Shown here: positions 1 to 64,000 of the stretch, piece after piece
How the letters are laid out: each line of letters opens with the position of its first letter
Position numbering within the stretch: position 1 is the stretch's first letter
Source: Macrostomum lignano
Lineage: Eukaryota
Direction: 5' to 3'
Assembly (NCBI GenBank): GCA_002269645.1
Contig: NIVC01001401.1
Span: forward strand, 72,971 to 136,970
DNA length: 64,000 nt
The notes under the pieces: generated by a model
Told to the model about the DNA's origin: nothing
Seen by the model: only the letters and a program-made list of their open reading frames with translations
Database searches by the model: none
Program-made: the position numbers and the translations under genes

Positions 1-359
1 GTTGCTAGGCGCAGGTGCCTTGCACCCGAAACGCAAACTGATCTCCTGCCTAAACCTTGGCGTATCAACAAACGTAATGGCTTTCATTACGATTCGATGC
101 ATGTCTGCCCTAAGAGCAGTTAAAATATTTTGATTTGCAATCTGCACTGCCGCGCTAATGGCAAATTATTTCGTGTTATTTTATTTATTATTTGTGAAAT
201 ATTAATAACACACCTGTACGGCGTATTTACAATACACTGTGCTTCGCTTGGTTGGCCGTTTGGATTTTTTCCTAACTCGAGTGTTGCCGCGTTCTCAGAA
301 ACTGTTCATGTACTTTTTGTAGTGTACGGGTTGCTTTCCTTGTAGTGCTTAGCTTATAT

Positions 360-1240
360 TGTAGCAAGAATGGTAGCTTGAGCAGTAGCTTAACTGGTAG
401 CTTAATTGATAGCTTGAATGGTAGCTTAGATGGTAGTTAAAATGGTAGTTTTAATAGTAGCTTGAATAGTAGCTTAAATGGTAGCTCGAATGGTAGCTAT
501 AATGGTCGCTCGAATGGTAGTTAGAATGGTAGCTCGAATAGTAGCTTAAATGGTAGCTCAAATGGTATTTAGTTAAAATGGTAGCTCGAATGGTATATAG
601 TTAAAATGGTAGCTCAAATGGTAGTTAGTTAAAATGGTAGCTCGAATGGTAGTTAAAATGGTAGCTCGAATGGTTGTTAAAATGGTAGCTCGAATGGTAG
701 TTAAAATGGTAGCTCGAATGGTAGCTATAATGGTCGCTCGAATGGTAGTTAGAATGGTAGCTCGAATAGTAGCTTAAATGGTAGCTCAAATGGTATTTAT
801 TTAAAATGGTAGCTCGAATGGTAGTTCGTTCAAATGGTAGCTCGAATGGTTGTTAAAATGGTAGCTCGAATGGTTGTTAAATTGGTAGCTCGAATGGTTG
901 TTAAAATGGTAGCTCGAATGGTAGGTAAATTGGTAGCTCGAATGGTAGGTAAATTGGTAGCTCGAATGGTAGTTAAAATGGTAGCTCGAATGGTAGGTAA
1001 ATTGGTAGCTCGAATGGTTGTTAAATTGGTAGCTCGAATGGTTGTTAAAATGGTAGCTCGAATGGTAGGTAAATTGGTAGCTCGAATGGTTGTTAAAATG
1101 GTAGCTCGAATGGTTGTTAAAATGGTAGCTCGAATGGTAGTTAAAATGGTAGCTCGAATGGTTGTTAAAATGGTAGCTCGAATGGTAGTTAAATTGGTAG
1201 CTCGAATGGTTGTTAAAATGGTAGCTCGAATGGTAGCTTA
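360..1240. repeat. Minisatellite, 12/24-bp unit AATGGTAGCTCGAATGGTAGTTAA
   Basis: Direct tandem repetition; source of ORF 834..1241. Confidence 0.95.
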
Positions 1241-2119
1241 ACAGTTGAACTACCGGGGTGAAATCACATCCCTAACATGTTTTGCTGCGCCGTAGCGTAG
1301 CAGCGCAGGCACACGAACTTCAAGAACGCGGGTAAACTTTTTGTTGCGCACCTTTTCAAACAAGAATCAAGTCGTCATCCCTCCGGATTGTCGAGATATT
1401 AAATTCTTCCAGAAGGTCGGATTTCCTTTTTAAGCGCCAGTGTATTCAATACACCCCTTAGCTCAGAGACAGCTCAGAGACCTCATAGAAATTTGAAGCA
1501 GAGTGTCCATAGTCGAAGTCCGAAGTTCGCAGTCCGATTTGCTGCAGACACGTGTGCTGATGAAATTGGCTTGGTACGAGCCGTATTGCTAATGTTAATC
1601 TGTAGCTGAAAATGGAGCTTAAATATTTGCTCAAAAAGAGAGAGGCTCGAGTGACAGCAATACCAATTAATTTGCTTTTATAGTTTGAACGCGGGTTAAG
1701 CAACAATGAACGAATGACGCACCTGTGTATTATGCCATTTTTATTTGCAATCAGTGAAGCTTAATTCAGTGAGGCATGATAAATAACGCTTTTGTAATAA
1801 AAAATCGTAATGACTAACTGCAAACAACACCTACATGTCACTAGCACTACCATTTCACTGACATCAATAGCATAGGGGCATTTGCAAACTTTAATTTTTT
1901 TTCGCAAAAAAGTGCAGTGTGTTATTTTTATCCAAGTACAGTAGCTATTTAACAAACACGATCTGGATATTTGGACAAGAGTGCCTAAAGCGACAATAAA
2001 AAATGTTCAAAATTTGATATTTCTTTGAAAATTGAATTGTAAAAACAACAATTAATTGTTATAATTTTTATTGCAACAGTTGGAATTAGACCAGACCAGC
2101 TTCTATTCTCTTTTTAATG

Positions 2120-3020
2120 AGGGCTTTACCATAGACGCAGCTGTAGCCTGTACATGTACTTTTGGTGAGGCTTTACCATAGACACAGCTATAGCCTGCAC
2201 TTTTGGTGAGACTTTACCATAGACACAGCTATAGCCTGTACTTTTGGTGAGGCTTTACCATAGACACAGCTATAGCCTGTACTTTTGGTAAGGCTTTACC
2301 ATAGACGCAGCTGTAGCTTGCACATGTACTTTTGGTGAGGCTTTCCCATAGACGCAGCTGTAGCCTGTACATGTACTTTTGGTGAGGCTTTACCATAGAC
2401 ACAGCTGTAGCCTGTACTTTTGGTGAGGCTTTACCATAGACGCAGCTGTAGCCTGTACATGTACTTTTGGTGAGGCTTTACCATAGACAGCTGTAGCTTG
2501 TACTTTTGGTGAGGCTTTACCATAGACACAGCTGTAGCCTGTACTTTTGGTGAGGCTTTACCATAGACGCAGCTGTAGCCTGTACATGTACTTTTGGTGA
2601 GGCTTTACCATAGACAGCTGTAGCTTGTACTTTTGGTGAGGCTTTACCATAGACAGCTGTAGCTTGTACTTTTGGTGAGGCTTTACCATAGACACAGCTG
2701 TAGCTTGTACTTTTGGTGAGGCTTTACCATAGACGCAGCTGTAGCCTGTACATGTACTTTTGGTGAGGCTTTCCCATAGACAGCTGTAGCTTGTACTTTT
2801 GGTGAGGCTTTACCATAGACAGCTGTAGCTTGTACTTTTGGTGAGGCTTTACCATAGACACAGCTGTAGCTTTTACTTTTGGTGAGGCTTTACCATAGAC
2901 GCAGCTGTAGCCTGTACATGTACTTTTGGTGAGGCTTTCCCATAGACAGCTATAGCCTGTACTTTTGGTGAGGCTTTACCATAAACACAGCTGTAGCCTG
3001 TACTTTTGGTGAAGGCTTTA
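2120..3020. repeat. Minisatellite, ~41-bp unit CTTTACCATAGACACAGCTGTAGCCTGTACTTTTGGTGAGG (39-47 bp variants)
   Basis: About 20 tandem copies. Confidence 0.95.
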
Positions 3021-3202
3021 CGCTCGCCATAGACGACAGTAACCCTTACCCTCTACTATTGTCAATAAAGCTTTATGATGACGCCTCACTTAAAGGGCCA
3101 CGTTGAAGTCTGACAAAGATTTTTCGAATATAAGCTTCGTAAGAAGCGCTCGTAGCCGCTCTCTTGAGATGTTTTCACAGGACAGAGAACGCTCTCAGAA
3201 TG

Positions 3203-4501
3203 TCAGATGCTGCTTCCAGGCCACATGCCTCCCTGCGAGTCAGCAATGTCGCCAGCCAAAGAGGTCGGTAGGTACTGTCCGGCAGCCACGTACTGCTGCT
3301 CCAGCTTGGCCTGCTGTTGCGCAAAGTAGTTGCTGTACGGGTCCTGGTAGCTGCCGTACACTGCGATGTCAATGTCAATGTTTCAATGTTTGAGCTCATT
3401 GGCTGCGCGATTTTTCCTACTGACAGTAGTTTATTCTCCATTCCGTCTGTTGTCTATTGTGAAAGTGTCTGCTTGTCAAAGTGTCTGTTGTCTATTATTA
3501 AAAGTGTCTGCTGTCTTTTGACAAAGTGTCCGCTGTCTATTGTCAAAATGTCTGCTGTCTATTGTCAAAGTGTCTGCTGTCTCATGTCAAGGTTTCTGCT
3601 GTCTATTGTCAGAGTGTCTGCTGTCTATTGTCTTAGTGTCCGCTGTCTCATGTCAAAATGTCTGCTCAATCGGTTGCACTCACCGCCGCCAGACCCGTAG
3701 GGGTCGGCCAGCCGCCAGCAAGACTGCGCCTTCTGGTAGAGCGACGCCGACTGTTCTTCAAAGCCGACACTGCAGCCGGCGCCGCCGCCGATGCCACCGC
3801 TGGGTAGATCGAAAGCGCCGACGCCTCCAATGTCGACTTCCGGCCCGCCGATGCCGCCTCCGCCAACGCCGACGCCGGAGAAGCAAAACGGCTGATAGTG
3901 ACGAGCTGCTGGAATGAAAAATTGCTTGTGGATTTTTTTGAGCACTCGCAGTTTCATTTCCCAAGATCTGCTTGAGCAGCAGTCATCTCTCGGATTGGAT
4001 GCCCCCCCCTGTATTTCTGCTGCAGCTCAGAGCTGCTGCTCACTTTTTTCCTCCAAGCCTGTCGGTGGGGTCATCGACCCGACGGTGTCTCCGATGGCCG
4101 CGGTTGCAGATGCGGCCGGGTCCGGCTTGATGGACTCCTCGGTGGACGTCGCCGACACTGCAGCAGCCGCAGCCGCCGCTGCAGCCGCGGCAGCCGCCGC
4201 GGCCGCTTCGATCGGCTCCAGAGTCAGGGACCCGATGGTCGGCGCTGGCGGGTGGTGTTGATGGTGCAGCTGCTGATGCTGCTGATGCGGAAACGGCGCT
4301 ACGGGCGCCACGGGCCGCTGAGGACGGCGACTGCTGCTTGGCAGCTGCTGATTCTGAAGCTGCTGCTGATGATGATGGTGGTGGTGGTGGTGGTGGTGAT
4401 GGTGCCCAAACGCGCTTAAATGGCCACCGGCGATGGCAGAAGTGAACTGATCATCGTGCTTGAAGTCTAAGTGATCGAATCTGGTGGTGATTTGTTGCTG
4501 T

Positions 4502-4534
<33 letters not shown>

Positions 4535-5460
4535 CGTTGCTGCGACTGCTGGTTCTCTTCCCTCAGCGACTTGTCGTTGGATTTGCGCAGCGCAATTAGC
4601 GAACAATCGTCGCAGATGCACTGCGCCTTCGGGCAGCGCTTCTTGTGACCGCGCCACAATTGAATTATGCCGTGGTTGCGGCACCGGCGACAGTGCGGGC
4701 CTTCGTCTGGACGGCGGGATGTGGAGAAGTTTGGTTAGTCTCTTCTAGCATCGTCTCGCATGCTTGACCTTGGGGAGGATTCACCTATGTTGACCTTGGG
4801 AGGATTCACCTATGTTGACCTTGGGAGGATTCACCTATGTTGACCTTGGGAGGATTCCCCTCCGAGATTTACCTTAAAGGGGATTCCCCTTCTAAGTTGA
4901 CCTTGGGAAGTATTCCCTTTCTAGTTTGACCTTGGAAAGGATTCCCTTTCTATGTTGACCTGGGGAAGGATTCTCCTTTTAGTTTGACCTTAAGAAGCAT
5001 CTCTGAGGCCCATTGTTCAACAGTCTGAGAATTCAGCCTCACCCTCCTTCGTGCCTCCGGCAGTCGCTTGCAGCCGCTTCGCTTCGACTGACCGAGGCAT
5101 CGAGGAACTGCCAGCCTGAGCCAGAAACCCCGGAAGCTGCGCCACTACTGCCAGAGACGCCAGCTGAGACTGCGCTGCCGGGGGTGGAAGCGGCGGAGGC
5201 GGCGGCGGATGACCTTTCAGCCGCTGCTCCTGCTCAGCAAGTAGGTCCTGAGTTCGCTGCTTGCGATAATTGCTAATCTGCTTGGCCACAATCTGCCTAC
5301 CGTGCTCCACCAGTTCACACTTGGGGCAGGGGCAGGTTCTGTATTTGCAGTTCCTCTTGTGACCTTTGACGCTAATGTTGATGCCGTGGCCTTTGCACTT
5401 TCGACAGAAGTACTGCTTGCGGTTGCTGTAGCCTCCGCTAGGGCCCAGGCTGACTGGCAC
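3203..5460 (-). CDS. dmrt: DMRT/doublesex-mab-3 family transcription factor with two DM domains (5' end unresolved)
   Basis: Phase-consistent GT-AG exons: ~5460-5043 (DM1 YFCRKCKGHG...KGHKRNCKYRTCPCPKC...AKQISNYR), 4706-4044 (DM2 PHCRRCRNHG...RGHKKRCPKAQCICDDC, then poly-Q/H/A), 3908-3684, 3360-3203 (ends ...MWPGSSI*). All eight Zn ligands are present in both domains. No ATG was found, so an upstream exon is missing. Confidence 0.9.
3440..3665. repeat. Degenerate 22-bp minisatellite GTCTGCTGTCTATTGTCAAAGT in dmrt intron
   Basis: Tandem copies between the last two dmrt exons. Confidence 0.8.
4765..4992. repeat. ~26-bp minisatellite TTGACCTTGGGGAGGATTCACCTATG in the intron between the DM domains
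   Basis: About 9 increasingly degenerate copies. Confidence 0.85.
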
Positions 5461-5514
5461 TGCCGCTGACTGAAGCCTGTGCTGCTGCCTGCGAGTGGCC
5501 AGGGTTGAACTGAT

Positions 5515-5668
<154 letters not shown>

Positions 5669-6489
5669 CAAAACTATTGATAAAAAGTGTCTCAGTGTTT
5701 ATCGGAACTGGGGACTCCCGCTAAGGACACACAGATAGCCATGGAATCAGCAGCAAGCCAGTCCGAAAGCTGGGGGCTGAGAGGTTGCGTTTGCTCGGCC
5801 CCTCAAAGCCGGAGCCCTCTGCCCCTTTCTCAAGCTGCCTGCATGGCTTTCAAGTTTTGCTACAATCGGGCCCCGGCCAAGAATGAGAAGGTGGAGCAGC
5901 TCGCATAGCTAGCGGGGGTTTGGCAACCCCAATCCTGTTTTTTCTCTCCTCTCGTCTCCCCCTCACTCTCGCTTAGCTCCCGGGTGCACAGTTCTTCATA
6001 GCTGGCGCGGTGAAGAATGTAGCGAAAATTTCCGAATATTCGAATATTAGGAAGAAGAGAAGGAGGACTCGGCTATAGCTGTAACCCAGGCCGCGCCATT
6101 GCCGCCCGCTCTCGCGCAGGCCCCCGCACCCCCCCCAGCCCCCCCCCGATTCTTCCTCCGAACGCAAGCGATGTTTTTGATACAATTGGTGAACCTGCAA
6201 CTGCAGGCCTAAAATACGCCTCTCTCTATCCTGTGTGCGTTTGTTTCTCCTTTCTCTGTCTCTGTCTAGCTCTAATCCTTCGCTTTGTTATACTTGGTCT
6301 TCTATTTGCGCTTGCTTCAGAGCCTATCACATTGGTGCTATGCATCCTTCATGTTTTAGCTCAGGCTTGATGACTTTCCCACGAAATTTTCTTTTGTAAC
6401 TTATCTAACAGCATACACTGTGTCCGGTCTGTAATTACTGGCCTCCAGAATCCTATGCGGGGCCAGCTGGGTGCTTATTTGATTATAAG

Positions 6490-7332
6490 ATTGGCTGATA
6501 GATTATTGGAGTGGCAGATAGATTGTGGGGGTGGTAGATAGATTATTGGAGTGGCAGATAGATTTTGGGAGTGGTAGATAGATTATTGGAGTGGCAGATA
6601 GATTGTGGGAGTGGCAGATAGATTATTGGAGTGGCAGATAGATTGTGGGAGTGGCAGATAGATTATTGGAGTGGTTAGATAGATTGTGGGAGTGGCAGAT
6701 AGATTATTGGAGTGGTTAGATAGATTGTGGGAGTGGCAGATAGATTATTGAAGTGGTTAGATAGATTGTGGGAGTGGCAGATAGATTATTGGAGTGGTTA
6801 GATAGATTGTGGGAGTGGCAGATAGATTATTGGAGTGGCAGATAGATTGTGGGAGTGGCAGATAGATTGTGGGAGTGGCAGATAGATTGTGGGAGTGGCA
6901 GATAGATTATTGGAGTGGTTAGATAGATTGTGGGAGTGGCAGATAGATTATTGGAGTGGCAGATAGATTGTGGGAGTGGCAGATAGATTGTGGGAGTGGC
7001 AGATAGATTGTGGGAGTGGCAGATAGATTGTGGGAGTGGCAGATAGATTATTGGAGTGGCAGATAGATTGTGGGAGTGGCAGATAGATTGTGGGAGTGGC
7101 AGATAGATTGTGGGAGTGGCAGATAGATTATTGGAGTGGCAGATAGATTGTGGGAGTGACAGATAGATTATTGGAGTGGCAGATAGATTGTGGGAGTGGC
7201 AGATAGATTGTGGGAGTGGCAGATAGATTATTGGAGTGGCAGATAGATTGTGGGAGTGGCAGATAGATTGTGGGAGTGGCAGATAAATTATTGGAGTGGC
7301 AGATAGATTATTGGAGTGGTTAGATAGATTGC
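6490..7332. repeat. 20-bp minisatellite GATTGTGGGAGTGGCAGATA
   Basis: About 40 copies with variants. Confidence 0.95.
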
Positions 7333-8054
7333 CTGAATGGCGCATCAATTTTGGGAAGGGCAGATAGATTTTGGTATTCAGGCTGGTAGCGCTTTTGATT
7401 TTGGGTTTCGGTAGTGTTTATCACAGTATATTTATAGCTAATATTATATATATTTATAGCTAATAGCTATCCTTTATAGCTAAGCACGTTTCCCCACAAA
7501 CAGAAGGAACAAAAACGGATGGACGCGTAAGTCTGTGTGGATGAGTAAAATGTCGAATAGATAAAAGGAGTACAGTGTGTGCTTAAAGTTGACAATCTTA
7601 CCTTGAAGCAGCCTTGGCAGTTGTGGGGTGGTGCAGACTCACGTGCCCAGGATGCATTGTGGCTTTTCTGGCTAAGCAAGTGCTGGCAAAGCAAATTTTA
7701 ACAGACGACTCAATCGGGGGACTCCCAGGTGTTGGCTTGATCGCGCGAGTTAAAAAACCGAGCAAAGATTCTGACTGACTGAAAAAGCGCCAGCCAATGA
7801 GAGCCGCCCAAGGTGGGCGAGGGCGGCCAACTGCTTGCGGGCTGAGCGAATGAGAACTGCTGATTGATGGCGGAGGGTTCTGAATTGCCTCATAGACGGA
7901 GAATTTGCTTACTTTAGTCTACACAAAATGAGTGGGTGAAATAGTAGTAAGTGCATGCACCTTCGCCTACTGCCGGCTCTTTAGCAGTTTTTATGAATCG
8001 TTAAAGCGAGTTGTTGCAATTTTCAAGACTGACCCAATTTCTGTTTGTCGAAAT

Positions 8055-8580
8055 GAAGCAGGAGAGGAGAGGGGGAGGGAGGGAGACGAAGATAGAGAAT
8101 AGGATGAGAGAAAGGGAGAGTGAGAGGGAGATGGAGAGTGAGAGTGAGAGGGAGAGTGAGAGGAAGAAGAGTGAGAGGGAGAGTGAGAAGGAGAGGGAGA
8201 ATGAGAGAGAATGGGAGTGAGAGGGAGAGTGAGGGAAAGATGGAGAGGGATAGTGAAAGGAAGAGGGAGAGGGAGAAGGAGAGAGAGAGGGAGAGAGTTA
8301 GTGGGAGGGAGAGTGAGAAGGAGAAGGAGAGTGAGAGGAAGATGGAGAGGGATAATGAGAGGGAGAGTGGGGGAGATTCAGTGGAAGGGAGAGTGAAAGG
8401 GAGAGAGAGAAGGGGGAGAGTGAGTGGGAGAGTGAGAGTAGGAGGGAGAGTGAGAGTAGGAGGGAGAGTGAGAGGTAGATAGAGAGTAATAGTGAGAGGG
8501 GGAGTGAGAGGGAGAGAGAGGGGGAGAGAGAGTGAGAGTGTGAGAGAGTGAGAGGGCGAGTAAGTGGGAGGGGGAGTGAG
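8055..8580. repeat. GA-rich polypurine low-complexity tract
   Basis: Almost purely G/A on the plus strand. Confidence 0.9.
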
Positions 8581-8828
8581 AAAAACAAGGTACAAGTAAA
8601 GCCTAGAGGCTGGACTGGGTCGCGGTATTCGATATGTACCGTTGGTAACTTTTTGTTTTGAAGTAGGAAACTCCAAAGTACAAAATATCAAAACCAGTGC
8701 CCTTCGAACCCAAAGCAGCAAAGCATTGGTTGTTAGGCGTAAATTTGCACCTTTTCTAGCGCGAGGACCCACATATGGAGGTGATGATTTTGTTTAAAAG
8801 CATTTGTAAAGCACCTCTACGAGTGGGA

Positions 8829-9139
<311 letters not shown>

Positions 9140-10109
9140 ATATTTAGAACGTAGCGCTTATTCAGCCCTCCCGTTAATTAGCGTGACCCGCGCAGGGAAT
9201 CGAACCCAAGGGCTCTGGCCGGAGAGTCGGCCGCGGAGGAGGAGAGGGGAGCGGGTGAGGAGCTGGCAGGTGGGCGGACGAGCTGCACAATGACAGCCAG
9301 TGACAGATCAGAGGAGAGCCGCGGCACTTGTATCAATTTCTTAGAAACCCGATGCTCCAACGCTCTGATGAGGAAGGCGCAGCATCCCTGCATCTCAAAT
9401 GTCCAGCAATGAGGCTCCGAAACTGCTTTCCCATTTTCCAGCTTCCGAATCAGTCCTTTTTTCATTGAATATTTTCTCTTGTTCAAAATACTAATTTTCG
9501 AATCCCGAATGCAATGGCTCCATGGAAGGGGAGGGTTGGGGGTGGCTGTGTTTCGCTACAGTTGCGCGTGGGCTCCGATCAAGGAGACCCAGAGCCAGGA
9601 GTCTGGATTGTTAAGAGTGGATTTGGCTTGGGCAAGAGTTGGCAACTCCAAGTCCTGGCGTCTGGGTCACCTTGGCTCCATGCAGTTGAAGACGGCAGGC
9701 ACCGATGCTGCCGCTGCTGCTGCTGCAATGTTCGCTACAATTCTCGTTCTATTCGCTTAGCAAGGGAGAACTGAGAGAAGCAGAGATCCGAAAGCTGTTC
9801 CTGAACAAAGCCTATCTACAACACACTCTTAGCAAGTGTGTGCCACAATTGATGCTCTTGTTGAATAATATATCTTTGGCCCGTTGTCAAGTTGCCAGAA
9901 AGTTAAAAATTAACAACCAGAAACAGATTTTGTAGAGAAGAGTTTCAGTATAGTCGAAGCGTGCTAATTATGTATTTTACGAGTAGCATTGTGTAAAAGA
10001 CTTAACTGAGCGTCAATTTCCTTAGTATTGTTGTCATGCTGTTTTACGGAAAACCTTTAGTTTAATTGAGTTTAAACAATGTAAAATAATCAACGTTCGA
10101 GTGCATAAA

Positions 10110-10825
10110 AAAACTGTAGTTTGATTGATAAAATCTGCAGTTTGATTGATAAAAATCCGCAGTTTGATTGATAAAAATCCGCAGTTTGATAGATAAAATC
10201 TGCAGTTTGATAGATAAAATCTTCAGTTTGATTGATAAAATCTTTAGTTTGATTGATAAAAACCCGCAGTTTGATTGATAAAAATCCGCAGTTTGATAGA
10301 TAAAATCTGCAGTTTGATTGATAAACTCTGCACTTTGATAGATAAAATCCGCAGTTTGATTGATAAACTCTGCAGTTTGATTGATAAACTCTGCACTTTG
10401 ATAGATAAAATCCGCAGTTTGATTGATAAAATCTGCAGTTTGATTGATAAACTCTGCACTTTGATAGATAAAATCCGCAGTTTGATTGATAAAATCTGCA
10501 GTTTGATTGATAAAATCTGCAGTTTGATTGATAAAATCCGCAGTTTGATTGATAAAAATCTGCAGTTTGATTGATAAAATCTGCAGTTTGATTGATAAAA
10601 TCCGCAGTTTGATTGATAAAAATCTGCAGTTTGATTGATAAAATCCGCAGTTTGATTGATAAAATCTGCAGTTTGATTGATAAACTCTGCACTTTGATAG
10701 ATAAAATCTTCAGTTTGATTGATAAAATCTGCAGTTGGATTGATAAAAATCTGCAGTTTGATTGATAAAAATCTGTAGTTTGATTGATAAAAATCTGCAG
10801 TTTGATTGATAAAAGCTGCAGTTAG
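10110..10825. repeat. 21/22-bp minisatellite CTGCAGTTTGATTGATAAAAT
   Basis: Tandem copies. Confidence 0.95.
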
Positions 10826-11714
10826 ACAGAGTCAACCTGCAGCCAGATTCAGAAGTTCTCGCACCCCAAGAAAGCCACTAACAAAAGTGCAATCTCAATT
10901 GAAAAAGTAACAGATTGCAATAATAATTTTGCAACAAAAATTGCACTGGTTAAGCTTGCATTGAACGACATGTATACAATGTTAACTTATATATTGAACA
11001 ATTTGAATAAAGTATTTCACTGAAAGACTAAATATAGTACAGCATCTAACGGTGTTAAAACTTTATTACATGTTCTGTGCTTTAAAACGTGTAACAAAAC
11101 TTCGCAGTTGTACAAGTAAGACTGGACAAAGACAAAAGTTTTCAAAAGTAAAAAAAAACTCAATCAGCAGCTTATGCTACTCCAGCTGCGATCAAAGTAG
11201 TATGCATTGAAAGTTGAATCAAAACGGGATAGAATTTTTCCACTAAAAGTCCAAAAGTCGCCTAATCATACGGAGACTTCCATGAAATATTTTCTACTTT
11301 CTTTTTTCCTAAAAATTGCATTCTTGAGAAACATATTTGGTCAGGGAATTCACGGCATAGCAAAATGGGAGAAAACAAGTCTGTGGTACTCGTAGGTAAG
11401 AAGAATTTTTTTATCTGAAACGCCTAAGACAGGAAATTAACGGAGTCACGTGATTAGCCGGTTGGCTCCCTGCACAATCAAAAATGGAATAGGAAATGTG
11501 GAGAAACTAAAAATTTGCTTGTTCGTTACGGCTTTTCTCGATCAAAGTTGATCAAAGTGAAGAAGTCATGCGATTTTATTGAAGCTTTTAATCTTAGGGC
11601 GATTATTTTGGAGATGGGATTTCTGCACTAAGTTCTAATATTGTCAACTTTGTTCCTAATCCCCTATCAATCAACCCTATTTGTCAATGCTGTCAGTCAA
11701 CCTGCAAATCAATG

Positions 11715-12530
11715 CCGTGAATCAACCTGACGATCAAACTGTCAATCAGCCTGACAATCAACCTGTCAATCAACCTGACAATCAACCTGACAACCAACCT
11801 GAAAATCAACCTGACAATCAACCTGACAATCAACCTGACAATCAACCTGACAACCAACCTGACAATCAACCTGACAACCAACCTGAAAATCAACCTGACA
11901 ATCAACCTGACAATCAACCTGACAACCAACCTGACAACCAACCTGACAATCAACCTGAAAATCAACCTGTCAATCAACCTGACAATCTACCTGTCAATCA
12001 ACCTGAAAATCAACCTGTCAATCAACCTGACAATCAACCTGACAACCAACCTGAAAATCAACCTGACAATCAACCTGACAATCAACCTGACAACCAACCT
12101 GACAACCAACCTGACAATCAACCTGAAAATCAACCTGTCAATCAACCTGACAATCTACCTGTCAATCAACCTGAAAATCAACCTGTCAATCAACCTGACA
12201 ATCAACCTGACAACCAACCTGACTATCAAACTGACAACCAACCTGACTTTCAACCTGACTATCAACCTGACAATCAACCTGACAATCAACCTGACAATCA
12301 ACCTGACAACCAACCTGACTATCAACCTGACAATCAACCTGACAATCAACCTGACTATCAATCTGTCAATCAACCTGACTATCAATCTGTCAATCAACCT
12401 GACAATCAACGTGTCAATCAACCTGTCAATCAACCTGACAATCAACCTGACAATCAACCTGACTATCAACCTGACTATCAACCTGTCAATCAACCCTTCA
12501 ATTAACCTGTCAATCAACCTGTCAATCAAC
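11715..12530. repeat. 12-bp minisatellite AATCAACCTGAC, abutting the kinase stop codon
   Basis: Tandem copies; source of the QPDN ORF. Confidence 0.95.
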
Positions 12531-15500
12531 GCTGTCCAACAGTCGCAGCTTGGCGCGCACGCTGCTATTCGGGGCCGGCAGCGACCGTCGCCTGCGCTTG
12601 GATTCGGACAGCCGGCGGAGCAGCTGACGGTCGGCCAGCTCGGAGACCTGCCGGGCCGAGGGTCGGCAGCCCGGGGATTGGCGAAGGCACTGGCCGAGCA
12701 GCTCCCGGCTGTGGCAGCGGTGGGCGAGATGAAGGGGACGGTGCAGATGGAAGCTGGGTGAGCATGCAGGGTGCTGGCAGTGTGCCAGGGAGAGCTTGGG
12801 GTCATGGACTTTGAGAGGGGTCAAAGATAACAATAATAATAATTGCAGGAGTGCCCTGGCGCAACGCCAACCAGCGCGAGCACATTCAAACACGCCAATA
12901 CGCCAGTACAGTACGCGGGCACGCACTCTGCAACCAAGGGTGTCGAGGCACGAGAGACAGCCGCTTTCACCGCTGAACTGCTCTGTCTCCGGAGGTGATG
13001 GAGGGTTACCGTCTATTAGGAAGGTGATGGCCATTAAGCGGGTCATAGATGTTCCTTCGAATGTTAATTAGAAGGTCCTCGAAGAGATTCTCGAAGGTCA
13101 CAATCAATACGAGGGGTCACGTGGTCATGTGAATAAAGTAATTGACAAGGTCGGGTGTTCACATTTATTTATCAACAGACCGCACACTCGCAGCTAGATG
13201 GCTACTTCATTGAGTTTGAGCAAGCGGGCAGCTAGTTGAGAACTCACAGCGAGTCGCCCGCCTCGCAACCGCTTTCGCAGCCGCCGATGATGGCCTCAGA
13301 GGCCTCCCGGAGCAGCCCGGCGCTCAGGTCGATTCTGCCGGCTGCCAGCTCGGTCAGCAGCTGAGCATCCGACAGTCGCCTGTGCGGTAGCTCAGCCAAG
13401 GTGCACAATTCCAGCAATAGCACTCCGAGGGACCTGCGGGTGCCGCATTTCAAGTTAGAAGGGGCGCTAGAAGGGGTGCTAGAAGGGGTGCTAGAAGGGG
13501 TGCTAGAAGGGGTGCTAGAAGGGGTGCTAGAAGGGGTGCTAGAAGGGGTGCTAGAAGGGGTGCTAGAAGGGGTGCTAGAAGGGGTGCTAGAAAGGGTGCT
13601 AGAAGGGGTGCTAGAAGGGGTGCTAGAAGGGGTGCTAGAAGGAGTGCTACAAGGGGTGCTAGAAGGAGTGCTAGAAGGAGTACTAGAAGGAGTACTAGAA
13701 GGAGTGCTAGAAGGGGTGGTAGAAGGGGTGCTAGAAGGAGTGCTAGAAGGAGTACTAGAAGGGGTGCTAGAAGGGGTGGTAGAAGGGGTGCTAGAAGGAG
13801 TGCTAGAAGGAGTACTAGAAGGGGTGCTAGAAGGGGTGGTAGAAGGGGTGCTAGAAGGAGTACTAGAAGGGGTGCTATAAGGGGTGGTAGAAGGGGTGCT
13901 AGAAGGAGTGCTAGAAGGAGTACTAGAAGGGGTGCTAGAAGGGGTGGTAGAAGGGGTGCTAGAAGGAGTACTAGAAGGGGTGCTATAAGGGGTGGTAGAA
14001 TGGGTGCTAGAAGGGGTGCTAGAAGGGGTGCTAGAATGAGTGCTAGAAGGAGTACTAGAAGGAGTGCTAGAAGGGGTGCTAGAAGGAGTGCTAGAAGGGG
14101 TGCTAGAAGAGAACTTTGGAGTGAGCTCACGCGGATTAAGGCCGGGCAACTTAATCTAAGGCAGCTTACCAAACGTTGGCTTGAGCTGTCTGGTCAGCCA
14201 CTGTCACTGCCGCCGCCTTTCCGCAAAGCGTCTCAGGAGCCAACCAGCGCAAGGGCACAAGATCGCCATTCACGACTCCATAGTCGCTCTGCAGTGTAAG
14301 CGACAGCTTTTCTTGACGTTTTTTAATGCCAGCAAAAAGGCACCAACTGTTATGAAGCTATAGGGTGGTATTCTTTAAATAAAAGATCAAATCTTGAGAC
14401 CCAAGAATTGAAGGTCAACTTCCCTGTGACCCAAGAATTGAAGGTCAACTTCCCTGTGACCCGATAATAGAAGTTCAACTTCCCTGTGACCCGAGTTTCA
14501 GAAATACGCGCGGCAAAGTCAGCTACCAAGAGCCTCACCGGATGCAGAAGCTGTGTGCACCCATAGTCGCCAATTTTCACAACCATGGAGCCGGTTGCTA
14601 CCTGGTAGTTCCTGGCTCCAACATCCTGATAGACGAATCCTTTGTCGTGAAGGGCGGCCAGTCCGCGGCTGGCCTGGGAGGCGAATCGAATCGTCAAGTT
14701 GTCAGCCAGAAGCTTGCTGCCGCATGTCACAGCGTGTTGGCGCTCGGACAGCAACAGGGACTTCAGGTCGGTCTAAAGGGGTTAATAGCATGAGTTTATA
14801 GAGTCTGGCATAACTGTTTGTTTACCTAAGGATGTTAATATTCGATTTGTTAAGGGTTGTTTACACCCAGTTAACATCTGAGACAGATCAACCTCCAGTT
14901 AACACCTGAGACAGATCAACCACCAGTTACCACCTCAGACAGATCAACCAGTTACCACCTGAGACAGATCAACCACCAGTCAACACCTGAGACAGATCAA
15001 CCACCAGTTAACACCTCAGACAGATCAATCAGTTACCACCTGAGACAGATCAACCTCCAGTTACCACCTGAGACAGATCAACCAGTTAACACCTCAGACA
15101 GATCAATCAGTTACCACCTGAGACAGATCAACCAGTTACCACCTGAGACAGATCAACCAATTACCACCTGAGACAGATCAATCAGTTACCACCTGAGACA
15201 GATCAACCACCAGTTAACACCTCAGACAGATCAATCAGTTACCACCTGAGACAGATCAACCTCCAGTTAACACCTCAGACAGATCAACCAGTTAACATCT
15301 GAGACAGATCAACCTCCAGTTACCACCTGAGACAGATCAACCACCAGTTAACACCTCAGACAGATCAACCAGTTACCACTTGAGATAGATCAACCAGTTA
15401 CCACCTGAGACAGATCAACCACCAGTTACCACCTGAGACAGATCAACCACCAGTTACCACCTGAGACAGATCAACCAGTTACCACCTGAGACAGATCAAC

Positions 15501-17614
15501 CAGTTACCACCTGAGACAGATCAACCACCAGTTAACACCTGAGACAGATCAACCAGTTACCACCTGAGACAGATCAACCAGTTACCACCTGAGACAGATC
15601 AACCAGTTACCACTTGAGACAGATCAACCAGTTACCACCTGAGACAGATCAACCAGTTACCACTTGAGACAGATCAACCAGTTAACACCTGAGACAGATC
15701 AACCAGTTACCACCTGAGACAGATCAACCAGTTACCACTTGAGACAGATCAACCTCCAGTTATCACCTGAGACAGATCAACCAGTTACCACCTGAGACAG
15801 ATCAACCACCAGTTACCACCTGAGACAGATCAACCAGTTACCACCTGAGACAGATCAACCACCAGTTAACACCTGAGACAGATCAACCAGTTACCACCTG
15901 AGACAGATCAACCACCAGTTAACACCTGAGACAGATCAACCAGTTACCACCTGAGACAGATCAACCACCAGTTAACACCTGAGGGATATCAACCCGTTAT
16001 ACCTGTAGGACCATAAACTAAATTCATTCTCAGAGCTGCCCATACAGTGCAGAGTAATCTCAGTAATCTCAGTCTAACTCTCTCGCCCAAGTACCTCGGT
16101 ACCTCAGCATGTGGCCACACAAATTCCAAGGCCCTGAGTGTTCTCTAAGATGAGCTCTGCACCCTTTGATAGCGTGCGCCTGCTTTGCGGGCTGCGGGTC
16201 AACTGCCACGCTGGTTTGCGGAGGTCCCCAAAGTTTCTTGTGACAAAACTAACTGGCTAACTAACTATATCCAGGTCAGAATTCAAGCCCCTCACAGCCG
16301 CGGCCTCCATCACGGCCAAGCAGGGCTCCTCCGGGCAGATCGCTAGCAGCCGAAGGACGCACGGATCAGCCGAGCACTCCCGATAGGCCTGCAAATCGGC
16401 CAAGAAATGCCGCCTATTCCGGCCTCGACTGTCGCCGCAGGTGAGCAGCCGGACGATGACCCGGTCGCGGAGGCTCTCGCCGTAGCGGGTGCAGTCGGCT
16501 CGAACTACGGGGCCGAACCAGGCCGGGCCGAGTTCGCTCAGGAAGTACAGGTGCTTCCGGTCCATGCGCAGCGGGTCCGGAGCTTCCGGTCGCGTGTGTT
16601 TTAGTGAGTTGGTATGCAGAGTCAGTGCTCAAGATATTGTAACAGTCTACCCACCAATGCCTGACCCTACAGTCCCTGACCCTACAATGCCTGACCCTAC
16701 ATTGCCTGACCCTACAGTGCCTGACCCTACCGTGCCTGACCCTACAGTGCCTGATCCTACAATGCCTGATCCTACAATACCTGACCCTACAGTGCCTGAC
16801 CTTACAATGCCAGACCCTACAATGCCTGACCCTACATTGCCTGACCCTACATAGCCTGACCCTACAGTGCCTGACCCTACCGTGCCTGACCCTACAGTGC
16901 CTGATCCTACAATGCCTGACCCTACAATACCTGACCCTACAGTGCCTGACCTTACAGTGCCTGACCCTACAATCCTTGACCCTACACTGACTTGTCCATC
17001 AATGTCTGACCAGTACCCCTTTCTACAGTACCCCCTGCAGTGCTTGAAATAAACTGCCACCGGCACGTTATTAACTAGGGGTCCCAGACTCCTCGCCCCA
17101 GCTCACCCAGGATGACTCCTGATGGCGGAGCAGCCTCAGGCGTTGCTAACCGGACTCGCGGTATCAGGAATCTGGCCGCCGGCTCCAGCATTGCGGCGGT
17201 CGGATCCAGCAACAGCTGGCTGCTTGGCCATCGACTGCCGTGACTGCCACCAAAGTTACTACTGTTGCTGGAGTCCAACGCTGGCGTTGCCGAAGATGCT
17301 TCGATTGACGGAGGCAGAAGAGGAAATGTCGGTGTAGTGGGCTGCGTCTGAACTGGCGACTCCGATTGCGGTGTGAAAACCTGTTCAAAATAGAATTTTG
17401 CACATTTATTGCCATTATCAATCGTGGTGACAAACGTTCAATATGAGCTCTGAATCAATAAAGCAATAATTACCCTGTATTTATTGGCCTTAACGCAGCG
17501 TGGCACGCAGAGAATGATAAATAGTGCAAGAACCAAGATGCAGCCAGCAACAGTCAGCAGCAGAATAAAGCCACACAGCTGAGAATTATTCGTAAACTCT
17601 GCTAGACTTCGCAT
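12522..17614 (-). CDS. LMTK: LMTK/AATK (lemur tyrosine kinase)-like single-pass membrane kinase, ~475 aa
   Basis: Exons 17614-17474 ([29 protein letters not shown]), 17380-17107, 16582-16296 ([15 protein letters not shown]), 14772-14539 (YQDVGARN...KIGDYG), 14288-14170 (VPLRWLAPE...DQTAQANVW), 13433-13248 (SLGVLLLEL), 12708-12522. Total 1428 nt, in frame. WFG, DYG and DQT..NVW are LMTK-type motifs. The acceptor at 16582 is the least certain junction. Confidence 0.85.
13455..14110. repeat. 12-bp minisatellite AGAAGGGGTGCT in kinase intron
   Basis: Tandem copies. Confidence 0.95.
14395..14492. repeat. 30-bp repeat x3 GACCCAAGAATTGAAGGTCAACTTCCCTGT in kinase intron
   Basis: Three tandem copies. 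Confidence 0.85.
14868..15985. repeat. 25/28-bp minisatellite CCAGTTACCACCTGAGACAGATCAA in kinase intron
   Basis: About 42 copies. Confidence 0.95.
16655..16987. repeat. 15-bp minisatellite CTGACCCTACAGTGC in kinase intron
   Basis: About 22 copies. Confidence 0.95.
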
Positions 17615-19414
17615 TATGCGTGACTGATTGTCTTCTTCCTGTAAGCCAGAGAATATTAATAGGAGTGGGAGACTTACGTAAAATACGTTTAATATGTTCG
17701 ATGAATATGAAGTCTATATACAGGCTTCCTAAAATTAAGATACATGAACCCACGTACATGTAGAGAAAGGAATTGCATGCACTGAAACTTAATTTGCTCG
17801 GGTTTACAGTTCTTTTCTCATGCCTTGCCTTGCCTAGTTTGACTATCTAACAAGCCAGAGAGCAAGAAAACTCAAGAGCAAGACAGAGGAACCTATGGAA
17901 GTGAAGCACGAGAGGATTACTTGGATTAGTCATAATCGAACAAACGATCGATATTTATAGAGCAGTTATTAAACATTTCAACCAGCTGATCGATTACTAT
18001 GAATAATTTTTTAAGATAATCGAAAGTGTTTTATGTATATAGAAGAGGCTTTATTCGAAATTTTAAATTCGAAAACAATATAAGTATCTGAGTTACGCTT
18101 ATATTTGTTAAAACAGGTAATTCATATTCTGTATTCAAACTTAAAATTTTCTTCGAACTGGGACTCAAGAGTTAGGACCTGAGAGTGTTTGTTACACTTG
18201 ACTAACATGAGTGTAAGTATAGCAGAGACATCTCTAGCCCTGTACCCGAATTTTTTATTTTAACACATTTTGGTACACATACCAATTTTGACTTAAATAG
18301 TTTAAAACTTGCAAGTGTGTCAACGTTTTGCTATATTGCCTATGACGAAAGCGAGTAGAGGCTTGTGATTGTGATAGTGACCCGTCTAGTTTAGTATTGA
18401 ATCAATAACTCATGAGCGAAAGGTGTTGATCCAAGTAGCGTACGATACACTGTGATTAATAACTTAGCTTAATCTGTTTTTATTTTTTTATGATTTGCGA
18501 GAAACATTTGCTACTGTTGTTACCTTGTTGGCCTGTATCAAAATATAACTTCCTGGCTAATCTATATAACTAAATCTGAAAAGTTTTATCTAGACTAATT
18601 AGCAACAAATGGTGGATATTTTTTAATTCTTGCAAATTTGCTAATCCACTAGGTCTAGTTCCTTTTTTCCAAATTGTTTTCATTTAATATCAGCTTATAA
18701 GAAGTTTTTTGCCATTTCTTTTATTTATCTGCTCTCATCTTAATTTTTTCTAGGCTTATACATTCAGAAGTTTTCAAAATTTTGTCAGGATTCTTAAAAA
18801 TAATATAATTGTATACCAACTTAAACATTATAGTATATTCTTTAACATTGTTTTTTGTTCTTATAAATGTTTTATTACTGTTTAAATATTTATTTTTTCA
18901 ATGTTTAATTAAGTTGGCTTTTTTATAAAACCAAAGTAAGCAATAATTATAAACTGATAATCAAGTAAAGCTTTTCAAACTTTCTTAAATTATATTCTTT
19001 GATAAAGCCTCTTTGCTTAGTCGTATGACCTAGAAATCAATTATTAGCAATTCTTTTAAAAAGTTTATAACAAAGTCAAAGATAAGTCATCTACAAATAT
19101 TAAATGAATGTTCTTAATAAAAGTAATATATATATTTTAGCTTTATAGCTTAAGATGCTATAGTACTTATACCATGCTATTTTTCTGAAAGCATTTTTAT
19201 CAAATTTTAATTAAGTATACAATAACTAGCATATTGAAATAGTAATTTAGTCTGTCTCATTAGGTTATATTTCTATTGTTGCACTGTAATGTCCATTGAT
19301 TACTGCCTTGTGTGCCAGAATGATATGGAATAAAAAAATGATTTGCATCTAACAACTCTACATTAGAGGATCAACAAGAAGTTGCATCCAGCTTGGAAGA
19401 GTAATAACTGGAAA

Positions 19415-22400
19415 ATGTCCAATTCATTGGAATGCCTATCAGAAATTTATCATTTCGACTGCTTGCACAAAGGCAATCCATGCACTCTGACACTGAACCT
19501 GATAGACCAGTGCCTGTCCTGGCGTGCTCAGGCCCACTGCTCTGTCATCTCATCAGGTATGTCTGACATTTTTCTCAACATAAATTTTATAACTCAACAA
19601 GAATATTCTAGAGAAATTCCCTTCTCATGGTCCTGACTCCTGAAAGGGGTGGCAAACAGCTCAAGCAGTAACGCGTCTAACTCTCGCGCTCAACGTACTG
19701 GGTTCGAATCCCTGTTCGGTCAATGAGAGTCAAGGCCAAAGTGCATTACATGTGTTCTGTATAGTACAATACATGTTTACTTAATTAACACGAATAGGTA
19801 AGGCTGCCCGTAGCTCTCATTGAACTTGGCGCACTCAACCCAGTCAGTCACTGTAAGTATGCGCGAAAAGTGCTCGCGTACTCGCAGTCGCAGCTATTTT
19901 CTGCATAAGCGCAGAAAACTCTAGCTATCACGTACACTGTACGGGTGCAGAAATCTAGCGCTCTCTCTCTTTTTCTTCTTTTCTCCGCCTGTCTTCCCAC
20001 TTTGCCTGTCTGACTATTTTAACCAAGCTGTTTAGGCTGTCTATCTGCAATAAGCCAAGTGCGTAGATATTGCTAGAATTCTCTAGAGGGTACATTCAAG
20101 AATGCTTATCTTTTCTCTTTACTCCACGTCTCACTTGAGTTTAGCCTAAATTAAATATAAAAAATGATAAAATAATTATTGATTTCACGTTGCAGCCACT
20201 CTACATGTACTATAGTTGTACGCTGGGGAGTTGTTAATTTGGCTGAACGTTGCTTATCAATTTTTCTTATCTGTTTTCGATCTTGCCTCTTACTGATAGT
20301 ACGGACAAACGTGCTGACTGAAAGGCTGTTTTATCTCGCTTAGATTTTCACTTTAGTTCTTTTAGCTAAGTGAAAACGCAGGCACTATTCTCCGTGTGTT
20401 GCCTAAACCAGTAGCTTAGTGTAGGAATTTCAATTAGTTTAATTGTGTGTCTTACAGATTCACACAAGTTCGGTTGATCTGGCTTAGGACTTACTTAAAG
20501 CCTTGTGTATCGTGTTCTTGTATTGCTTATATTGGAGTCATGCTACCCAGAGTGACGCCCAGAAATATTAACTAGTTAAAACTCTCAGCCTTAGCCAGTT
20601 ATTTTTTGGCATGGCAAGTTGGCAACTATTGTTTTTTCCACACCCGCTCCCTATGATGTACACACTAAGGGTCACAAAATCCCGTATTCTGTCAATCCCG
20701 GGATCCCGGGATAGTGACCCCTAGTACACACCCATCTCAGTGATGTACACACCCGCTCCCTATGATGTACACCGCTACCCGCTCCGCCAGGCGCGCAGTA
20801 CCAGCTGGACGACATTCTGCACGCTCAGGCCACTCCGGATATTTCGGGCAGCCAAAAGCAGCAGCAGAAGCAGCAACAGCAGCAGCAGCAGAAGCAACAG
20901 CTCGAGCTGGTGGCGGCTGTACAAACCGGCGACTGCCGTTGGCGGCTTCAGCAAATCCAGCTGACCGGCCTGTCTGACTGCTCCAGCCTGCTGGCTTTGC
21001 TGACGCCCCAGCTGGAGGCCGCGGCTGGTCGGCACAGGCGGCCGCGCTCCCTGCTGGTGTTCGTCAACCCGGTGAGCGGAGGCGGCGGCGCGGTGCGCCT
21101 CTGCGACCGGCTGCTGCGGCCGGCGCTGCGGCAGTGCCGGGTAGCCGCGCGGTTCGTGCACACGGAACGGCGACACCACGCCAAGGACTTTCTGCTGCAA
21201 GAGAAGCTGCAGTCGTTTGACGGGTTGGTTTCTTTCCTGTTGGACTGCTTGCCACTGAAATGCTACTAGCAGTAGGCTAAGCAGAGAATTTTCTTTTTTT
21301 CGGTCTGTGGAAATCGAAGTGCTTGACACTGAGCTGTCACACACAGCTCAGAAATTATTTGTTGTTTTCCCATTAATTACACTTCCGAGGCTCATTAGTT
21401 GCTGGACCAGCCTCACAGATCCTCAGTTTCTGGGCCAGCCTCAGAGTTTCAGTTTCTGGGCCAGCCTCACAGAGTTTCAGTTTCTGGGCCAGCCTCACAG
21501 AGTTTCAGTTTCTGGGCCAGCCTCACAGAGTTTCAGTTTCTGGGCCAGCCTCACAGAGTTTCAGTTTCTGGGCCAGCCTCACAGAGTTTCAGTTTCTGGG
21601 CCAGCCTCAGAGAGTTTCAGTTTCTGGGCCAGCCTCACAGAGTTTCAGTTTCTGGGCCAGCCTCACAGAGTTTCAGTTTCTGGGCCAGCCTCACAGAGTT
21701 TCAGTTTCTGGGCCAGCCTCACAGAGTTTCAGTTTCTGGGCCAGCCTCACAGAGTTTCAGTTTCTGGGCCAGCCTCACAGAGTTTCAGTTTCTGGGCCAG
21801 CCTCACAGAGTTTCAGTTTCTGGGCCAGCCTCACAGAGTTTCAGTTTCTGGGCCAGCCTCACAAAGTTTCAGTTTCTGGGCCAGCCTCACAGAGTTTCAG
21901 TTTCTGGGCCAGCCTCACAGAGTTTCAGTTTCTGGGCCAGCCTCACAGAGTTTCAGTTTCTGGGCCAGCCTCACAGAGTTTCAGTTTCTGGGCCAGCCTC
22001 ACAGAGTTTCAGTTTCTGGGCCAGCCTCACAGATACTCAGTTGCTGGGCCGCCGCCAATCTCACAGATCCTCATACTGGATATGAACTGGAAAAGCATAT
22101 CATACATGTAAATCAATTTTTTTGAAATTGTGATTGATAATATATTCTGAAAGTCATTATCATAGTTCAAATAGCTATGATAATAGAGTTTTTGCTGACA
22201 TAAAGGCCCAAAGCAAAAATCCAATAAAATAAACAGTAGTTCACAAAAAGCATATTTTACAGAAAAGAAGATTGAATAAAATTTAAAATGTGCAGGCATC
22301 GGATGGGGCACATCTGTTCGAGCTTAGCTTAATCCTTCAATTTTTTATTTCTATTCCAGCATTGTTGGGGTCGGCGGCGACGGCATTTTGTCTGAGCTGT

Positions 22401-24761
22401 TCCACGGCCTGCTGCTGCGCAAGCGACTGGACGAAGGCCTGACTGCTCACACTGTTGACGATCCTGAGCTGCGGCCCGATCACACGATTGGCATTGTGCC
22501 AGCTGGTAAATGCGAGCTCCCAGCAAGCGCTGGGGGGGGGGGTTTCCTTCCCGCAGTCATTGGCGGTTCCCATCCAAGGATAGTTGGGGAATCTTTTTTA
22601 CCAATCATTAGGGATTCCTCTTTTACAGTCATTAGGGATTCCCCTTTTATATTATTTAGGGATTCCCCTTTTACAATAATTAGGGATTCCCTTTTACAGT
22701 CATTAAGGATTCCCTTTTTATAATCATTAGGGATTCCCCTTTTAAATCATTAGGGATTTCCCTTTCACAGTCATTAGAGATTCCCATTTTTACAGTCATC
22801 AAGGATTCCCTTTTGAGAGTTACTAGGGATTCCCCTTTTACAGATATTAGGGATTTTAGTTTCATAGTCATTAGAGATTCCCATTTTTACAGTCATTAAG
22901 GATTCCCCTTTTACAATCATTAGGGATTCCCCATTTGACAGTCATTAGGGATTCCCTTCCAAAAATCATTTTGGATTCCCTTCCAAAAGTCGTTAGGGAT
23001 TCCTTTTTATATTCATTAGAGATTCCTTTTTATAGCCGTAGGGATTCCCTTTTTACAGTCATTTACCTTCTATAAGGTTTTTATTTCCCTTCAGGAGTTT
23101 CTTTCCCAACAATTATTTGGATTTCCCTTCAACAATCATTGGGATTCCCGTTCAAAAATCATTAGGAATTCCCATACGATCATTAAGGATTCCCCGCCAA
23201 TAATAGTTCGCAAAAAGTAAACTGCAATCGCCCCTCGCTCCCTGCAGGCAGCACGGACACCGTAGTCCACAGCATCAACGGTACAAGCGACGCTCTCACC
23301 GCCATTGTTCAAATAATTCTCGGCCGACGCGTCGCCATGGACATGGCGTCCGTGTACTCCGATTCCGGCCAGTTCCTGACGTATAATATCAGCCTGCTGG
23401 GCTACGGCTATTTTGGCGAGGTGGCCAGGTCCAGCGAGCCGCTGCGCTGGATGGGGCCGGCCAGGTACGACCTGGTGGGAGCTCACCGGCTGCTCAACCT
23501 ACGATCTCACGCTCTGGAGATCAGCTTTTTGGAGGCCGACGGCAGGTGAGCTGCGGGTTGATCTGCGGTTTTGGGGACTGCATCACCAATTCTCCCGGGG
23601 TATTTTGGGCTACTTCACCGATTCTCCATGGGTATTTTGGGCTACTTCACCAATTCTCCATGGGTATTTTGGGCTGCCTCACCGATTCTCCATGGGGGTA
23701 TTTTGGGCTACCTCACCGATTCTTTATGGGGGTATGTTGGGCTGCCTCACCGATTCTCCATGGGGATATTTTGGGCTGCCTCACCGATTCTCCATGGGGG
23801 TATTTTGGGCTGCCTCACCAATTCTCCATGGGGGTATTTTGGGCTGCCTCACCAATTCTCCATGGGGGTATTTTGGGCTGCCTCACCGATTCTCCATGGG
23901 GATATTTTGGGCTGCCTCACCGATTCTCCATGGGGGTATTTTGGGCTACCCCACCGATTCTCCATGGGGGTATGTTGGGCTACCTCACCGATTCTCCATG
24001 GGGGTATTTTGGGCTACCTCACCGATTCTCCATGGGGTATTTTGGGCTACTTTACTAATACTCCCTGGCGGGGAATTTTGGGCTACTTCACCGATTCTCC
24101 ATGGGGGTATGTTGGGCTACCTCACCGATTCTCCATGGGGGTATTTTGGGCTACCTCACCGATTCTCCATGGGGTATTTTGGGCTACTTTACTAATTCTC
24201 CCTGGCGGGGAATTTTGGGCTACCTCACCGATTCTCCGTGGGGGGTATTTTAGATAGATTTTGATGCTATTAAAATTCTGCAGGGTATTTTGCGATGCCA
24301 TTAAAAGTCCATAGATAGCTATGTTGCATCGCCATTCCAATTCAGATGCCACGCCGTGTGCACTCGCGACTGCTCAGTCTGCTCATCGGACGCGCTCGCC
24401 GAGTGCGCCCCGGAGGCGAAGGAGCAGCAACGGCGGCAGCTCCGCACCGTCACCGGTCGCTTCGTCGCCGTCAACAGCTTCCTGATGCCCTGCCGATCGA
24501 CTAAGAGCGCCGCCGGTGCCGTGCCGTTTGCCCACCTGGGCGACGGCTGCACCGACCTGGTGCTGGTGCGCGACTGCAGCAAGGCGGAGTTCCTGCGCCA
24601 CCTGTACCGCGTCAGCAGCTGCCCCGTGCGCTTGTCCACCGCCGCGGCCGGCGCCTCCGCTATCGACGACTCGCTGCCGCCGCCTCCGCCTACGCCACCC
24701 GCACCTGTGGAGCCACAGTTCCAGCTCGACTGCGTGCAGGTTGGAAGACTGCTCTGATGGC

Positions 24762-24826
<65 letters not shown>

Positions 24827-25019
24827 GACCCCAGCACCCACCAACGGGCTTCCACCCCGCACGCAGGTCCACCGAGTGCGCCAGTTTTCCGTGCGCGTTC
24901 TGGACAATCCGGCCGGGTCCGTGTGGAACTGCGACGGGGAAGTGCTGCGGCAGGCCGGCCTGGCGGTCCGCGTGCACCGGCAGCTGCTGCAGCTGTTCGG
25001 CTGTCACGTGACTCTCTGA
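19415..25019 (+). CDS. CERK: Ceramide kinase (PH-like N-terminus plus DAGK-type catalytic domain), ~521 aa
   Basis: Exons 19415-19556, 20791-21223 (RPRSLLVFVNPVSG), 22360-22505 (VGGDG...GIVPA), 23248-23545 (GSTD...LLGYGYFG), 24346-24739 (CTRDCSVC CxxxCxxC motif, AHLGDG), 24867-25019 (WNCDGE...VRVHRQL). Total 1566 nt, all phases match. PAGST and CxxxCxxC favour CERK over sphingosine kinase. Confidence 0.92.
19646..19720 (+). mobile_element. tRNA-derived SINE head or tRNA pseudogene in CERK intron 1
   Basis: A-box-like CAGCTCAAGCAGTAA and B-box GGTTCGAATCC (19701-19711) at tRNA-like spacing; acceptor stem does not pair well. Confidence 0.5.
20666..20723. mobile_element. 58-bp hAT-type MITE
   Basis: TIRs TAAGGGTCAC / GTGACCCCTA (9/10 match) flanked by an exact 8-bp duplication GTACACAC (20658-20665, 20724-20731). 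Confidence 0.7.
21405..22035. repeat. 28-bp minisatellite AGTTTCAGTTTCTGGGCCAGCCTCACAG in CERK intron
   Basis: About 22 near-identical copies. Confidence 0.96.
22600..23195. repeat. Degenerate ~24-bp minisatellite CATTAGGGATTCCCCTTTTACAGT in CERK intron
   Basis: Tandem degenerate copies. Confidence 0.85.
23590..24248. repeat. ~34-bp minisatellite GGGGTATTTTGGGCTGCCTCACCGATTCTCCATG in CERK intron
   Basis: About 19 copies. Confidence 0.95.
24762..24827. repeat. (TCTG)n microsatellite in last CERK intron
   Basis: Perfect run. Confidence 0.95.
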
Positions 25020-25236
25020 CTAATCAGTGCAACGATTGTCTATTAAAAAAAATAAATTTTCTTTGGTGTTTTTTTGGCGCAAATTTATTAACTATGTTTT
25101 TAGTAATTGCGAAACGTGTTCTTTGCACTTAAGTTTTATTACATTTTTTTCTAGATTTTTTCTGCTTAGCTACCTGTCTCCCGTTTGTGATAATATCGTA
25201 ACAAAATGTACTTTTGTGATATCATTTTAACAGCCA

Positions 25237-25392
25237 GGCACTAGCCAATCAGAGAGCAAGGCATTAACCAATCAGAGAGCAAGGCACTAGCCAATCAGAT
25301 GGCCAGGCAACTATCCAATCATAGAGCAAGGCACTAACCAATCAGAGAGCAAGGCACTAGCCAATCAGAGAGCAAGGCACTAGCCAATCAAA
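25237..25392. repeat. 23-bp repeat x7 GGCACTAGCCAATCAGAGAGCAA
   Basis: Seven tandem units, each containing CCAATCA. Confidence 0.9.
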
Positions 25393-27356
25393 TGCAAAGC
25401 CATCGAATATTGAATTGTATACCTGAGTATTCCACTCTTCTCAGAGCAATCAATTTCAATTGGATATTTGTGTTTTTCAATTCCTATAAACTGTTTGTTT
25501 TTGTTTAATCTGCAGCTTTGTGTTTTCATGACAGAAAAAGCCAACTTTATCAGATGGCTGGCATTGCATATTTTGGGTTTCATAACCATGTTGCCCAGTT
25601 TGTTCCTCTCCAGCTTATGGAGACATTTTGAGCACATCTCAGCTTAAATTTTGTTAGGCGCCACATTTTTGGCCCAATCGGTAATTGACCGCGAGTTCTC
25701 CGATCGAACAAAAATGACAAAGCAAAAAGAATATTTGTACATATCTCTAGTGACTTCTTTAGTAAACTTTCACTAACTTATTAATGTACTCTCGCGTCTT
25801 GTGTGCCGTTTTTTGTTGTTCTTTTTTTGAAATTCCGCAATTATCATCAATACTACTGCAAGTAAGGCTAGGTAGTATTGATCTCTTTTTGTTCAGCGAG
25901 GCACTTTATGCGAGTTATTTATAATTATAATATATACTATCGAGAGCTATACAGTGAAATGCAGAGCGCTGTCTGTTTCTTAATAGTATAGCTATTTATT
26001 TTAGGAAATCAGATCGAAGTGCATCGATTTTTTGTCTTATTGATGGCTTCGGCCTTTTTAAGCCTATAGCTTCGGGCCTCAGAACTCAGAAATGAATCAC
26101 TTAAAGCTCTGGCCTCTCACTCCTGTCAGATGGTCAGCCCCATGGTAGCTAGATTGTGGGTGAGCAGCAAGGTCCTATAGCTAGGAGAAGACAAGCAGGG
26201 AGAATTTGAAAAGTAGAGATTAGCTAACCCGCGGATTAATTAACTCGCTGCCACCAGTCCGTGCGCCCCGGCTCACCAAACCGGAGCTATCGAAATCGGA
26301 CTTCCGACTAGAGGGGCACTGCACTTTCCTGCCATCTAGTGTCTTTTAGCTGTCTAAATCTCGAAGTCATAGCCGAATAGAAGGGACGCTGCTGGGACTA
26401 AGATCGCATTGGCCATGCAGGGACAGAGAGGACTTTTGCAGGGGGTTCTTGCGCTGGCGAGCCTTCATACACTACTAAATGTACTATTTCATTACCAAAT
26501 TCCCAGAAGTACATGTAAAAGTACACGTAACTGCACGCTTTTGACACTAAATGTGTTAACACGTCGACAGATAGCGATGATGTAGATGCATTGTCACTTT
26601 CGGAGATCGATAGACTAATATTTAACTTACTTTAGCCGCTTAACTGCCTGTGACCGCGCCAAAGCGCCAGTCTGGCTCTTAATTTGCATGCTTAGCATAA
26701 TGATTTCTTAGATTGTCTGATTGACTGGGAACTGTGCCGCTTCCGGTCCACCGTGACCTCTGCCTCTAGATTTAGCCGCTCATCAAAAAGAAAGAAAACG
26801 CTAAGTCTTTAACTTCCAGATTTAACTTTCTCACTTAATCCGCAATCCTAAACACCTTAAATTGAGTCAGAGCGAATGCCTACTTTTAGTATTAGATACA
26901 ACTTTTGCCTCGAGTTTGGCACACAAAAAGCAAGCAAGCAAAAGTGCAAATACTATCAGACTACCTAGGAAGGGGTCAGACAAAGGGCGCACCCAGTTTA
27001 GCAGGTCAAGATAGCCTCTCACCAAACCAATCAGAGGACCTAACTGCCGGTAGCCAAGGGATCCGCAGAGACCGAAACGCTCGGATGGGATGCTGCTGCT
27101 GATCTTAACTGACGAGTGCCGCCGTTACTCTTCACTTGCCGGTTGCTGTTGCTGTTGCTGCTCTTTGTTCACGGCCGGGAAGTACTGGTGATGCCTCTCA
27201 AGGGGAGCTTAGCTGCTGAAGCCGAAACTGCCGGGGGAAGGGGGATCAGACGTCGAAGACGCAGCAGATGCCGAAGGAGCCATCTAAGACGGGGTTAGGA
27301 CCGTGCAAAAAGGGAGGTCCAAGCAGGCCTTTACGAGCGCGGGTCGAGTTGCCGCC

Positions 27357-27488
27357 TTTTATAGCTCTCATGCGGCCGATTTGTTATAACGCGCGCCGAA
27401 TTTTCTGATTGGCTGAGAGATTTTGTTAAAATAGGCGCCGAATTTTCCGATTGGACGAGCCGGGGGCAGTCAGGTCGTCTCTGATTGG
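27357..27488 (-). promoter_or_regulatory. Promoter-like module: three CCAAT boxes plus TATA box
   Basis: ATTGG at 27408, 27450 and 27484 and TTTTATA at 27357-27363, all in minus orientation. Confidence 0.35.
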
Positions 27489-29354
27489 CTGAGCTCAAGA
27501 CCCCAAAACCCACCCCACCAGGTGGCCTTCAGACCCCAGGGAAGTTGACAGGTGCGGTCATAAATCATGTGCAAAGCATAATAAAAGTCACTTGTCTAGA
27601 CATCCTGGCGCCAAAAGTGACTGCAAAACGCACATAAATCAAAGGAGAAGGTAACAGAGCGAGTGGGGAGAAAGCTGGAAAGACCTCTTTGACCCAGACA
27701 GGCTGGAGCTAAAAGTGACAGCTAGACCGTCACAAATCACTAAAAATAGTGAAAAAGTCACAAATCAGGGGTCAGGATTCTAATTTTGGATTGTTTACGC
27801 ATCTTTGAAGGTCAGACTGTCTGGGTCTGAGGCGGATTGACCTCTGACAGTCTAGACAGGAGACACTAAGTCTGGGAGGAATGTTTTTAATCTCATTCTA
27901 AGGTAAGTACATTGAGTATCTAACATAATTAATAGTAATGTCATAAGTTAGTATAGAACTCAGCCTAGATGAGAGAATAGAGAGAAAATCCTAAGCTAGC
28001 CTACTGACAGTAGGGGGAAAGCACATCGAAGCAAAATGTGCGGTTTTAAGATTGAAAAAAGATGCGTCCTCATCATTATTTTATTTACCTCAGAAACTCA
28101 CTTTGCCAAATGGCCCGGGGTGCCATGAGATACCGGCTAACCCCCACAATAATTGATAATTGGAGGGGGCTTCGTTGGGACCCTGGCGAAACGCCTTCGG
28201 CAATTCTCCCCATTCGGCTGACTCCTGAGCACATTCAAGCAGGCACGCACTCGTACAAACGCTCACACTGGTTATACAGCGGGCCTGACTTTCTGACATT
28301 TTAATCGTTAGGAATGTACATTCTCTCTGTACTTTGGGATTGGCCATTATGTGTTGCGAATCGCAAGATAACCCCCCGGTCAATATTTCGTGGCACACAA
28401 GCGTTAGCGCGAGAGTCAGACCTCGTTTACCGTCTTGCATGGTTTTTGGAAGCTCCTAAGCTCTTGGCAGCTCTAAAGTGCATTGACGGCTTGAGAGTGA
28501 CGCTGCTCTCCTATGTAAAAGCTTCCAGGAAAGTGAAAATCATACGCGAGTGGACATCTGCTCAACGCGTCTGAGACGGCGCAGACCTCGTTCGTACCAT
28601 CATCTCGGAGTCAATATTTGTCAATCGAAGCATTAAGCTCCTTCCAATTGGCCCCGTCTTAACAGAAAGTGGCAGAGAAATCTTTTGCCAGATGTTGCAA
28701 ATGAATTGAAACTAAATTCCTTGCTTCAGTGAGAATGCAAGCAATCGAAAATCAATCCTGGGTCAGTAATTCAGTTGATCGTTTGTAATGGTGCAGGTCT
28801 CACAACTCCCCTCGCCCTTCTTTCATTCACACACGCTGGCCCTACAGTCCTACACCAGCCTTTCTGCTATGTAAAAACAGTCTATGGTCAATCCTATATA
28901 CTCATTAATCATTTTCTCTTCTAAAAAATCTACACCCTCTACTTAAATTAACAGTAGTTTACTGAAATGAATTTAAATTAATGTAGTTTATGTCGCCACT
29001 CGATTTAGGGGAGGTGTCAAAGTGAGTCAGCTGAGCAAAAATGCAGTGTCTTGATCCACTCATTTAAAATTGGAAAATTGGAAAAATCCTCAGTCGCTAG
29101 CAATGGTACCACTAATCTTTCTAGTAGTATGAATAAGTAAGTAGGGGCACATTGAAGCAGTTTTTTTATTAATGACAAGCTGACAAGAATATTATTTATA
29201 ATGAATTGGTTCTATTTTTTTGTTATTTTTTCATTTCTTGATGATAATCTACAGAAAATTACAAAAATTGTATTGTCATTTAGTATCGGGCACACAGACA
29301 ACTAAAGTACAAAGATGCTATACACTCGCAAATTTGTAATTTTTTATTGGAGGT

Positions 29355-30342
29355 TCTCTCTCCCTCTGTCCAGCTCAGTCTTGTTATTCTTTATCTCTCT
29401 CCCTCTCTGTCCAGTTCAGTCTTATTATTCTTTATCTCTCTCCCTCTCTGTCCAGTTCAGTCTTATTATTCTTTATCTCTCTCCCTCTGTCCAGCTCAGT
29501 CTTGTTATTCTTTATCTCTCTCCCTCTGTCCAGTTCAGTCTTGTTATTCTTTATCTCTCTCCCTCTCTGTCCAGCTCAGTCTTATTATTCTTTATCTCTC
29601 TCCCTCTCTGTCCAGTTCAGTCTTATTATTCTTTATCTCTCTCCCTCTGTCCAGCTCAGTCTTGTTATTCTTATCTCTCTCCCTCTGTCCAGTTCAGTCT
29701 TGTTATTCTTATCTCTCTCCCTCTGTCCAGCTCAGTCTTGTTATTCTTTATCTCTCTCCCTCTGTCCAGTTCAGTCTTATTATTCTTTATCTCTCTCCCT
29801 CTGTCCAGTTCAGTCTTGTTATTCTTTATCTCTCTCACTCTGTCCAGTTCAGTCTTGTTATTCTTATCTCTCTCCCTCTGTCCAGTTCAGTCTTATTATT
29901 CTTATCTCTCTCCCTCTGTCCAGTTCAGTCTTGTTATTCTTTATCTCTCTCCCTCTGTCCAGCTCAGTCTTGTTATTCTTTATCTCTCTCCCTCTGTCCA
30001 GTTCAGTCTTATTATTCTTTATCTCTCTCCCTCTGTCCAGTTCAGTCTTGTTATTCTTTATCTCTCTCCCTCTGACCAGTTCAGTCTTGTTATTCTTTAT
30101 CTCTCTCCCTCTGTCCAGTTCAGTCTTGTTATTCTTTATCTCTCTCCCTCTGTCCAGTTCAGTCTTGTTATTCTTTATCTCTCTCACTCTGTCCAGTTCA
30201 GTCTTGTTATTCTTATCTCTCTCCCTCTCTGTCCAGTTCAGTCTTATTATTCTTTATCTCTCTCCCTCTGTCCAGTTCAGTCTTGTTATTCTTTATCTCT
30301 CTCACTCTGTCCAGTTCAGTCTTGTTATTCTTATCTCTCTCC
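29355..30342. repeat. ~39-bp minisatellite TCTCTCCCTCTGTCCAGTTCAGTCTTGTTATTCTTTATC
   Basis: About 25 copies. Confidence 0.95.
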
Positions 30343-30758
30343 TTCGCTGCTTTCTGATTGGCTCTTCAATCTCGCCTCTTTCCTCAGTCGCGCACTCCAC
30401 CCCACCCTTTTCGTATCTACATTCCGCTCCCCCCCCCAATTGAATGTCTTATAATTGTACTTGTTTTGGGCCCGGATTTTCAAGAAACTTAATCTACCTT
30501 AAATAACTATAACAATGCATTAGCGAGATGTAGGTTTTCATTATTAGGGCTAAATTGACTGAGTTTTGTCCAAGCTGTGGTCAACAAAATATTACAAAAA
30601 AATCGAGTTTAAAAAATGGTTTTAGCAATAGGCGATCAAAGTATTGCTAGAAACCACAAAAGAAACATTTCGAATTTTGCAGCAAAAACCGGCAAAAAAA
30701 TCGAACAATTTTTGAGTGCAGCGTCCTTCTCCAGCTGGTTGCTGGGACCAGCCAGCCT

Positions 30759-33700
30759 TCAGCCATCGTCCAGGAGTCCGATCTTTCTGCCGAACGATTT
30801 CACCTTGTCCTTGGCCTCCTCCTGCATCAGCTGGAAGCACATGGCGATCATGGCCAGGCCGAACAGCAGGTACAGGCCGCAGGTGATTGGCTTGGCCTCG
30901 TCAGTCCAGGACGACTCTTGCATGCCGGGCACGAAGTCGCCCAGCCCGATGGTTGTCAGGGTGATGAACACGAAATAGACGGAGTCCATGAAGCCCCACT
31001 GCTCCCAGGAGTAGAACAGCACCGCCCCGGTCAGGATGTAGATGCAGAACACCGTCAGGGTCAGCCAGACCGGCACGCGGATTACTTCGCCGAGATCCTC
31101 GACGCTGCTGACTGGCGTCGAGGCGGCGTAGGAGCTGGCGGCCCGCCCGGCGGTTCCCACCGACGCCGGCGGTAGCACGCACAGGTCCAGCGTCTGCCCG
31201 GTGCTCGGGTCGGCCAGCTGGAAGATTCGTCGACGCGACATCATCGCTGGCGGCGATCCACCGTTGCCGCCCAGCGTCGCCTCCGCCGCCCCGTGTCGCC
31301 CGCCGGCCGTCGTAGCCGTCGACAGACCGCTCCGTCCGCTGCCGCCGCCGCCGCCGCGCCGGACTGTAGCGCCGCTACGGTTGCTCCGTCGGGACCGGTA
31401 GCGGCTGGAGATGGGCATGATCTCCGACAGCTGGTCAAAGGCGCGCACCCGGCCCCGCCGACTGCGACTGCTGATGGCCTCGTGATGGCGGGCCAGCCGG
31501 CGCATCCGACGTCTGCGCCACAGACGGAGGCAGCAGTGCTGGTAGCAGAGGCGAAACACGTCAGCCAGGAAGGAGCCGAGGTTGTGCAGGCATAGCAGCA
31601 TCAGCGGGATGCCCACCATGGCGTAGAAGATGGTGCACAGCCGGCCGGCAACCGTTTTGGGCGCCACGTGGCCGTAGCCTGCGATGGCAGCCAGTTTGGG
31701 ACCAATTTTATACAATTAATTAAAATTTGCACTACTTGTAGTAGCAATAGCCCTTTGTGTTTGAATGCGTCCGTAAGTAGTCCGTAAATAGTAAGAAATC
31801 TGCCATTCTGTTCCTTCAGTGTCCTTGAATCTGCCTCTCCGCTCCCTCAGTGTCCTTGAATCTACCTCTCCGCTCCCTCAGTGTCCTTGAATCTGCCTCT
31901 CCGCTCCCTCAGTGTCCTTGAATCTGCCTCTCCGCTCCCTCAGTGTCCTTGAATCTGCCTCTCCGCTCCCTCAGTGTCCTTGAATCTACCTCTCCGCTCC
32001 CTCAGTGTCCTTGAATCTGCCTCTCCCTTCCCTCAGTGTCCTTGAATCTGCCTCTCCCTTCCCTCAGTGTCCTTGAATCTGCCTCTCCGCTCCCTCAGTG
32101 TCCTTGAATCGGCCTCTCCGCTCCCTCAGTGTCCTTGAATCTGCCTCTCCGCTCCCTCAGTGTCCTTGAATCTACCTCTCCGCTCCCTCAGTGTCCTTGA
32201 ATCTGCCTCTCCCTTCCCTCAGTGTCCTTGAATCTACCTCTCCGCTCCCTCAGTGTCATTGAACTGAGTGCCCTTGAATCCTCCAATAACCAACTCGACC
32301 TGTTTCCTTTTCTTAGAAACAGTTTGAAATTCGTGGCCCCTTCTCTCTCTGACCATTCAACCGTGAGCGAACCATGAGAGGCCAAAACTAGCGCAGAACA
32401 CGGGTACTGCATGCTGGTTTTGCATCGGGACGAGATTTGAAGGACAACGGCAAACTGCAGAACGCACAGCTCTGGTTTGTCCATGCCCCCCCCCCCCAAT
32501 CCCGCTGGGATGCGGCCCCGCGCAACTTGGGTTTTACCGATAGTTGCACAGCTAGCCAGAATGTTGGCTTTCCTCTTAATTAAGATCGAATCCGTCTTGA
32601 CTGTCGGACCTGTTTTCTTGGAATTGGCCAATTTAGCTTGAAAATCTACGACTGAGGCCAGGACTAAACGATAACAGCAGTCCAAAATCCAATAGTAGAA
32701 AAACGGAGGGGGGCATTGTAGTGAATTTCTTAGAAATAAAATTCTCAGCAAGGACTACTCAAGTACAAGGACGGGAAATCTCGTTTCTTGGAAAAAAATT
32801 TTCCAAGAAAATCTTTTTTCAGCAGGAGGCAGACCCAATGTTCATCTTTTGATATGTTGTGCCTTTGTTATAGCTCTATTGATATTCATAAAGCTTAATG
32901 TTTTATTCTACGTACATTTGTACATGTCCTGTGCCTGAAATTCATTAAAATTGCATGGCTCGGCTCATTGGTTTTATGAATCTATTTTGTCATTCTTAGC
33001 TGACTGTGTAACAGTATTTGTAACAGAGATGATAAAATGGATTCATGAAACCAAGGATTCGAGCTGTGCCATGCATTTTTACGCTCGTATGATTTATAGG
33101 CTCAATAGCCCTCGACAATTTAATCTCGCAATTGGGAAGACTTTCAAACCAGAGGAGATATGGAAGAGACAGACACAGAGAAAGAGAAAAATGATGATCA
33201 TAAAAGAACGGTGATCCGCCTCCCGAAGAGGTCATCAGTGTGAAGGCATGGCTGACCAATCTGGCTGGCACTGCAGGCAACTGAGCGAGGTAACTGCACT
33301 GATCGATACCATTTGCTTGGCTAAGTCTGTGCACAATCATCTGCAGTTTCGCTTCAGAAATCTTTAATTGAAAGCATACAGATTACACTGGGACCAATTT
33401 TTTTGGGGCTTACTCAGCTGGTTAACCGATGCGAATTCAAAAATGGGATTTCCCCAATTGCTTGCAGGCAATTATTGCAGATTGTAATTGAAGTCCACTC
33501 TGCCGTGTGCAGGGTCATGATATAGGGTATGGGCTCGTATTCTACACGCATTTCAGCTCGTGATGACACTTCCTAGGCAATAATATAGATGCATAGATTT
33601 ATAGATGCATGGATATATAGATTGATATAGATGTATAGATGCGCAACGCATCTGAAGGCTGCGTACGCCTGTTCACTCCAAGGACTGGGGAGGGGGGGGT

Positions 33701-36700
33701 CGCCACACACACCCTCAATTACCCCAGCTAATGTCTTGCTCAAGGACACAAATTGTTCCGAGGTGGCTCGAGAATCGAACCCCCGACCTTTCAGTCGTGA
33801 GTCCGACGCTCACCCCTAGATAGATGCATATACCTAGAAGTATAGATGCATGGATTGCATGGATACATAAACTCACAGACGCATAGATATGCCAGAAAGA
33901 TCAGTTGAGACATCAGTGCCCTGGCAACCCATAAAAATTTAATGATCGCTCTGATTAACACAGAAAACCGATTAGCCAAGTTAGACGTCCTGCGAATTGG
34001 ATGCACAACTTCGGAGGGGGACAGCCAGAACTCCCAGGATGAACGACATCGTCTCACAGCAAAAGTACACTATGCGCTCTTATTATAAACTTCCCACCGC
34101 CAATTCGCAAAGCAGGACTAGAAGAGAGAGGGGGAAATAAGAAGAGGAGAGACTAGATCACGGAGCCAGGAGAGTGGAGAGACTAGATCACGGAGCCAGG
34201 AGAGTGGAAAGACTAGATCACAGAGTCAGGAGAGTGGAAAGACTAAATCACGGAGCCAGAAGAGTGGAGAGACTAGATCACCGAGTCAGAATAGTTGAGA
34301 GATTAGATCACGGAGTAAGAAGAGTGGAGAGACTAGATCGCAGAGCGAGATGAGTAGAGAGACTAGATCACAGAGCGAGATGAGTAGAGAGACTAGAACA
34401 CAGAGTCAGAAGAGTGGAGAGACTAGATCGCAGAGCGAGATGAGTAGAGAGACTAGATCACAGAGTCAGGAGTGTGGAGAGACTAGATCACAGAGTCAGG
34501 AGTGTGGAGAGACTAGAATCACGGAGTCAGAAGAGTGGAGAGATGAGATCACAGAGTCAGAAGCATGTATGGATACAAGTGGAAAATCAGTACATCAGCA
34601 ATAGTCACAAGCGCCGCTCACCAATGGTAGTCACTATGGTGATGGCGTACAGCAGAGCGCCAGGAAAAGTCCAGATAGTCTGATTGACCCCCGGCTTGTC
34701 CTCGTCTGGCCGACTCCAGCCCCGCATGGCGTAGCTGTAAACAGACTCCTCCAGTTTCAGCGCCCAGGTACGCAAAGTGGCCGAATAATTGTACCTGGCC
34801 ATCATAGTATTGGTGCCAACAGTGGAATAATCTTTACCGCCTTTGATTTTCTCTAGCAGAACTCGATTGTTCTCCAACTCGAGGTGGGCAACGCTGGTGA
34901 AATTGTAGAGGCTGGCTTGCATCAATTCTAAAGAGGCCTGCACCTGCAGCACCTGGCGCCGGTAGGCGGTTGAATGATTGAACAGCTGGAACACCTCCTC
35001 TCGGATGCGAGCCTTGGCCGAGTTGACAGCCTGCCGAAGCTCCTTGCGGATGCCGAGCTGAGATCTGGATTTTTTATAGAAACTTTGATTGCTGAAGATG
35101 AAGCATTTTCGGATTTTCAGTTGTCTGTTACTTATATATATATAGTAATTTTCTATTAATAATAAATGGACTATTGATCTAATAATCCGTTTTTTTACTC
35201 ATCGATTCATTCAGTCTCGTTTTTTCATGATCGATATTTTAATATTGATTTGTTAATATAGATTTTTTCTATCGATTTTTTAATCGATTTTATTGCTTAT
35301 ACGATGCTTATTCTCTTCTGTCTACGATTTAGGCTAGGGTTAGGGCTAAAGTTATGGTTAAGGTTAGGGTGTAGGTAAGAGTTTAGGTTAGGATTTAGGT
35401 TATAGGGTTTAGTTTAGGGTTTAGGTTAGGGTGTAGGTTAGCGTTTAGGTTATAGGGTTTAGGGTTAGGGTTTATTCTTGGGCAGTCAGTTTTCGCGGAC
35501 CGGCTTACTTATCCAGCTGCTGTCGGATCCTGTGCACCATGTTAGTGTAGTCCTGCATGCTGCGACCGGTGCTGCCAGACCGGTTGCCACCCGGATGCCC
35601 AAACGGGCACGGCGGACAGCTGATGTTGGACAGGAGGCTGCCGAGGACCCCCACCTGCGTCTCGATGCTGTCCTCATGCTGGGTGAAGTCCCCCTGAAGC
35701 TGGTGCAACAGCTGCGAATTTGCGTCGCCAACTTCGCGCACGGCGTCGGCCAGTCGGAGCCGACTCGAACTCAGCATCTGGCTGATGTTGAGCAGCTTCT
35801 TGTAGGACTCATCTGCCATGTCTTCTAGAACGTGAAACAACTGCTCAAAGTCCGACTTGAGCTCCTGGATCATCTCGACGACTGGTTGGGTCATGTTGCC
35901 GCTGTGGGGTTGGGCAGTTGTAGCTAGATGAGTAATCTACAGACTAGATAAGTAATATACAAGCTATATATGAGTAATCTACAAGCTATATATGAGTAAT
36001 ATACAAGCTATATATGAGTAATCTACAAGCTATATATGAGTAATCTACAAGCTATATATGAGTAATCTACAAGCTATAGATGAGTAATCAACAAGCTAGA
36101 TGAGTAACATCCATAAATTTGGCCCAGAAAAACATTAACATGATTTCCTACCGCAATTAAAAGCAAGAATTTCTCTAATTGGTCGAGTTCAGTTAGTGCA
36201 CTGCAATTACAGTGGATTAGCAATGAGGTCTTGAGCGCGCATTACCAAGACCTCCCACTGCTGATCCTACGAGCTCAAGTGCAATACTAAGCGCCGCATC
36301 AGTGAATTATTCATGTTCACTGAGACTCTCCTCTCTTCCTTTGTTTGCCGAAAATCTGCTTGAGTGCGAATCGAATTTTAGTTTGTTTTTCCGGCACCTC
36401 TACTCCATCCCCGTTCTCTGCCGCAACAGCTGCTGGGGTTACTCAGTTAATTATTAATCTGAGGTTCACCCCGCATGGCTGGCTAGGAGGAAAGAATACA
36501 TTCCTGAGAAGCAGGGATCTTGCAACTGATGGTATGAAAGGCCTGAATAGAGTGCGTGTTCAACTTTCGAAGTTCTTGATTTTTGTAAGCTTCTATCGAT
36601 AGACAGGGTTGATTGTGTAGAGTCTGAGTTCTAGTCTCTTAGATCTAGTCTTTTAGATCTAGTCTCTCAGATCTAGTCTCTCAGATCTAGTCTCTCAGAT

Positions 36701-39700
36701 CTAGTCTCTCAAATCTAGCCTCTCAGATCTAGTCTCTCAGATGTAGTCTCTCAGATCTAGTCTTTCATATCAAGTCTCGTAGATTTAGTCTTTATTATCA
36801 AGTCTCACAGATTTAGTCTCCCTTATTTAGTCTAAGATCTATTCTCTCAGATTTAGACTCTCAGCTCTTAGTCTTTAGATCTAGTCTTTCTGATCTAGTC
36901 TCGTTTCCCAGATCTAGTCTCGCATAGTCTTCCTATTCTAGTCTATAGATCCAGTCTCTCTTGTCTCAATTTTTAGATCTATTCTTAAATAATCTAGTGG
37001 CTCAGATTATCAATATTTTCTTAGGGCAAGCTCTCAGCAGCTTCCTTCCCAGTCCCAGTCTCAAACCTCATATGAATTCTCGTCTGAGCCACGCTCTCCG
37101 TGTACATCCGATTGTCCATGACCGACCGATCGTGCTCCAGGTAGACGAACAGGTAAGCCCCTGACAGGGTGTAGCCAATCACCAGCAGGCACAGGCCGAT
37201 GTGCGAGAACAGGAAGGCCACGGAGGTCTTCAGGCAGGAGACGCAGCGACGCCTTCGTCGCTTCCACTTCGACACCTTCGGCCGAGTGGGCGGCTTGCCG
37301 TCGTTCTGCTGCTGCTGCTGCTGATTTTTCTGCTTCTCGGGCGAGTCTGTCGCCTGGTCGGCGGCGGCCTTCTTGCCATCGGTGTCTGCCGCCTCTGCGA
37401 GCGGCGGCAGGGTTTAAGCTGGACTGAAGGGTCACATCTTTTTCTTTCCTTTTTCCGAATCCATTCACGAATCAATTCACGAATCCATTCACGAATCCAT
37501 TCACGAATCCATTCACGAATCCATTCACGAATCAATTCACGAATCCCTTCACGCATCCATTCACGAATCCATTCACGAATCCATTCACGAATCCATTCAC
37601 GAATCCATTCACGAATCCATTCACGAATCCATTCACGAATACATTCACGAATCCATTCACAAATCCATTCACGAATCCATTCACGAATCCATTCACGAAT
37701 CCATTCACGCATCCATTTACGAATCCATTCACGAATCCATTCACGAATCCATTCACGAATCCATTCACGAATCCATTTACGAATCCATTCACGAATCCAT
37801 TTACGAATCCATTTACGAATCCATTCACGAATCCATTTATGAATCCATTCACGAATCCATTCACGAATCCATTCACGAATCCATTCACGAATCCATTCAC
37901 GAATCCATTTATGAATCCATTCACGAATCCATTTATGAATCCATTCACGAATCCATTCACGAATCCATTCACGAATCCATTCACGAATCCATTTACGAAT
38001 CTCTTCTTGAATCTCGATTTATCTTCACATCCTTCATCCCTCCCTTCAACTCCCTGTCAATCTGACTCTCACTGTCATCTTCAGTCTCCGCCGCAGCCGC
38101 AGACGTCACCCCGCCGCCGGCGGCCAGTGGCGCCAGCAGCAGCTTCGTCTGCGCATCCTGACGCCTCGTTCGCACCGGCCTTTCCGGCGGCGAACCCGCA
38201 GCAGCAGCAGCTGCGGCAGCGGCTGACGCAGGCAAATTGTCGTAGTTGGACGTTCGCTGGCCGGCCGTCGCTCGCAGCTCCTCGATGTCGTCTTCGCTCT
38301 GCATCGCGTCGCTGTAGGTTGTGAAGGCGCTGAATGGGCGAGGCCGGTAATGCAGATTTCTCAGGACCAGAGCCTGGCACTCGCGTTCGGTGAGCAGGCC
38401 GCCTGTCAGGTTGTCGTCCTCGATGCCCTTCAACGCGGCCCCGACTGGCTCTGCACGGTCGGTGTGCAGAGACAAAGGAAAAGTGCATCCGTGTAGAGGA
38501 TAACGGAGATGGCTAATATATGAAGCGAAGCAGGACTGCATGATCGCTGGTTTATTGGCGGGCAACCCGTGTGGTCTACTTGAGGGACGGCCCCAGCCAA
38601 GGACACCCAGAACCAGAATTTGGAGTAGAAACTTTTCTCCCAGATCTTCTGTCGAATCCCGGTCTCGTTCCCGATCCCGATCCCGATCCCGATCCCGATC
38701 CCGATCCCGATCCCGATCCCGATCCCGATCCCGATCCCGATCCCGATCCCGATCCCTTGGGATAAAGGGATACCAGTTTCATTTAGTGTCAAAGAACTGG
38801 CCTGGAAAGAAGAGTTGCCACTCCAAATTCTAGTTTTTCGGTCTCCTTGGCCCAGCTAAGGGGATAATATCTTAGCGCGACCCCGGGATGGACTGTCGGA
38901 TGGGATGCCGCAAAAGTTAACAACTTTTGGCGAATCTGCTTTACTGAAGCACTGAAGCAGACAAGACAGGCAAAGCAGTTAAAATTGTTAGTAGGGGGCA
39001 AAACTTCCGCATTTCTGCTCTCCGCGTCCAGAAACAGTGCTGTGAGCCCAAGCAGGGTGGCAGCAGCGGTGCAGATTGGTTTGACCAGTTTGCGCTTGGA
39101 CAGACCCCAGCATGTGGTCGGAGCCTGGACCATCTAAGCTAGGCTTGGGTCTGAAGATATATCCATGATTTAACATTACCTATCATCAAAGGCTATTCAT
39201 GGAGATCTACAACTAGTAGAATATCTGGAGTGGAAACTGACATCCCTAAAGCAGATTCTAGATCCGTTTGGAATAGCGTAGTTGAAAATCAGCTTATTCC
39301 ATTGGCGTCATGCACAAACGCAGTTAGTTTAGTTTCGTTTATAGTTTATCATATTTGTTTATTAATTCCTCTTTATCACCTTTGGCGGCCAAAAAAACGT
39401 TTAAATTTTTTAATTGCTACGAACCGACGACATTTGCTGATGAAAACTTGAGGGTCTCCATTGAGCGATCAGCTGTGCCAATCAAACCTAAGTGTCACGG
39501 TGACTCTAGTGTTCACTTTTGTACCCGCAGATAGTTCTGTTCTGCGCATATACTTCTGAGAGCCAATTAAAACTAAAATAAAAGTTGGGGAACACTTTCA
39601 AAGTTGCTTTTGAACTACTTAAAGTAGCTTAAGAATTCAGCTACCTCTATGTATAAATATATAGTCTATGGTCGGCTCCGTGAGAGCTGGGGAAGAGAAT

Positions 39701-40587
39701 GGGGACAGGGAGAGAGACTGGGGATGAGCTGGCACGGTCGCTGGAATCCATAGTCTATGGTCGGCTCCGTGAGAGCTGGGGAAGAGAATGGGGACAGGGA
39801 GAGAGACTGGGGATGAGCTGGCACGGTCGCTGGAATCCATAGTCTATGGTCGGCTCCGTGAGAGCTGGGGAAGAGAATGGGGACAGGGAGAGAGACTGCG
39901 GATGAGCTGGCACAATCGCTGGAATCCAGTCTATGGTCGGCTCCGTGAGGGCTGGGGGAGAATGGGGACAGGGAGAGAGACTGGGGATGAGCTGGCACAG
40001 TCGCTGGAATCCAGTCTATGGAGTAACAATGGTGAGCCTCCCATAGCTACGCAAAAGTGAGTTCTGTCACCTTCAGCTGCACTCGGATTCGCCAGAGAAT
40101 TCACGCCGCTTCTACACCCATCGGAGACGCCGTTTTGCGTCGGACCGCCGCCGCCTGACGCAGCGGCAACCAGCAGGGCGGCGGCGTCTGAGCCCGTAGC
40201 CGCTGCCGCCGCTGCCGCAGCCCCCTCGTCTTCTTCATCGTCGTGCGCGATCGGCGCTTTCGTTTCTAGCGAGTGCAGCCCGACTGTGGCCGCGGCGGTG
40301 GTCGCCACCGCTGCAGCTAGGAAGCTGTGCTGCTGCTGATGATGTTGCTGCTGATGTCTCTGATCTTTGCGTCGGTGCTTGGACTCGCCCCGTCTACTCC
40401 GACGACCGGAAGCAGCGGCGTCTCGATGCGGCTTAGCCGCCGGGGTCGCCGACGTTTCTGCGAGGGTCACCGACGTCATTGCCATTGCTGTGGCGGCCTC
40501 GGCACCACGGGCGCGCCGCTTTGCTTCCGCGTCCGCCTTTCGACTGTTGTCGGCGTCGTTTTTCGCGGCGCTGTCGCTTGTTACCAT
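30759..40587 (-). CDS. KCNK: Two-pore-domain (K2P/TWK, KCNK18-like) potassium channel, ~990 aa
   Basis: Exons 40587-40071, 38450-38073, 37394-37067 (M1 [24 protein letters not shown]), 35901-35509, 35064-34622 (P1 [17 protein letters not shown]), 31678-30759 (GYGHVAP, M2, M3, P2 [13 protein letters not shown]4, stop). Total 2979 nt, in frame. The two 5' exons are less certain than the core. Confidence 0.9.
31815..32258. repeat. 31-bp minisatellite CAGTGTCCTTGAATCTGCCTCTCCGCTCCCT in K2P intron
   Basis: About 14 copies. Confidence 0.95.
33643..33819 (-). mobile_element. tRNA-derived SINE with CORE-like central motif, in K2P intron
   Basis: Minus strand reads CTAGGGGTGAGCGTCGGACTCACGACTGAAAGGTCGGGGGTTCGATTCTCG (B-box) followed by TGTGTCCTTGAGCAAGACATT; flanked by ATAGATGC on both sides. 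Confidence 0.6.
34148..34560. repeat. 30-bp minisatellite GAGTGGAGAGACTAGATCACAGAGTCAGAA in K2P intron
   Basis: About 13 degenerate copies. Confidence 0.9.
35328..35472. repeat. Degenerate TTAGGG-like hexamer repeat in K2P intron
   Basis: TTAGGG/TTAGGT/TTTAGG units. Confidence 0.75.
35928..36105. repeat. 22-bp minisatellite ATATGAGTAATCTACAAGCTAT
   Basis: About 8 copies. Confidence 0.9.
36622..36960. repeat. 14-bp minisatellite TCTCAGATCTAGTC
   Basis: Degenerate tandem copies. Confidence 0.85.
37456..38000. repeat. 12-bp minisatellite ATCCATTCACGA in K2P intron
   Basis: About 45 copies. Confidence 0.96.
38689..38756. repeat. (CCCGAT)n hexamer repeat
   Basis: About 11 perfect copies. Confidence 0.95.
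39661..40021 (-). repeat. ~89-bp repeat x4 derived from the coe acceptor and HLH exon, in K2P intron 1
   Basis: Unit nearly identical to 54721-54960; minus strand encodes [13 protein letters not shown]. Confidence 0.93.
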
Positions 40588-41064
40588 GGTAACTGGCGGG
40601 CTGCGCGCAGGGTAAGGATGTAAGTCGGTGGAGGAAACTATCAATACACGTTTCTTCATTACAAACACACTACTTTCAGTAAAGGTTGAAGAAAATGAAA
40701 GCGCGGAGAATTAATAATCTAGAAGAGAAGGCATCAAGGTGAGCGAGCAGCTGATGAAGAAGTCCTGTTTACATTCATTTTCGAACATTGCAGATTTGGT
40801 ACCAGCTATGAATAATTGGTAATCTCGTTAACTTGTAAATTCCATGCACTTTCATTTTCTATCGAACACGAATATCCAAGTCCGATGGAAAGAGTGTTCT
40901 TAGTCCTACCCCAGTTAACACAGAAGGCACTTTATATTGTCGCGAAGACTGCCTTTGCAGTTCTTCACTGTCGCGTTCTTGTAAAAGCATTCTCCATAGG
41001 GTTGGGATCAGGATCAAGAACAGGGGTTGGGTTCGAGATTGGGATCAGGATCAGGACCTGAACT

Positions 41065-41800
41065 AGGGATTCAAGATCGGGATCTAAGCTCGGGATTCAA
41101 GATCGGAATCTAAGCTCAGGATTCAAGATCGGGATCTAAGCTCGGGATTCAAGATCGGGATCTAAGCTAGGGATTCAAGATCGGGATCTAAGCTAGGGAT
41201 TCAAGATCGGGATCTAAGCTCGGGATTCAAGATCGGGATCTAAGCTAGGGATTCAAGATCGGGATCTAAGCTAGGGATTCAAGATCGGGATCTAAGCTCG
41301 GGATTCAAGATCGGGATCTAAGCTCGGAATTCAAGATCGGGATCTAAGCTCGGGATTCAAGTTCGGGATCTAAGCTCGAGATTCAAGTTCGGGATCTTGG
41401 CTCGGGATTCAAGATCGGGATCTAAGCTCGGGATTCAAGATCGGGATCTAAGCTCGGGATTCAAGATCGGGATCTAAGCTCGGGATTCAAGATCGGGATC
41501 TAAGCTCGGAATTCAAGATCGGGATCTAAGCTCGGGATTCAAGTTCGGGATCTAAGCTCGAGATTCAAGTTCGGGATCTTGGCTCGGGATTCAAGATCGG
41601 GATCTAAGCTAGGGATTCAAGATCGGGATCTAAGCTCGGGATTCAAGATCGGGATCTAAGCTAGGGATTCAAGATCGGGATCTAAGCTAGGGATTCAAGA
41701 TCGGGATCTAAGCTCGGGATTCAAGATCGGGATCTAAGCTCGGGATTCAAGATCGGGATCTAAGCTCGGGATTCAAGATCGGGATCTAAGCTAGGGATTC
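41065..41800. repeat. 26-bp minisatellite CTCGGGATTCAAGATCGGGATCTAAG
   Basis: About 28 copies. Confidence 0.96.
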
Positions 41801-42254
41801 TAAAGAAGACGGGCAAAGTTTCAATGCCTGAGTCAGTGCAGCAAACAGCCGGTGCAAGTCGGCAGTCAGACTCGATCAAAATCAGCGGCCGCTTACCCCC
41901 AGTTACAATGGAAGGCGTAGGGCCTGTCAGAATGCGCGTGTTTTCCCAAAAATCGATCCAGGAAATCTCTGGGCAAGCCTGACAAATAGCCGGCTTGCAG
42001 CGGGAATAATGCCTTATATACACTGCCTCCTTGATGGGGATTTTTCTCCCCCCCCCATCAGCCCCCCGATCCTCGCCGGCTCGCCAAATTTGCCCCATTC
42101 GCCCCGTGCGATTCGTTCCAAGAGAATAAAAGCCTATCCGAGTGGCTTATCATCTGGGATGTTGCTCTCGTCAGCCCTTGGCTAAAATGAATATCATCTG
42201 CTTTCCACTTGATGACTGCTGTGCTGTTCATTCCGGTCTTGTAGAAACTCTGTT

Positions 42255-43440
42255 TCATTCTGTTTCTGCATCATCCTGTTTCTGTATCATCCTGTTTCTG
42301 TATCATCCTGTTTCTGCATCATCCTGTTTCTGTATCATCCTGTTTCTCTATCATCCTGTTTCTGTATCATCCTGTTTCTCTATCATCCTGTTTCTGTATC
42401 ATCCTGTTTCTGTATCATCCTGTTTCTGTATCATCCTGTTTCTGCTTCATCCTGTTTCTGCATCATCCTGTTTCTGTATCATCCTGTTTCTGTATCATCC
42501 TGTTTCTGTTTCATCCTGTTTCTGTATCATCCTGTTTCTGTATCATCCTGTTTCTGTATCATCCTGTTTCTGTATCATCCTGTTTCTGTATCATCCTGTT
42601 TCTGTATCATCCGGTTTCTGTATCATCCTGTTTCTGTATCATCCGGTTTCTGTATCATCCTGTTTCTGTATCATCCTGTTTCTGTATCATCCTGTTTCTG
42701 TATCATCCTGTTTCTGCATCATCCTGTTTCTGTATCATCCTGTTTCTGTATCATCGTGTTTCTGTATCATCGTGTTTCTGTATCATCCTGTTTCTGTATC
42801 ATCCGGTTTCTGTATCATCCTGTTTCTGTATCATCCTGTTTCTGTATCATCCTGTTTCTGCATCCTGTTTCTGTATCATCCTGTTTCTGCATCATCCTGT
42901 TTCTGCATCCTGTTTCTGTATCATCCTGTTTCTGCATCATCCTGTTTCTGCATCCGGTTTCTGTATCATCCTGTTTCTGCATCATCCTGTTTCTGTATCA
43001 TCCTGTTTCTGTATCATCCTGTTTCTGTATCATCGTGTTTCTGTATCATCCTGTTTCTGTATCATCGTGTTTCTGTATCATCGTGTTTCTGTATCATCCT
43101 GTTTCTGTATCATCCGGTTTCTGTATCATCCTGTTTCTGTATCATCCTGTTTCATCCTCTATCATCCTGTTTCTGTATCATCCTGTTTCTGTATCATCCT
43201 GTTTCTGTATCATCCTGTTTCTGTATCATCCTGTTTCTGCATCCTGTTTCTGTATCATCCTGTTTCTGCATCATCCTGTTTCTGCATCCTGTTTCTGTAT
43301 CATCCTGTTTCTGCATCATCCTGTTTCTGCATCCTGTTTCTGTATCATCCTGTTTCTGCATCCTGTTTCTGTTTCTGTTTCTGTTTTTGCATACTGTTTC
43401 TGTTGCTGTTTCTGTATCCTGTTTCTGTATCATGTTTCTG
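42255..43440. repeat. Minisatellite of TGTTTCTGTATCATCC-type units (7/9/16 bp)
   Basis: Tandem copies; source of the hydrophobic ORFs at 42142-43613. Confidence 0.95.
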
Positions 43441-43996
43441 TTTCTTTGACAAGGGCGTCTTTCTGTCTTTCTGACAGCCAATCAGACCAGGAGCTGCGGG
43501 ATGACCTCTTGGAAGTGTTGCAGCGCACAGCCGAGTCACATGCACAGTCAAAGACAATCTCTATGAATTCTATTGCGCGAGAGACAACAACCAAAAAACA
43601 GGTTATTCAATAGATGAGACTAAGATAGACCAGGATCTAGAGGATAAAAGTATGAAAAATTGCATGCAGAATAAATTAAATTCTTCCAGTCTCGTCAGCG
43701 CCATTTTTTCCATCTACTTTAATGAGGCCCCCTGCGGGCAGGCCAGTAGGGAACAGGGATGTGGTGGGAAAGGTGGAGGCTGGACGGGAGTCTGGGACCG
43801 GATGATGAACGGCAGCCTTCGGTGTCAGACAGTTGGTGTGTTAGGGTGTGCGCTAGTTTAGAGATCAGGGATCCCCCTGACAACCACTTGGACTGGAGAT
43901 CAAACTCCAGTTTAAAGATGCCAAAGATTTTAAGATGCCAAATGACACAAAATGGAATCAAGTCGGGAACTGATTTTAGAAACTGAATTGCGCGTG

Positions 43997-44324
43997 GGTT
44001 TGGGTTAGATTTAGTTTTCGGTTTATGTTTAGGGTAAGGTTTATGGTAAGGTTTAGGTTTAGGTTTTGGTTTAGGCTTTGGGTTAGGGTTAGGTTTAGGG
44101 TAAGGTTTAAGTTTAGGTTTAGGGTTTGGTTTTGGTTTAGGGTTAGGTTTTGGTTTAGGGTTAGGTTTTGGTTTAGGGTTAGGTTTTGGTTTAGGGTGAA
44201 GTTTTGGTTTAGGTTTAGGTTTAGGTTTAGCTTTAGCTTTAGGGTTAGGTTTAGGTTTAGGTTTAGGTTTAGCGTTAGGTTTAGGGTTAGGTTTTGGGTT
44301 AGGTTTAGGGTTAGTTAGGGTTAG
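43997..44324. repeat. Degenerate TTAGGG-like hexamer repeat
   Basis: GGTTTA/GGGTTA/GGTTTT units. Confidence 0.8.
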
Positions 44325-44700
44325 GACACTTCGCTCTTCTGGCTTCCAGTCCAGGTGACTTACAGTGGTCCCTGTTGGTAGTATAATTTCTCTCTTAAAA
44401 TCGCCTCCATTTACGGGCCCCAGGTGGAAAATCGCCGGCACTGCTTCGCCTGGGGGTTTGAAGCTAAGAAAAAGAATTTCCACATTTTTATTGCATGGAT
44501 ATTGTGCATTAATCCGTAATTCGAATCACCAAGCGAAACTAAACGCACGCCTTCGGTGCACCTCCGGGGGCGGTTGATGAGGGAAGCTGCAGTTGAAAGC
44601 ATTTTGACGGCCAAAGCTTGACGGTTATCTTTTTCTCTCTCATGTTGCCAATTCTTTCGTTTCTTTCTTTTTCTTTTCCTTTCTGCGTTTGCAGCGGTAT

Positions 44701-46418
44701 TTAGCGGGATTTTCTTAGAATGCGGTTCCACGTTACGATGGGGAGGCTGTTGGAGTGGGTGGAGCAGCCGTCTGCTTCTTCCCTGAGGCCCCGCTTGAAG
44801 CGGAACATACGAGATTTGGCAAACTGTTTCTCGGTGCTAATGAAACGCCGCAACCTGAGTGATCAAAATAGGAATTCAAGCATAGAAGTCTGATGCCAGA
44901 ATTTTGACTGTTGAAACTTGATGGCCGTGCATATATTGAGGTTCCGAAGTCTCATAGTTGAGGTTGCGAAGTCTCATGATTGAGGTTGCGAAGTCTCATA
45001 GTTGAGGTTGCGAAGTCTCATAGTTGAGGTTGCGAAGTCTCATAGTTGAGGTGGTTAAGTCTCATAGTTAAGGTGGTTAAGTCTCATAGTTGAGGTTGTT
45101 AAGTCTCATAGTTAAGGTGGTTAAGTCTCATAGTTGAGGTTGTTAAGTCTCATAGTTAAGGTGGTTAAGTCTCATAGTTGAGGTTGTTAAGTCTCATAGT
45201 TAAGGTGGTTAAGTATCATAGTTAAGGTGGTTAAGTCTCATAGTTGAGGTTGTTAAGTCTCATAGTTAAGGTGGTTAAGTCTCATAGTTAAGGTGGTTAA
45301 GTCTCATAGTTGAGGTTGCGAAGTCTCATAGTTGAGGTTGCGAAGTCTCATGGTTGAGGTGGTTAAGTCTCATAGTTAAGGTGGTTAAGTCTCATAGTTG
45401 AGGTTGTTAAGTCTCATAGTTAAGGTGGTTAAGTCTCATAGTTAAGGTGGTTAAGTCTCATAGTTAAGGTGGTTAAGTCTCATAGTTAAGGTGGTTAAGT
45501 ATCATAGTTAAGGTGGTTAAGTCTCATAGTTGAGGTTGTTAAGTCTCATAGTTAAGGTGGTTAAGTCTCATAGTTCAGGTGGTTAAGTCTCATAGTTCAG
45601 GTGGTTAAGTCTCATAGTTCAGGTGGTTAAGTCTCATAGTTGAGGTTGCGAAGTCTCATAGTTGAGGTTTCGAAGTCTCATGGTTGAGGTGGTTAAGTCT
45701 CATAGTTAAGGTTGCGAAGTGTCATAGTTGAGGTTGCGAAGTGTCATGATTGAGATTCCAAAATATAAATTATGATTAAGGCAATGAAATATCATAATTA
45801 AGATTAAGCTTTTTAAGTCTCATTAATGTTATTGACGTTCGATAAGCTCATGATTTGGGTTGAGGCTTCGAAATCAGACCCAGAGATCTTGGTCCCCACC
45901 CCGCCCCTATCTCCAGCCTCGCACCATGTCCATCTCACGCCTCAGCCTGCCGCCTGTCAGGAACAGAGTAATCATAGACCACTAAAATGGCTGATCAAGT
46001 GGATCCAAGGCCGATGCAGCGGTTTAGAAGGACGAGACAGAGTTCCCTTATTGATTACCTTGCTCACTCCAATCGGTTTTTTCTAGAGCAGCCCTTGTGA
46101 GCAGCGGCAGCGGCAGCACTGGCAGAATAAATTGGTTGTACAGAAAATGACAAACGGAGGCAGCAGGGAAACTGACGGAGAACTTCTCGCTGCTCAGGGC
46201 GAGTTTTGGGAGGTGGGGCTGATGCGAAGTAATTGTGTTTGCCGCCACTTTGCTGCCGGGGAGTGGAACAGTTTAAGGGTGCGCTGTTGAGGAAGAAGGA
46301 TGGATGAGGAAAGGAATCTAATCACCCTTGGTGGGCTGGCGCGGTGGCCGAGTGGACAGTGCTCGCGGTCAAGGAGCGCTGGCATCGGGCAAGCACTGGG
46401 CTCCATGTCTGTGCGCTG
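44701..46418 (-). CDS. Probable uncharacterised protein, 3' exons
   Basis: Exons 46418-46326, 46283-46068 and 44854-44701 join in phase 2 with GT-AG ends and pyrimidine-rich acceptors, giving ...KNRLEELRRFISTEKQFAKSRMFRFKRGLREE...LPIVTWNRILRKSR*. No domain recognised; 5' exons unresolved. Confidence 0.5.
44935..45752. repeat. 22-bp minisatellite AGTCTCATAGTTAAGGTGGTTA
   Basis: About 37 copies. Confidence 0.95.
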
Positions 46419-46447
46419 CTGGCGAAGCACGGAAAGGGGACAGGGAA

Positions 46448-47541
46448 ATTCTGAGATGGGGGAGATTCTTAGATGGGTGAGATTCTGAGATGGGGGAGAT
46501 CTGAGATGGGGGAGATTCTGAGATGGGGGAGATTCTGAGATGGGGGAGATTCTTAGATGGGTGAGATTCTGAGATGGGGGAGATCTGAGATGGGGGAGAT
46601 TCTGAGATGGGGGAGATTCTGAGATGGGGGAGATTCTGAGATGGGGGAGATTCTTAGATGGGGGAGATTCTGAGATGGGAGAGATTCTGAGATGGGAGAG
46701 ATTCTGAGATGGGGGAGATTCTGAGATGGGGGAGATTCTGAGATGGGGGATCGAGATTCTGAGATGGGGGAGATTCTGAGATGGGGGAGATTCTGAGATG
46801 GGGGAGATTCTGAGATGGGGGATCGAGATTCTGAGATGGGGGAGATTCTGAGATGGGGGAGACTCCGAGATGGGAGAGATTCTGAGATGGGGAGAGACTC
46901 CGAGATGGGAGAGATTCTGAGATGGGGGAGATTCTGAGATGGGGGAGATTCTGAGATGGGAGAGACTCCGAGATGGGAGAGATTCTGAGATGGGGAGAGA
47001 CTCCGAGATGGGAGAGATTCTGAGATGGGGAGAGACTCCGAGATGGGAGAGATTCTGAGATAGGGGAGATTCTGAGATGGGGGAGATTCTGAGATGGGGG
47101 AGATTCTGAGATGGGGGATCGAGATTCTGAGATGGGGGAGATTCTGAGATGGGGGAGATTCTGAGATGGGGGAGATTCTGAGATGGGGGAGATTCTGAGA
47201 TTGGGGATCGAGATTCTGAGATGAGGGAGATTCTGAGATGGGGGAGATTCTGAGATGGGGGAGATTCTGAGATGGGGGAGAGTCTGAGATGGGGGAGATT
47301 CTGAGATGGGGGAGATTCTGAGATGGGGGAGATTCTGAGATGGGGGAGATTCTGTAATAAGGGAGATTCTGAGATGGGGGAGATTCTGAGATAAGGGAAA
47401 TTCTGAGATGGGGGAGATTCTGAGATGGGGGAGATTCTGAGATAAGGGAGATTCTGAGATGGGGGAGATTCTGAGATGGGGGAGATTCTGAGATAGGGGA
47501 GATTCTGAGATGGGGGAGATTCTGAGATGGGGGAGATTCTG
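46448..47541. repeat. 17-bp minisatellite GGGAGATTCTGAGATGG
   Basis: About 62 copies. Confidence 0.96.
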
Positions 47542-47967
47542 ATATTTTTGGAACTCCTACCTTGATTGCCAAAAACTGACCAAAAGCTACAATTAGCATG
47601 GATAATTTCACTAATTGTTTCATATCTTTTCAACCCAAGTATACAATACATGTATAAATATGTTTTCCTTCACTCTTTCGTTTAAATTTAAACTAAACAT
47701 TGACGACGTCCTCTTCAGGACAAAAAGTTTCGGCAATTACACTACATGCATGAATGTTGGTTCGAACTTTTCTATTGTCGGAAAAGTAATCACAAACACC
47801 AGTCTGATATCCATCTACTTCAGTAGCAGATGAAAGAAGGCGCTTGCTTCTTCTTTGCTTGTTAAGCAAAATTGACTTCCGTTGTAGCTTGCAACGGGCT
47901 GTCTTGGGGGACAGGATGAAGGGGACATGATATATGAAATAGTGCGATTATAGCCACAGGCCTTCCA

Positions 47968-48462
47968 ACTGCAGCCCGACCTACTACAGCCCGACCCTAC
48001 TACAGCCCGACCCTACTGCAGCCCGACCTACTACAGCCCGACACTACTACAGCCCGACCTACTACAGCCCGACCCTACTACAGCCCGACCCTACTACAGC
48101 CCGACCCTACTACAGCCCGACACTACTACAGCCCGACACTACTACAGCCCGACACTACTACAGCCCGACACTACTACAGCCCGACACTACTACAGCCCGA
48201 CCCTACTACAGCCCGACCCTACTTCAGCCCGACCCTACTACAGCCCGATCCTACTACAGCCCGACCCTACTACAGCCCGACCCTACTACAGCCCGACCCT
48301 ACTACAGCCCGATCCTACTATAGCCCGACCCTACTATAGCCCGACCCTACTACAGCCCGACCCTACTACAGCCCGACCCTACTACAGCCCGACCCTACTA
48401 CAGCCCGACCCTACTACAGCCCGATCCTACTACAGCCCGACCCTACTACAGCCCGACTCTAC
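47968..48462. repeat. 16-bp minisatellite CTACTACAGCCCGACC
   Basis: About 30 copies. Confidence 0.96.
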
Positions 48463-49434
48463 AGCAGAAGTTCCAGAATCGCGCCTTGGCACTCATGTGA
48501 CACCTGGAGCTCTCTCGGGACTCTCAATGGACTCCTAAAGGACTCTATCAGGACTCATAAGGACTATCGCACCTTATTCTCACTTCCTTCTTATCTCGCA
48601 TCCGGGCATCCCGCTATACCCGCTTCTTTTTATTGAGCGCACACTTCGCACCACACAGTAGTAGTTGGACTTTGCAGACTGGCTCTGTGCATCTTTCTGC
48701 TCCAATGTTCGCCAACTTTGGTCAGAATATCTCGCACTACCCCCCCCCTCCCCTCAGTCGATCTGAACCAGACGCAAAGGAAGTTCCAAAGCAGCCGATT
48801 CGAGTAGCTAGGGACTAACTAGCAGTTAGCACAGGGGAGGGGATGACTGCCGTATTATCGTAAGAATTTCCAAATCCGGGCCAGGGCTCCCTCCTCCAGC
48901 CAGTAAGTAGCCAAGTCTATTCTAGTAACTGCTGTGTACACACACTTGCAATGCCAGTGCAAAGAATGCAAGGAAAGCAGAAAATCTTGACCTTCCCAGC
49001 CTAACACCCTTGCCCTCCTCTACACACACACATACTACTTGTTTATTTAACAAACTGCAGCTTAGAATAGTAGTATATATAATATACTGTATACAGAAAC
49101 CTAATACTGTCCGATTAATAAATATTGTACAACTATAAACTATATGCACTGATATGACTATATAGTCAGCAATTAGTCAGGTGTGAATAATTCAACTTCC
49201 TGGGAAGCATTGAGAGGTTTGGGAGCTCGTTTCCATATAGGTGCGATCTGCGCTGCATATTGGGGATAAGCTTATATATAGTTACCTGAGATTTCGGCCC
49301 TCAGCTGCATCGGAGATACTGAAAATGCCTGACAAATTGCATTCACTCTTTCCGGTATTAGAATATTGTGTCACTACTTAACCAAGTAGTATGTAGTCTA
49401 ACAGAATTGAAATAAAAGCATCAGTAGATTTATA

Positions 49435-50447
49435 AATTGAGCTGCCAGTAGATGTATTGAAGTGTCAGTAGATGTATTGAGTTGCCAGTAGATGCATTGA
49501 GGTGCCATTAGATGGATTGAGGTGTCAGTAGATGCATTGAGGTGTCAGTAGATGCATTGAAGTGTCAGTAGAGGCATTGAAGTGTCAGTAGATGCACTGA
49601 AGAGCCAGTCAGATGCATTGAGGTGCCAGTAGATGCATTGAGGTGCCAGTAGATGTATTGAAGTGTCAGTAGATGTATTGAAGTGTCAGTAGATGTATTG
49701 AAGTGTCAGTAGATGTATTGAAGTGTCAGTAGATGTATTGAGGTGCCAGTAGATGCATTGAGGTGCCAGTAGATGCATTGAGGTGCCAGTAGATGCATTG
49801 AGGTGCCAGTAGATGCATTGAGGTGCCAGTAGATGCATTGAGGTGCCATTAGATGGATTGAGGTGTCAGTAGATGCATTGAGGTGCCATTAGATGGATTG
49901 AGGTGTCAGTAGATGCATTGAGGTGTCAGTAGATGCATTGAGGTGCCATTAGATGCATTGAGGTGCCAGTAGATGCATTGAGGTGCCAGTAGATGCATTG
50001 AGGTGCCAGTAGATGCATTGAGGTGCCAGTAGATGCATTGAGGTGCCAGTAGATGCATTGAGGTGCCATTAGATGGATTGAGGTGTCAGTAGATGCATTG
50101 AGGTGCCATTAGATGGATTGAGGTGTCAGTAGATGCATTGAGGTGTCAGTAGATGCATTGAGGTGCCATTAGATGCATTGAGGTGCCAGTAGATGCATTG
50201 AGGTGCCAGTAGATGCATTGAGGTGCCAGTAGATGCATTGAGGTGCCAGTAGATGCATTGAGGTGCCAGTAGATGCATTGAGGTGCCAGTAGATGCATTG
50301 AGGTGCCAGTAGATGCATTGAGGTGCCAGTAGATGCATTGAGGTGCCAGTAGATGCATTGAGGTGCCAGTAGATGCATTGAGGTGCCAGTAGATGCATTG
50401 AGGTGCCAGTAGATGCATTGAGGTGCCAGTAGATGCACTGAAGTGCC
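49435..50447. repeat. 20-bp minisatellite GTGCCAGTAGATGCATTGAG
   Basis: About 50 copies. Confidence 0.96.
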
Positions 50448-51366
50448 TAGTAATTGTAATCCGTAGATGTCCCAAACGTAACGATAATTTTCTTCGAACT
50501 TTTTGATGGAATGAACTTGCCAAACCTGAAATTTTAACCCAACAATTTCGCACATATGGACAAGAAACAACTTTACTTTCAGCTTTATCTAACTGAAGGC
50601 AACAGTGGTATCGTATATCAAAGTCCAGAGCTCGAGATTAAAAATTTCGATATTTCTCTATGTAAAATGTAAGCAAGTTAACCATGTTCGCCATGTCAAA
50701 AATATTCGTGTCTTTGACAGAAAAACTTGATATTGTACATTGTTTTTGTTGCTGTCCATATGTGTAACATTGTTGGGTAATGTAAATTTCTTTCCATCCA
50801 CTGAAAATTGCTTTGACCGCGCTAAATAAGTACATTGAAATAAGTAGGTAGCTCGTTTGGCTATGCAGAACTTGCTCCGCATATTGTTTTGACAGTCATT
50901 CTGCATCCAAAGCTTCATCTCAGTCTCTCACTTAACCAACTATTGCGACTCAAAGCGGAGGGACAGACAAGCTTCGATGGCTCTGGGTAGATTGCCTCAG
51001 GTGCGACCCCCACCCACCCTTTGCTCAAACCTGCAGTCTGAGTTGCTCACTTGAGTAGCAGCATATAGGGTGAAGATTTAAGTATAATAATATTTTACGC
51101 TCAAATAGTGCTGCACTGCCCGAACTCAAAGTCTCGCGCTGCGGTGGCGGCACAATGGAAGCCCTGCTGGAGTAGCCAAAGTGGGCTGGGCACCTGCCCC
51201 CTCCCCAGTTCATACCAACTGCATCCACAAGCCCATTGTTATTCGCAACAAAGTTGGGCCGCAGCGTTTCACCTGCTTTTAGCGGTGCTTCTGTCCGCTG
51301 CCAACTCTAGTATTTGGGTGGGGGGGGGGGCTGGGGTTGAGAAACTCAAAGCAAGGCTAAACAGCT

Positions 51367-51941
<575 letters not shown>

Positions 51942-52364
51942 GTATGCAAAGCAACCACAGCAGCCCAAAGCAACCGCAAGCAGAAGCTCAGGTAAACCAG
52001 GCGCCTTGTTAACAAGGTACTGTCCAGCCCTTACTGTTGCCGCGGCTCATAACTTGAGCTGGCAGCCTCTGCAGGCCCCCTCCTGTCAGCCTGAGTGGGA
52101 GGGTGCAGCAGCTCGGCATTGAAATTGTTGCTCATTTCTTTTGTCGGATTGTTTCTTCTGTTCTCTAACTAAATTTCAGCCTCTGCCTTCTATTGTGTCG
52201 AATTTCTATTTTGTCTCTCTTTTATCTGCCAAGAGGGGTTCGAAGGCACCCAGGGGGGGGGGGGTCATCGTTGCCACTGGCTACAGGGGTCTAAGGGACT
52301 GAGGACAGCGGGGGTGGGTCCCCACTCCCCAACCACCTGGAATGCAGTCTGCGCTCCGAGAGGC

Positions 52365-52646
52365 TATAAAATGCTAGGCCGGGTGAGCAGCGCTTTTGAG
52401 CAGTCGGGAGCCGCCCGAGAGCTGGAGGGTCCCCTCCGCCATTCGGGAAGGTGGAGGAGCTGAGGTGAGTTTACACTCTCCGCTGGTAAATAGTATTGCA
52501 ATTTTTATTAAATATTTGACAGAAAAAACACCGTTCCTTCCTTGTTTATCTGCAGGCACCAAGCCATGGCGCTGACAGACTCGGCTGGTGGTGCCGGCCA
52601 CTATTGTACATATGCTGCTGTTTATCGCTTTTACAATTTTAGCTAG
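52365..52646 (+). other. Candidate small spliced transcript with a 26-codon ORF
   Basis: TATAAAA 52365-52371, donor GTGAGT at 52465, pyrimidine-rich acceptor ending 52555, gccATGG at 52566, TAG 52644-52646. Confidence 0.3.
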
Positions 52647-53694
52647 TTCTGCTTCACGCGTAGCTTTCGAAACTGTTTAGAATGTATATTTGATATTTGA
52701 TAGAATTTCTAGCTTATTAACCTTCCAGCGTACTTTTCGTTGCAATCCACAGATTAACATGTCTTCGAGCATCGAAAATTGTAATTCCTATAGGGCCTTC
52801 ATTGTCATTAGCAACTCATTGTTAAATATCGCTGTTAGATAACTTTCATTTTGTCAACTCGCGCAGTCAAACAAGACAGAGAGATAGTGGAAATTTAGTG
52901 ACCGCCCCTGCTAGTTGAACTTTCTTGATTGCCTCTTTGCTCATAACTGCTTGTTTGTCCCCCCAATGAACCAATACCTGTTCAACTAGCATTGGCGGTG
53001 CTGTCAAAGCATTTCCATGCGTAATAAATCTCTTCTGTCTGCATCATTCAGTACTCAGATAATATTTTTGGAAAACTTGTTGCTCGCTCCGTTCGTTCAA
53101 AAATCATCAAGTTCGCCTTAGCCGTCAACAGCTTGTCAATTAACCCAGGCACAGAGTGCAAACAGTGTGTTCTTTCTAGCGCTGATGCCTATAGTTAATC
53201 ATCAATTTACCTGTACACTACTATATTTGTGTTGATGCGAATCACATTAAACAAACAAATTATTAATAAATCTCTATTTAACTGAATTATAAACTAAGAA
53301 ACAGCTCCCAGCAGAGTTCATTTTAAATTCTTGAGTTTAAATAAATGTTTCGTTTTGTTTTACTGCTTTTTTAATTTCGCGCATTGTTAGAATTTATCTT
53401 GTCAGTCATTGGTGCACAGTTTTGAATCAGCTGATTAGTTTGAAAAAATTCAAGACACTACAAACTAAATTATTCTGGCAATTAGCATACTCGCCTACTG
53501 TTTGTACAATAAATTGTCAGTAATGTATAGAGCGCATGTTCGAGGCATGAAAACTGGTCACAGAAAACGCACTGTTCAGACAGTAGCAGATCAAGGGATT
53601 GATGCCCAAATTCTTGTAAATAAGGTGGATGATGCGATCAAAATTGTCTGAGCTCTGATGCAGCTGATTTAGTTGCTAGGCAGGAGTCTCAGCT

Positions 53695-56644
53695 TCATTT
53701 TACTGGCGAAGCGATGGAGCCGCCGCCAGGGTAAGTCGGCCCCGAGCTGCTCAGAGCGAACGGGTTGACTGAGGTGAAGGGCAGAGAGGACATGCCTGCA
53801 AAATGTTTAGAAAGTGGTGTGCTACATACAATGTACACTACTAACAAATCATCAATAAGTAGCAACAAAAGAGTTTTGCTGGCTAAAACTTACGCGCTCC
53901 GTGCAGAAAGTCCTGACCGGGCCCAGTAACCGCCGGCATGCCCATTGGTACGCCCATCTGCATGCCCATCTGCATGCCCATCTGCATTCCCATACTGCCT
54001 GAGGCGGCAGTAGGATAGGAGGCTGCGGCGGCTGCTGCGGCGGCTGCGGCGGCTGCGGCGGCGGCTGCAGCTGTGCCGTTGTCGTTGTTATTTCCAACTT
54101 CCGATCCGCCGTTTGAAGCCAACGTCTGGTGGTGGTGGTGCTGCTGCTGCTGCTGAAGATCAGCATATCCCGGATGCTGCACTGCATGATGGTGATGATG
54201 CTGCTGCTGCTGCTGCTGTTGCTGAAGATGCTGCTGTTGCTGATGCTGCTGGTGATGGTGAGGCAGCTGACCCTGTCTGGACCCACCAACTGGCCGGTTG
54301 TACTCGTCCGTCGAAGCTGCAGCGGCGGCAGCTGCGGCAGCGGCCGCCATAGCCGAGGATGACCACTGACCGGCCACCGAGTCAGCAGATGAGACCGCGA
54401 GCTGGCTGGTGTAAGACTGCGGAATGGTGTCGATTCTTGACAGTGAACTTTTATTGCAATAAAATCGGATATTAATGCGGAGCCAAGGTATTTTTGCGAA
54501 CTTACATGGAAGCTGTTGTTGTTGGCCGCCTGCATTGACGGACTGAGTGGCGGTGGAGGCGGCGCCTGCTGGTGATGAATTTGCTGCTGTTGCTGCTGCG
54601 CCTGCTGCATCTGCTGGTGCTGCCTCGGCATGGTGTACAGAGCTTCGGCCACGTCTGCGGCTCGCTTTAGAATAATCTCTTTCGGCAGTCGGTCTGGGTC
54701 GCCCGGGTGTCTCGGTATGAGCTTGCACAGTCGCTGGAATCCATAGTCTATGGTCGGCTCCGTGAGGGCTGGGGGAGAGAATGGGGGGCAGGGAGAGAGA
54801 CTGCGTATGAGCTGGCATAGTCGCTGGAATCCATAGTCTATGGTCGGCTCCGTGAGGGCTGGGGGAGAGAATGGGGACAGGGAGAGAGACTGCGGATGAG
54901 CTGGCATAGTCGCTTTAATCCATAGTCTATGGTCGGCTCCATGAGGGCTGGGGGAGAGAATGTGTACTGAAGCCTTCAACCCTGGCCAATACAACTTAAC
55001 TACACAGCAATTTACATGTATATGTTAAGACATACGAGCGCCAACCCATCAAAGCTACTTTTAGTAGAGCTACGAGACTACGAAAGCAGCACAAACTGCA
55101 AATTCTTACAAGTGTAAACAAAGCGACCGGGCGCGTTCTTGCAAAACTGCTTGGACTTGTAGGACAGGGTCACTTCCACTACGCCTGGTATGTGACGCGG
55201 TGGAGTCTGCACTCGGATGGCATGTGACGTAATCATCTGCCAAAGGAGTGCGAAAGGTCCCGTTAAAATACTGTTAAATGAGAGAGCTACATGAAAATAA
55301 ATTGAACTCACCTCGCTCCAGACCAGCATGGTGCCAAATACCACCTGCAATCCGTCGAAGAAGTTCTCTCCCACAATGATGACTGTGGAGCCGCCGTTAG
55401 TCCAGCCTTCGCTGGGGCAAACAGCTTTGATGCTTGGCGTTGCTACAGGGCGGTTGTCATGGTGAGAAAGATTTTTCAGCACAAAGGCGTATATACTGGA
55501 GTACGTGAGTCCTTATTAATCTTAGCAATTTCTATTGATGGCTTTTACTAGCTGCGCAATTCCCCACTAGCCCTTATCTAAGCTGAGCAATTTCCCACTA
55601 GTTCTTATCACAGCTGAGCAATGCCCCACTAGCCCTTATCTAAGCTGAGCAATGCCCCACTAGCCCTTATCTAAGCTGAGCAATTTCCCACTAGTTCTTA
55701 TCTAAGCTGAGCAATGCCCCACTAGCCCTTATCTAAGCTGAGCAATGCCCCACTAGCCCTTATCTAAGCTGAGCAATGCCCCACTAGCCCTTATCTAAGC
55801 TGCGCAATTCCCCACTAGCCCTTATCTAAGCTGAGCAATTTCCCACTAGTTCTTATCTAAGCTGAGCAATGCCCCACTAGCCCTTATCTAAGCTGAGCAA
55901 TGCCCCACTAGCCCTTATCTAAGCTGAGCAATTTCCCACTAGTTCTTATCTAAGCTGAGCAATGCCCCACTAGCCCTTATCTAAGCTGAGCAATTTCCCA
56001 CTAGCCCTTATCTAAGCTGAGCAATTTCCCACTAGTTCTTATCTAAGCTGAGCAATGCCCCACTAGCCCTTATCTAAGCTGAGCAATGCCCCACTAGCCC
56101 TTATCTAAGCTGAGCAATGCCCCACTAGCCCTTATCTAAGCTGCGCAATTCCCCACTAGCCCTTATCTAAGCTGAGCAATTTCCCACTAGTTCTTATCTA
56201 AGCTGAGCAATGCCCCACTAGCCCTTATCTAAGCTGAGCAATGCCCCACTAGCCCTTATCTAAGCTGAGCAATTTCCCACTAGTTCTTATCTAAGCTGAG
56301 CAATGCCCCACTAGCCCTTATCTAAGCTGAGCAATTTCCCACTAGCCCTTATCTAAACTGAGCAATTCCCCACTAGCCCTAATCTAAGCCGAATAAAAAA
56401 TTCCCCTCGAATTCCCCCTCCAGACCCCGAGCACCCACCTCCGTCGCTTGGATCTATCCTGCGGGCCCGCCGGCCGTGCTTGCTGTTGTTGTGGACGAAC
56501 ATGTTGTCCGACACGGCCAGCAACTGGCCGGACAGGAGGCTCGGCGAGGCCGACACGGCCACCTGGAACCGGCGCATGTCCCTCGGATTGCCGGCGTTCT
56601 TCAAACAGTTCTGGTTGCACTTCATGAAGAACTTCAGGAAGAAG
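53695..56644 (-). CDS. coe: COE/EBF (collier) transcription factor, 3' part: end of DNA-binding domain, IPT/TIG, HLH and C-terminal tail
   Basis: Exons 56644-56439 ([27 protein letters not shown]), 55442-55312, 55236-55110 ([23 protein letters not shown]), 54768-54506 ([13 protein letters not shown]...[21 protein letters not shown]), 54416-53894, 53795-53695 ([13 protein letters not shown]...*). All phases match. N-terminal DBD exons were not found in the window. Confidence 0.96.
54721..54960 (-). repeat. Tandem triplication (90/89-bp unit) of the coe acceptor and 5' half of the HLH exon
   Basis: Three copies of ...ctctcccccAG|ccctcacggagccgaccatagactatgg. Confidence 0.93.
55548..56388. repeat. 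31-bp minisatellite CCCTTATCTAAGCTGAGCAATGCCCCACTAG in coe intron
   Basis: About 27 copies. Confidence 0.96.
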
Positions 56645-56687
56645 CTGGCGGTGTGAAAGATTTGGGGAGTTCTCTGAGACATACATA

Positions 56688-56988
56688 GCTGCTCATTCGT
56701 GACTGTACAGCTCGGGATGTACGGAATGTACAGCTCATTCGTGACTGTACAGCTCGGGATGTACGGAATGTACAGCTCATTCGTGAGTGTACAGCTCGGG
56801 ATGTACGGAATGTACAGCTCATTCGTAAGTGTACATCTCGGGGTGTACGGAATGTACAGCTCATTCGTGAGTGTACAGCTCGGGATGTACGGAATGTACA
56901 GCTCATTCGTGAGTGTACAGCTCGGGATGTACGGAATGTACAGCTCATTCGTGAGTGTACAGTTCGGGATGTACGGAATGTACAGCTT
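56688..56988. repeat. 42-bp minisatellite TCATTCGTGAGTGTACAGCTCGGGATGTACGGAATGTACAGC in coe intron
   Basis: About 7 copies. Confidence 0.95.
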
Positions 56989-57497
56989 ATTTGGGGATGT
57001 ACAGTGTATCGTACCGCTTCACTAGAGTATGTTCTTCACAAGCTGTACAGATTAAATACGTATGTAATCTTAAAGGACACTATAATAATCATGCAAAAAT
57101 AGCTATGCTGTACGAGTCTTGGCCTCTCAGTAAGTTGGCAGAGTACTTTCCTTTTATAATAAATAATTTTACTACTACTACAATTCGAAATTAATTAATT
57201 GATGAAATTTCATGTGGACCGAGAGAGGTCAAAAGTCGCGATAAAAGAATTCATAAACGCGAGTCGCCAAATGATAAAAGTAACGAGTAGAATTCGCTTT
57301 GGCACCCCCCACACCGTAACAGGATTTTCGAACGGCTCTGCTGCCTCTTCCAGCCTTGGACGGAGGAGACGAGGAGGCGGAGCCGGCCAAATTGCACTGG
57401 TGGACATCTACTTATTATTGTAGTAAGGCGGTAGTACTAATAGTACGATTATTTATAGCTGCTATAAGAGAAACGATGTGCTTTATCTTCTAGTAAA

Positions 57498-60038
57498 GAT
57501 AGAGCAGAGAGAGATGGAGAGAGAGGGAGATAGAGAGAGATGGAGAGAGAGGGAGATGGAGAGAGAGGGAGATAGAGAGAGATGGAGAGAGAGGGAGATG
57601 AAGAGAGAGGGAGATAGAGAGAGATGGAGAGAGAGGGAGATAGAGAGAGATGAAGAGAGAGGGAGATAGAGAGAAATGGAGATAGAGAGAGATGGAGATA
57701 GAGAGAGATGGAGATAGAGAGAGATGGAGATAGAGAGAGATGGAGAGAGAGGGAGATAGAGAGAGATGAAGAGAGAGGGAGATAGAGAGAGATGGAGATA
57801 GAGAGAGATGAAGAGAGAGGGAGATGGAGAGAGAGGGAGATAGAGAGAGATGGAGAGAGAGGGAGATGGAGAGAGATGAAGAGAGAGGGAGATGGAGAGA
57901 GAGGGAGATAGAGAGAGATGGAGAGAGAGGGAGATGAAGAGAGAGGGAGATAGAGAGAGATGGAGAGAGAGGGAGATGGAGAGAGAGGGAGATAGAGAGA
58001 GATGGAGAGAGAGGGAGATGAAGAGAGAGATGGAGATAGAGAGAGATGGAGAGAGAGGGAGATGGAGACAGATGGAGATAGAGAGAGATGGAGAGAGAGG
58101 GAGATGGAGAGAGAGAGAGAGGGAGATAGAGAGAGATGGAGATAGAGAGAGATGGAGAGAGAGGGAGATAGAGAGAGATGAAGAGAGAGGGAGATAGAGA
58201 GAGATGGAGATAGAGAGAGATGAAGATAGAGAGAGATGGAGAGAGAGGGAGATAGAGAGAGATGGAGAGAGAGGGAGATGAAGAGAGAGGGAGATAGAGA
58301 GAGATGGAGAGAGAGGGAGATAGAGAGAGATGGAGATAGAGAGAGATGGAGATAGAGAGAGATGGAGATAGAGAGAGATGGAGATAGAGAGAGATGGAGA
58401 TAGAGAGAGATGGAGAGAGAGGGAGATGGAGAGAGATGAAGAGAGAGGGAGATAGAGAGAGATGGAGATAGAGAGAGATGAAGAGAGAGGGAGATAGAGA
58501 GAGATGGAGAGAGAGGGAGATAGAGAGAGATGAAGAGAGAGGGAGATAGAGAGAGATGGAGATAGAGAGAGATGGAAATAGAGAGAGATGGAGATAGAGA
58601 GAGATGGAGAGAGAGGGAGATGGAGAGAGATGAAGAGAGAGGGAGATAGAGAGAGATGGAGATAGAGAGAGATGAAGAGAGAGGGAGATGGAGAGAGAGG
58701 GAGATAGAGAGAGATGGAGAGAGAGGGAGATGGAGAGAGATGAAGAGAGAGGGAGATAGAGAGAGATGGAGATAGAGAGAGATGAAGAGAGAGGGAGATG
58801 GAGAGAGAGGGAGATAGAGAGAGATGGAGAGAGAGGGAGATGGAGAGAGATGGAGAGAGAGGGAGATAGAGAGAGATGGAGATAGAGAGAGATGGAGAGA
58901 GAGGGAGATGGAGAGAGATGGAGAGAGAGGGAGATAGAGAGAGAGGGAGATGGAGAGAGAGGGGGATAGAGAGAGATGGAGAGAGATGGAGAGAGAGGGA
59001 GATGGAGAGAGAGGGAGATGGAGAGAGAGGGAGATGGAGAGAGAGGGAGATAGAGAGAGATGAAGAGAGAGGGGGATAGAGAGAGATGGAGATAGAGAGA
59101 GATGGAGAGAGAGGGAGATAGAGAGAGATGGAGAGAGAGGGAGATAGAGAGAGATGGAGATAGAGAGAGATGGAGAGAGAGGGAGATGGAGAGAGATGGA
59201 GATAGAGAGAGATGGAGAGAGAGGGAGATGGAGAGAGAGGGAGATAGAGAGAGATGGAGATAGAGAGAGATGAAGAGAGAGGGAGATAGAGAGAGATGGA
59301 GATAGAGAGAGATGGAGAGAGAGGGAGATGGAGATAGAGAGAGATGGAGAGAGAGGGAGATGGAGAGAGATGAAGAGAGAGGGGGATAGAGAGAGATGAA
59401 GAGAGAGGGAGATAGAGAGAGAGGGAGATGGAGAGAGATGGAGAGAGAGGGAGATGGAGAGAGAGGGAGATGGAGAGAGATGAAGAGAGAGGGGGATAGA
59501 GAGAGATCAAGAGAGAGGGAGATGGAGAGAGATGAAGAGAGAGGGAGATAGAGAGAGAGGGAGATGGAGAGAGATGAAGAGAGAGGGAGATAGAGAGAGA
59601 GGGAGATTGAGAGAGATCAAGAGAGAGGGAGATGGAGAGAGAAATGGAGAGAGAGGGAGATAGAGAGAAATGGAGAGAGAGGGAGATGGAGAGAGAGATG
59701 AAGAGAGAGGGAGATAGAGAGAGATGGAGAGAGAGGGAGATGGAGAGAGATGAAGAGAGAGGGGGATAGAGAGAGATCAAGAGAGAGGGAGATGGAGAGA
59801 GAAATGGAGAGAGAGGGAGATGGAGAGAGAAATTTAGAGAGAGGGAGATAGAGAGAAATGGAGAGAGAGGGAGATGGAGAGAGAGAGAGATGAAGAGAGA
59901 GGGAGATAGAGAGAGATGGAGAGAGAGGGAGATGGAGAGAGAGATCAAGAGAGAGGGAGATGGAGAGAGAGGGAGATAGAGAGAGATGGAGAGAGAGGGG
60001 ATAGAGAGAGATGAGGAGAGAGGGAGAGGGAATATAGA
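57498..60038. repeat. ~2.5-kb GA-rich satellite (GAGAGAGGGAGATAGAGAGAGATG-type units)
   Basis: Polypurine tandem array; source of ORF 57483..60041. Confidence 0.96.
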
Positions 60039-61329
60039 CATAGGTTCAAAGAAAAACAGAGATTAAAGAAAATGACACGCATAGGAAAGCATCATTTACT
60101 ACCATTGCTGTTCAGGAGCTCACTCAGAAAAAAACAGACCTATTCAATCTAAACCTTACAGTGCTTTGATACTTCACTATATAGTTTAGTGAAGTTAAAC
60201 TGAAAATCTGGGGAAAGCATAAAAAACTTCAGCAGACTATATCGTGACTCCAGTGGTGAAAGTTTTACAACTTAAACTCGCTCCGCGTTGAGTCACACGC
60301 TGTTAGACCGGCCCCCCTCTCACCCTTCGGACAGGTGACAAGTGTCCAATTTGGCAATAAACAGAAATGCCGCCTCGGGCTGTTCCCAAGGTAATTAATT
60401 ATTCATGAACGGCTTTCTCAGCGGCCACTTTCTTGAGACCGTGGCGCTGCCTTTTTGTGCATAAAAGATCAACTGGCAGACACGTAAGTCGCATTTGGCA
60501 GTTTAAACTACAGACTTTGATTCCCAGAGGACCCCAAACTGACAAGGTCACGGGATCTGAGGGTGATTTCAACAGACAACACATCCCTCCATTTCTATTC
60601 CCTTCCTCACTTTCTAATCCCTGTAAAGTTTTATTAGAGCGGACTCTCAGTCCAGCTCAGAATAGCCTCCCCAATTGAATCCAGGCTCTCGAGCAGTGCA
60701 GTGTGTGCATATCTGGGCAAGCGGCACAAACTGCTAATTGAGTTACCGAGCGGGGGCTTCCAATTCAATTGAGACCAGATGCCTATGGAGATTCCATGCA
60801 GCCTCCGCTAGGATGGAGCTGGGATTATTAAACTACTCTACTGCATCAATGCACGCGGGTCTCTATTTTTATCTGCAGACGAAGGCTAAGAAGCAGCTGT
60901 ACCGTGAAAAATTCAGTTATAATTAATGGGATCCGTTGAATTATCCACCTGAGATAAGTTAATCGATACGAGGCAGCTAAATGGGATAAAAGTGGGATCG
61001 AGTTTAAGATAGGGGATTTCGTAAAACTGTGTAGTTGTTCAAATCTAGACCCTAACGCTCTAAAATCCCATTCAATCTCTGCAGAAGCAGAAATTTGCAT
61101 ATTTTACTCAATTCTACGTCACTACTCTTTACACTACAGGGAACTGGATTTGAGAGACAAAAGCAAACACCCAGCACTGGTTGATGAACTGGGTCCTCGA
61201 TCAGCTGATCACTGCGCTCATTGGCCAGTGCATTGCTGACAAAATTCCAGTTGCCTTAGTTTATGCGGGATTATACAATCATCTGCATCCCGACCTGTAA
61301 TTAGAAAGTCAATTTATCTGGTGAAAAAT

Positions 61330-61792
61330 CACTAGCCCTTACAGCTACCATCACCAGTCCTTATAGCTACCATCACCAGCCCTTACAGCTACCATCACCA
61401 GCCATTATAGCTACAATCACCAGCCCTTACAGCTACCATCACCAGCCCTTATAGCTACCATCACCAGCCCCTACAGCTACCATCACCAGCCCTTATAGCT
61501 ACAATCACCAGCCCTTACAGCTACCATCGCCAGCCCTTATAGCTACCATCACCAGCCCTTACAGCTACCATCACCAGCCCTTACAGCTACCATCACCAGC
61601 CCTTACAGCTACCATCACCAGCCCTTACAGCTACCATCACCAGCCCTTACAGCTACCATCACCAGCCCTTACAGCTACCATCACCAGCCCTTACAGCTAT
61701 CATCACCAGCCCTTACAGCTACCATCACCAGCCCTTACAGCTACCATTACCAGCCCTTATAGCTACCATCACCAGCCCTAGCTACCACCAGC
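61330..61792. repeat. 22-bp minisatellite CAGCCCTTACAGCTACCATCAC
   Basis: About 21 copies. Confidence 0.95.
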
Positions 61793-64000
61793 TTACACAT
61801 GTTAATGTGATCTTACATTTTGTCCAACAACTGAATTCTATCTACGAGCTAATACCAAAAAAGCAGCACCTGTCACGCACAGTACAAGAACCGCACCAGA
61901 TGTGACCAGCTAGCATTCTAGGCACAGTAATAAAACTTCTCCTCAGCCTCATCCCCAACGCCAACGCCATTCGACATGCGGCATTTTTGCCCCCCCATAC
62001 TCGCTTGGCCATCCATCACACTATTTTCTAAGTCACTTTCTCTCAGCTGTCTGCCTCACTCTCCCTCGAAACGCCTCCCACCCGCCGTTATCTGGCCTTT
62101 TGATCGGGTCAGTGCTCTCAGGCATCCTCACCCTCTCTTTACTCCCCCCTCCTCCCCATTTTGCATCCATTTTGTTCCCGTGGCCAGCCAGCCGTCTATG
62201 AGACAGCAGAGGCCGCATTAGGGTGAGAAAGAGCGAGTGAGAGAGACGGGGTTAAGACTCGGAATTGGAAATATGCTTTTTTTCTCCATCTGCTTTGCTC
62301 ATCTCTCTCCCCTTCTCTACTTTTAGCTATCTCTGACGAATAATTTATGCCAGTCGCAAACTCGAAGCCTGGCTATACAGGCTAGAAGTAAGAATACCGC
62401 TGCTGCAGCCACTCTCTCTCTCCTGGAGCCTACCAGAGAAAGTGGTAGAGTGAGAGGCAGAAAGGGAAAACTGCTCTGGATGGAATGCTTCTCTGGTTGG
62501 AATGTAAATTTCTCTCTCTCTCTCTCTACATCTATCTATCTATCTCCTTTTTCCGCCAGATGAGAATTGTCATGGACCGTCGGGAACGGCCGTCGGTCAT
62601 TCTGCGGCAACCCCCCCCTCCCCGATCCCCTCTTCCTTCATCGAAACTCGAATAAGAGAGGACAGCTCGCTAGGATGAAGGGCCCCTTGGGGGCGCGATG
62701 CTGGACAGAGGAGGCTGGGGATGCAGGGCGCTGCCAGCGGGTTATCATCAGCTCATTAGGGGTTGGCTAGCGATGGGGAGCAGAGAGTGTAAGCCAAGGC
62801 AAGTGGGAGATAACTGCCAGACTGCTGCACCAGGCCAACCCCGCAAAAAATTGCAAATTCAATTACCGGGGATCAGAATTAACATGAATCTACTTTTTTA
62901 TTCGCCTTCTCGTTTCTATACTCTATATATATATATATGCCCAGCCTTCCCGCGACAGACTGGGGATACGGGAGGGCTTGGGGTGCAGGGCGCTTTGAAG
63001 AAGACGAACAAACCGTTTCTGCATTCTGCTCCTTATTCCAAGAGGCATTAAAGCGAATTCGCTGGGGACTTGGGTCCGAGTTTTATAGAAATGAGTTGAG
63101 CCGAACAGCGAGAGGGTGAAATGCAGCCATAACACAGAAATCATAATCAATATCTCGGCTAATGCTGAGAGCTGGCTCAGCCCAGAGTTTCCCAGCAAAA
63201 CAAAAGCTGATAATTGAGGCGAGGGACAAGCAAGACAGTAAATTACCCTGACAGGTGGCTAGCGTTTGACCGCGCGAGTCGAAGCCCTCACCTAGAAGGC
63301 CCCGATTCCTTTCTCGGCAACCAGAATAGGATGGGCACGAAGAGCGAGGCTGCAGGAATCCGCAAAGCTAACAAAATCTTCTTTGTTCAAACCGTATAGA
63401 AAAAATAGCGGCTAAGATGGTGGCTGATGATAAAATGCGTAATTGGCTGTGTAACTGGCACCGGCCGGGATGCGCCTCTCGGAAAGAAGAACTTGAGTCC
63501 CGAGCCCCTCCATCCTGACAACAGCTTGGCAACCGCGGTCAGACTTTGTGATTCTTAGCCTCTCGGAATCTTTCCGCTTTCTCCAAAACAGCAATGGGCG
63601 AAGGTGCGAGGCCAGAGAGATCCCAATCGGGGATGAAATTCCCAGCGGGTTTTTTGCGATTCTCTTTTTTGTTATTTCAAAAAGGGCGTCGCAGTGGTCG
63701 CTTCGACAACCCCCCCCCCCGACGCTCCTTCTTTTCTCCGCCGTTCCCGCGGTGACAGTGAAATCGGATGAGCAGCGCCAGATGCTGGACTCCGATATAT
63801 TCTCCGACCCCGCTTGTTCAACGAAGTGGCGGCGGCCGGAGAATCCCCTGGCGACCGCGGGGCGGCGAACCCGCGCCGGCGCGCCCCCATCTTTCTCGGT
63901 GTCCCTCCTCGTTCGTTCTAACTCCCACTCCAAACATTCGAGCTTCGAGTTTCAACCGTTTAGCAGCTCGTGTTTGTCCCAGCCTGAACCTTTTTGCTAA

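Follow-up and report, generated by a model that had tools for sequence, protein, structure and literature searches.

Minisatellite arrays that lie across exon boundaries have been described in amphioxus as ‘mirages’. They occur in Adh3, troponin C, the globin genes BflGb6 and BflGb9, and PGBD5, have reported unit sizes of 10–160 bp and leave splicing undisturbed. A comparable arrangement is found in human F7, where the first element of the 37-bp VNTR of intron 7 spans the exon 7 donor, and where the identical pseudo splice sites are silent. The Rogers model, in which internal tandem duplication leads to intron gain or exon creation, has been applied to mirages. Short satellite arrays are also known to have appeared at new loci, as with Rsp-like as well as 1.688 satellites of the Drosophila simulans clade and the Cast satellites of Tribolium. 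The routes proposed for their spread are microhomology-mediated repair, template switching (FoSTeS/MMBIR/SDSA) and eccDNA.

Here we describe two related arrays in one 64-kb window, by which we mean the whole stretch of DNA analysed. Array B crosses the start of an exon of coe, and array A lies 14.7 kb away on the same strand, probably within a K+ channel gene; both genes read on the minus strand. Tandem arrays occupy ~37% of the window, and in a whole-window self-comparison the A/B repeat is the sole repeat with a complex unit that occupies two loci; the other arrays shared between loci are (GTCT)n, purine-rich or telomere-like. The existence of both arrays, proposed in the preliminary description, was verified by repeat finding, sequence comparison and two-locus probes. 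Tandem Repeats Finder reports array A (39661–40021) as period 89 with 4.1 copies and 96% matches, and array B (54715–54962) as period 89 with 2.8 copies and 94% matches. BLASTN of positions 38661–41021 against the window recovered the second locus at 91–92% identity over up to 247 nt (E 1e-96), with the similarity ending at the array edges. Within the 64 kb, a 30-nt probe from the exon part and a 26-nt probe from the filler each matched only arrays A and B, where shuffles lead one to expect 0. The segments flanking the two arrays showed no mutual similarity by BLASTN; segmental duplication as the source of array A was rejected on account of these dissimilar flanks.

Wider searches returned little. 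Within a large protein collection, no protein outside COE carries the translated unit. Neither the exact filler pattern nor, subsequently, the exon-part pattern was matched in metagenome contigs, and ten ORFs of the window, including those that cross the two array junctions, had no match in a 15-billion-protein collection; these searches yielded neither a second haplotype nor an independent assembly. Structured RNA was considered and rejected, since Rfam gave no match anywhere in the window.

The coe side of the comparison comprises the following features.

56449–56643, minus strand: coe DNA-binding-domain exon; further 5' exons lie outside the window
55110–55239, minus strand: coe IPT/TIG exon b, with donor ACTT/GTAAGA
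54769–55109, minus strand: coe intron between TIG exon b and the HLH exon, 341 nt, of which 201 nt are array B
54713–54969, minus strand: array B, the in-situ exon-boundary (‘mirage’-type) array in coe, from unit alignment
54969–54893, minus strand: unit B1, 77 nt, without the 12-nt filler, running on into unique intron
54892–54804, minus strand: unit B2, 89 nt
54803–54713, minus strand: unit B3, with the true polypyrimidine tract, AG and exon start
54506–54768, minus strand: coe HLH exon, with acceptor CCCCCAG/, first base 54768, phase 1, ending ...TTCCAT/GTAAGT

By tblastn, COE homologues with PF16422, PF01833 and PF16423 align at 56643–56449, 55449–55114 and 54781–54623, and the best matches come from molluscs, nemerteans and flatworms. 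Homologues carrying Pfam COE1_HLH match the start of the HLH exon. Judged by this homology, the donor gene of the repeat unit is the COE/EBF transcription factor gene, coe, and the earlier derivation of the unit from it holds. The COE and K2P searches brought up distant relatives only. A Mytilus protein (P0112) was considered as a close relative and rejected, its very high score being due to a doubled gene model. Two contigs considered for comparison of the boundary (L001 and L002) belong to different organisms, and L002 does not carry this coe intron.

Array B consists of exactly three whole units. Each joins the intron's last 22–34 nt to the first 55 nt of the HLH exon, and 12 nt of filler are missing from the outermost. 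The tandem arrangement described earlier stands at both loci, whereas the extent first given for array B (54721–54960) is replaced by 54969–54713. Unit B3 passes without a break into the conserved COE HLH exon, and B1 into unique intron. The proposal that the repeat arose at this exon boundary agrees with both edges, which mark array B as an in-situ triplication native to coe, with B3 the predicted acceptor and exon in use.

The preliminary description did not recognise that such an array is of an already known kind. As in mirages, the units of array B stand head to tail across a real intron/exon boundary, each joining the 3' end of an intron to the 5' part of the next exon, with the authentic copy at the array edge and spare copies that retain an intact AG. 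The unit size of 77–90 nt falls inside the 10–160 bp reported, and the BflGb6 mirage likewise has homogenised inner units and divergent edge units. Unlike the described cases, however, the host is not amphioxus, and a copy has left the gene for its neighbour, which is not described in the mirage literature examined. The F7 VNTR is similar in being a minisatellite over an exon boundary with several pseudo splice sites, but it repeats a 5' splice site where coe repeats a 3' splice site, and no ectopic copy comparable to array A is described for it.

Array A has the following anatomy.

39661–40021, minus strand: array A, ectopic copy of the exon-boundary repeat of coe, from repeat finding, BLASTN and unit alignment
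40021–39984, minus strand: A0, partial unit beginning CATAGAC
39983–39899, minus strand: A1, 85 nt
39898–39810, minus strand: A2, 89 nt, identical to A3
39809–39721, minus strand: A3, 89 nt, identical to A2
39720–39661, minus strand: A4, partial unit with 3' end CATAGACTAT

The four units first proposed hold as four unit-lengths, but the array actually comprises two partial and three full units, that is, four units plus 9–10 nt of terminal redundancy. This redundancy, CATAGACT[AT], is present at both ends, and both junctions fall at the same point within the unit, reading ...GTTACTC/CATAGAC and CATAGACTAT/ATATTTATAC. In the unit alignment A2, A3 and A4 are identical to one another. A 6+6 palindrome, CCATAG-A-CTATGG, occurs at the breakpoints and is of no demonstrated importance. 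Array A contains coe boundary sequence yet adjoins no exon; it is an ectopic derivative and not a mirage in place. In a homologue search against the window its surroundings held no further COE-coding similarity, and neither terminal inverted repeats (TIRs) nor hairpin or poly-A ends were found around it. These observations bear out the earlier account of a copy ~15 kb from coe, on the same strand, sharing the pyrimidine filler and accompanied by neither transposon hallmarks nor other coe sequence.

Three features were assigned to the predicted host gene of the array.

40071–40659, minus strand: GC-rich ORF taken as the putative first coding exon of the K+ channel, with donor CTGAAG/GTGACA, G at 40070, phase 1
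37996–38451, minus strand: putative K+ channel exon 2, inferred, with an acceptor at 38451 phase-compatible with the donor at 40070
30762–31679, minus strand: K+ channel exon for pore domain 2 and the last part of pore loop 1 (GYGHVAPKT), Pfam Ion_trans_2, E 2.7e-28

The Ion_trans_2 match confirms the pore exons, and with them the earlier assignment of the host as a K+ channel. Its two Ion_trans_2 stretches with GYG and GLG motifs, and best homologues that are TWK-18/KCNK18-like, identify the predicted host of array A as a two-pore-domain (K2P) potassium channel gene; the best K2P matches are again from molluscs, nemerteans and flatworms. A protein search gave no homology support for the ORF at 40071–40659, whose frame is the one with the best codon usage. 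The likely exon 1 donor lies 49 nt before the start of array A, and codon usage together with the phase-compatible donor and acceptor makes its position in the first intron of the channel gene plausible.

The polarity of copying is read from the units themselves. Every spare unit, namely B1, B2 and all A units, carries CAG (Gln), and the true coe exon keeps the AAG of a Lys conserved in COE proteins. All A units, and among the B units B2 and B3, contain the pyrimidine filler CAGTCTCTCTCCCTGTCCCC; it is junction filler that exists only between B units. Because the A units share both the CAG change and this filler, the polarity runs from B to A, in agreement with the direction first proposed, and the interpretation of array A as a secondary copy of the spare units of array B, passed from coe to the K+ channel gene, is supported. 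Unit A1 differs from B2 at only 3 of 85 sites, and array A has fixed differences from every B unit at columns 29, 37, 75 and 91, along with two 2-nt deletions. Column 76 joins A with B3 and column 88 joins A with B1, a mosaic of shared states; unit history has therefore been blurred by later conversion between units.

We lean, with modest confidence, towards two linked events, an exon-boundary array formed in place in coe and a subsequent DNA-level copy into the K+ channel gene. A coe segment of ~77 nt would have been duplicated in place. Its intronic share would be the final ~22 nt, with the polypyrimidine tract and AG, and its exonic share the opening 55 nt of the HLH exon; the 12-nt pyrimidine filler would have arisen at the first duplication junction. 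A second duplication would have produced the three coe units, the innermost remaining a working acceptor and exon. Later, at least one spare, non-functional unit may have been copied as DNA into the same-strand gene that follows coe downstream, most likely by a template switch, guided by microhomology, in the course of replication or break repair; the switch would have entered and left the coe array at the motif CATAGACT(AT). Had this occurred, the empty target site would read ...GTTACTCCATAGACT(AT)ATATTTATAC...; native microhomology at the target is an assumption, as no empty site was seen. The mechanism rests on a single insertion, and by chance a terminal redundancy of ≤10 nt is expected in ~11% of cases for an 89-nt unit. 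Since three A units are identical, local expansion of array A probably followed the copying. Hairpin-driven slippage was rejected; as single-stranded DNA the unit is no more stably folded than its shuffles (z +0.55, +0.79 and −1.72), and with no unusually stable single-strand structure in the unit, hairpin-induced stalling is unsupported.

The satellites of Drosophila and Tribolium resemble array A in forming a short array at a new locus without transposon ends. Their junctions lie at short overlaps, and array A has its 9–10-nt redundancy, whose origin in the target sequence is assumed. Those satellites differ, however, in being abundant and non-coding, with many insertions, often into pre-existing arrays, whereas array A represents one event over 14.7 kb from a three-unit array at a coding exon boundary.

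The four units and 9–10 nt of redundancy would fit reinsertion of a DNA circle as well as template switching. A small circle, freed by recombination between B units, then amplified or opened and joined at a broken site in the K+ channel intron, is a possible but rather doubtful route. Tandem arrays are ideally suited to releasing unit-length circles, the inserted length is near a whole number of units with the flanks not copied, and satellite repeats do occur on eccDNA, whose reinsertion has been proposed for satellite spread. Plain end-joining of an opened circle, however, predicts no terminal redundancy or random ends, and the model calls for neither the short distance nor the same orientation. 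Sequence alone cannot tell a circle from template switching. That the repeat is instead dispersed genome-wide, for instance within a non-autonomous transposon or Helitron that captured the coe boundary and has the unit as its tandem core, is unlikely: short satellite arrays are known as cores of such elements, but array B is seamless with its native intron and exon, array A lacks the ends of an element, no third copy lies within the 64 kb, and the translated unit is confined to COE proteins in the collection searched.

An RNA template is highly improbable. Reverse transcription of coe pre-mRNA, or of a read-through RNA, to patch a break in the downstream gene would account for an orientation that follows transcription, for a target downstream of coe on the same strand and for intron sequence in the copied piece, as in pre-mRNA. 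Nevertheless, array A has no poly-A and there is no sign of read-through, and copying must have started from the spare units in tandem, for which DNA is the simpler template. Misplacement of coe sequence at 39.7–40.0 kb during assembly is highly improbable as well. Tandem repeats are error-prone in assemblies, and one amphioxus mirage was once mis-assembled, but the fixed differences and indels of array A against every B unit, and the clean, unique sequence that flanks it on either side within 361 nt, argue that it was not made of B reads.

If the two-step copying from coe were confirmed, the locus would provide a clean case, of clear polarity, of an exon-boundary minisatellite that reached a second locus with no transposon involved. 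It would inform the question of how tandem arrays come to occupy new sites, add a host outside amphioxus to the known ‘mirage’ arrays, and indicate that ready-made splice signals can be delivered to other genes as raw material for cryptic exons or new introns. At present it is a single, probably neutral event, valuable as a starting point for a genome-wide survey; by eye, no other exon-boundary array was seen beside the kinase and DM-domain exons of the window.

Whether the delivered acceptors are used bears on a further proposal of the preliminary description. Transposon-free, repeat-driven transfer of 3' splice-site modules into a neighbour's same-phase intron, with at least one module used, is quite unlikely, and array A as a route to exon shuffling is not supported so far. 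The related notion, that the channel gains a coe-derived exon or regulated decoy splicing, is very unlikely. All four A units keep a branch-point-like CTCAT, the polypyrimidine tract and CAG, and both host introns are phase 1. Furthermore, a candidate donor lies just downstream of the array.

39639–39650, minus strand: weak candidate donor ATAGAG/GTAGCT, G at 39644

Joined to this donor, the last A acceptor (first exon base 39686) would give a hypothetical 42-nt, stop-free, phase 1–1 cassette; this is arithmetic only, and an in-frame, stop-free outcome is expected in ~1 in 6 cases by chance. The donor GTAGCT is weak, however, and known mirages and the F7 VNTR leave splicing unaffected. If the cassette were used, it would add a coe-derived LTEPTIDY peptide to the channel N-terminus, and short-range exon shuffling would have been caught in progress, possibly as a general process in this minisatellite-rich genome. 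As the Rogers model envisages, duplicated segments bearing AG or GT are recruitable in principle as new exons or introns, but here the units have intact acceptor sequences and no good donor, and recruitment is only hypothetical. The copy in the K+ channel gene is probably a harmless by-product of a very repeat-prone genome, and both arrays may be selectively neutral passengers that the splicing machinery normally ignores; that all A acceptors are still intact is a caveat on neutrality. Within coe itself, by arithmetic only, splicing to the B2 acceptor would lengthen the transcript in frame by 90 nt, and splicing to the B1 acceptor would lengthen it by 179 nt and lead to a TAG stop.

An 89-nt tandem repeat occupies two places in the window. 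Tandem Repeats Finder reports 4.1 copies of this period with 96% matches at 39661-40021 (array A), and 2.8 copies with 94% matches at 54715-54962 (array B). BLASTN with the array A locus, extended by 1 kb in both directions, aligns up to 247 nt of the two at 91-92% identity (E 1e-96); the likeness stops at the array edges, and the flanks share no homology. Probes for the exon-like part (30 nt) and the pyrimidine filler (26 nt) match the A and B loci only within the 64-kb window, with 0 matches expected in shuffles for either. Together these results bear out the array that the preliminary description had read from the sequence alone. In a whole-window self-comparison, the A/B repeat is the only complex unit occurring at two places, the remaining shared arrays being (GTCT)n, purine-rich or telomere-like. 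The translated unit found no protein outside COE in a large protein collection, and two exact-pattern scans of metagenome contigs, for the filler and for the exon part, gave no match.

The coe gene, the K+ channel gene downstream of it and both arrays are read on the minus strand. Alignment to COE homologues places the following coe exons:

56643-56449, minus strand, DNA-binding-domain exon
55449-55315 and 55239-55110, minus strand, two IPT/TIG exons
54768 (start), minus strand, HLH exon, phase 1, after CCCCCAG/

The second TIG exon (b) ends at the donor ACTT/GTAAGA, and array B takes up 201 nt of the 341-nt intron between it and the HLH exon, whose start matches COE proteins of molluscs and others. 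The 5' exons lie outside the window; the COE protein encoded within it shares 75-77% identity with those of gastropods, chitons and nemerteans, and so looks spiralian, though without a near relative in the collections searched. The C-terminal exon carries coding tandem repeats of its own (53936-54269), namely a 12-nt unit repeated ~5 times, giving (GMQM)n, at 53936-53998, poly-Ala at 54021-54073 and poly-Gln/His at 54173-54269. Intron positions vary by species: locus L002 (7112-7546 of an ENA ERZ26222911 contig) reads FVY/SLTEP without an intron and has one after ...RLPK, whereas the window (54506-55239) shows the reverse on both counts. Other animals commonly have a phase-1 intron before LTEPTIDY, to judge from ORF calls that start in intron sequence there. 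The Mytilus galloprovincialis ‘early B-cell factor’ P0112 (718 aa) is a head-to-tail doubled COE, residues ~1-366 recurring at 368-718; it scores highly because the gene model is doubled, through either an annotation error or a true tandem duplication in that assembly.

Array B (54713-54969) follows unique intron sequence ending ...GGTTGAAGGCTT and consists of exactly three units, with the native intron at the outer edge and the working exon at the inner edge:

B1, minus strand, 77 nt, CAG-TACAC-ATTCTCTCCCCCAG/CCCTCATGG...CTCATCCG
B2, 54804-54892, minus strand, 89 nt, CAG-TCTCTCTCCCTG-TCCCC-ATTCTCTCCCCCAG/CCCTCACGG...CTCATACG
B3, 54713-54803, minus strand, intron part as in B2, then the true exon CCCTCACGG...GTGCAAGCTCATACCG, running on into AGACACCCGGGC...

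Within array B, the 12-nt filler is present at the two unit-to-unit junctions only, a placement that fits tandem duplication in place: the coe boundary segment would have been duplicated with a small insertion at the junction, and a second duplication would have given three units. At the sequence level, array B fits the definition of the amphioxus ‘mirage’, in which an intron/exon boundary is duplicated in tandem and the authentic copy stands at the array edge; it would extend the known cases beyond amphioxus.

The downstream gene encodes a two-pore K+ channel (Ion_trans_2, E 2.7e-28; GYG and GLG filters), with TWK-18/KCNK18-like best homologues from bivalves, trematodes, nemerteans and annelids. 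A GC-rich ORF at 40659-40071, for which no family match was found, scores best for codon usage in its own frame (+0.30 bits per codon, against -0.15 to -0.47 for three control stretches in the same frame). It ends at a good donor, CTGAAG/GTGACA (G at 40070, phase 1), which is phase-compatible with an acceptor at 38451 preceding a second coding-like ORF. Array A thus plausibly begins 49 nt into a putative first coding intron of ~1.6 kb. It follows unique sequence ending ...CACCATTGTTACTC and comprises:

A0, minus strand, partial unit, starts CATAGAC
A1, minus strand, 85 nt
A2 and A3, minus strand, 89 nt each, mutually identical
A4, minus strand, partial unit, ends CATAGACTAT, then unique ATATTTATACATAGAGG...

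The total comes to four units with a terminal redundancy of 9-10 nt, and both breakpoints fall within a short palindrome, CCATAG-A-CTATGG, whose translation is T-I-D-Y-G.

The direction of copying can be read from the units themselves. The true coe exon has TGC AAG (Cys-Lys), the Lys being conserved in COE proteins, while TGC CAG stands at this position (column 80) in both spare units of array B (B1 and B2) and in every unit of array A. All A units also contain the junction filler. By these two features array A descends from the spare units of array B, which upholds the earlier proposal of coe as donor, and A is neither ancestral to B nor independently derived from the exon. Relative to B2, A1 has 3 differences in 85 sites and A2 has 6 in 89, and the identical sequences of A2, A3 and A4 indicate recent local expansion or homogenisation. 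Column 76 unites A with B3 and column 88 unites A with B1; with such mosaic groupings, exchange between units has blurred the finer history.

Array A lies 14.7 kb from its source in the same orientation, and lacks inverted ends, poly-A and any further coe sequence, in agreement with the preliminary description, which had proposed copying without a transposon. The array is entered and left at the same point of the unit. The simplest reading is a template switch guided by microhomology, made while DNA was being replicated or a break repaired, in which a 3' end finishing CATAGAC would pair with the coe array, copy a few units and return via the CATAGAC motif. The evidence for such a switch is thin, coming from one event in which redundancy of ≤10 nt would arise by chance ~11% of the time. 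The main rival is reinsertion of a unit-length DNA circle at the A locus. Work on Drosophila and Tribolium has proposed each of these two routes to explain how short satellite arrays turn up at new loci. As single-stranded DNA, the unit shows no unusually good folding. That short tandem arrays move to new sites is already established; with array A, a mirage-type array has an ectopic derivative, a case that the literature examined does not describe.

Each unit is a complete predicted 3' splice-site module, in which CTCAT precedes a strong pyrimidine tract and CAG by ~40 nt. The B2 and B3 acceptors are 90 nt apart, not 89, so that use of B2 is predicted to lengthen the coding sequence by 90 nt, in frame and stop-free (30 residues), ahead of the normal HLH start; use of B1, 179 nt upstream, is predicted to add 179 nt and reach a TAG stop. 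The last A acceptor and a weak flanking donor, ATAGAG/GTAGCT, would delimit a hypothetical 42-nt, stop-free, phase 1-1 cassette, an outcome expected by chance about 1 time in 6. The exon-shuffling reading given earlier to array A has no support yet, and the arrays probably have no functional effect. Repeated splice sites leave splicing unchanged in the amphioxus Adh3, troponin C, globin and PGBD5 ‘mirages’, and in the human F7 intron 7 VNTR.

About 37% of the window bases lie in ~40 tandem arrays, and within the 64 kb no two places share an ordinary interspersed repeat. This load is extreme, with minisatellite or microsatellite units of 4-42 nt and arrays of up to 2.5 kb, nearly every one with its own unique unit, in introns and intergenic sequence. 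Arrays with related units and other genes are:

35338-35474 and 43997-44325, interstitial telomere-like arrays (GGTTAGGGTTTA / GGTTTA), ~74% mutual similarity
8063-8581 and 57501-60031, purine-rich arrays (AGGGAG / AGAGAGAGGGAGATGG), ~72% mutual similarity
4030-4734 and 5020-5673, minus strand, two tandem DM-domain (doublesex/mab-3 type) ORFs (Pfam DM, E 1.7e-12 and 1.5e-14)
14169-16628, minus strand, tyrosine-kinase-like exons (Pfam PK_Tyr_Ser-Thr, E 2.4e-6)
20766-24754, plus strand, diacylglycerol/sphingosine-kinase-like exons (motifs by eye, LLVFVNPVSGGG and GGDGILSE)

The larger purine-rich array (2.5 kb) sits in an intron of coe, 5' of the DNA-binding-domain exon. A (GTCT)n array extends into the second DM-domain ORF, and introns of both kinase-like genes contain minisatellites.

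Follow-up and report, generated by a model that had tools for sequence, protein, structure and literature searches.

A minisatellite built from an intron–exon boundary of a Macrostomum lignano coe gene, with three candidate splice acceptors

The DNA analyzed here, a 64,000-nucleotide stretch from Macrostomum lignano (hereafter the window), carries on its minus strand six exons of a coe gene, which lie next to a K2P channel gene. The window matches locus L003 on contig NIVC01001401.1 of the Mlig_3_7 assembly (GCA_002269645.1) with 100 per cent identity. In order of transcription, the coe exons are:

56439–56644, minus strand: exon A, C-terminal part of the COE DNA-binding domain (DBD)
55312–55442, minus strand: exon B, start of IPT/TIG
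55110–55236, minus strand: exon C, end of IPT/TIG, with a donor (TT/gtaaga) common to all three acceptors described below
54506–54768, minus strand: exon D, H1-loop-H2 and a Q-rich tail, with the bona fide acceptor at 54768 and a gtaagt donor after 54506
53894–54416, minus strand: exon E, an SYTSQLAVS motif and then a Q/H/A-rich region
53695–53795, minus strand: exon F, the last coding exon, ...IASPVK and then the stop (the 53695 end is approximate, read off rather than computed)

The identification of an HLH exon of coe in the first-pass annotation is borne out by comparison with the COE/EBF family. IPT/TIG is followed by the COE HLH, exon D matches the Pfam profile COE1_HLH over its full 44 positions (E = 2.7e-37), and the relatives 3N50, 3MLP, and 3MUJ in PDB are matched over IPT and HLH at E-values of about 1e-80. 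The best protein matches are lophotrochozoan (62–78 per cent identity), and identity to mollusc and nemertean COE is 75–78 per cent over 260 residues. An insect gene (Drosophila kn/collier), considered in view of the short introns and polyQ, was rejected on the basis of these matches and of an identical M. lignano model. A M. lignano gene model from an independent assembly (P0048) is identical over exons A–C and F and is without exons D and E, the GenBank annotation of the locus flanks contains no coe, and two of three large protein-database searches gave no coe transcript or protein of M. lignano that includes the HLH exon. Within the window, the DBD is represented by its C-terminal exon only: zinc-knuckle exons (H-X3-C-X2-C-X5-C) were not found up to position 64000 with human EBF1 and ten lophotrochozoan COEs as queries. 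A GNRN...SDPV match at 60498–60602 was considered as an upstream DBD exon and rejected as a weak chance match that has no CSRCC and no open exon.

The end of the intron before exon D and the start of that exon are repeated in tandem:

54715–54962, minus strand: array A, an 89/90-bp minisatellite of 2.8 copies that covers the end of the intron and 55 nt at the start of the coe HLH exon, as delimited by TRF and unit alignment
54769–54858, minus strand: unit A2, 90 nt, with a pseudo-exon start at acceptor 54858, the use of which adds 30 in-frame residues
54859–54947, minus strand: unit A3, 89 nt, with a pseudo-exon start at acceptor 54947, the use of which shifts the frame
54838–54840, minus strand: premature TAG reached from acceptor 54947, followed after 332 nt by the exon D donor, with two exon junctions downstream
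54808, minus strand: candidate branch-point adenosine in a CTCAT motif, ~38–39 nt upstream of acceptor 54768 (motif scan only)

Array A is a real minisatellite in M. lignano coe. TRF reports it as one tandem array with a period of 89, 2.8 copies, 94 per cent matches, and a score of 440, and a 39-nt pattern across the acceptor has six matches in the window and none in 100 shuffles. The head-to-tail unit, within the 10–100 bp of minisatellites, is composed of ~35 nt of intron end and 55 nt of exon start. The units are mutually distinct, differing at 3–6 positions and by one indel. The exon-like part of A2 differs from the true exon at 2–3 of 55 nt and that of the distal unit, A3, at 6 of 55. In A3, the unit alignment contains both substitutions that had been reported earlier (ACG>ATG and TTCCAG>TTAAAG), together with CTCATAC>CTCATCC and a different C-run.

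Three minus-strand acceptors, with exon starts at 54947, 54858, and 54768, were found exactly where the first-pass annotation had placed them. Each reads cattctctcccccag followed by CCCTCA, and at least 15 nt of intron and the first 6 nt of exon are identical among the three. Where tandem acceptors need at least two signal-competent sites behind one donor, three cattctctcccccag sites are present here. In the motif scan, the branch-point-like A of acceptor 54768 has an equivalent at 54897 for acceptor 54858, and at both sites a pyrimidine tract of 31–32 nt lies between this A and the CAG; for acceptor 54947, the nearest branch-point-like motif is 80 nt upstream.

We spliced exon C, which ends at 55110 and is followed by a donor gt at 55109, in silico to each acceptor and recovered the three outcomes that had been proposed. 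Joining to 54768 gives the normal COE sequence. Joining to 54858 adds 90 nt in an open frame, with 30 extra residues that repeat helix 1. Joining to 54947 brings in 179 nt and a frameshift and runs into the TAG at 54840–54838 after 36 codons; in silico, the distance of this stop from the D/E junction far exceeds the 50–55 nt before the last junction beyond which NMD is expected.

Beyond what the first-pass annotation had described, the window holds a second array of the same unit:

39661–40021, minus strand: array B, 4.1 copies of the 89-bp unit of array A, in intron 2 of the K2P channel gene BOX15_Mlig031602g2
38452–40071, minus strand: K2P intron 2, removed in the annotated mRNA (exon 2 ends at 40072 and exon 3 starts at 38451)

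Array B lies 14.7 kb downstream of array A, in the neighboring gene; apart from AG-rich satellites, no other dispersed repeat pair occurs in the window. Tandem repeats make up 37 per cent of the window, in 40 arrays, and 15 per cent of the M. lignano genome is simple or tandem repeat (PMC5730564). A scan of metagenomes for the unit junction gave no match, nor did an Rfam scan of the window.

The sequenced line has three copies of this locus. We reached the paralogous loci via the K2P gene, and the 10-kb flanks compared end at window-equivalent positions 52281 and 53476, 1.2–2.4 kb short of array A; the copy-number variation given here is that of array B only. Within one assembly, the copy number of array B differs among the three paralogous loci (4.1, 7.2, and 15.2), and such variation between copies characterizes a VNTR. 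Units are homogenized within arrays, with 14 identical units in the paralogous copy L002.

The K2P coding sequences of g1, g2, and g3 all read ...NPSAAE/EPVGAAL..., joined across array B, and the annotated K2P mRNAs of all three copies bypass every acceptor module in the array. The M. lignano annotation is transcriptome-derived (PMC5730564). For K2P, it represents the dominant isoform only, and minor use of the modules is compatible with it.

All extra units carry CAG where the true exon has AAG, the codon of a lysine that is conserved in every other COE examined. CAG is common to all of them, and we therefore regard the units as evolving as non-coding copies. The earlier suggestion of an exon-boundary duplication caught in progress fits poorly with these data. 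The unit belongs to a minisatellite family with two loci, and since array B occupies the equivalent site in all three copies, carrying both the tandem junction and the CAG that the units share as a derived state, the duplication most likely happened before the paralogues split. Judged from these sequences, the repeat family is probably older than the split.

The best explanation, which we consider probable, is that the minisatellite arose by boundary duplication, with 54768 as the functional acceptor and 54858 and 54947 as decoys or minor sites. On this account, the array was founded when a segment of ~35 nt from the intron end and 55 nt from the start of the HLH exon was duplicated in tandem. 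Each 89–90-bp unit is a complete, portable 3' splice-site module, consisting of the branch-point-like CTCAT, the pyrimidine tract of 31–32 nt, the CAG, and an exon start, and coe in this way offers three tandem acceptors. The extra units drift as non-coding DNA, with their common K>Q change and the larger number of changes in the distal unit, and the unit of array A also seeded the second, copy-number-variable array in the intron of the next gene. Splicing to 54768 would give functional mRNA. Any use of 54858 would yield a protein longer by 30 residues that has part of a second helix 1, and any use of 54947 a premature-stop transcript, probably removed by NMD.

Several observations run against the status of 54858 and 54947 as decoys. 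The three acceptors are identical across the core signal, and the exon D donor, 350–440 nt downstream of the upstream acceptors, could define longer exons, unlike the situation in the K2P intron. In short introns, the donor-nearest site (here 54947, with a 162-nt intron) might be favored; a search of the literature for rules of choice among duplicated acceptors yielded nothing usable. Moreover, the K2P annotation speaks for the dominant isoform alone, and selection for an in-frame product would also give a unit A2 of exactly 90 nt and free of stops.

The last point leads to a different reading, in which the array is a functional splicing device: 54858 would supply a helix-1-duplicated isoform, 54947 would act as an NMD off-switch, and one additional C would have been selected to restore the frame. 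We regard this as unlikely. It would account for the identity of the core signals, for the branch-point-like motif and pyrimidine tract that accompany acceptors 54768 and 54858, and for the greater similarity of A2 than of the distal unit to the true exon. Among about 30 units, A2 alone is 90 nt long, and it stays open for 30 codons; however, chance would put one-third of unit lengths in frame, the exon is the source of 18 of the 30 codons, and stops are rare in the other 12 because these are pyrimidine-rich. The vertebrate H2d, discussed below, likewise required a second, frame-restoring step, and a low-confidence model has the pattern helix, Pro-rich linker, helix, helix (AlphaFold, pLDDT 51.5, used for the helix pattern only and made from the contiguous genomic reading H1'-linker-H1-L-H2, not from the spliced form). 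On the other hand, the extra units carry the non-conservative K>Q at an invariant lysine, the decisive base sits in a homopolymer of a PacBio assembly, and the K2P intron holds identical modules that are ignored. The claim that the locus offers isoforms is weakened on two counts: such modules are skipped by the annotated mRNAs of three K2P copies, and the in-frame property hangs on one C.

That C lies in the following feature:

54783–54788, minus strand: C6 homopolymer (within TGCCCCCCATT, 54790–54780) that makes A2 90 rather than 89 nt long

The in-frame isoform rests on one base because the difference between 90 and 89 nt is one C in this run; with one C fewer in A2, the reading from acceptor 54858 ends at a TAG at 54750–54748. 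The array could then be real and the 90-nt length of A2 a homopolymer miscall, in which case both upstream acceptors would be out of frame and there would be no +30-residue isoform. Among the about 30 units seen, all others are 89 nt long (in the window, L001, and L002) except one of 87 nt, and, at the position of TGCCCCCC in A2, they carry TGTCCCC or TGCCCCC. The assembly was made from PacBio CLR reads with Canu and polished with Pilon using short reads, the placement of which is ambiguous in a region with three copies and internal repeats. Yet Pilon polishing normally corrects such indels, and a change of T to C followed by the gain of a C in the growing C-run is a plausible real mutation, for which the intermediate TGCCCCC is present in units of L001. 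A miscall seems to us improbable, even though the creation of the stop at 54750–54748 by a single deleted C would agree with it.

It is similarly doubtful that this coe copy is not the working gene, being either a 5'-truncated or redundant paralogue or a hypomorph in which the upstream acceptors spoil most transcripts, with the array itself neutral. With three copies of the locus in the DV1 line, a neutral array could be tolerated. DV1 is known for duplicated chromosomes (PMC5730564), which is in keeping with such redundancy. On the contig itself, the locus is present a second time in inverted orientation (L001), and by coordinates the coe exon A of that copy should lie only ~9 kb away, head to head; the third copy is on another contig, NIVC01002145.1. 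A search of the 7.3 kb upstream of exon A gave no exon for the N-terminal ~185 DBD residues, and the absence of coe from the GenBank annotation of the flanks points the same way. In contrast, none of the six exons present is disrupted, their splice sites are canonical gt-ag, their motifs are conserved, and their agreement with the P0048 model over exons A–C and F comes from an independent assembly. The upstream exons may sit past the window, behind a 2.5-kb satellite, and Canu may have produced the inverted arrangement as a chimera; an inverted repeat marking the center of a contig palindrome was not found within 52000–64000. The three locus copies, and the 5' DNA-binding exons not found within the window for this copy, nevertheless weaken the earlier description of the gene as an essential regulator.

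Finally, it is extremely improbable that the whole triplication is an assembly artifact of a single true copy, even in a repeat-rich region of a contig with a suspicious inverted structure, given that the three units differ at several positions and by an indel, that array A spans only 250 bp (far below PacBio read length), and that arrays of the same unit recur independently at a second locus in each of three copies that were assembled separately.

The closest known parallel is in the same protein family. In COE proteins, H1-L-H2 is ancestral and mediates dimerization, and the vertebrate H2d arose from exon duplication (Daburon et al. 2008; PMC2394523), in agreement with the background given in the first-pass annotation. 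In the two-step model for H2d, frame-incompatible copies first allow alternative splicing only, and a second step restores the frame (PMC2394523). Like H2d, array A is a tandem duplication in the HLH-coding part of a COE gene with a potential extra helix, and most M. lignano units are out of frame (89 nt), with one in frame (90 nt). Unlike H2d, the duplicated piece is an intron end with a partial exon rather than a whole exon, and it concerns helix 1 rather than helix 2. The extra copies in M. lignano have no donor of their own, their inclusion in mRNA is hypothetical, and the unit is a copy-number-variable minisatellite that is present in another gene too. The flatworm may have repeated on helix 1 the two-step route of vertebrates, with an 89-nt out-of-frame duplication followed by a C insertion that was fixed because 54858 is used, giving a full-length COE with H1'-(Pro-rich linker)-H1-L-H2 and a unit that is a mobile acceptor cassette beginning to colonize another intron; this is a long shot, and we hold it to be quite unlikely.

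Tandem acceptors that arise by duplication of the acceptor region are known, NAGNAG being the shortest case. As in these, several equivalent AGs follow one donor in coe, and the outcome is set by whether the spacing is a multiple of three; unlike the 3–12 nt of NAGNAG-type tandem acceptors, the spacing here is 89–90 nt. Since the copies bring their own branch-point-like motif and pyrimidine tract, the coe acceptors would be independent modules rather than rivals for one branch point. With intronic minisatellites and VNTRs, the arrays share the 89-bp head-to-tail unit, homogenization, and copy numbers of 4, 7, and 15 across paralogues. They differ from typical intronic VNTRs in that the unit derives from a conserved coding exon boundary and contains a full acceptor, and in that array A overlaps its source exon. 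The position of the predicted stop reached from 54947, with two junctions downstream, is a textbook NMD configuration, as in AS-NMD; unlike in AS-NMD, there is no sign of the poison configuration being conserved, and both the use of 54947 and its NMD sensitivity are hypothetical.

More likely, the extra acceptors are unused, and array A is one more minisatellite in a genome with 15 per cent tandem repeats. The locus would then be a warning for annotation, since the HLH exon is missing from the sole deposited gene model and GenBank lacks a coe model at this site. If, however, the extra acceptors are used, the locus would be a natural, datable case of an exon-boundary duplication creating isoforms of a dimerizing transcription factor. 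It would come with a built-in internal control, the K2P intron with 4–15 copies of the acceptor module that are apparently ignored, and would be a handy system in which to learn what makes acceptors usable beyond a branch point, a pyrimidine tract, and an AG.

The coe gene, a Collier/Olf/EBF (COE/EBF) homolog on the minus strand, was rebuilt as six exons, and the acceptor boundary of exon D, which carries the HLH (H1-loop-H2), is repeated in tandem (array A).

Coding exons of the rebuilt coe gene model and neighboring tandem arrays, in window coordinates.
56691–56991, tandem array of 42 bp x 7 just upstream of coe exon A
56439–56644, minus strand, coe exon A
55550–56389, tandem array of 31 bp x 27 between coe exons A and B
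55312–55442, minus strand, coe exon B
55110–55236, minus strand, coe exon C
54506–54768, minus strand, coe exon D
53894–54416, minus strand, coe exon E
53795 down to the stop past ...IASPVK, minus strand, coe exon F

Array A spans 54715–54962 and has a period of 89, 2.8 copies, 94 per cent matches and a score of 440 (Tandem Repeats Finder). The first-pass annotation had described three acceptors here, and the description holds base for base: on the minus strand, cattctctcccccag is followed across the putative junction by CCCTCA(C/T)GGAGCCGACCATAGACT three times, with first exon bases at 54947, 54858, and 54768. The substitutions listed for the distal copy (ACG to ATG, TTCCAG to TTAAAG) are also present. 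The acceptor-spanning 39-nt pattern has six matches in the window and none in 100 dinucleotide-preserving shuffles, and the identity of the feature is nearly certain. Each unit joins 55 nt from the start of exon D, CCCTCACGG...GCTCATAC, to a pyrimidine-rich segment, GCAGTCTCTCTCCCTG(T/C)CCCC(C)ATTCTCTCCCCCAG. Homology to the true exon stops past GCTCATAC, at 54714, and homology to the intron upstream of the array starts only at cATTCTCTCCCCCAG, 54962. By motif inspection, every unit contains CTCAT approximately 38–39 nt 5' of the next CAG, and the intervening 31–32 nt are nearly all pyrimidine; other coe acceptors have yTCAy or TTAAC-like motifs 12–30 nt upstream. Because each has its own CTCAT and a long pyrimidine tract, acceptors 54858 and 54768 have the appearance of complete 3' splice-site modules. 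At 54947, the acceptor farthest upstream, the tract is shorter and the closest branch-point-like motif, TTAAC, lies at a distance of 80 nt.

The assignment to COE is supported by the HLH of exon D (Pfam COE1_HLH, E = 2.7e-37) and by matches of the IPT-HLH stretch to the EBF1/EBF3 structures 3MLP, 3N50, and 3MUJ (E about 1e-80). No near-identical full-length coe protein was found in large protein databases, where the best full-length matches come from molluscs and one nemertean (75–78 per cent over 260 residues). A single M. lignano coe model is deposited, a short UniRef entry (A0A1I8IWB3) that is 100 per cent identical across exons A, B, C, and F. Aligned to 53703–57397, it starts in a non-conserved ORF (57251–57397) and joins exon C straight to exon F with the frame kept, skipping the HLH and Q-rich exons. 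This structure is probably a prediction artifact, although it may alternatively represent an HLH-less isoform. Exon D (54506–54768) encodes both H1 and H2, which in cnidarians and deuterostomes are separated by an ancestral phase-0 intron (Daburon et al., PMC2394523); this intron therefore appears to have been lost in M. lignano. Tandem repeats also shape the C-terminal half of the protein: exon E (53894–54416) has runs of Q, H, and A and a 12-bp coding repeat, (MGMQ)n, at 53936–53998.

The three core acceptors are equivalent, and joining exon C to each in turn gives three coding outcomes, all as first annotated. Acceptor 54768 yields the normal COE protein sequence. Acceptor 54858 adds 90 nt and, with the frame open, 30 residues. 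Acceptor 54947 adds 179 nt and shifts the frame into a TAG (54840–54838) after 36 codons; the resulting transcript would be a target of NMD, as its stop comes 332 nt before the D/E junction and is followed by two junctions. The open frame from 54858 traces to the length of the middle unit (A2, 54769–54858), which alone among approximately 30 units seen is 90 nt long; the rest are 89 nt, apart from one of 87 nt. A2 has TGCCCCCC where other units have TGTCCCC or TGCCCCC, a difference of a single C in the run 54788–54783. Minus this C, the reading from 54858 would meet a TAG at 54750–54748. The assembly was built from PacBio CLR reads with Canu and Pilon polishing, and the placement of short reads is ambiguous in a region that is internally repeated and present in three copies. 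An in-frame isoform would therefore depend on one base of uncertain quality.

The window is rich in such repeats, with 40 separate tandem arrays covering 37 per cent of positions 1–64000 (periods 4–89 bp, up to 161 copies), some of which reach within ~50 nt of coe splice sites inside introns. Simple and tandem repeats make up 15 per cent of the M. lignano genome, and the DV1 line has duplicated chromosomes, with 180 Mb in blocks at least 95 per cent identical (PMC5730564). In self-comparison, only one dispersed repeat besides AG-rich satellites was found: the array A unit recurs, 4.1 times in the same orientation and with 96 per cent matches, at 39661–40021 (array B, located via tblastn). Array B lies in a two-pore potassium channel (K2P) gene at 30759–41970 that matches GenBank BOX15_Mlig031602g1, g2, and g3. 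The g2 locus (L003) is 100 per cent identical to 20759–51970, which places the window on contig NIVC01001401.1 of GCA_002269645.1 (Mlig_3_7), record coordinates being window positions plus 72970. By mapping of the annotated protein, K2P exon 2 ends at 40072 and exon 3 begins at 38451 (junction ...NPSAAE/EPVGAAL), so array B is intronic; it begins 50 nt past the exon 2 donor. At the identical site, two paralogous copies of the K2P-coe locus have 7.2 copies (L001, 12390–13026) and 15.2 copies (L002, 12838–14186) of units of ~89 nt, whose acceptors are identical to that of coe over at least −15 to +43. Array B thus behaves as a minisatellite, and 14 identical units in L002 point to recent expansion or homogenization. 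It starts and stops in equal unit phase, CCATAGACT (39650–39661 and 40021–40045; likewise in L001 and L002), and there is a loose resemblance between the flank upstream of it, GGCTCACCATTGTTACTCCATAGACT, and CCCTCACGGAGCCGACCATAGACT of the unit, which could be insertion-point microhomology or a decayed partial unit.

M. lignano genes were annotated by RNA-seq-guided transcript assembly (PMC5730564), and all three annotated K2P proteins span exons 2 and 3 over 4, 7, or 15 acceptor modules. Because these mRNAs bypass every copy, the module alone is insufficient to capture splicing in the dominant K2P mRNA; minor use is possible. In coe, we marginally favor 54768 as the working acceptor, with 54858 and 54947 as decoys or minor sites; the repeat feature and this choice of acceptor, taken together, are moderately probable. 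Arguments for use of the upstream acceptors instead are that coe, in contrast to the K2P intron, has a donor (that of exon D) within 350–440 nt of them, which might allow longer exons to be defined, and that 54947 would yield the shortest intron (162 nt). If the extra C of A2 is real, it may have restored the frame by chance, as one-third of lengths are in frame and 18 of the 30 codons come from the exon, the remainder being pyrimidine-rich. Alternatively, it may have been selected as a frame-restoring change, in which case 54858 would be in use. The contiguous H1'-linker-H1-L-H2 reading, modeled with AlphaFold from the single sequence (pLDDT 51.5, low confidence), has helices at 10–22, 39–48, and 61–77, the first two separated by a disordered Pro-rich linker; the model would be consistent with an additional helix and has no bearing on dimerization.

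Conservation of the exon-derived part among animals indicates that the unit came from the coe exon. At a codon that is AAG (K) in the true exon, all extra units in both arrays carry CAG (Q); every other COE examined has K at this position, suggesting that the extra units descend from one already mutated copy. The exon-end/intron-start junction common to both arrays can arise only in tandem, so one array probably seeded the other. As array B occupies a shared position in each of the three paralogous copies, which diverge by about 1–6 per cent in unique DNA, the family is most likely older than the split between them. A2 and A3 (54859–54947) differ at 6 of 89–90 positions and A and B units at 8 of 89–90; the extra units diverge in the manner of non-coding DNA. 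Groupings conflict at two sites (CTCATAC versus CTCATCC, CTG versus CTA), as expected if units exchange sequence. Less parsimoniously, a fragment was copied to B, became tandem there, and returned to A, in which case array A could be younger. Under either history, the description of a duplication "caught in progress" overstated its recency.

We found no N-terminal DNA-binding-domain exons from exon A to the end of the window (56700–64000); the missing part is the N-terminal two-thirds of the domain, zinc knuckle included. A GNRN...SDPV similarity at 60498–60602 is a weak match attributable to chance. Contig NIVC01001401.1 holds an inverted second locus copy (L001, record 142939–175510; window, record 72971–136970), and from the coordinates the two coe exons A are predicted to lie head to head, ~9 kb apart. 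Within 52–64 kb of the window no inverted repeat was found. A third copy lies on NIVC01002145.1, and none of the fetched flanks has a GenBank coe annotation. This configuration may be a real inverted duplication truncating coe, a Canu chimera at a 2.5-kb AG-rich satellite, or a long intron. That this coe copy is non-functional is improbable, as all six exons present are intact; the possibility nonetheless weakens the argument from an essential developmental regulator.

The COE/EBF background invoked earlier agrees with the literature: H1-L-H2 is ancestral, dimer formation requires both helices, and the duplicated helix 2 of vertebrate EBF (H2d) arose by tandem exon duplication, with a second step required to restore the frame (Daburon et al. 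2008, PMC2394523). The coe array resembles step one of that model, and the 90-nt unit is possibly step two. Unlike in H2d, however, an exon boundary rather than an exon is duplicated, the helix concerned is H1, inclusion in mRNA is hypothetical, and the unit is a variable minisatellite also found in another gene. The array groups as well with tandem alternative acceptors and with intronic VNTRs. Overall, the original observation stands and its interpretation does so in part; new here are the second array, the copy-number variation, the spliced-out intron position, the shared derived codon, the dependence of the frame on one base, and the organism. A nascent helix-1 duplication with a selected frame-restoring insertion is very doubtful, and would be of considerable interest if true.
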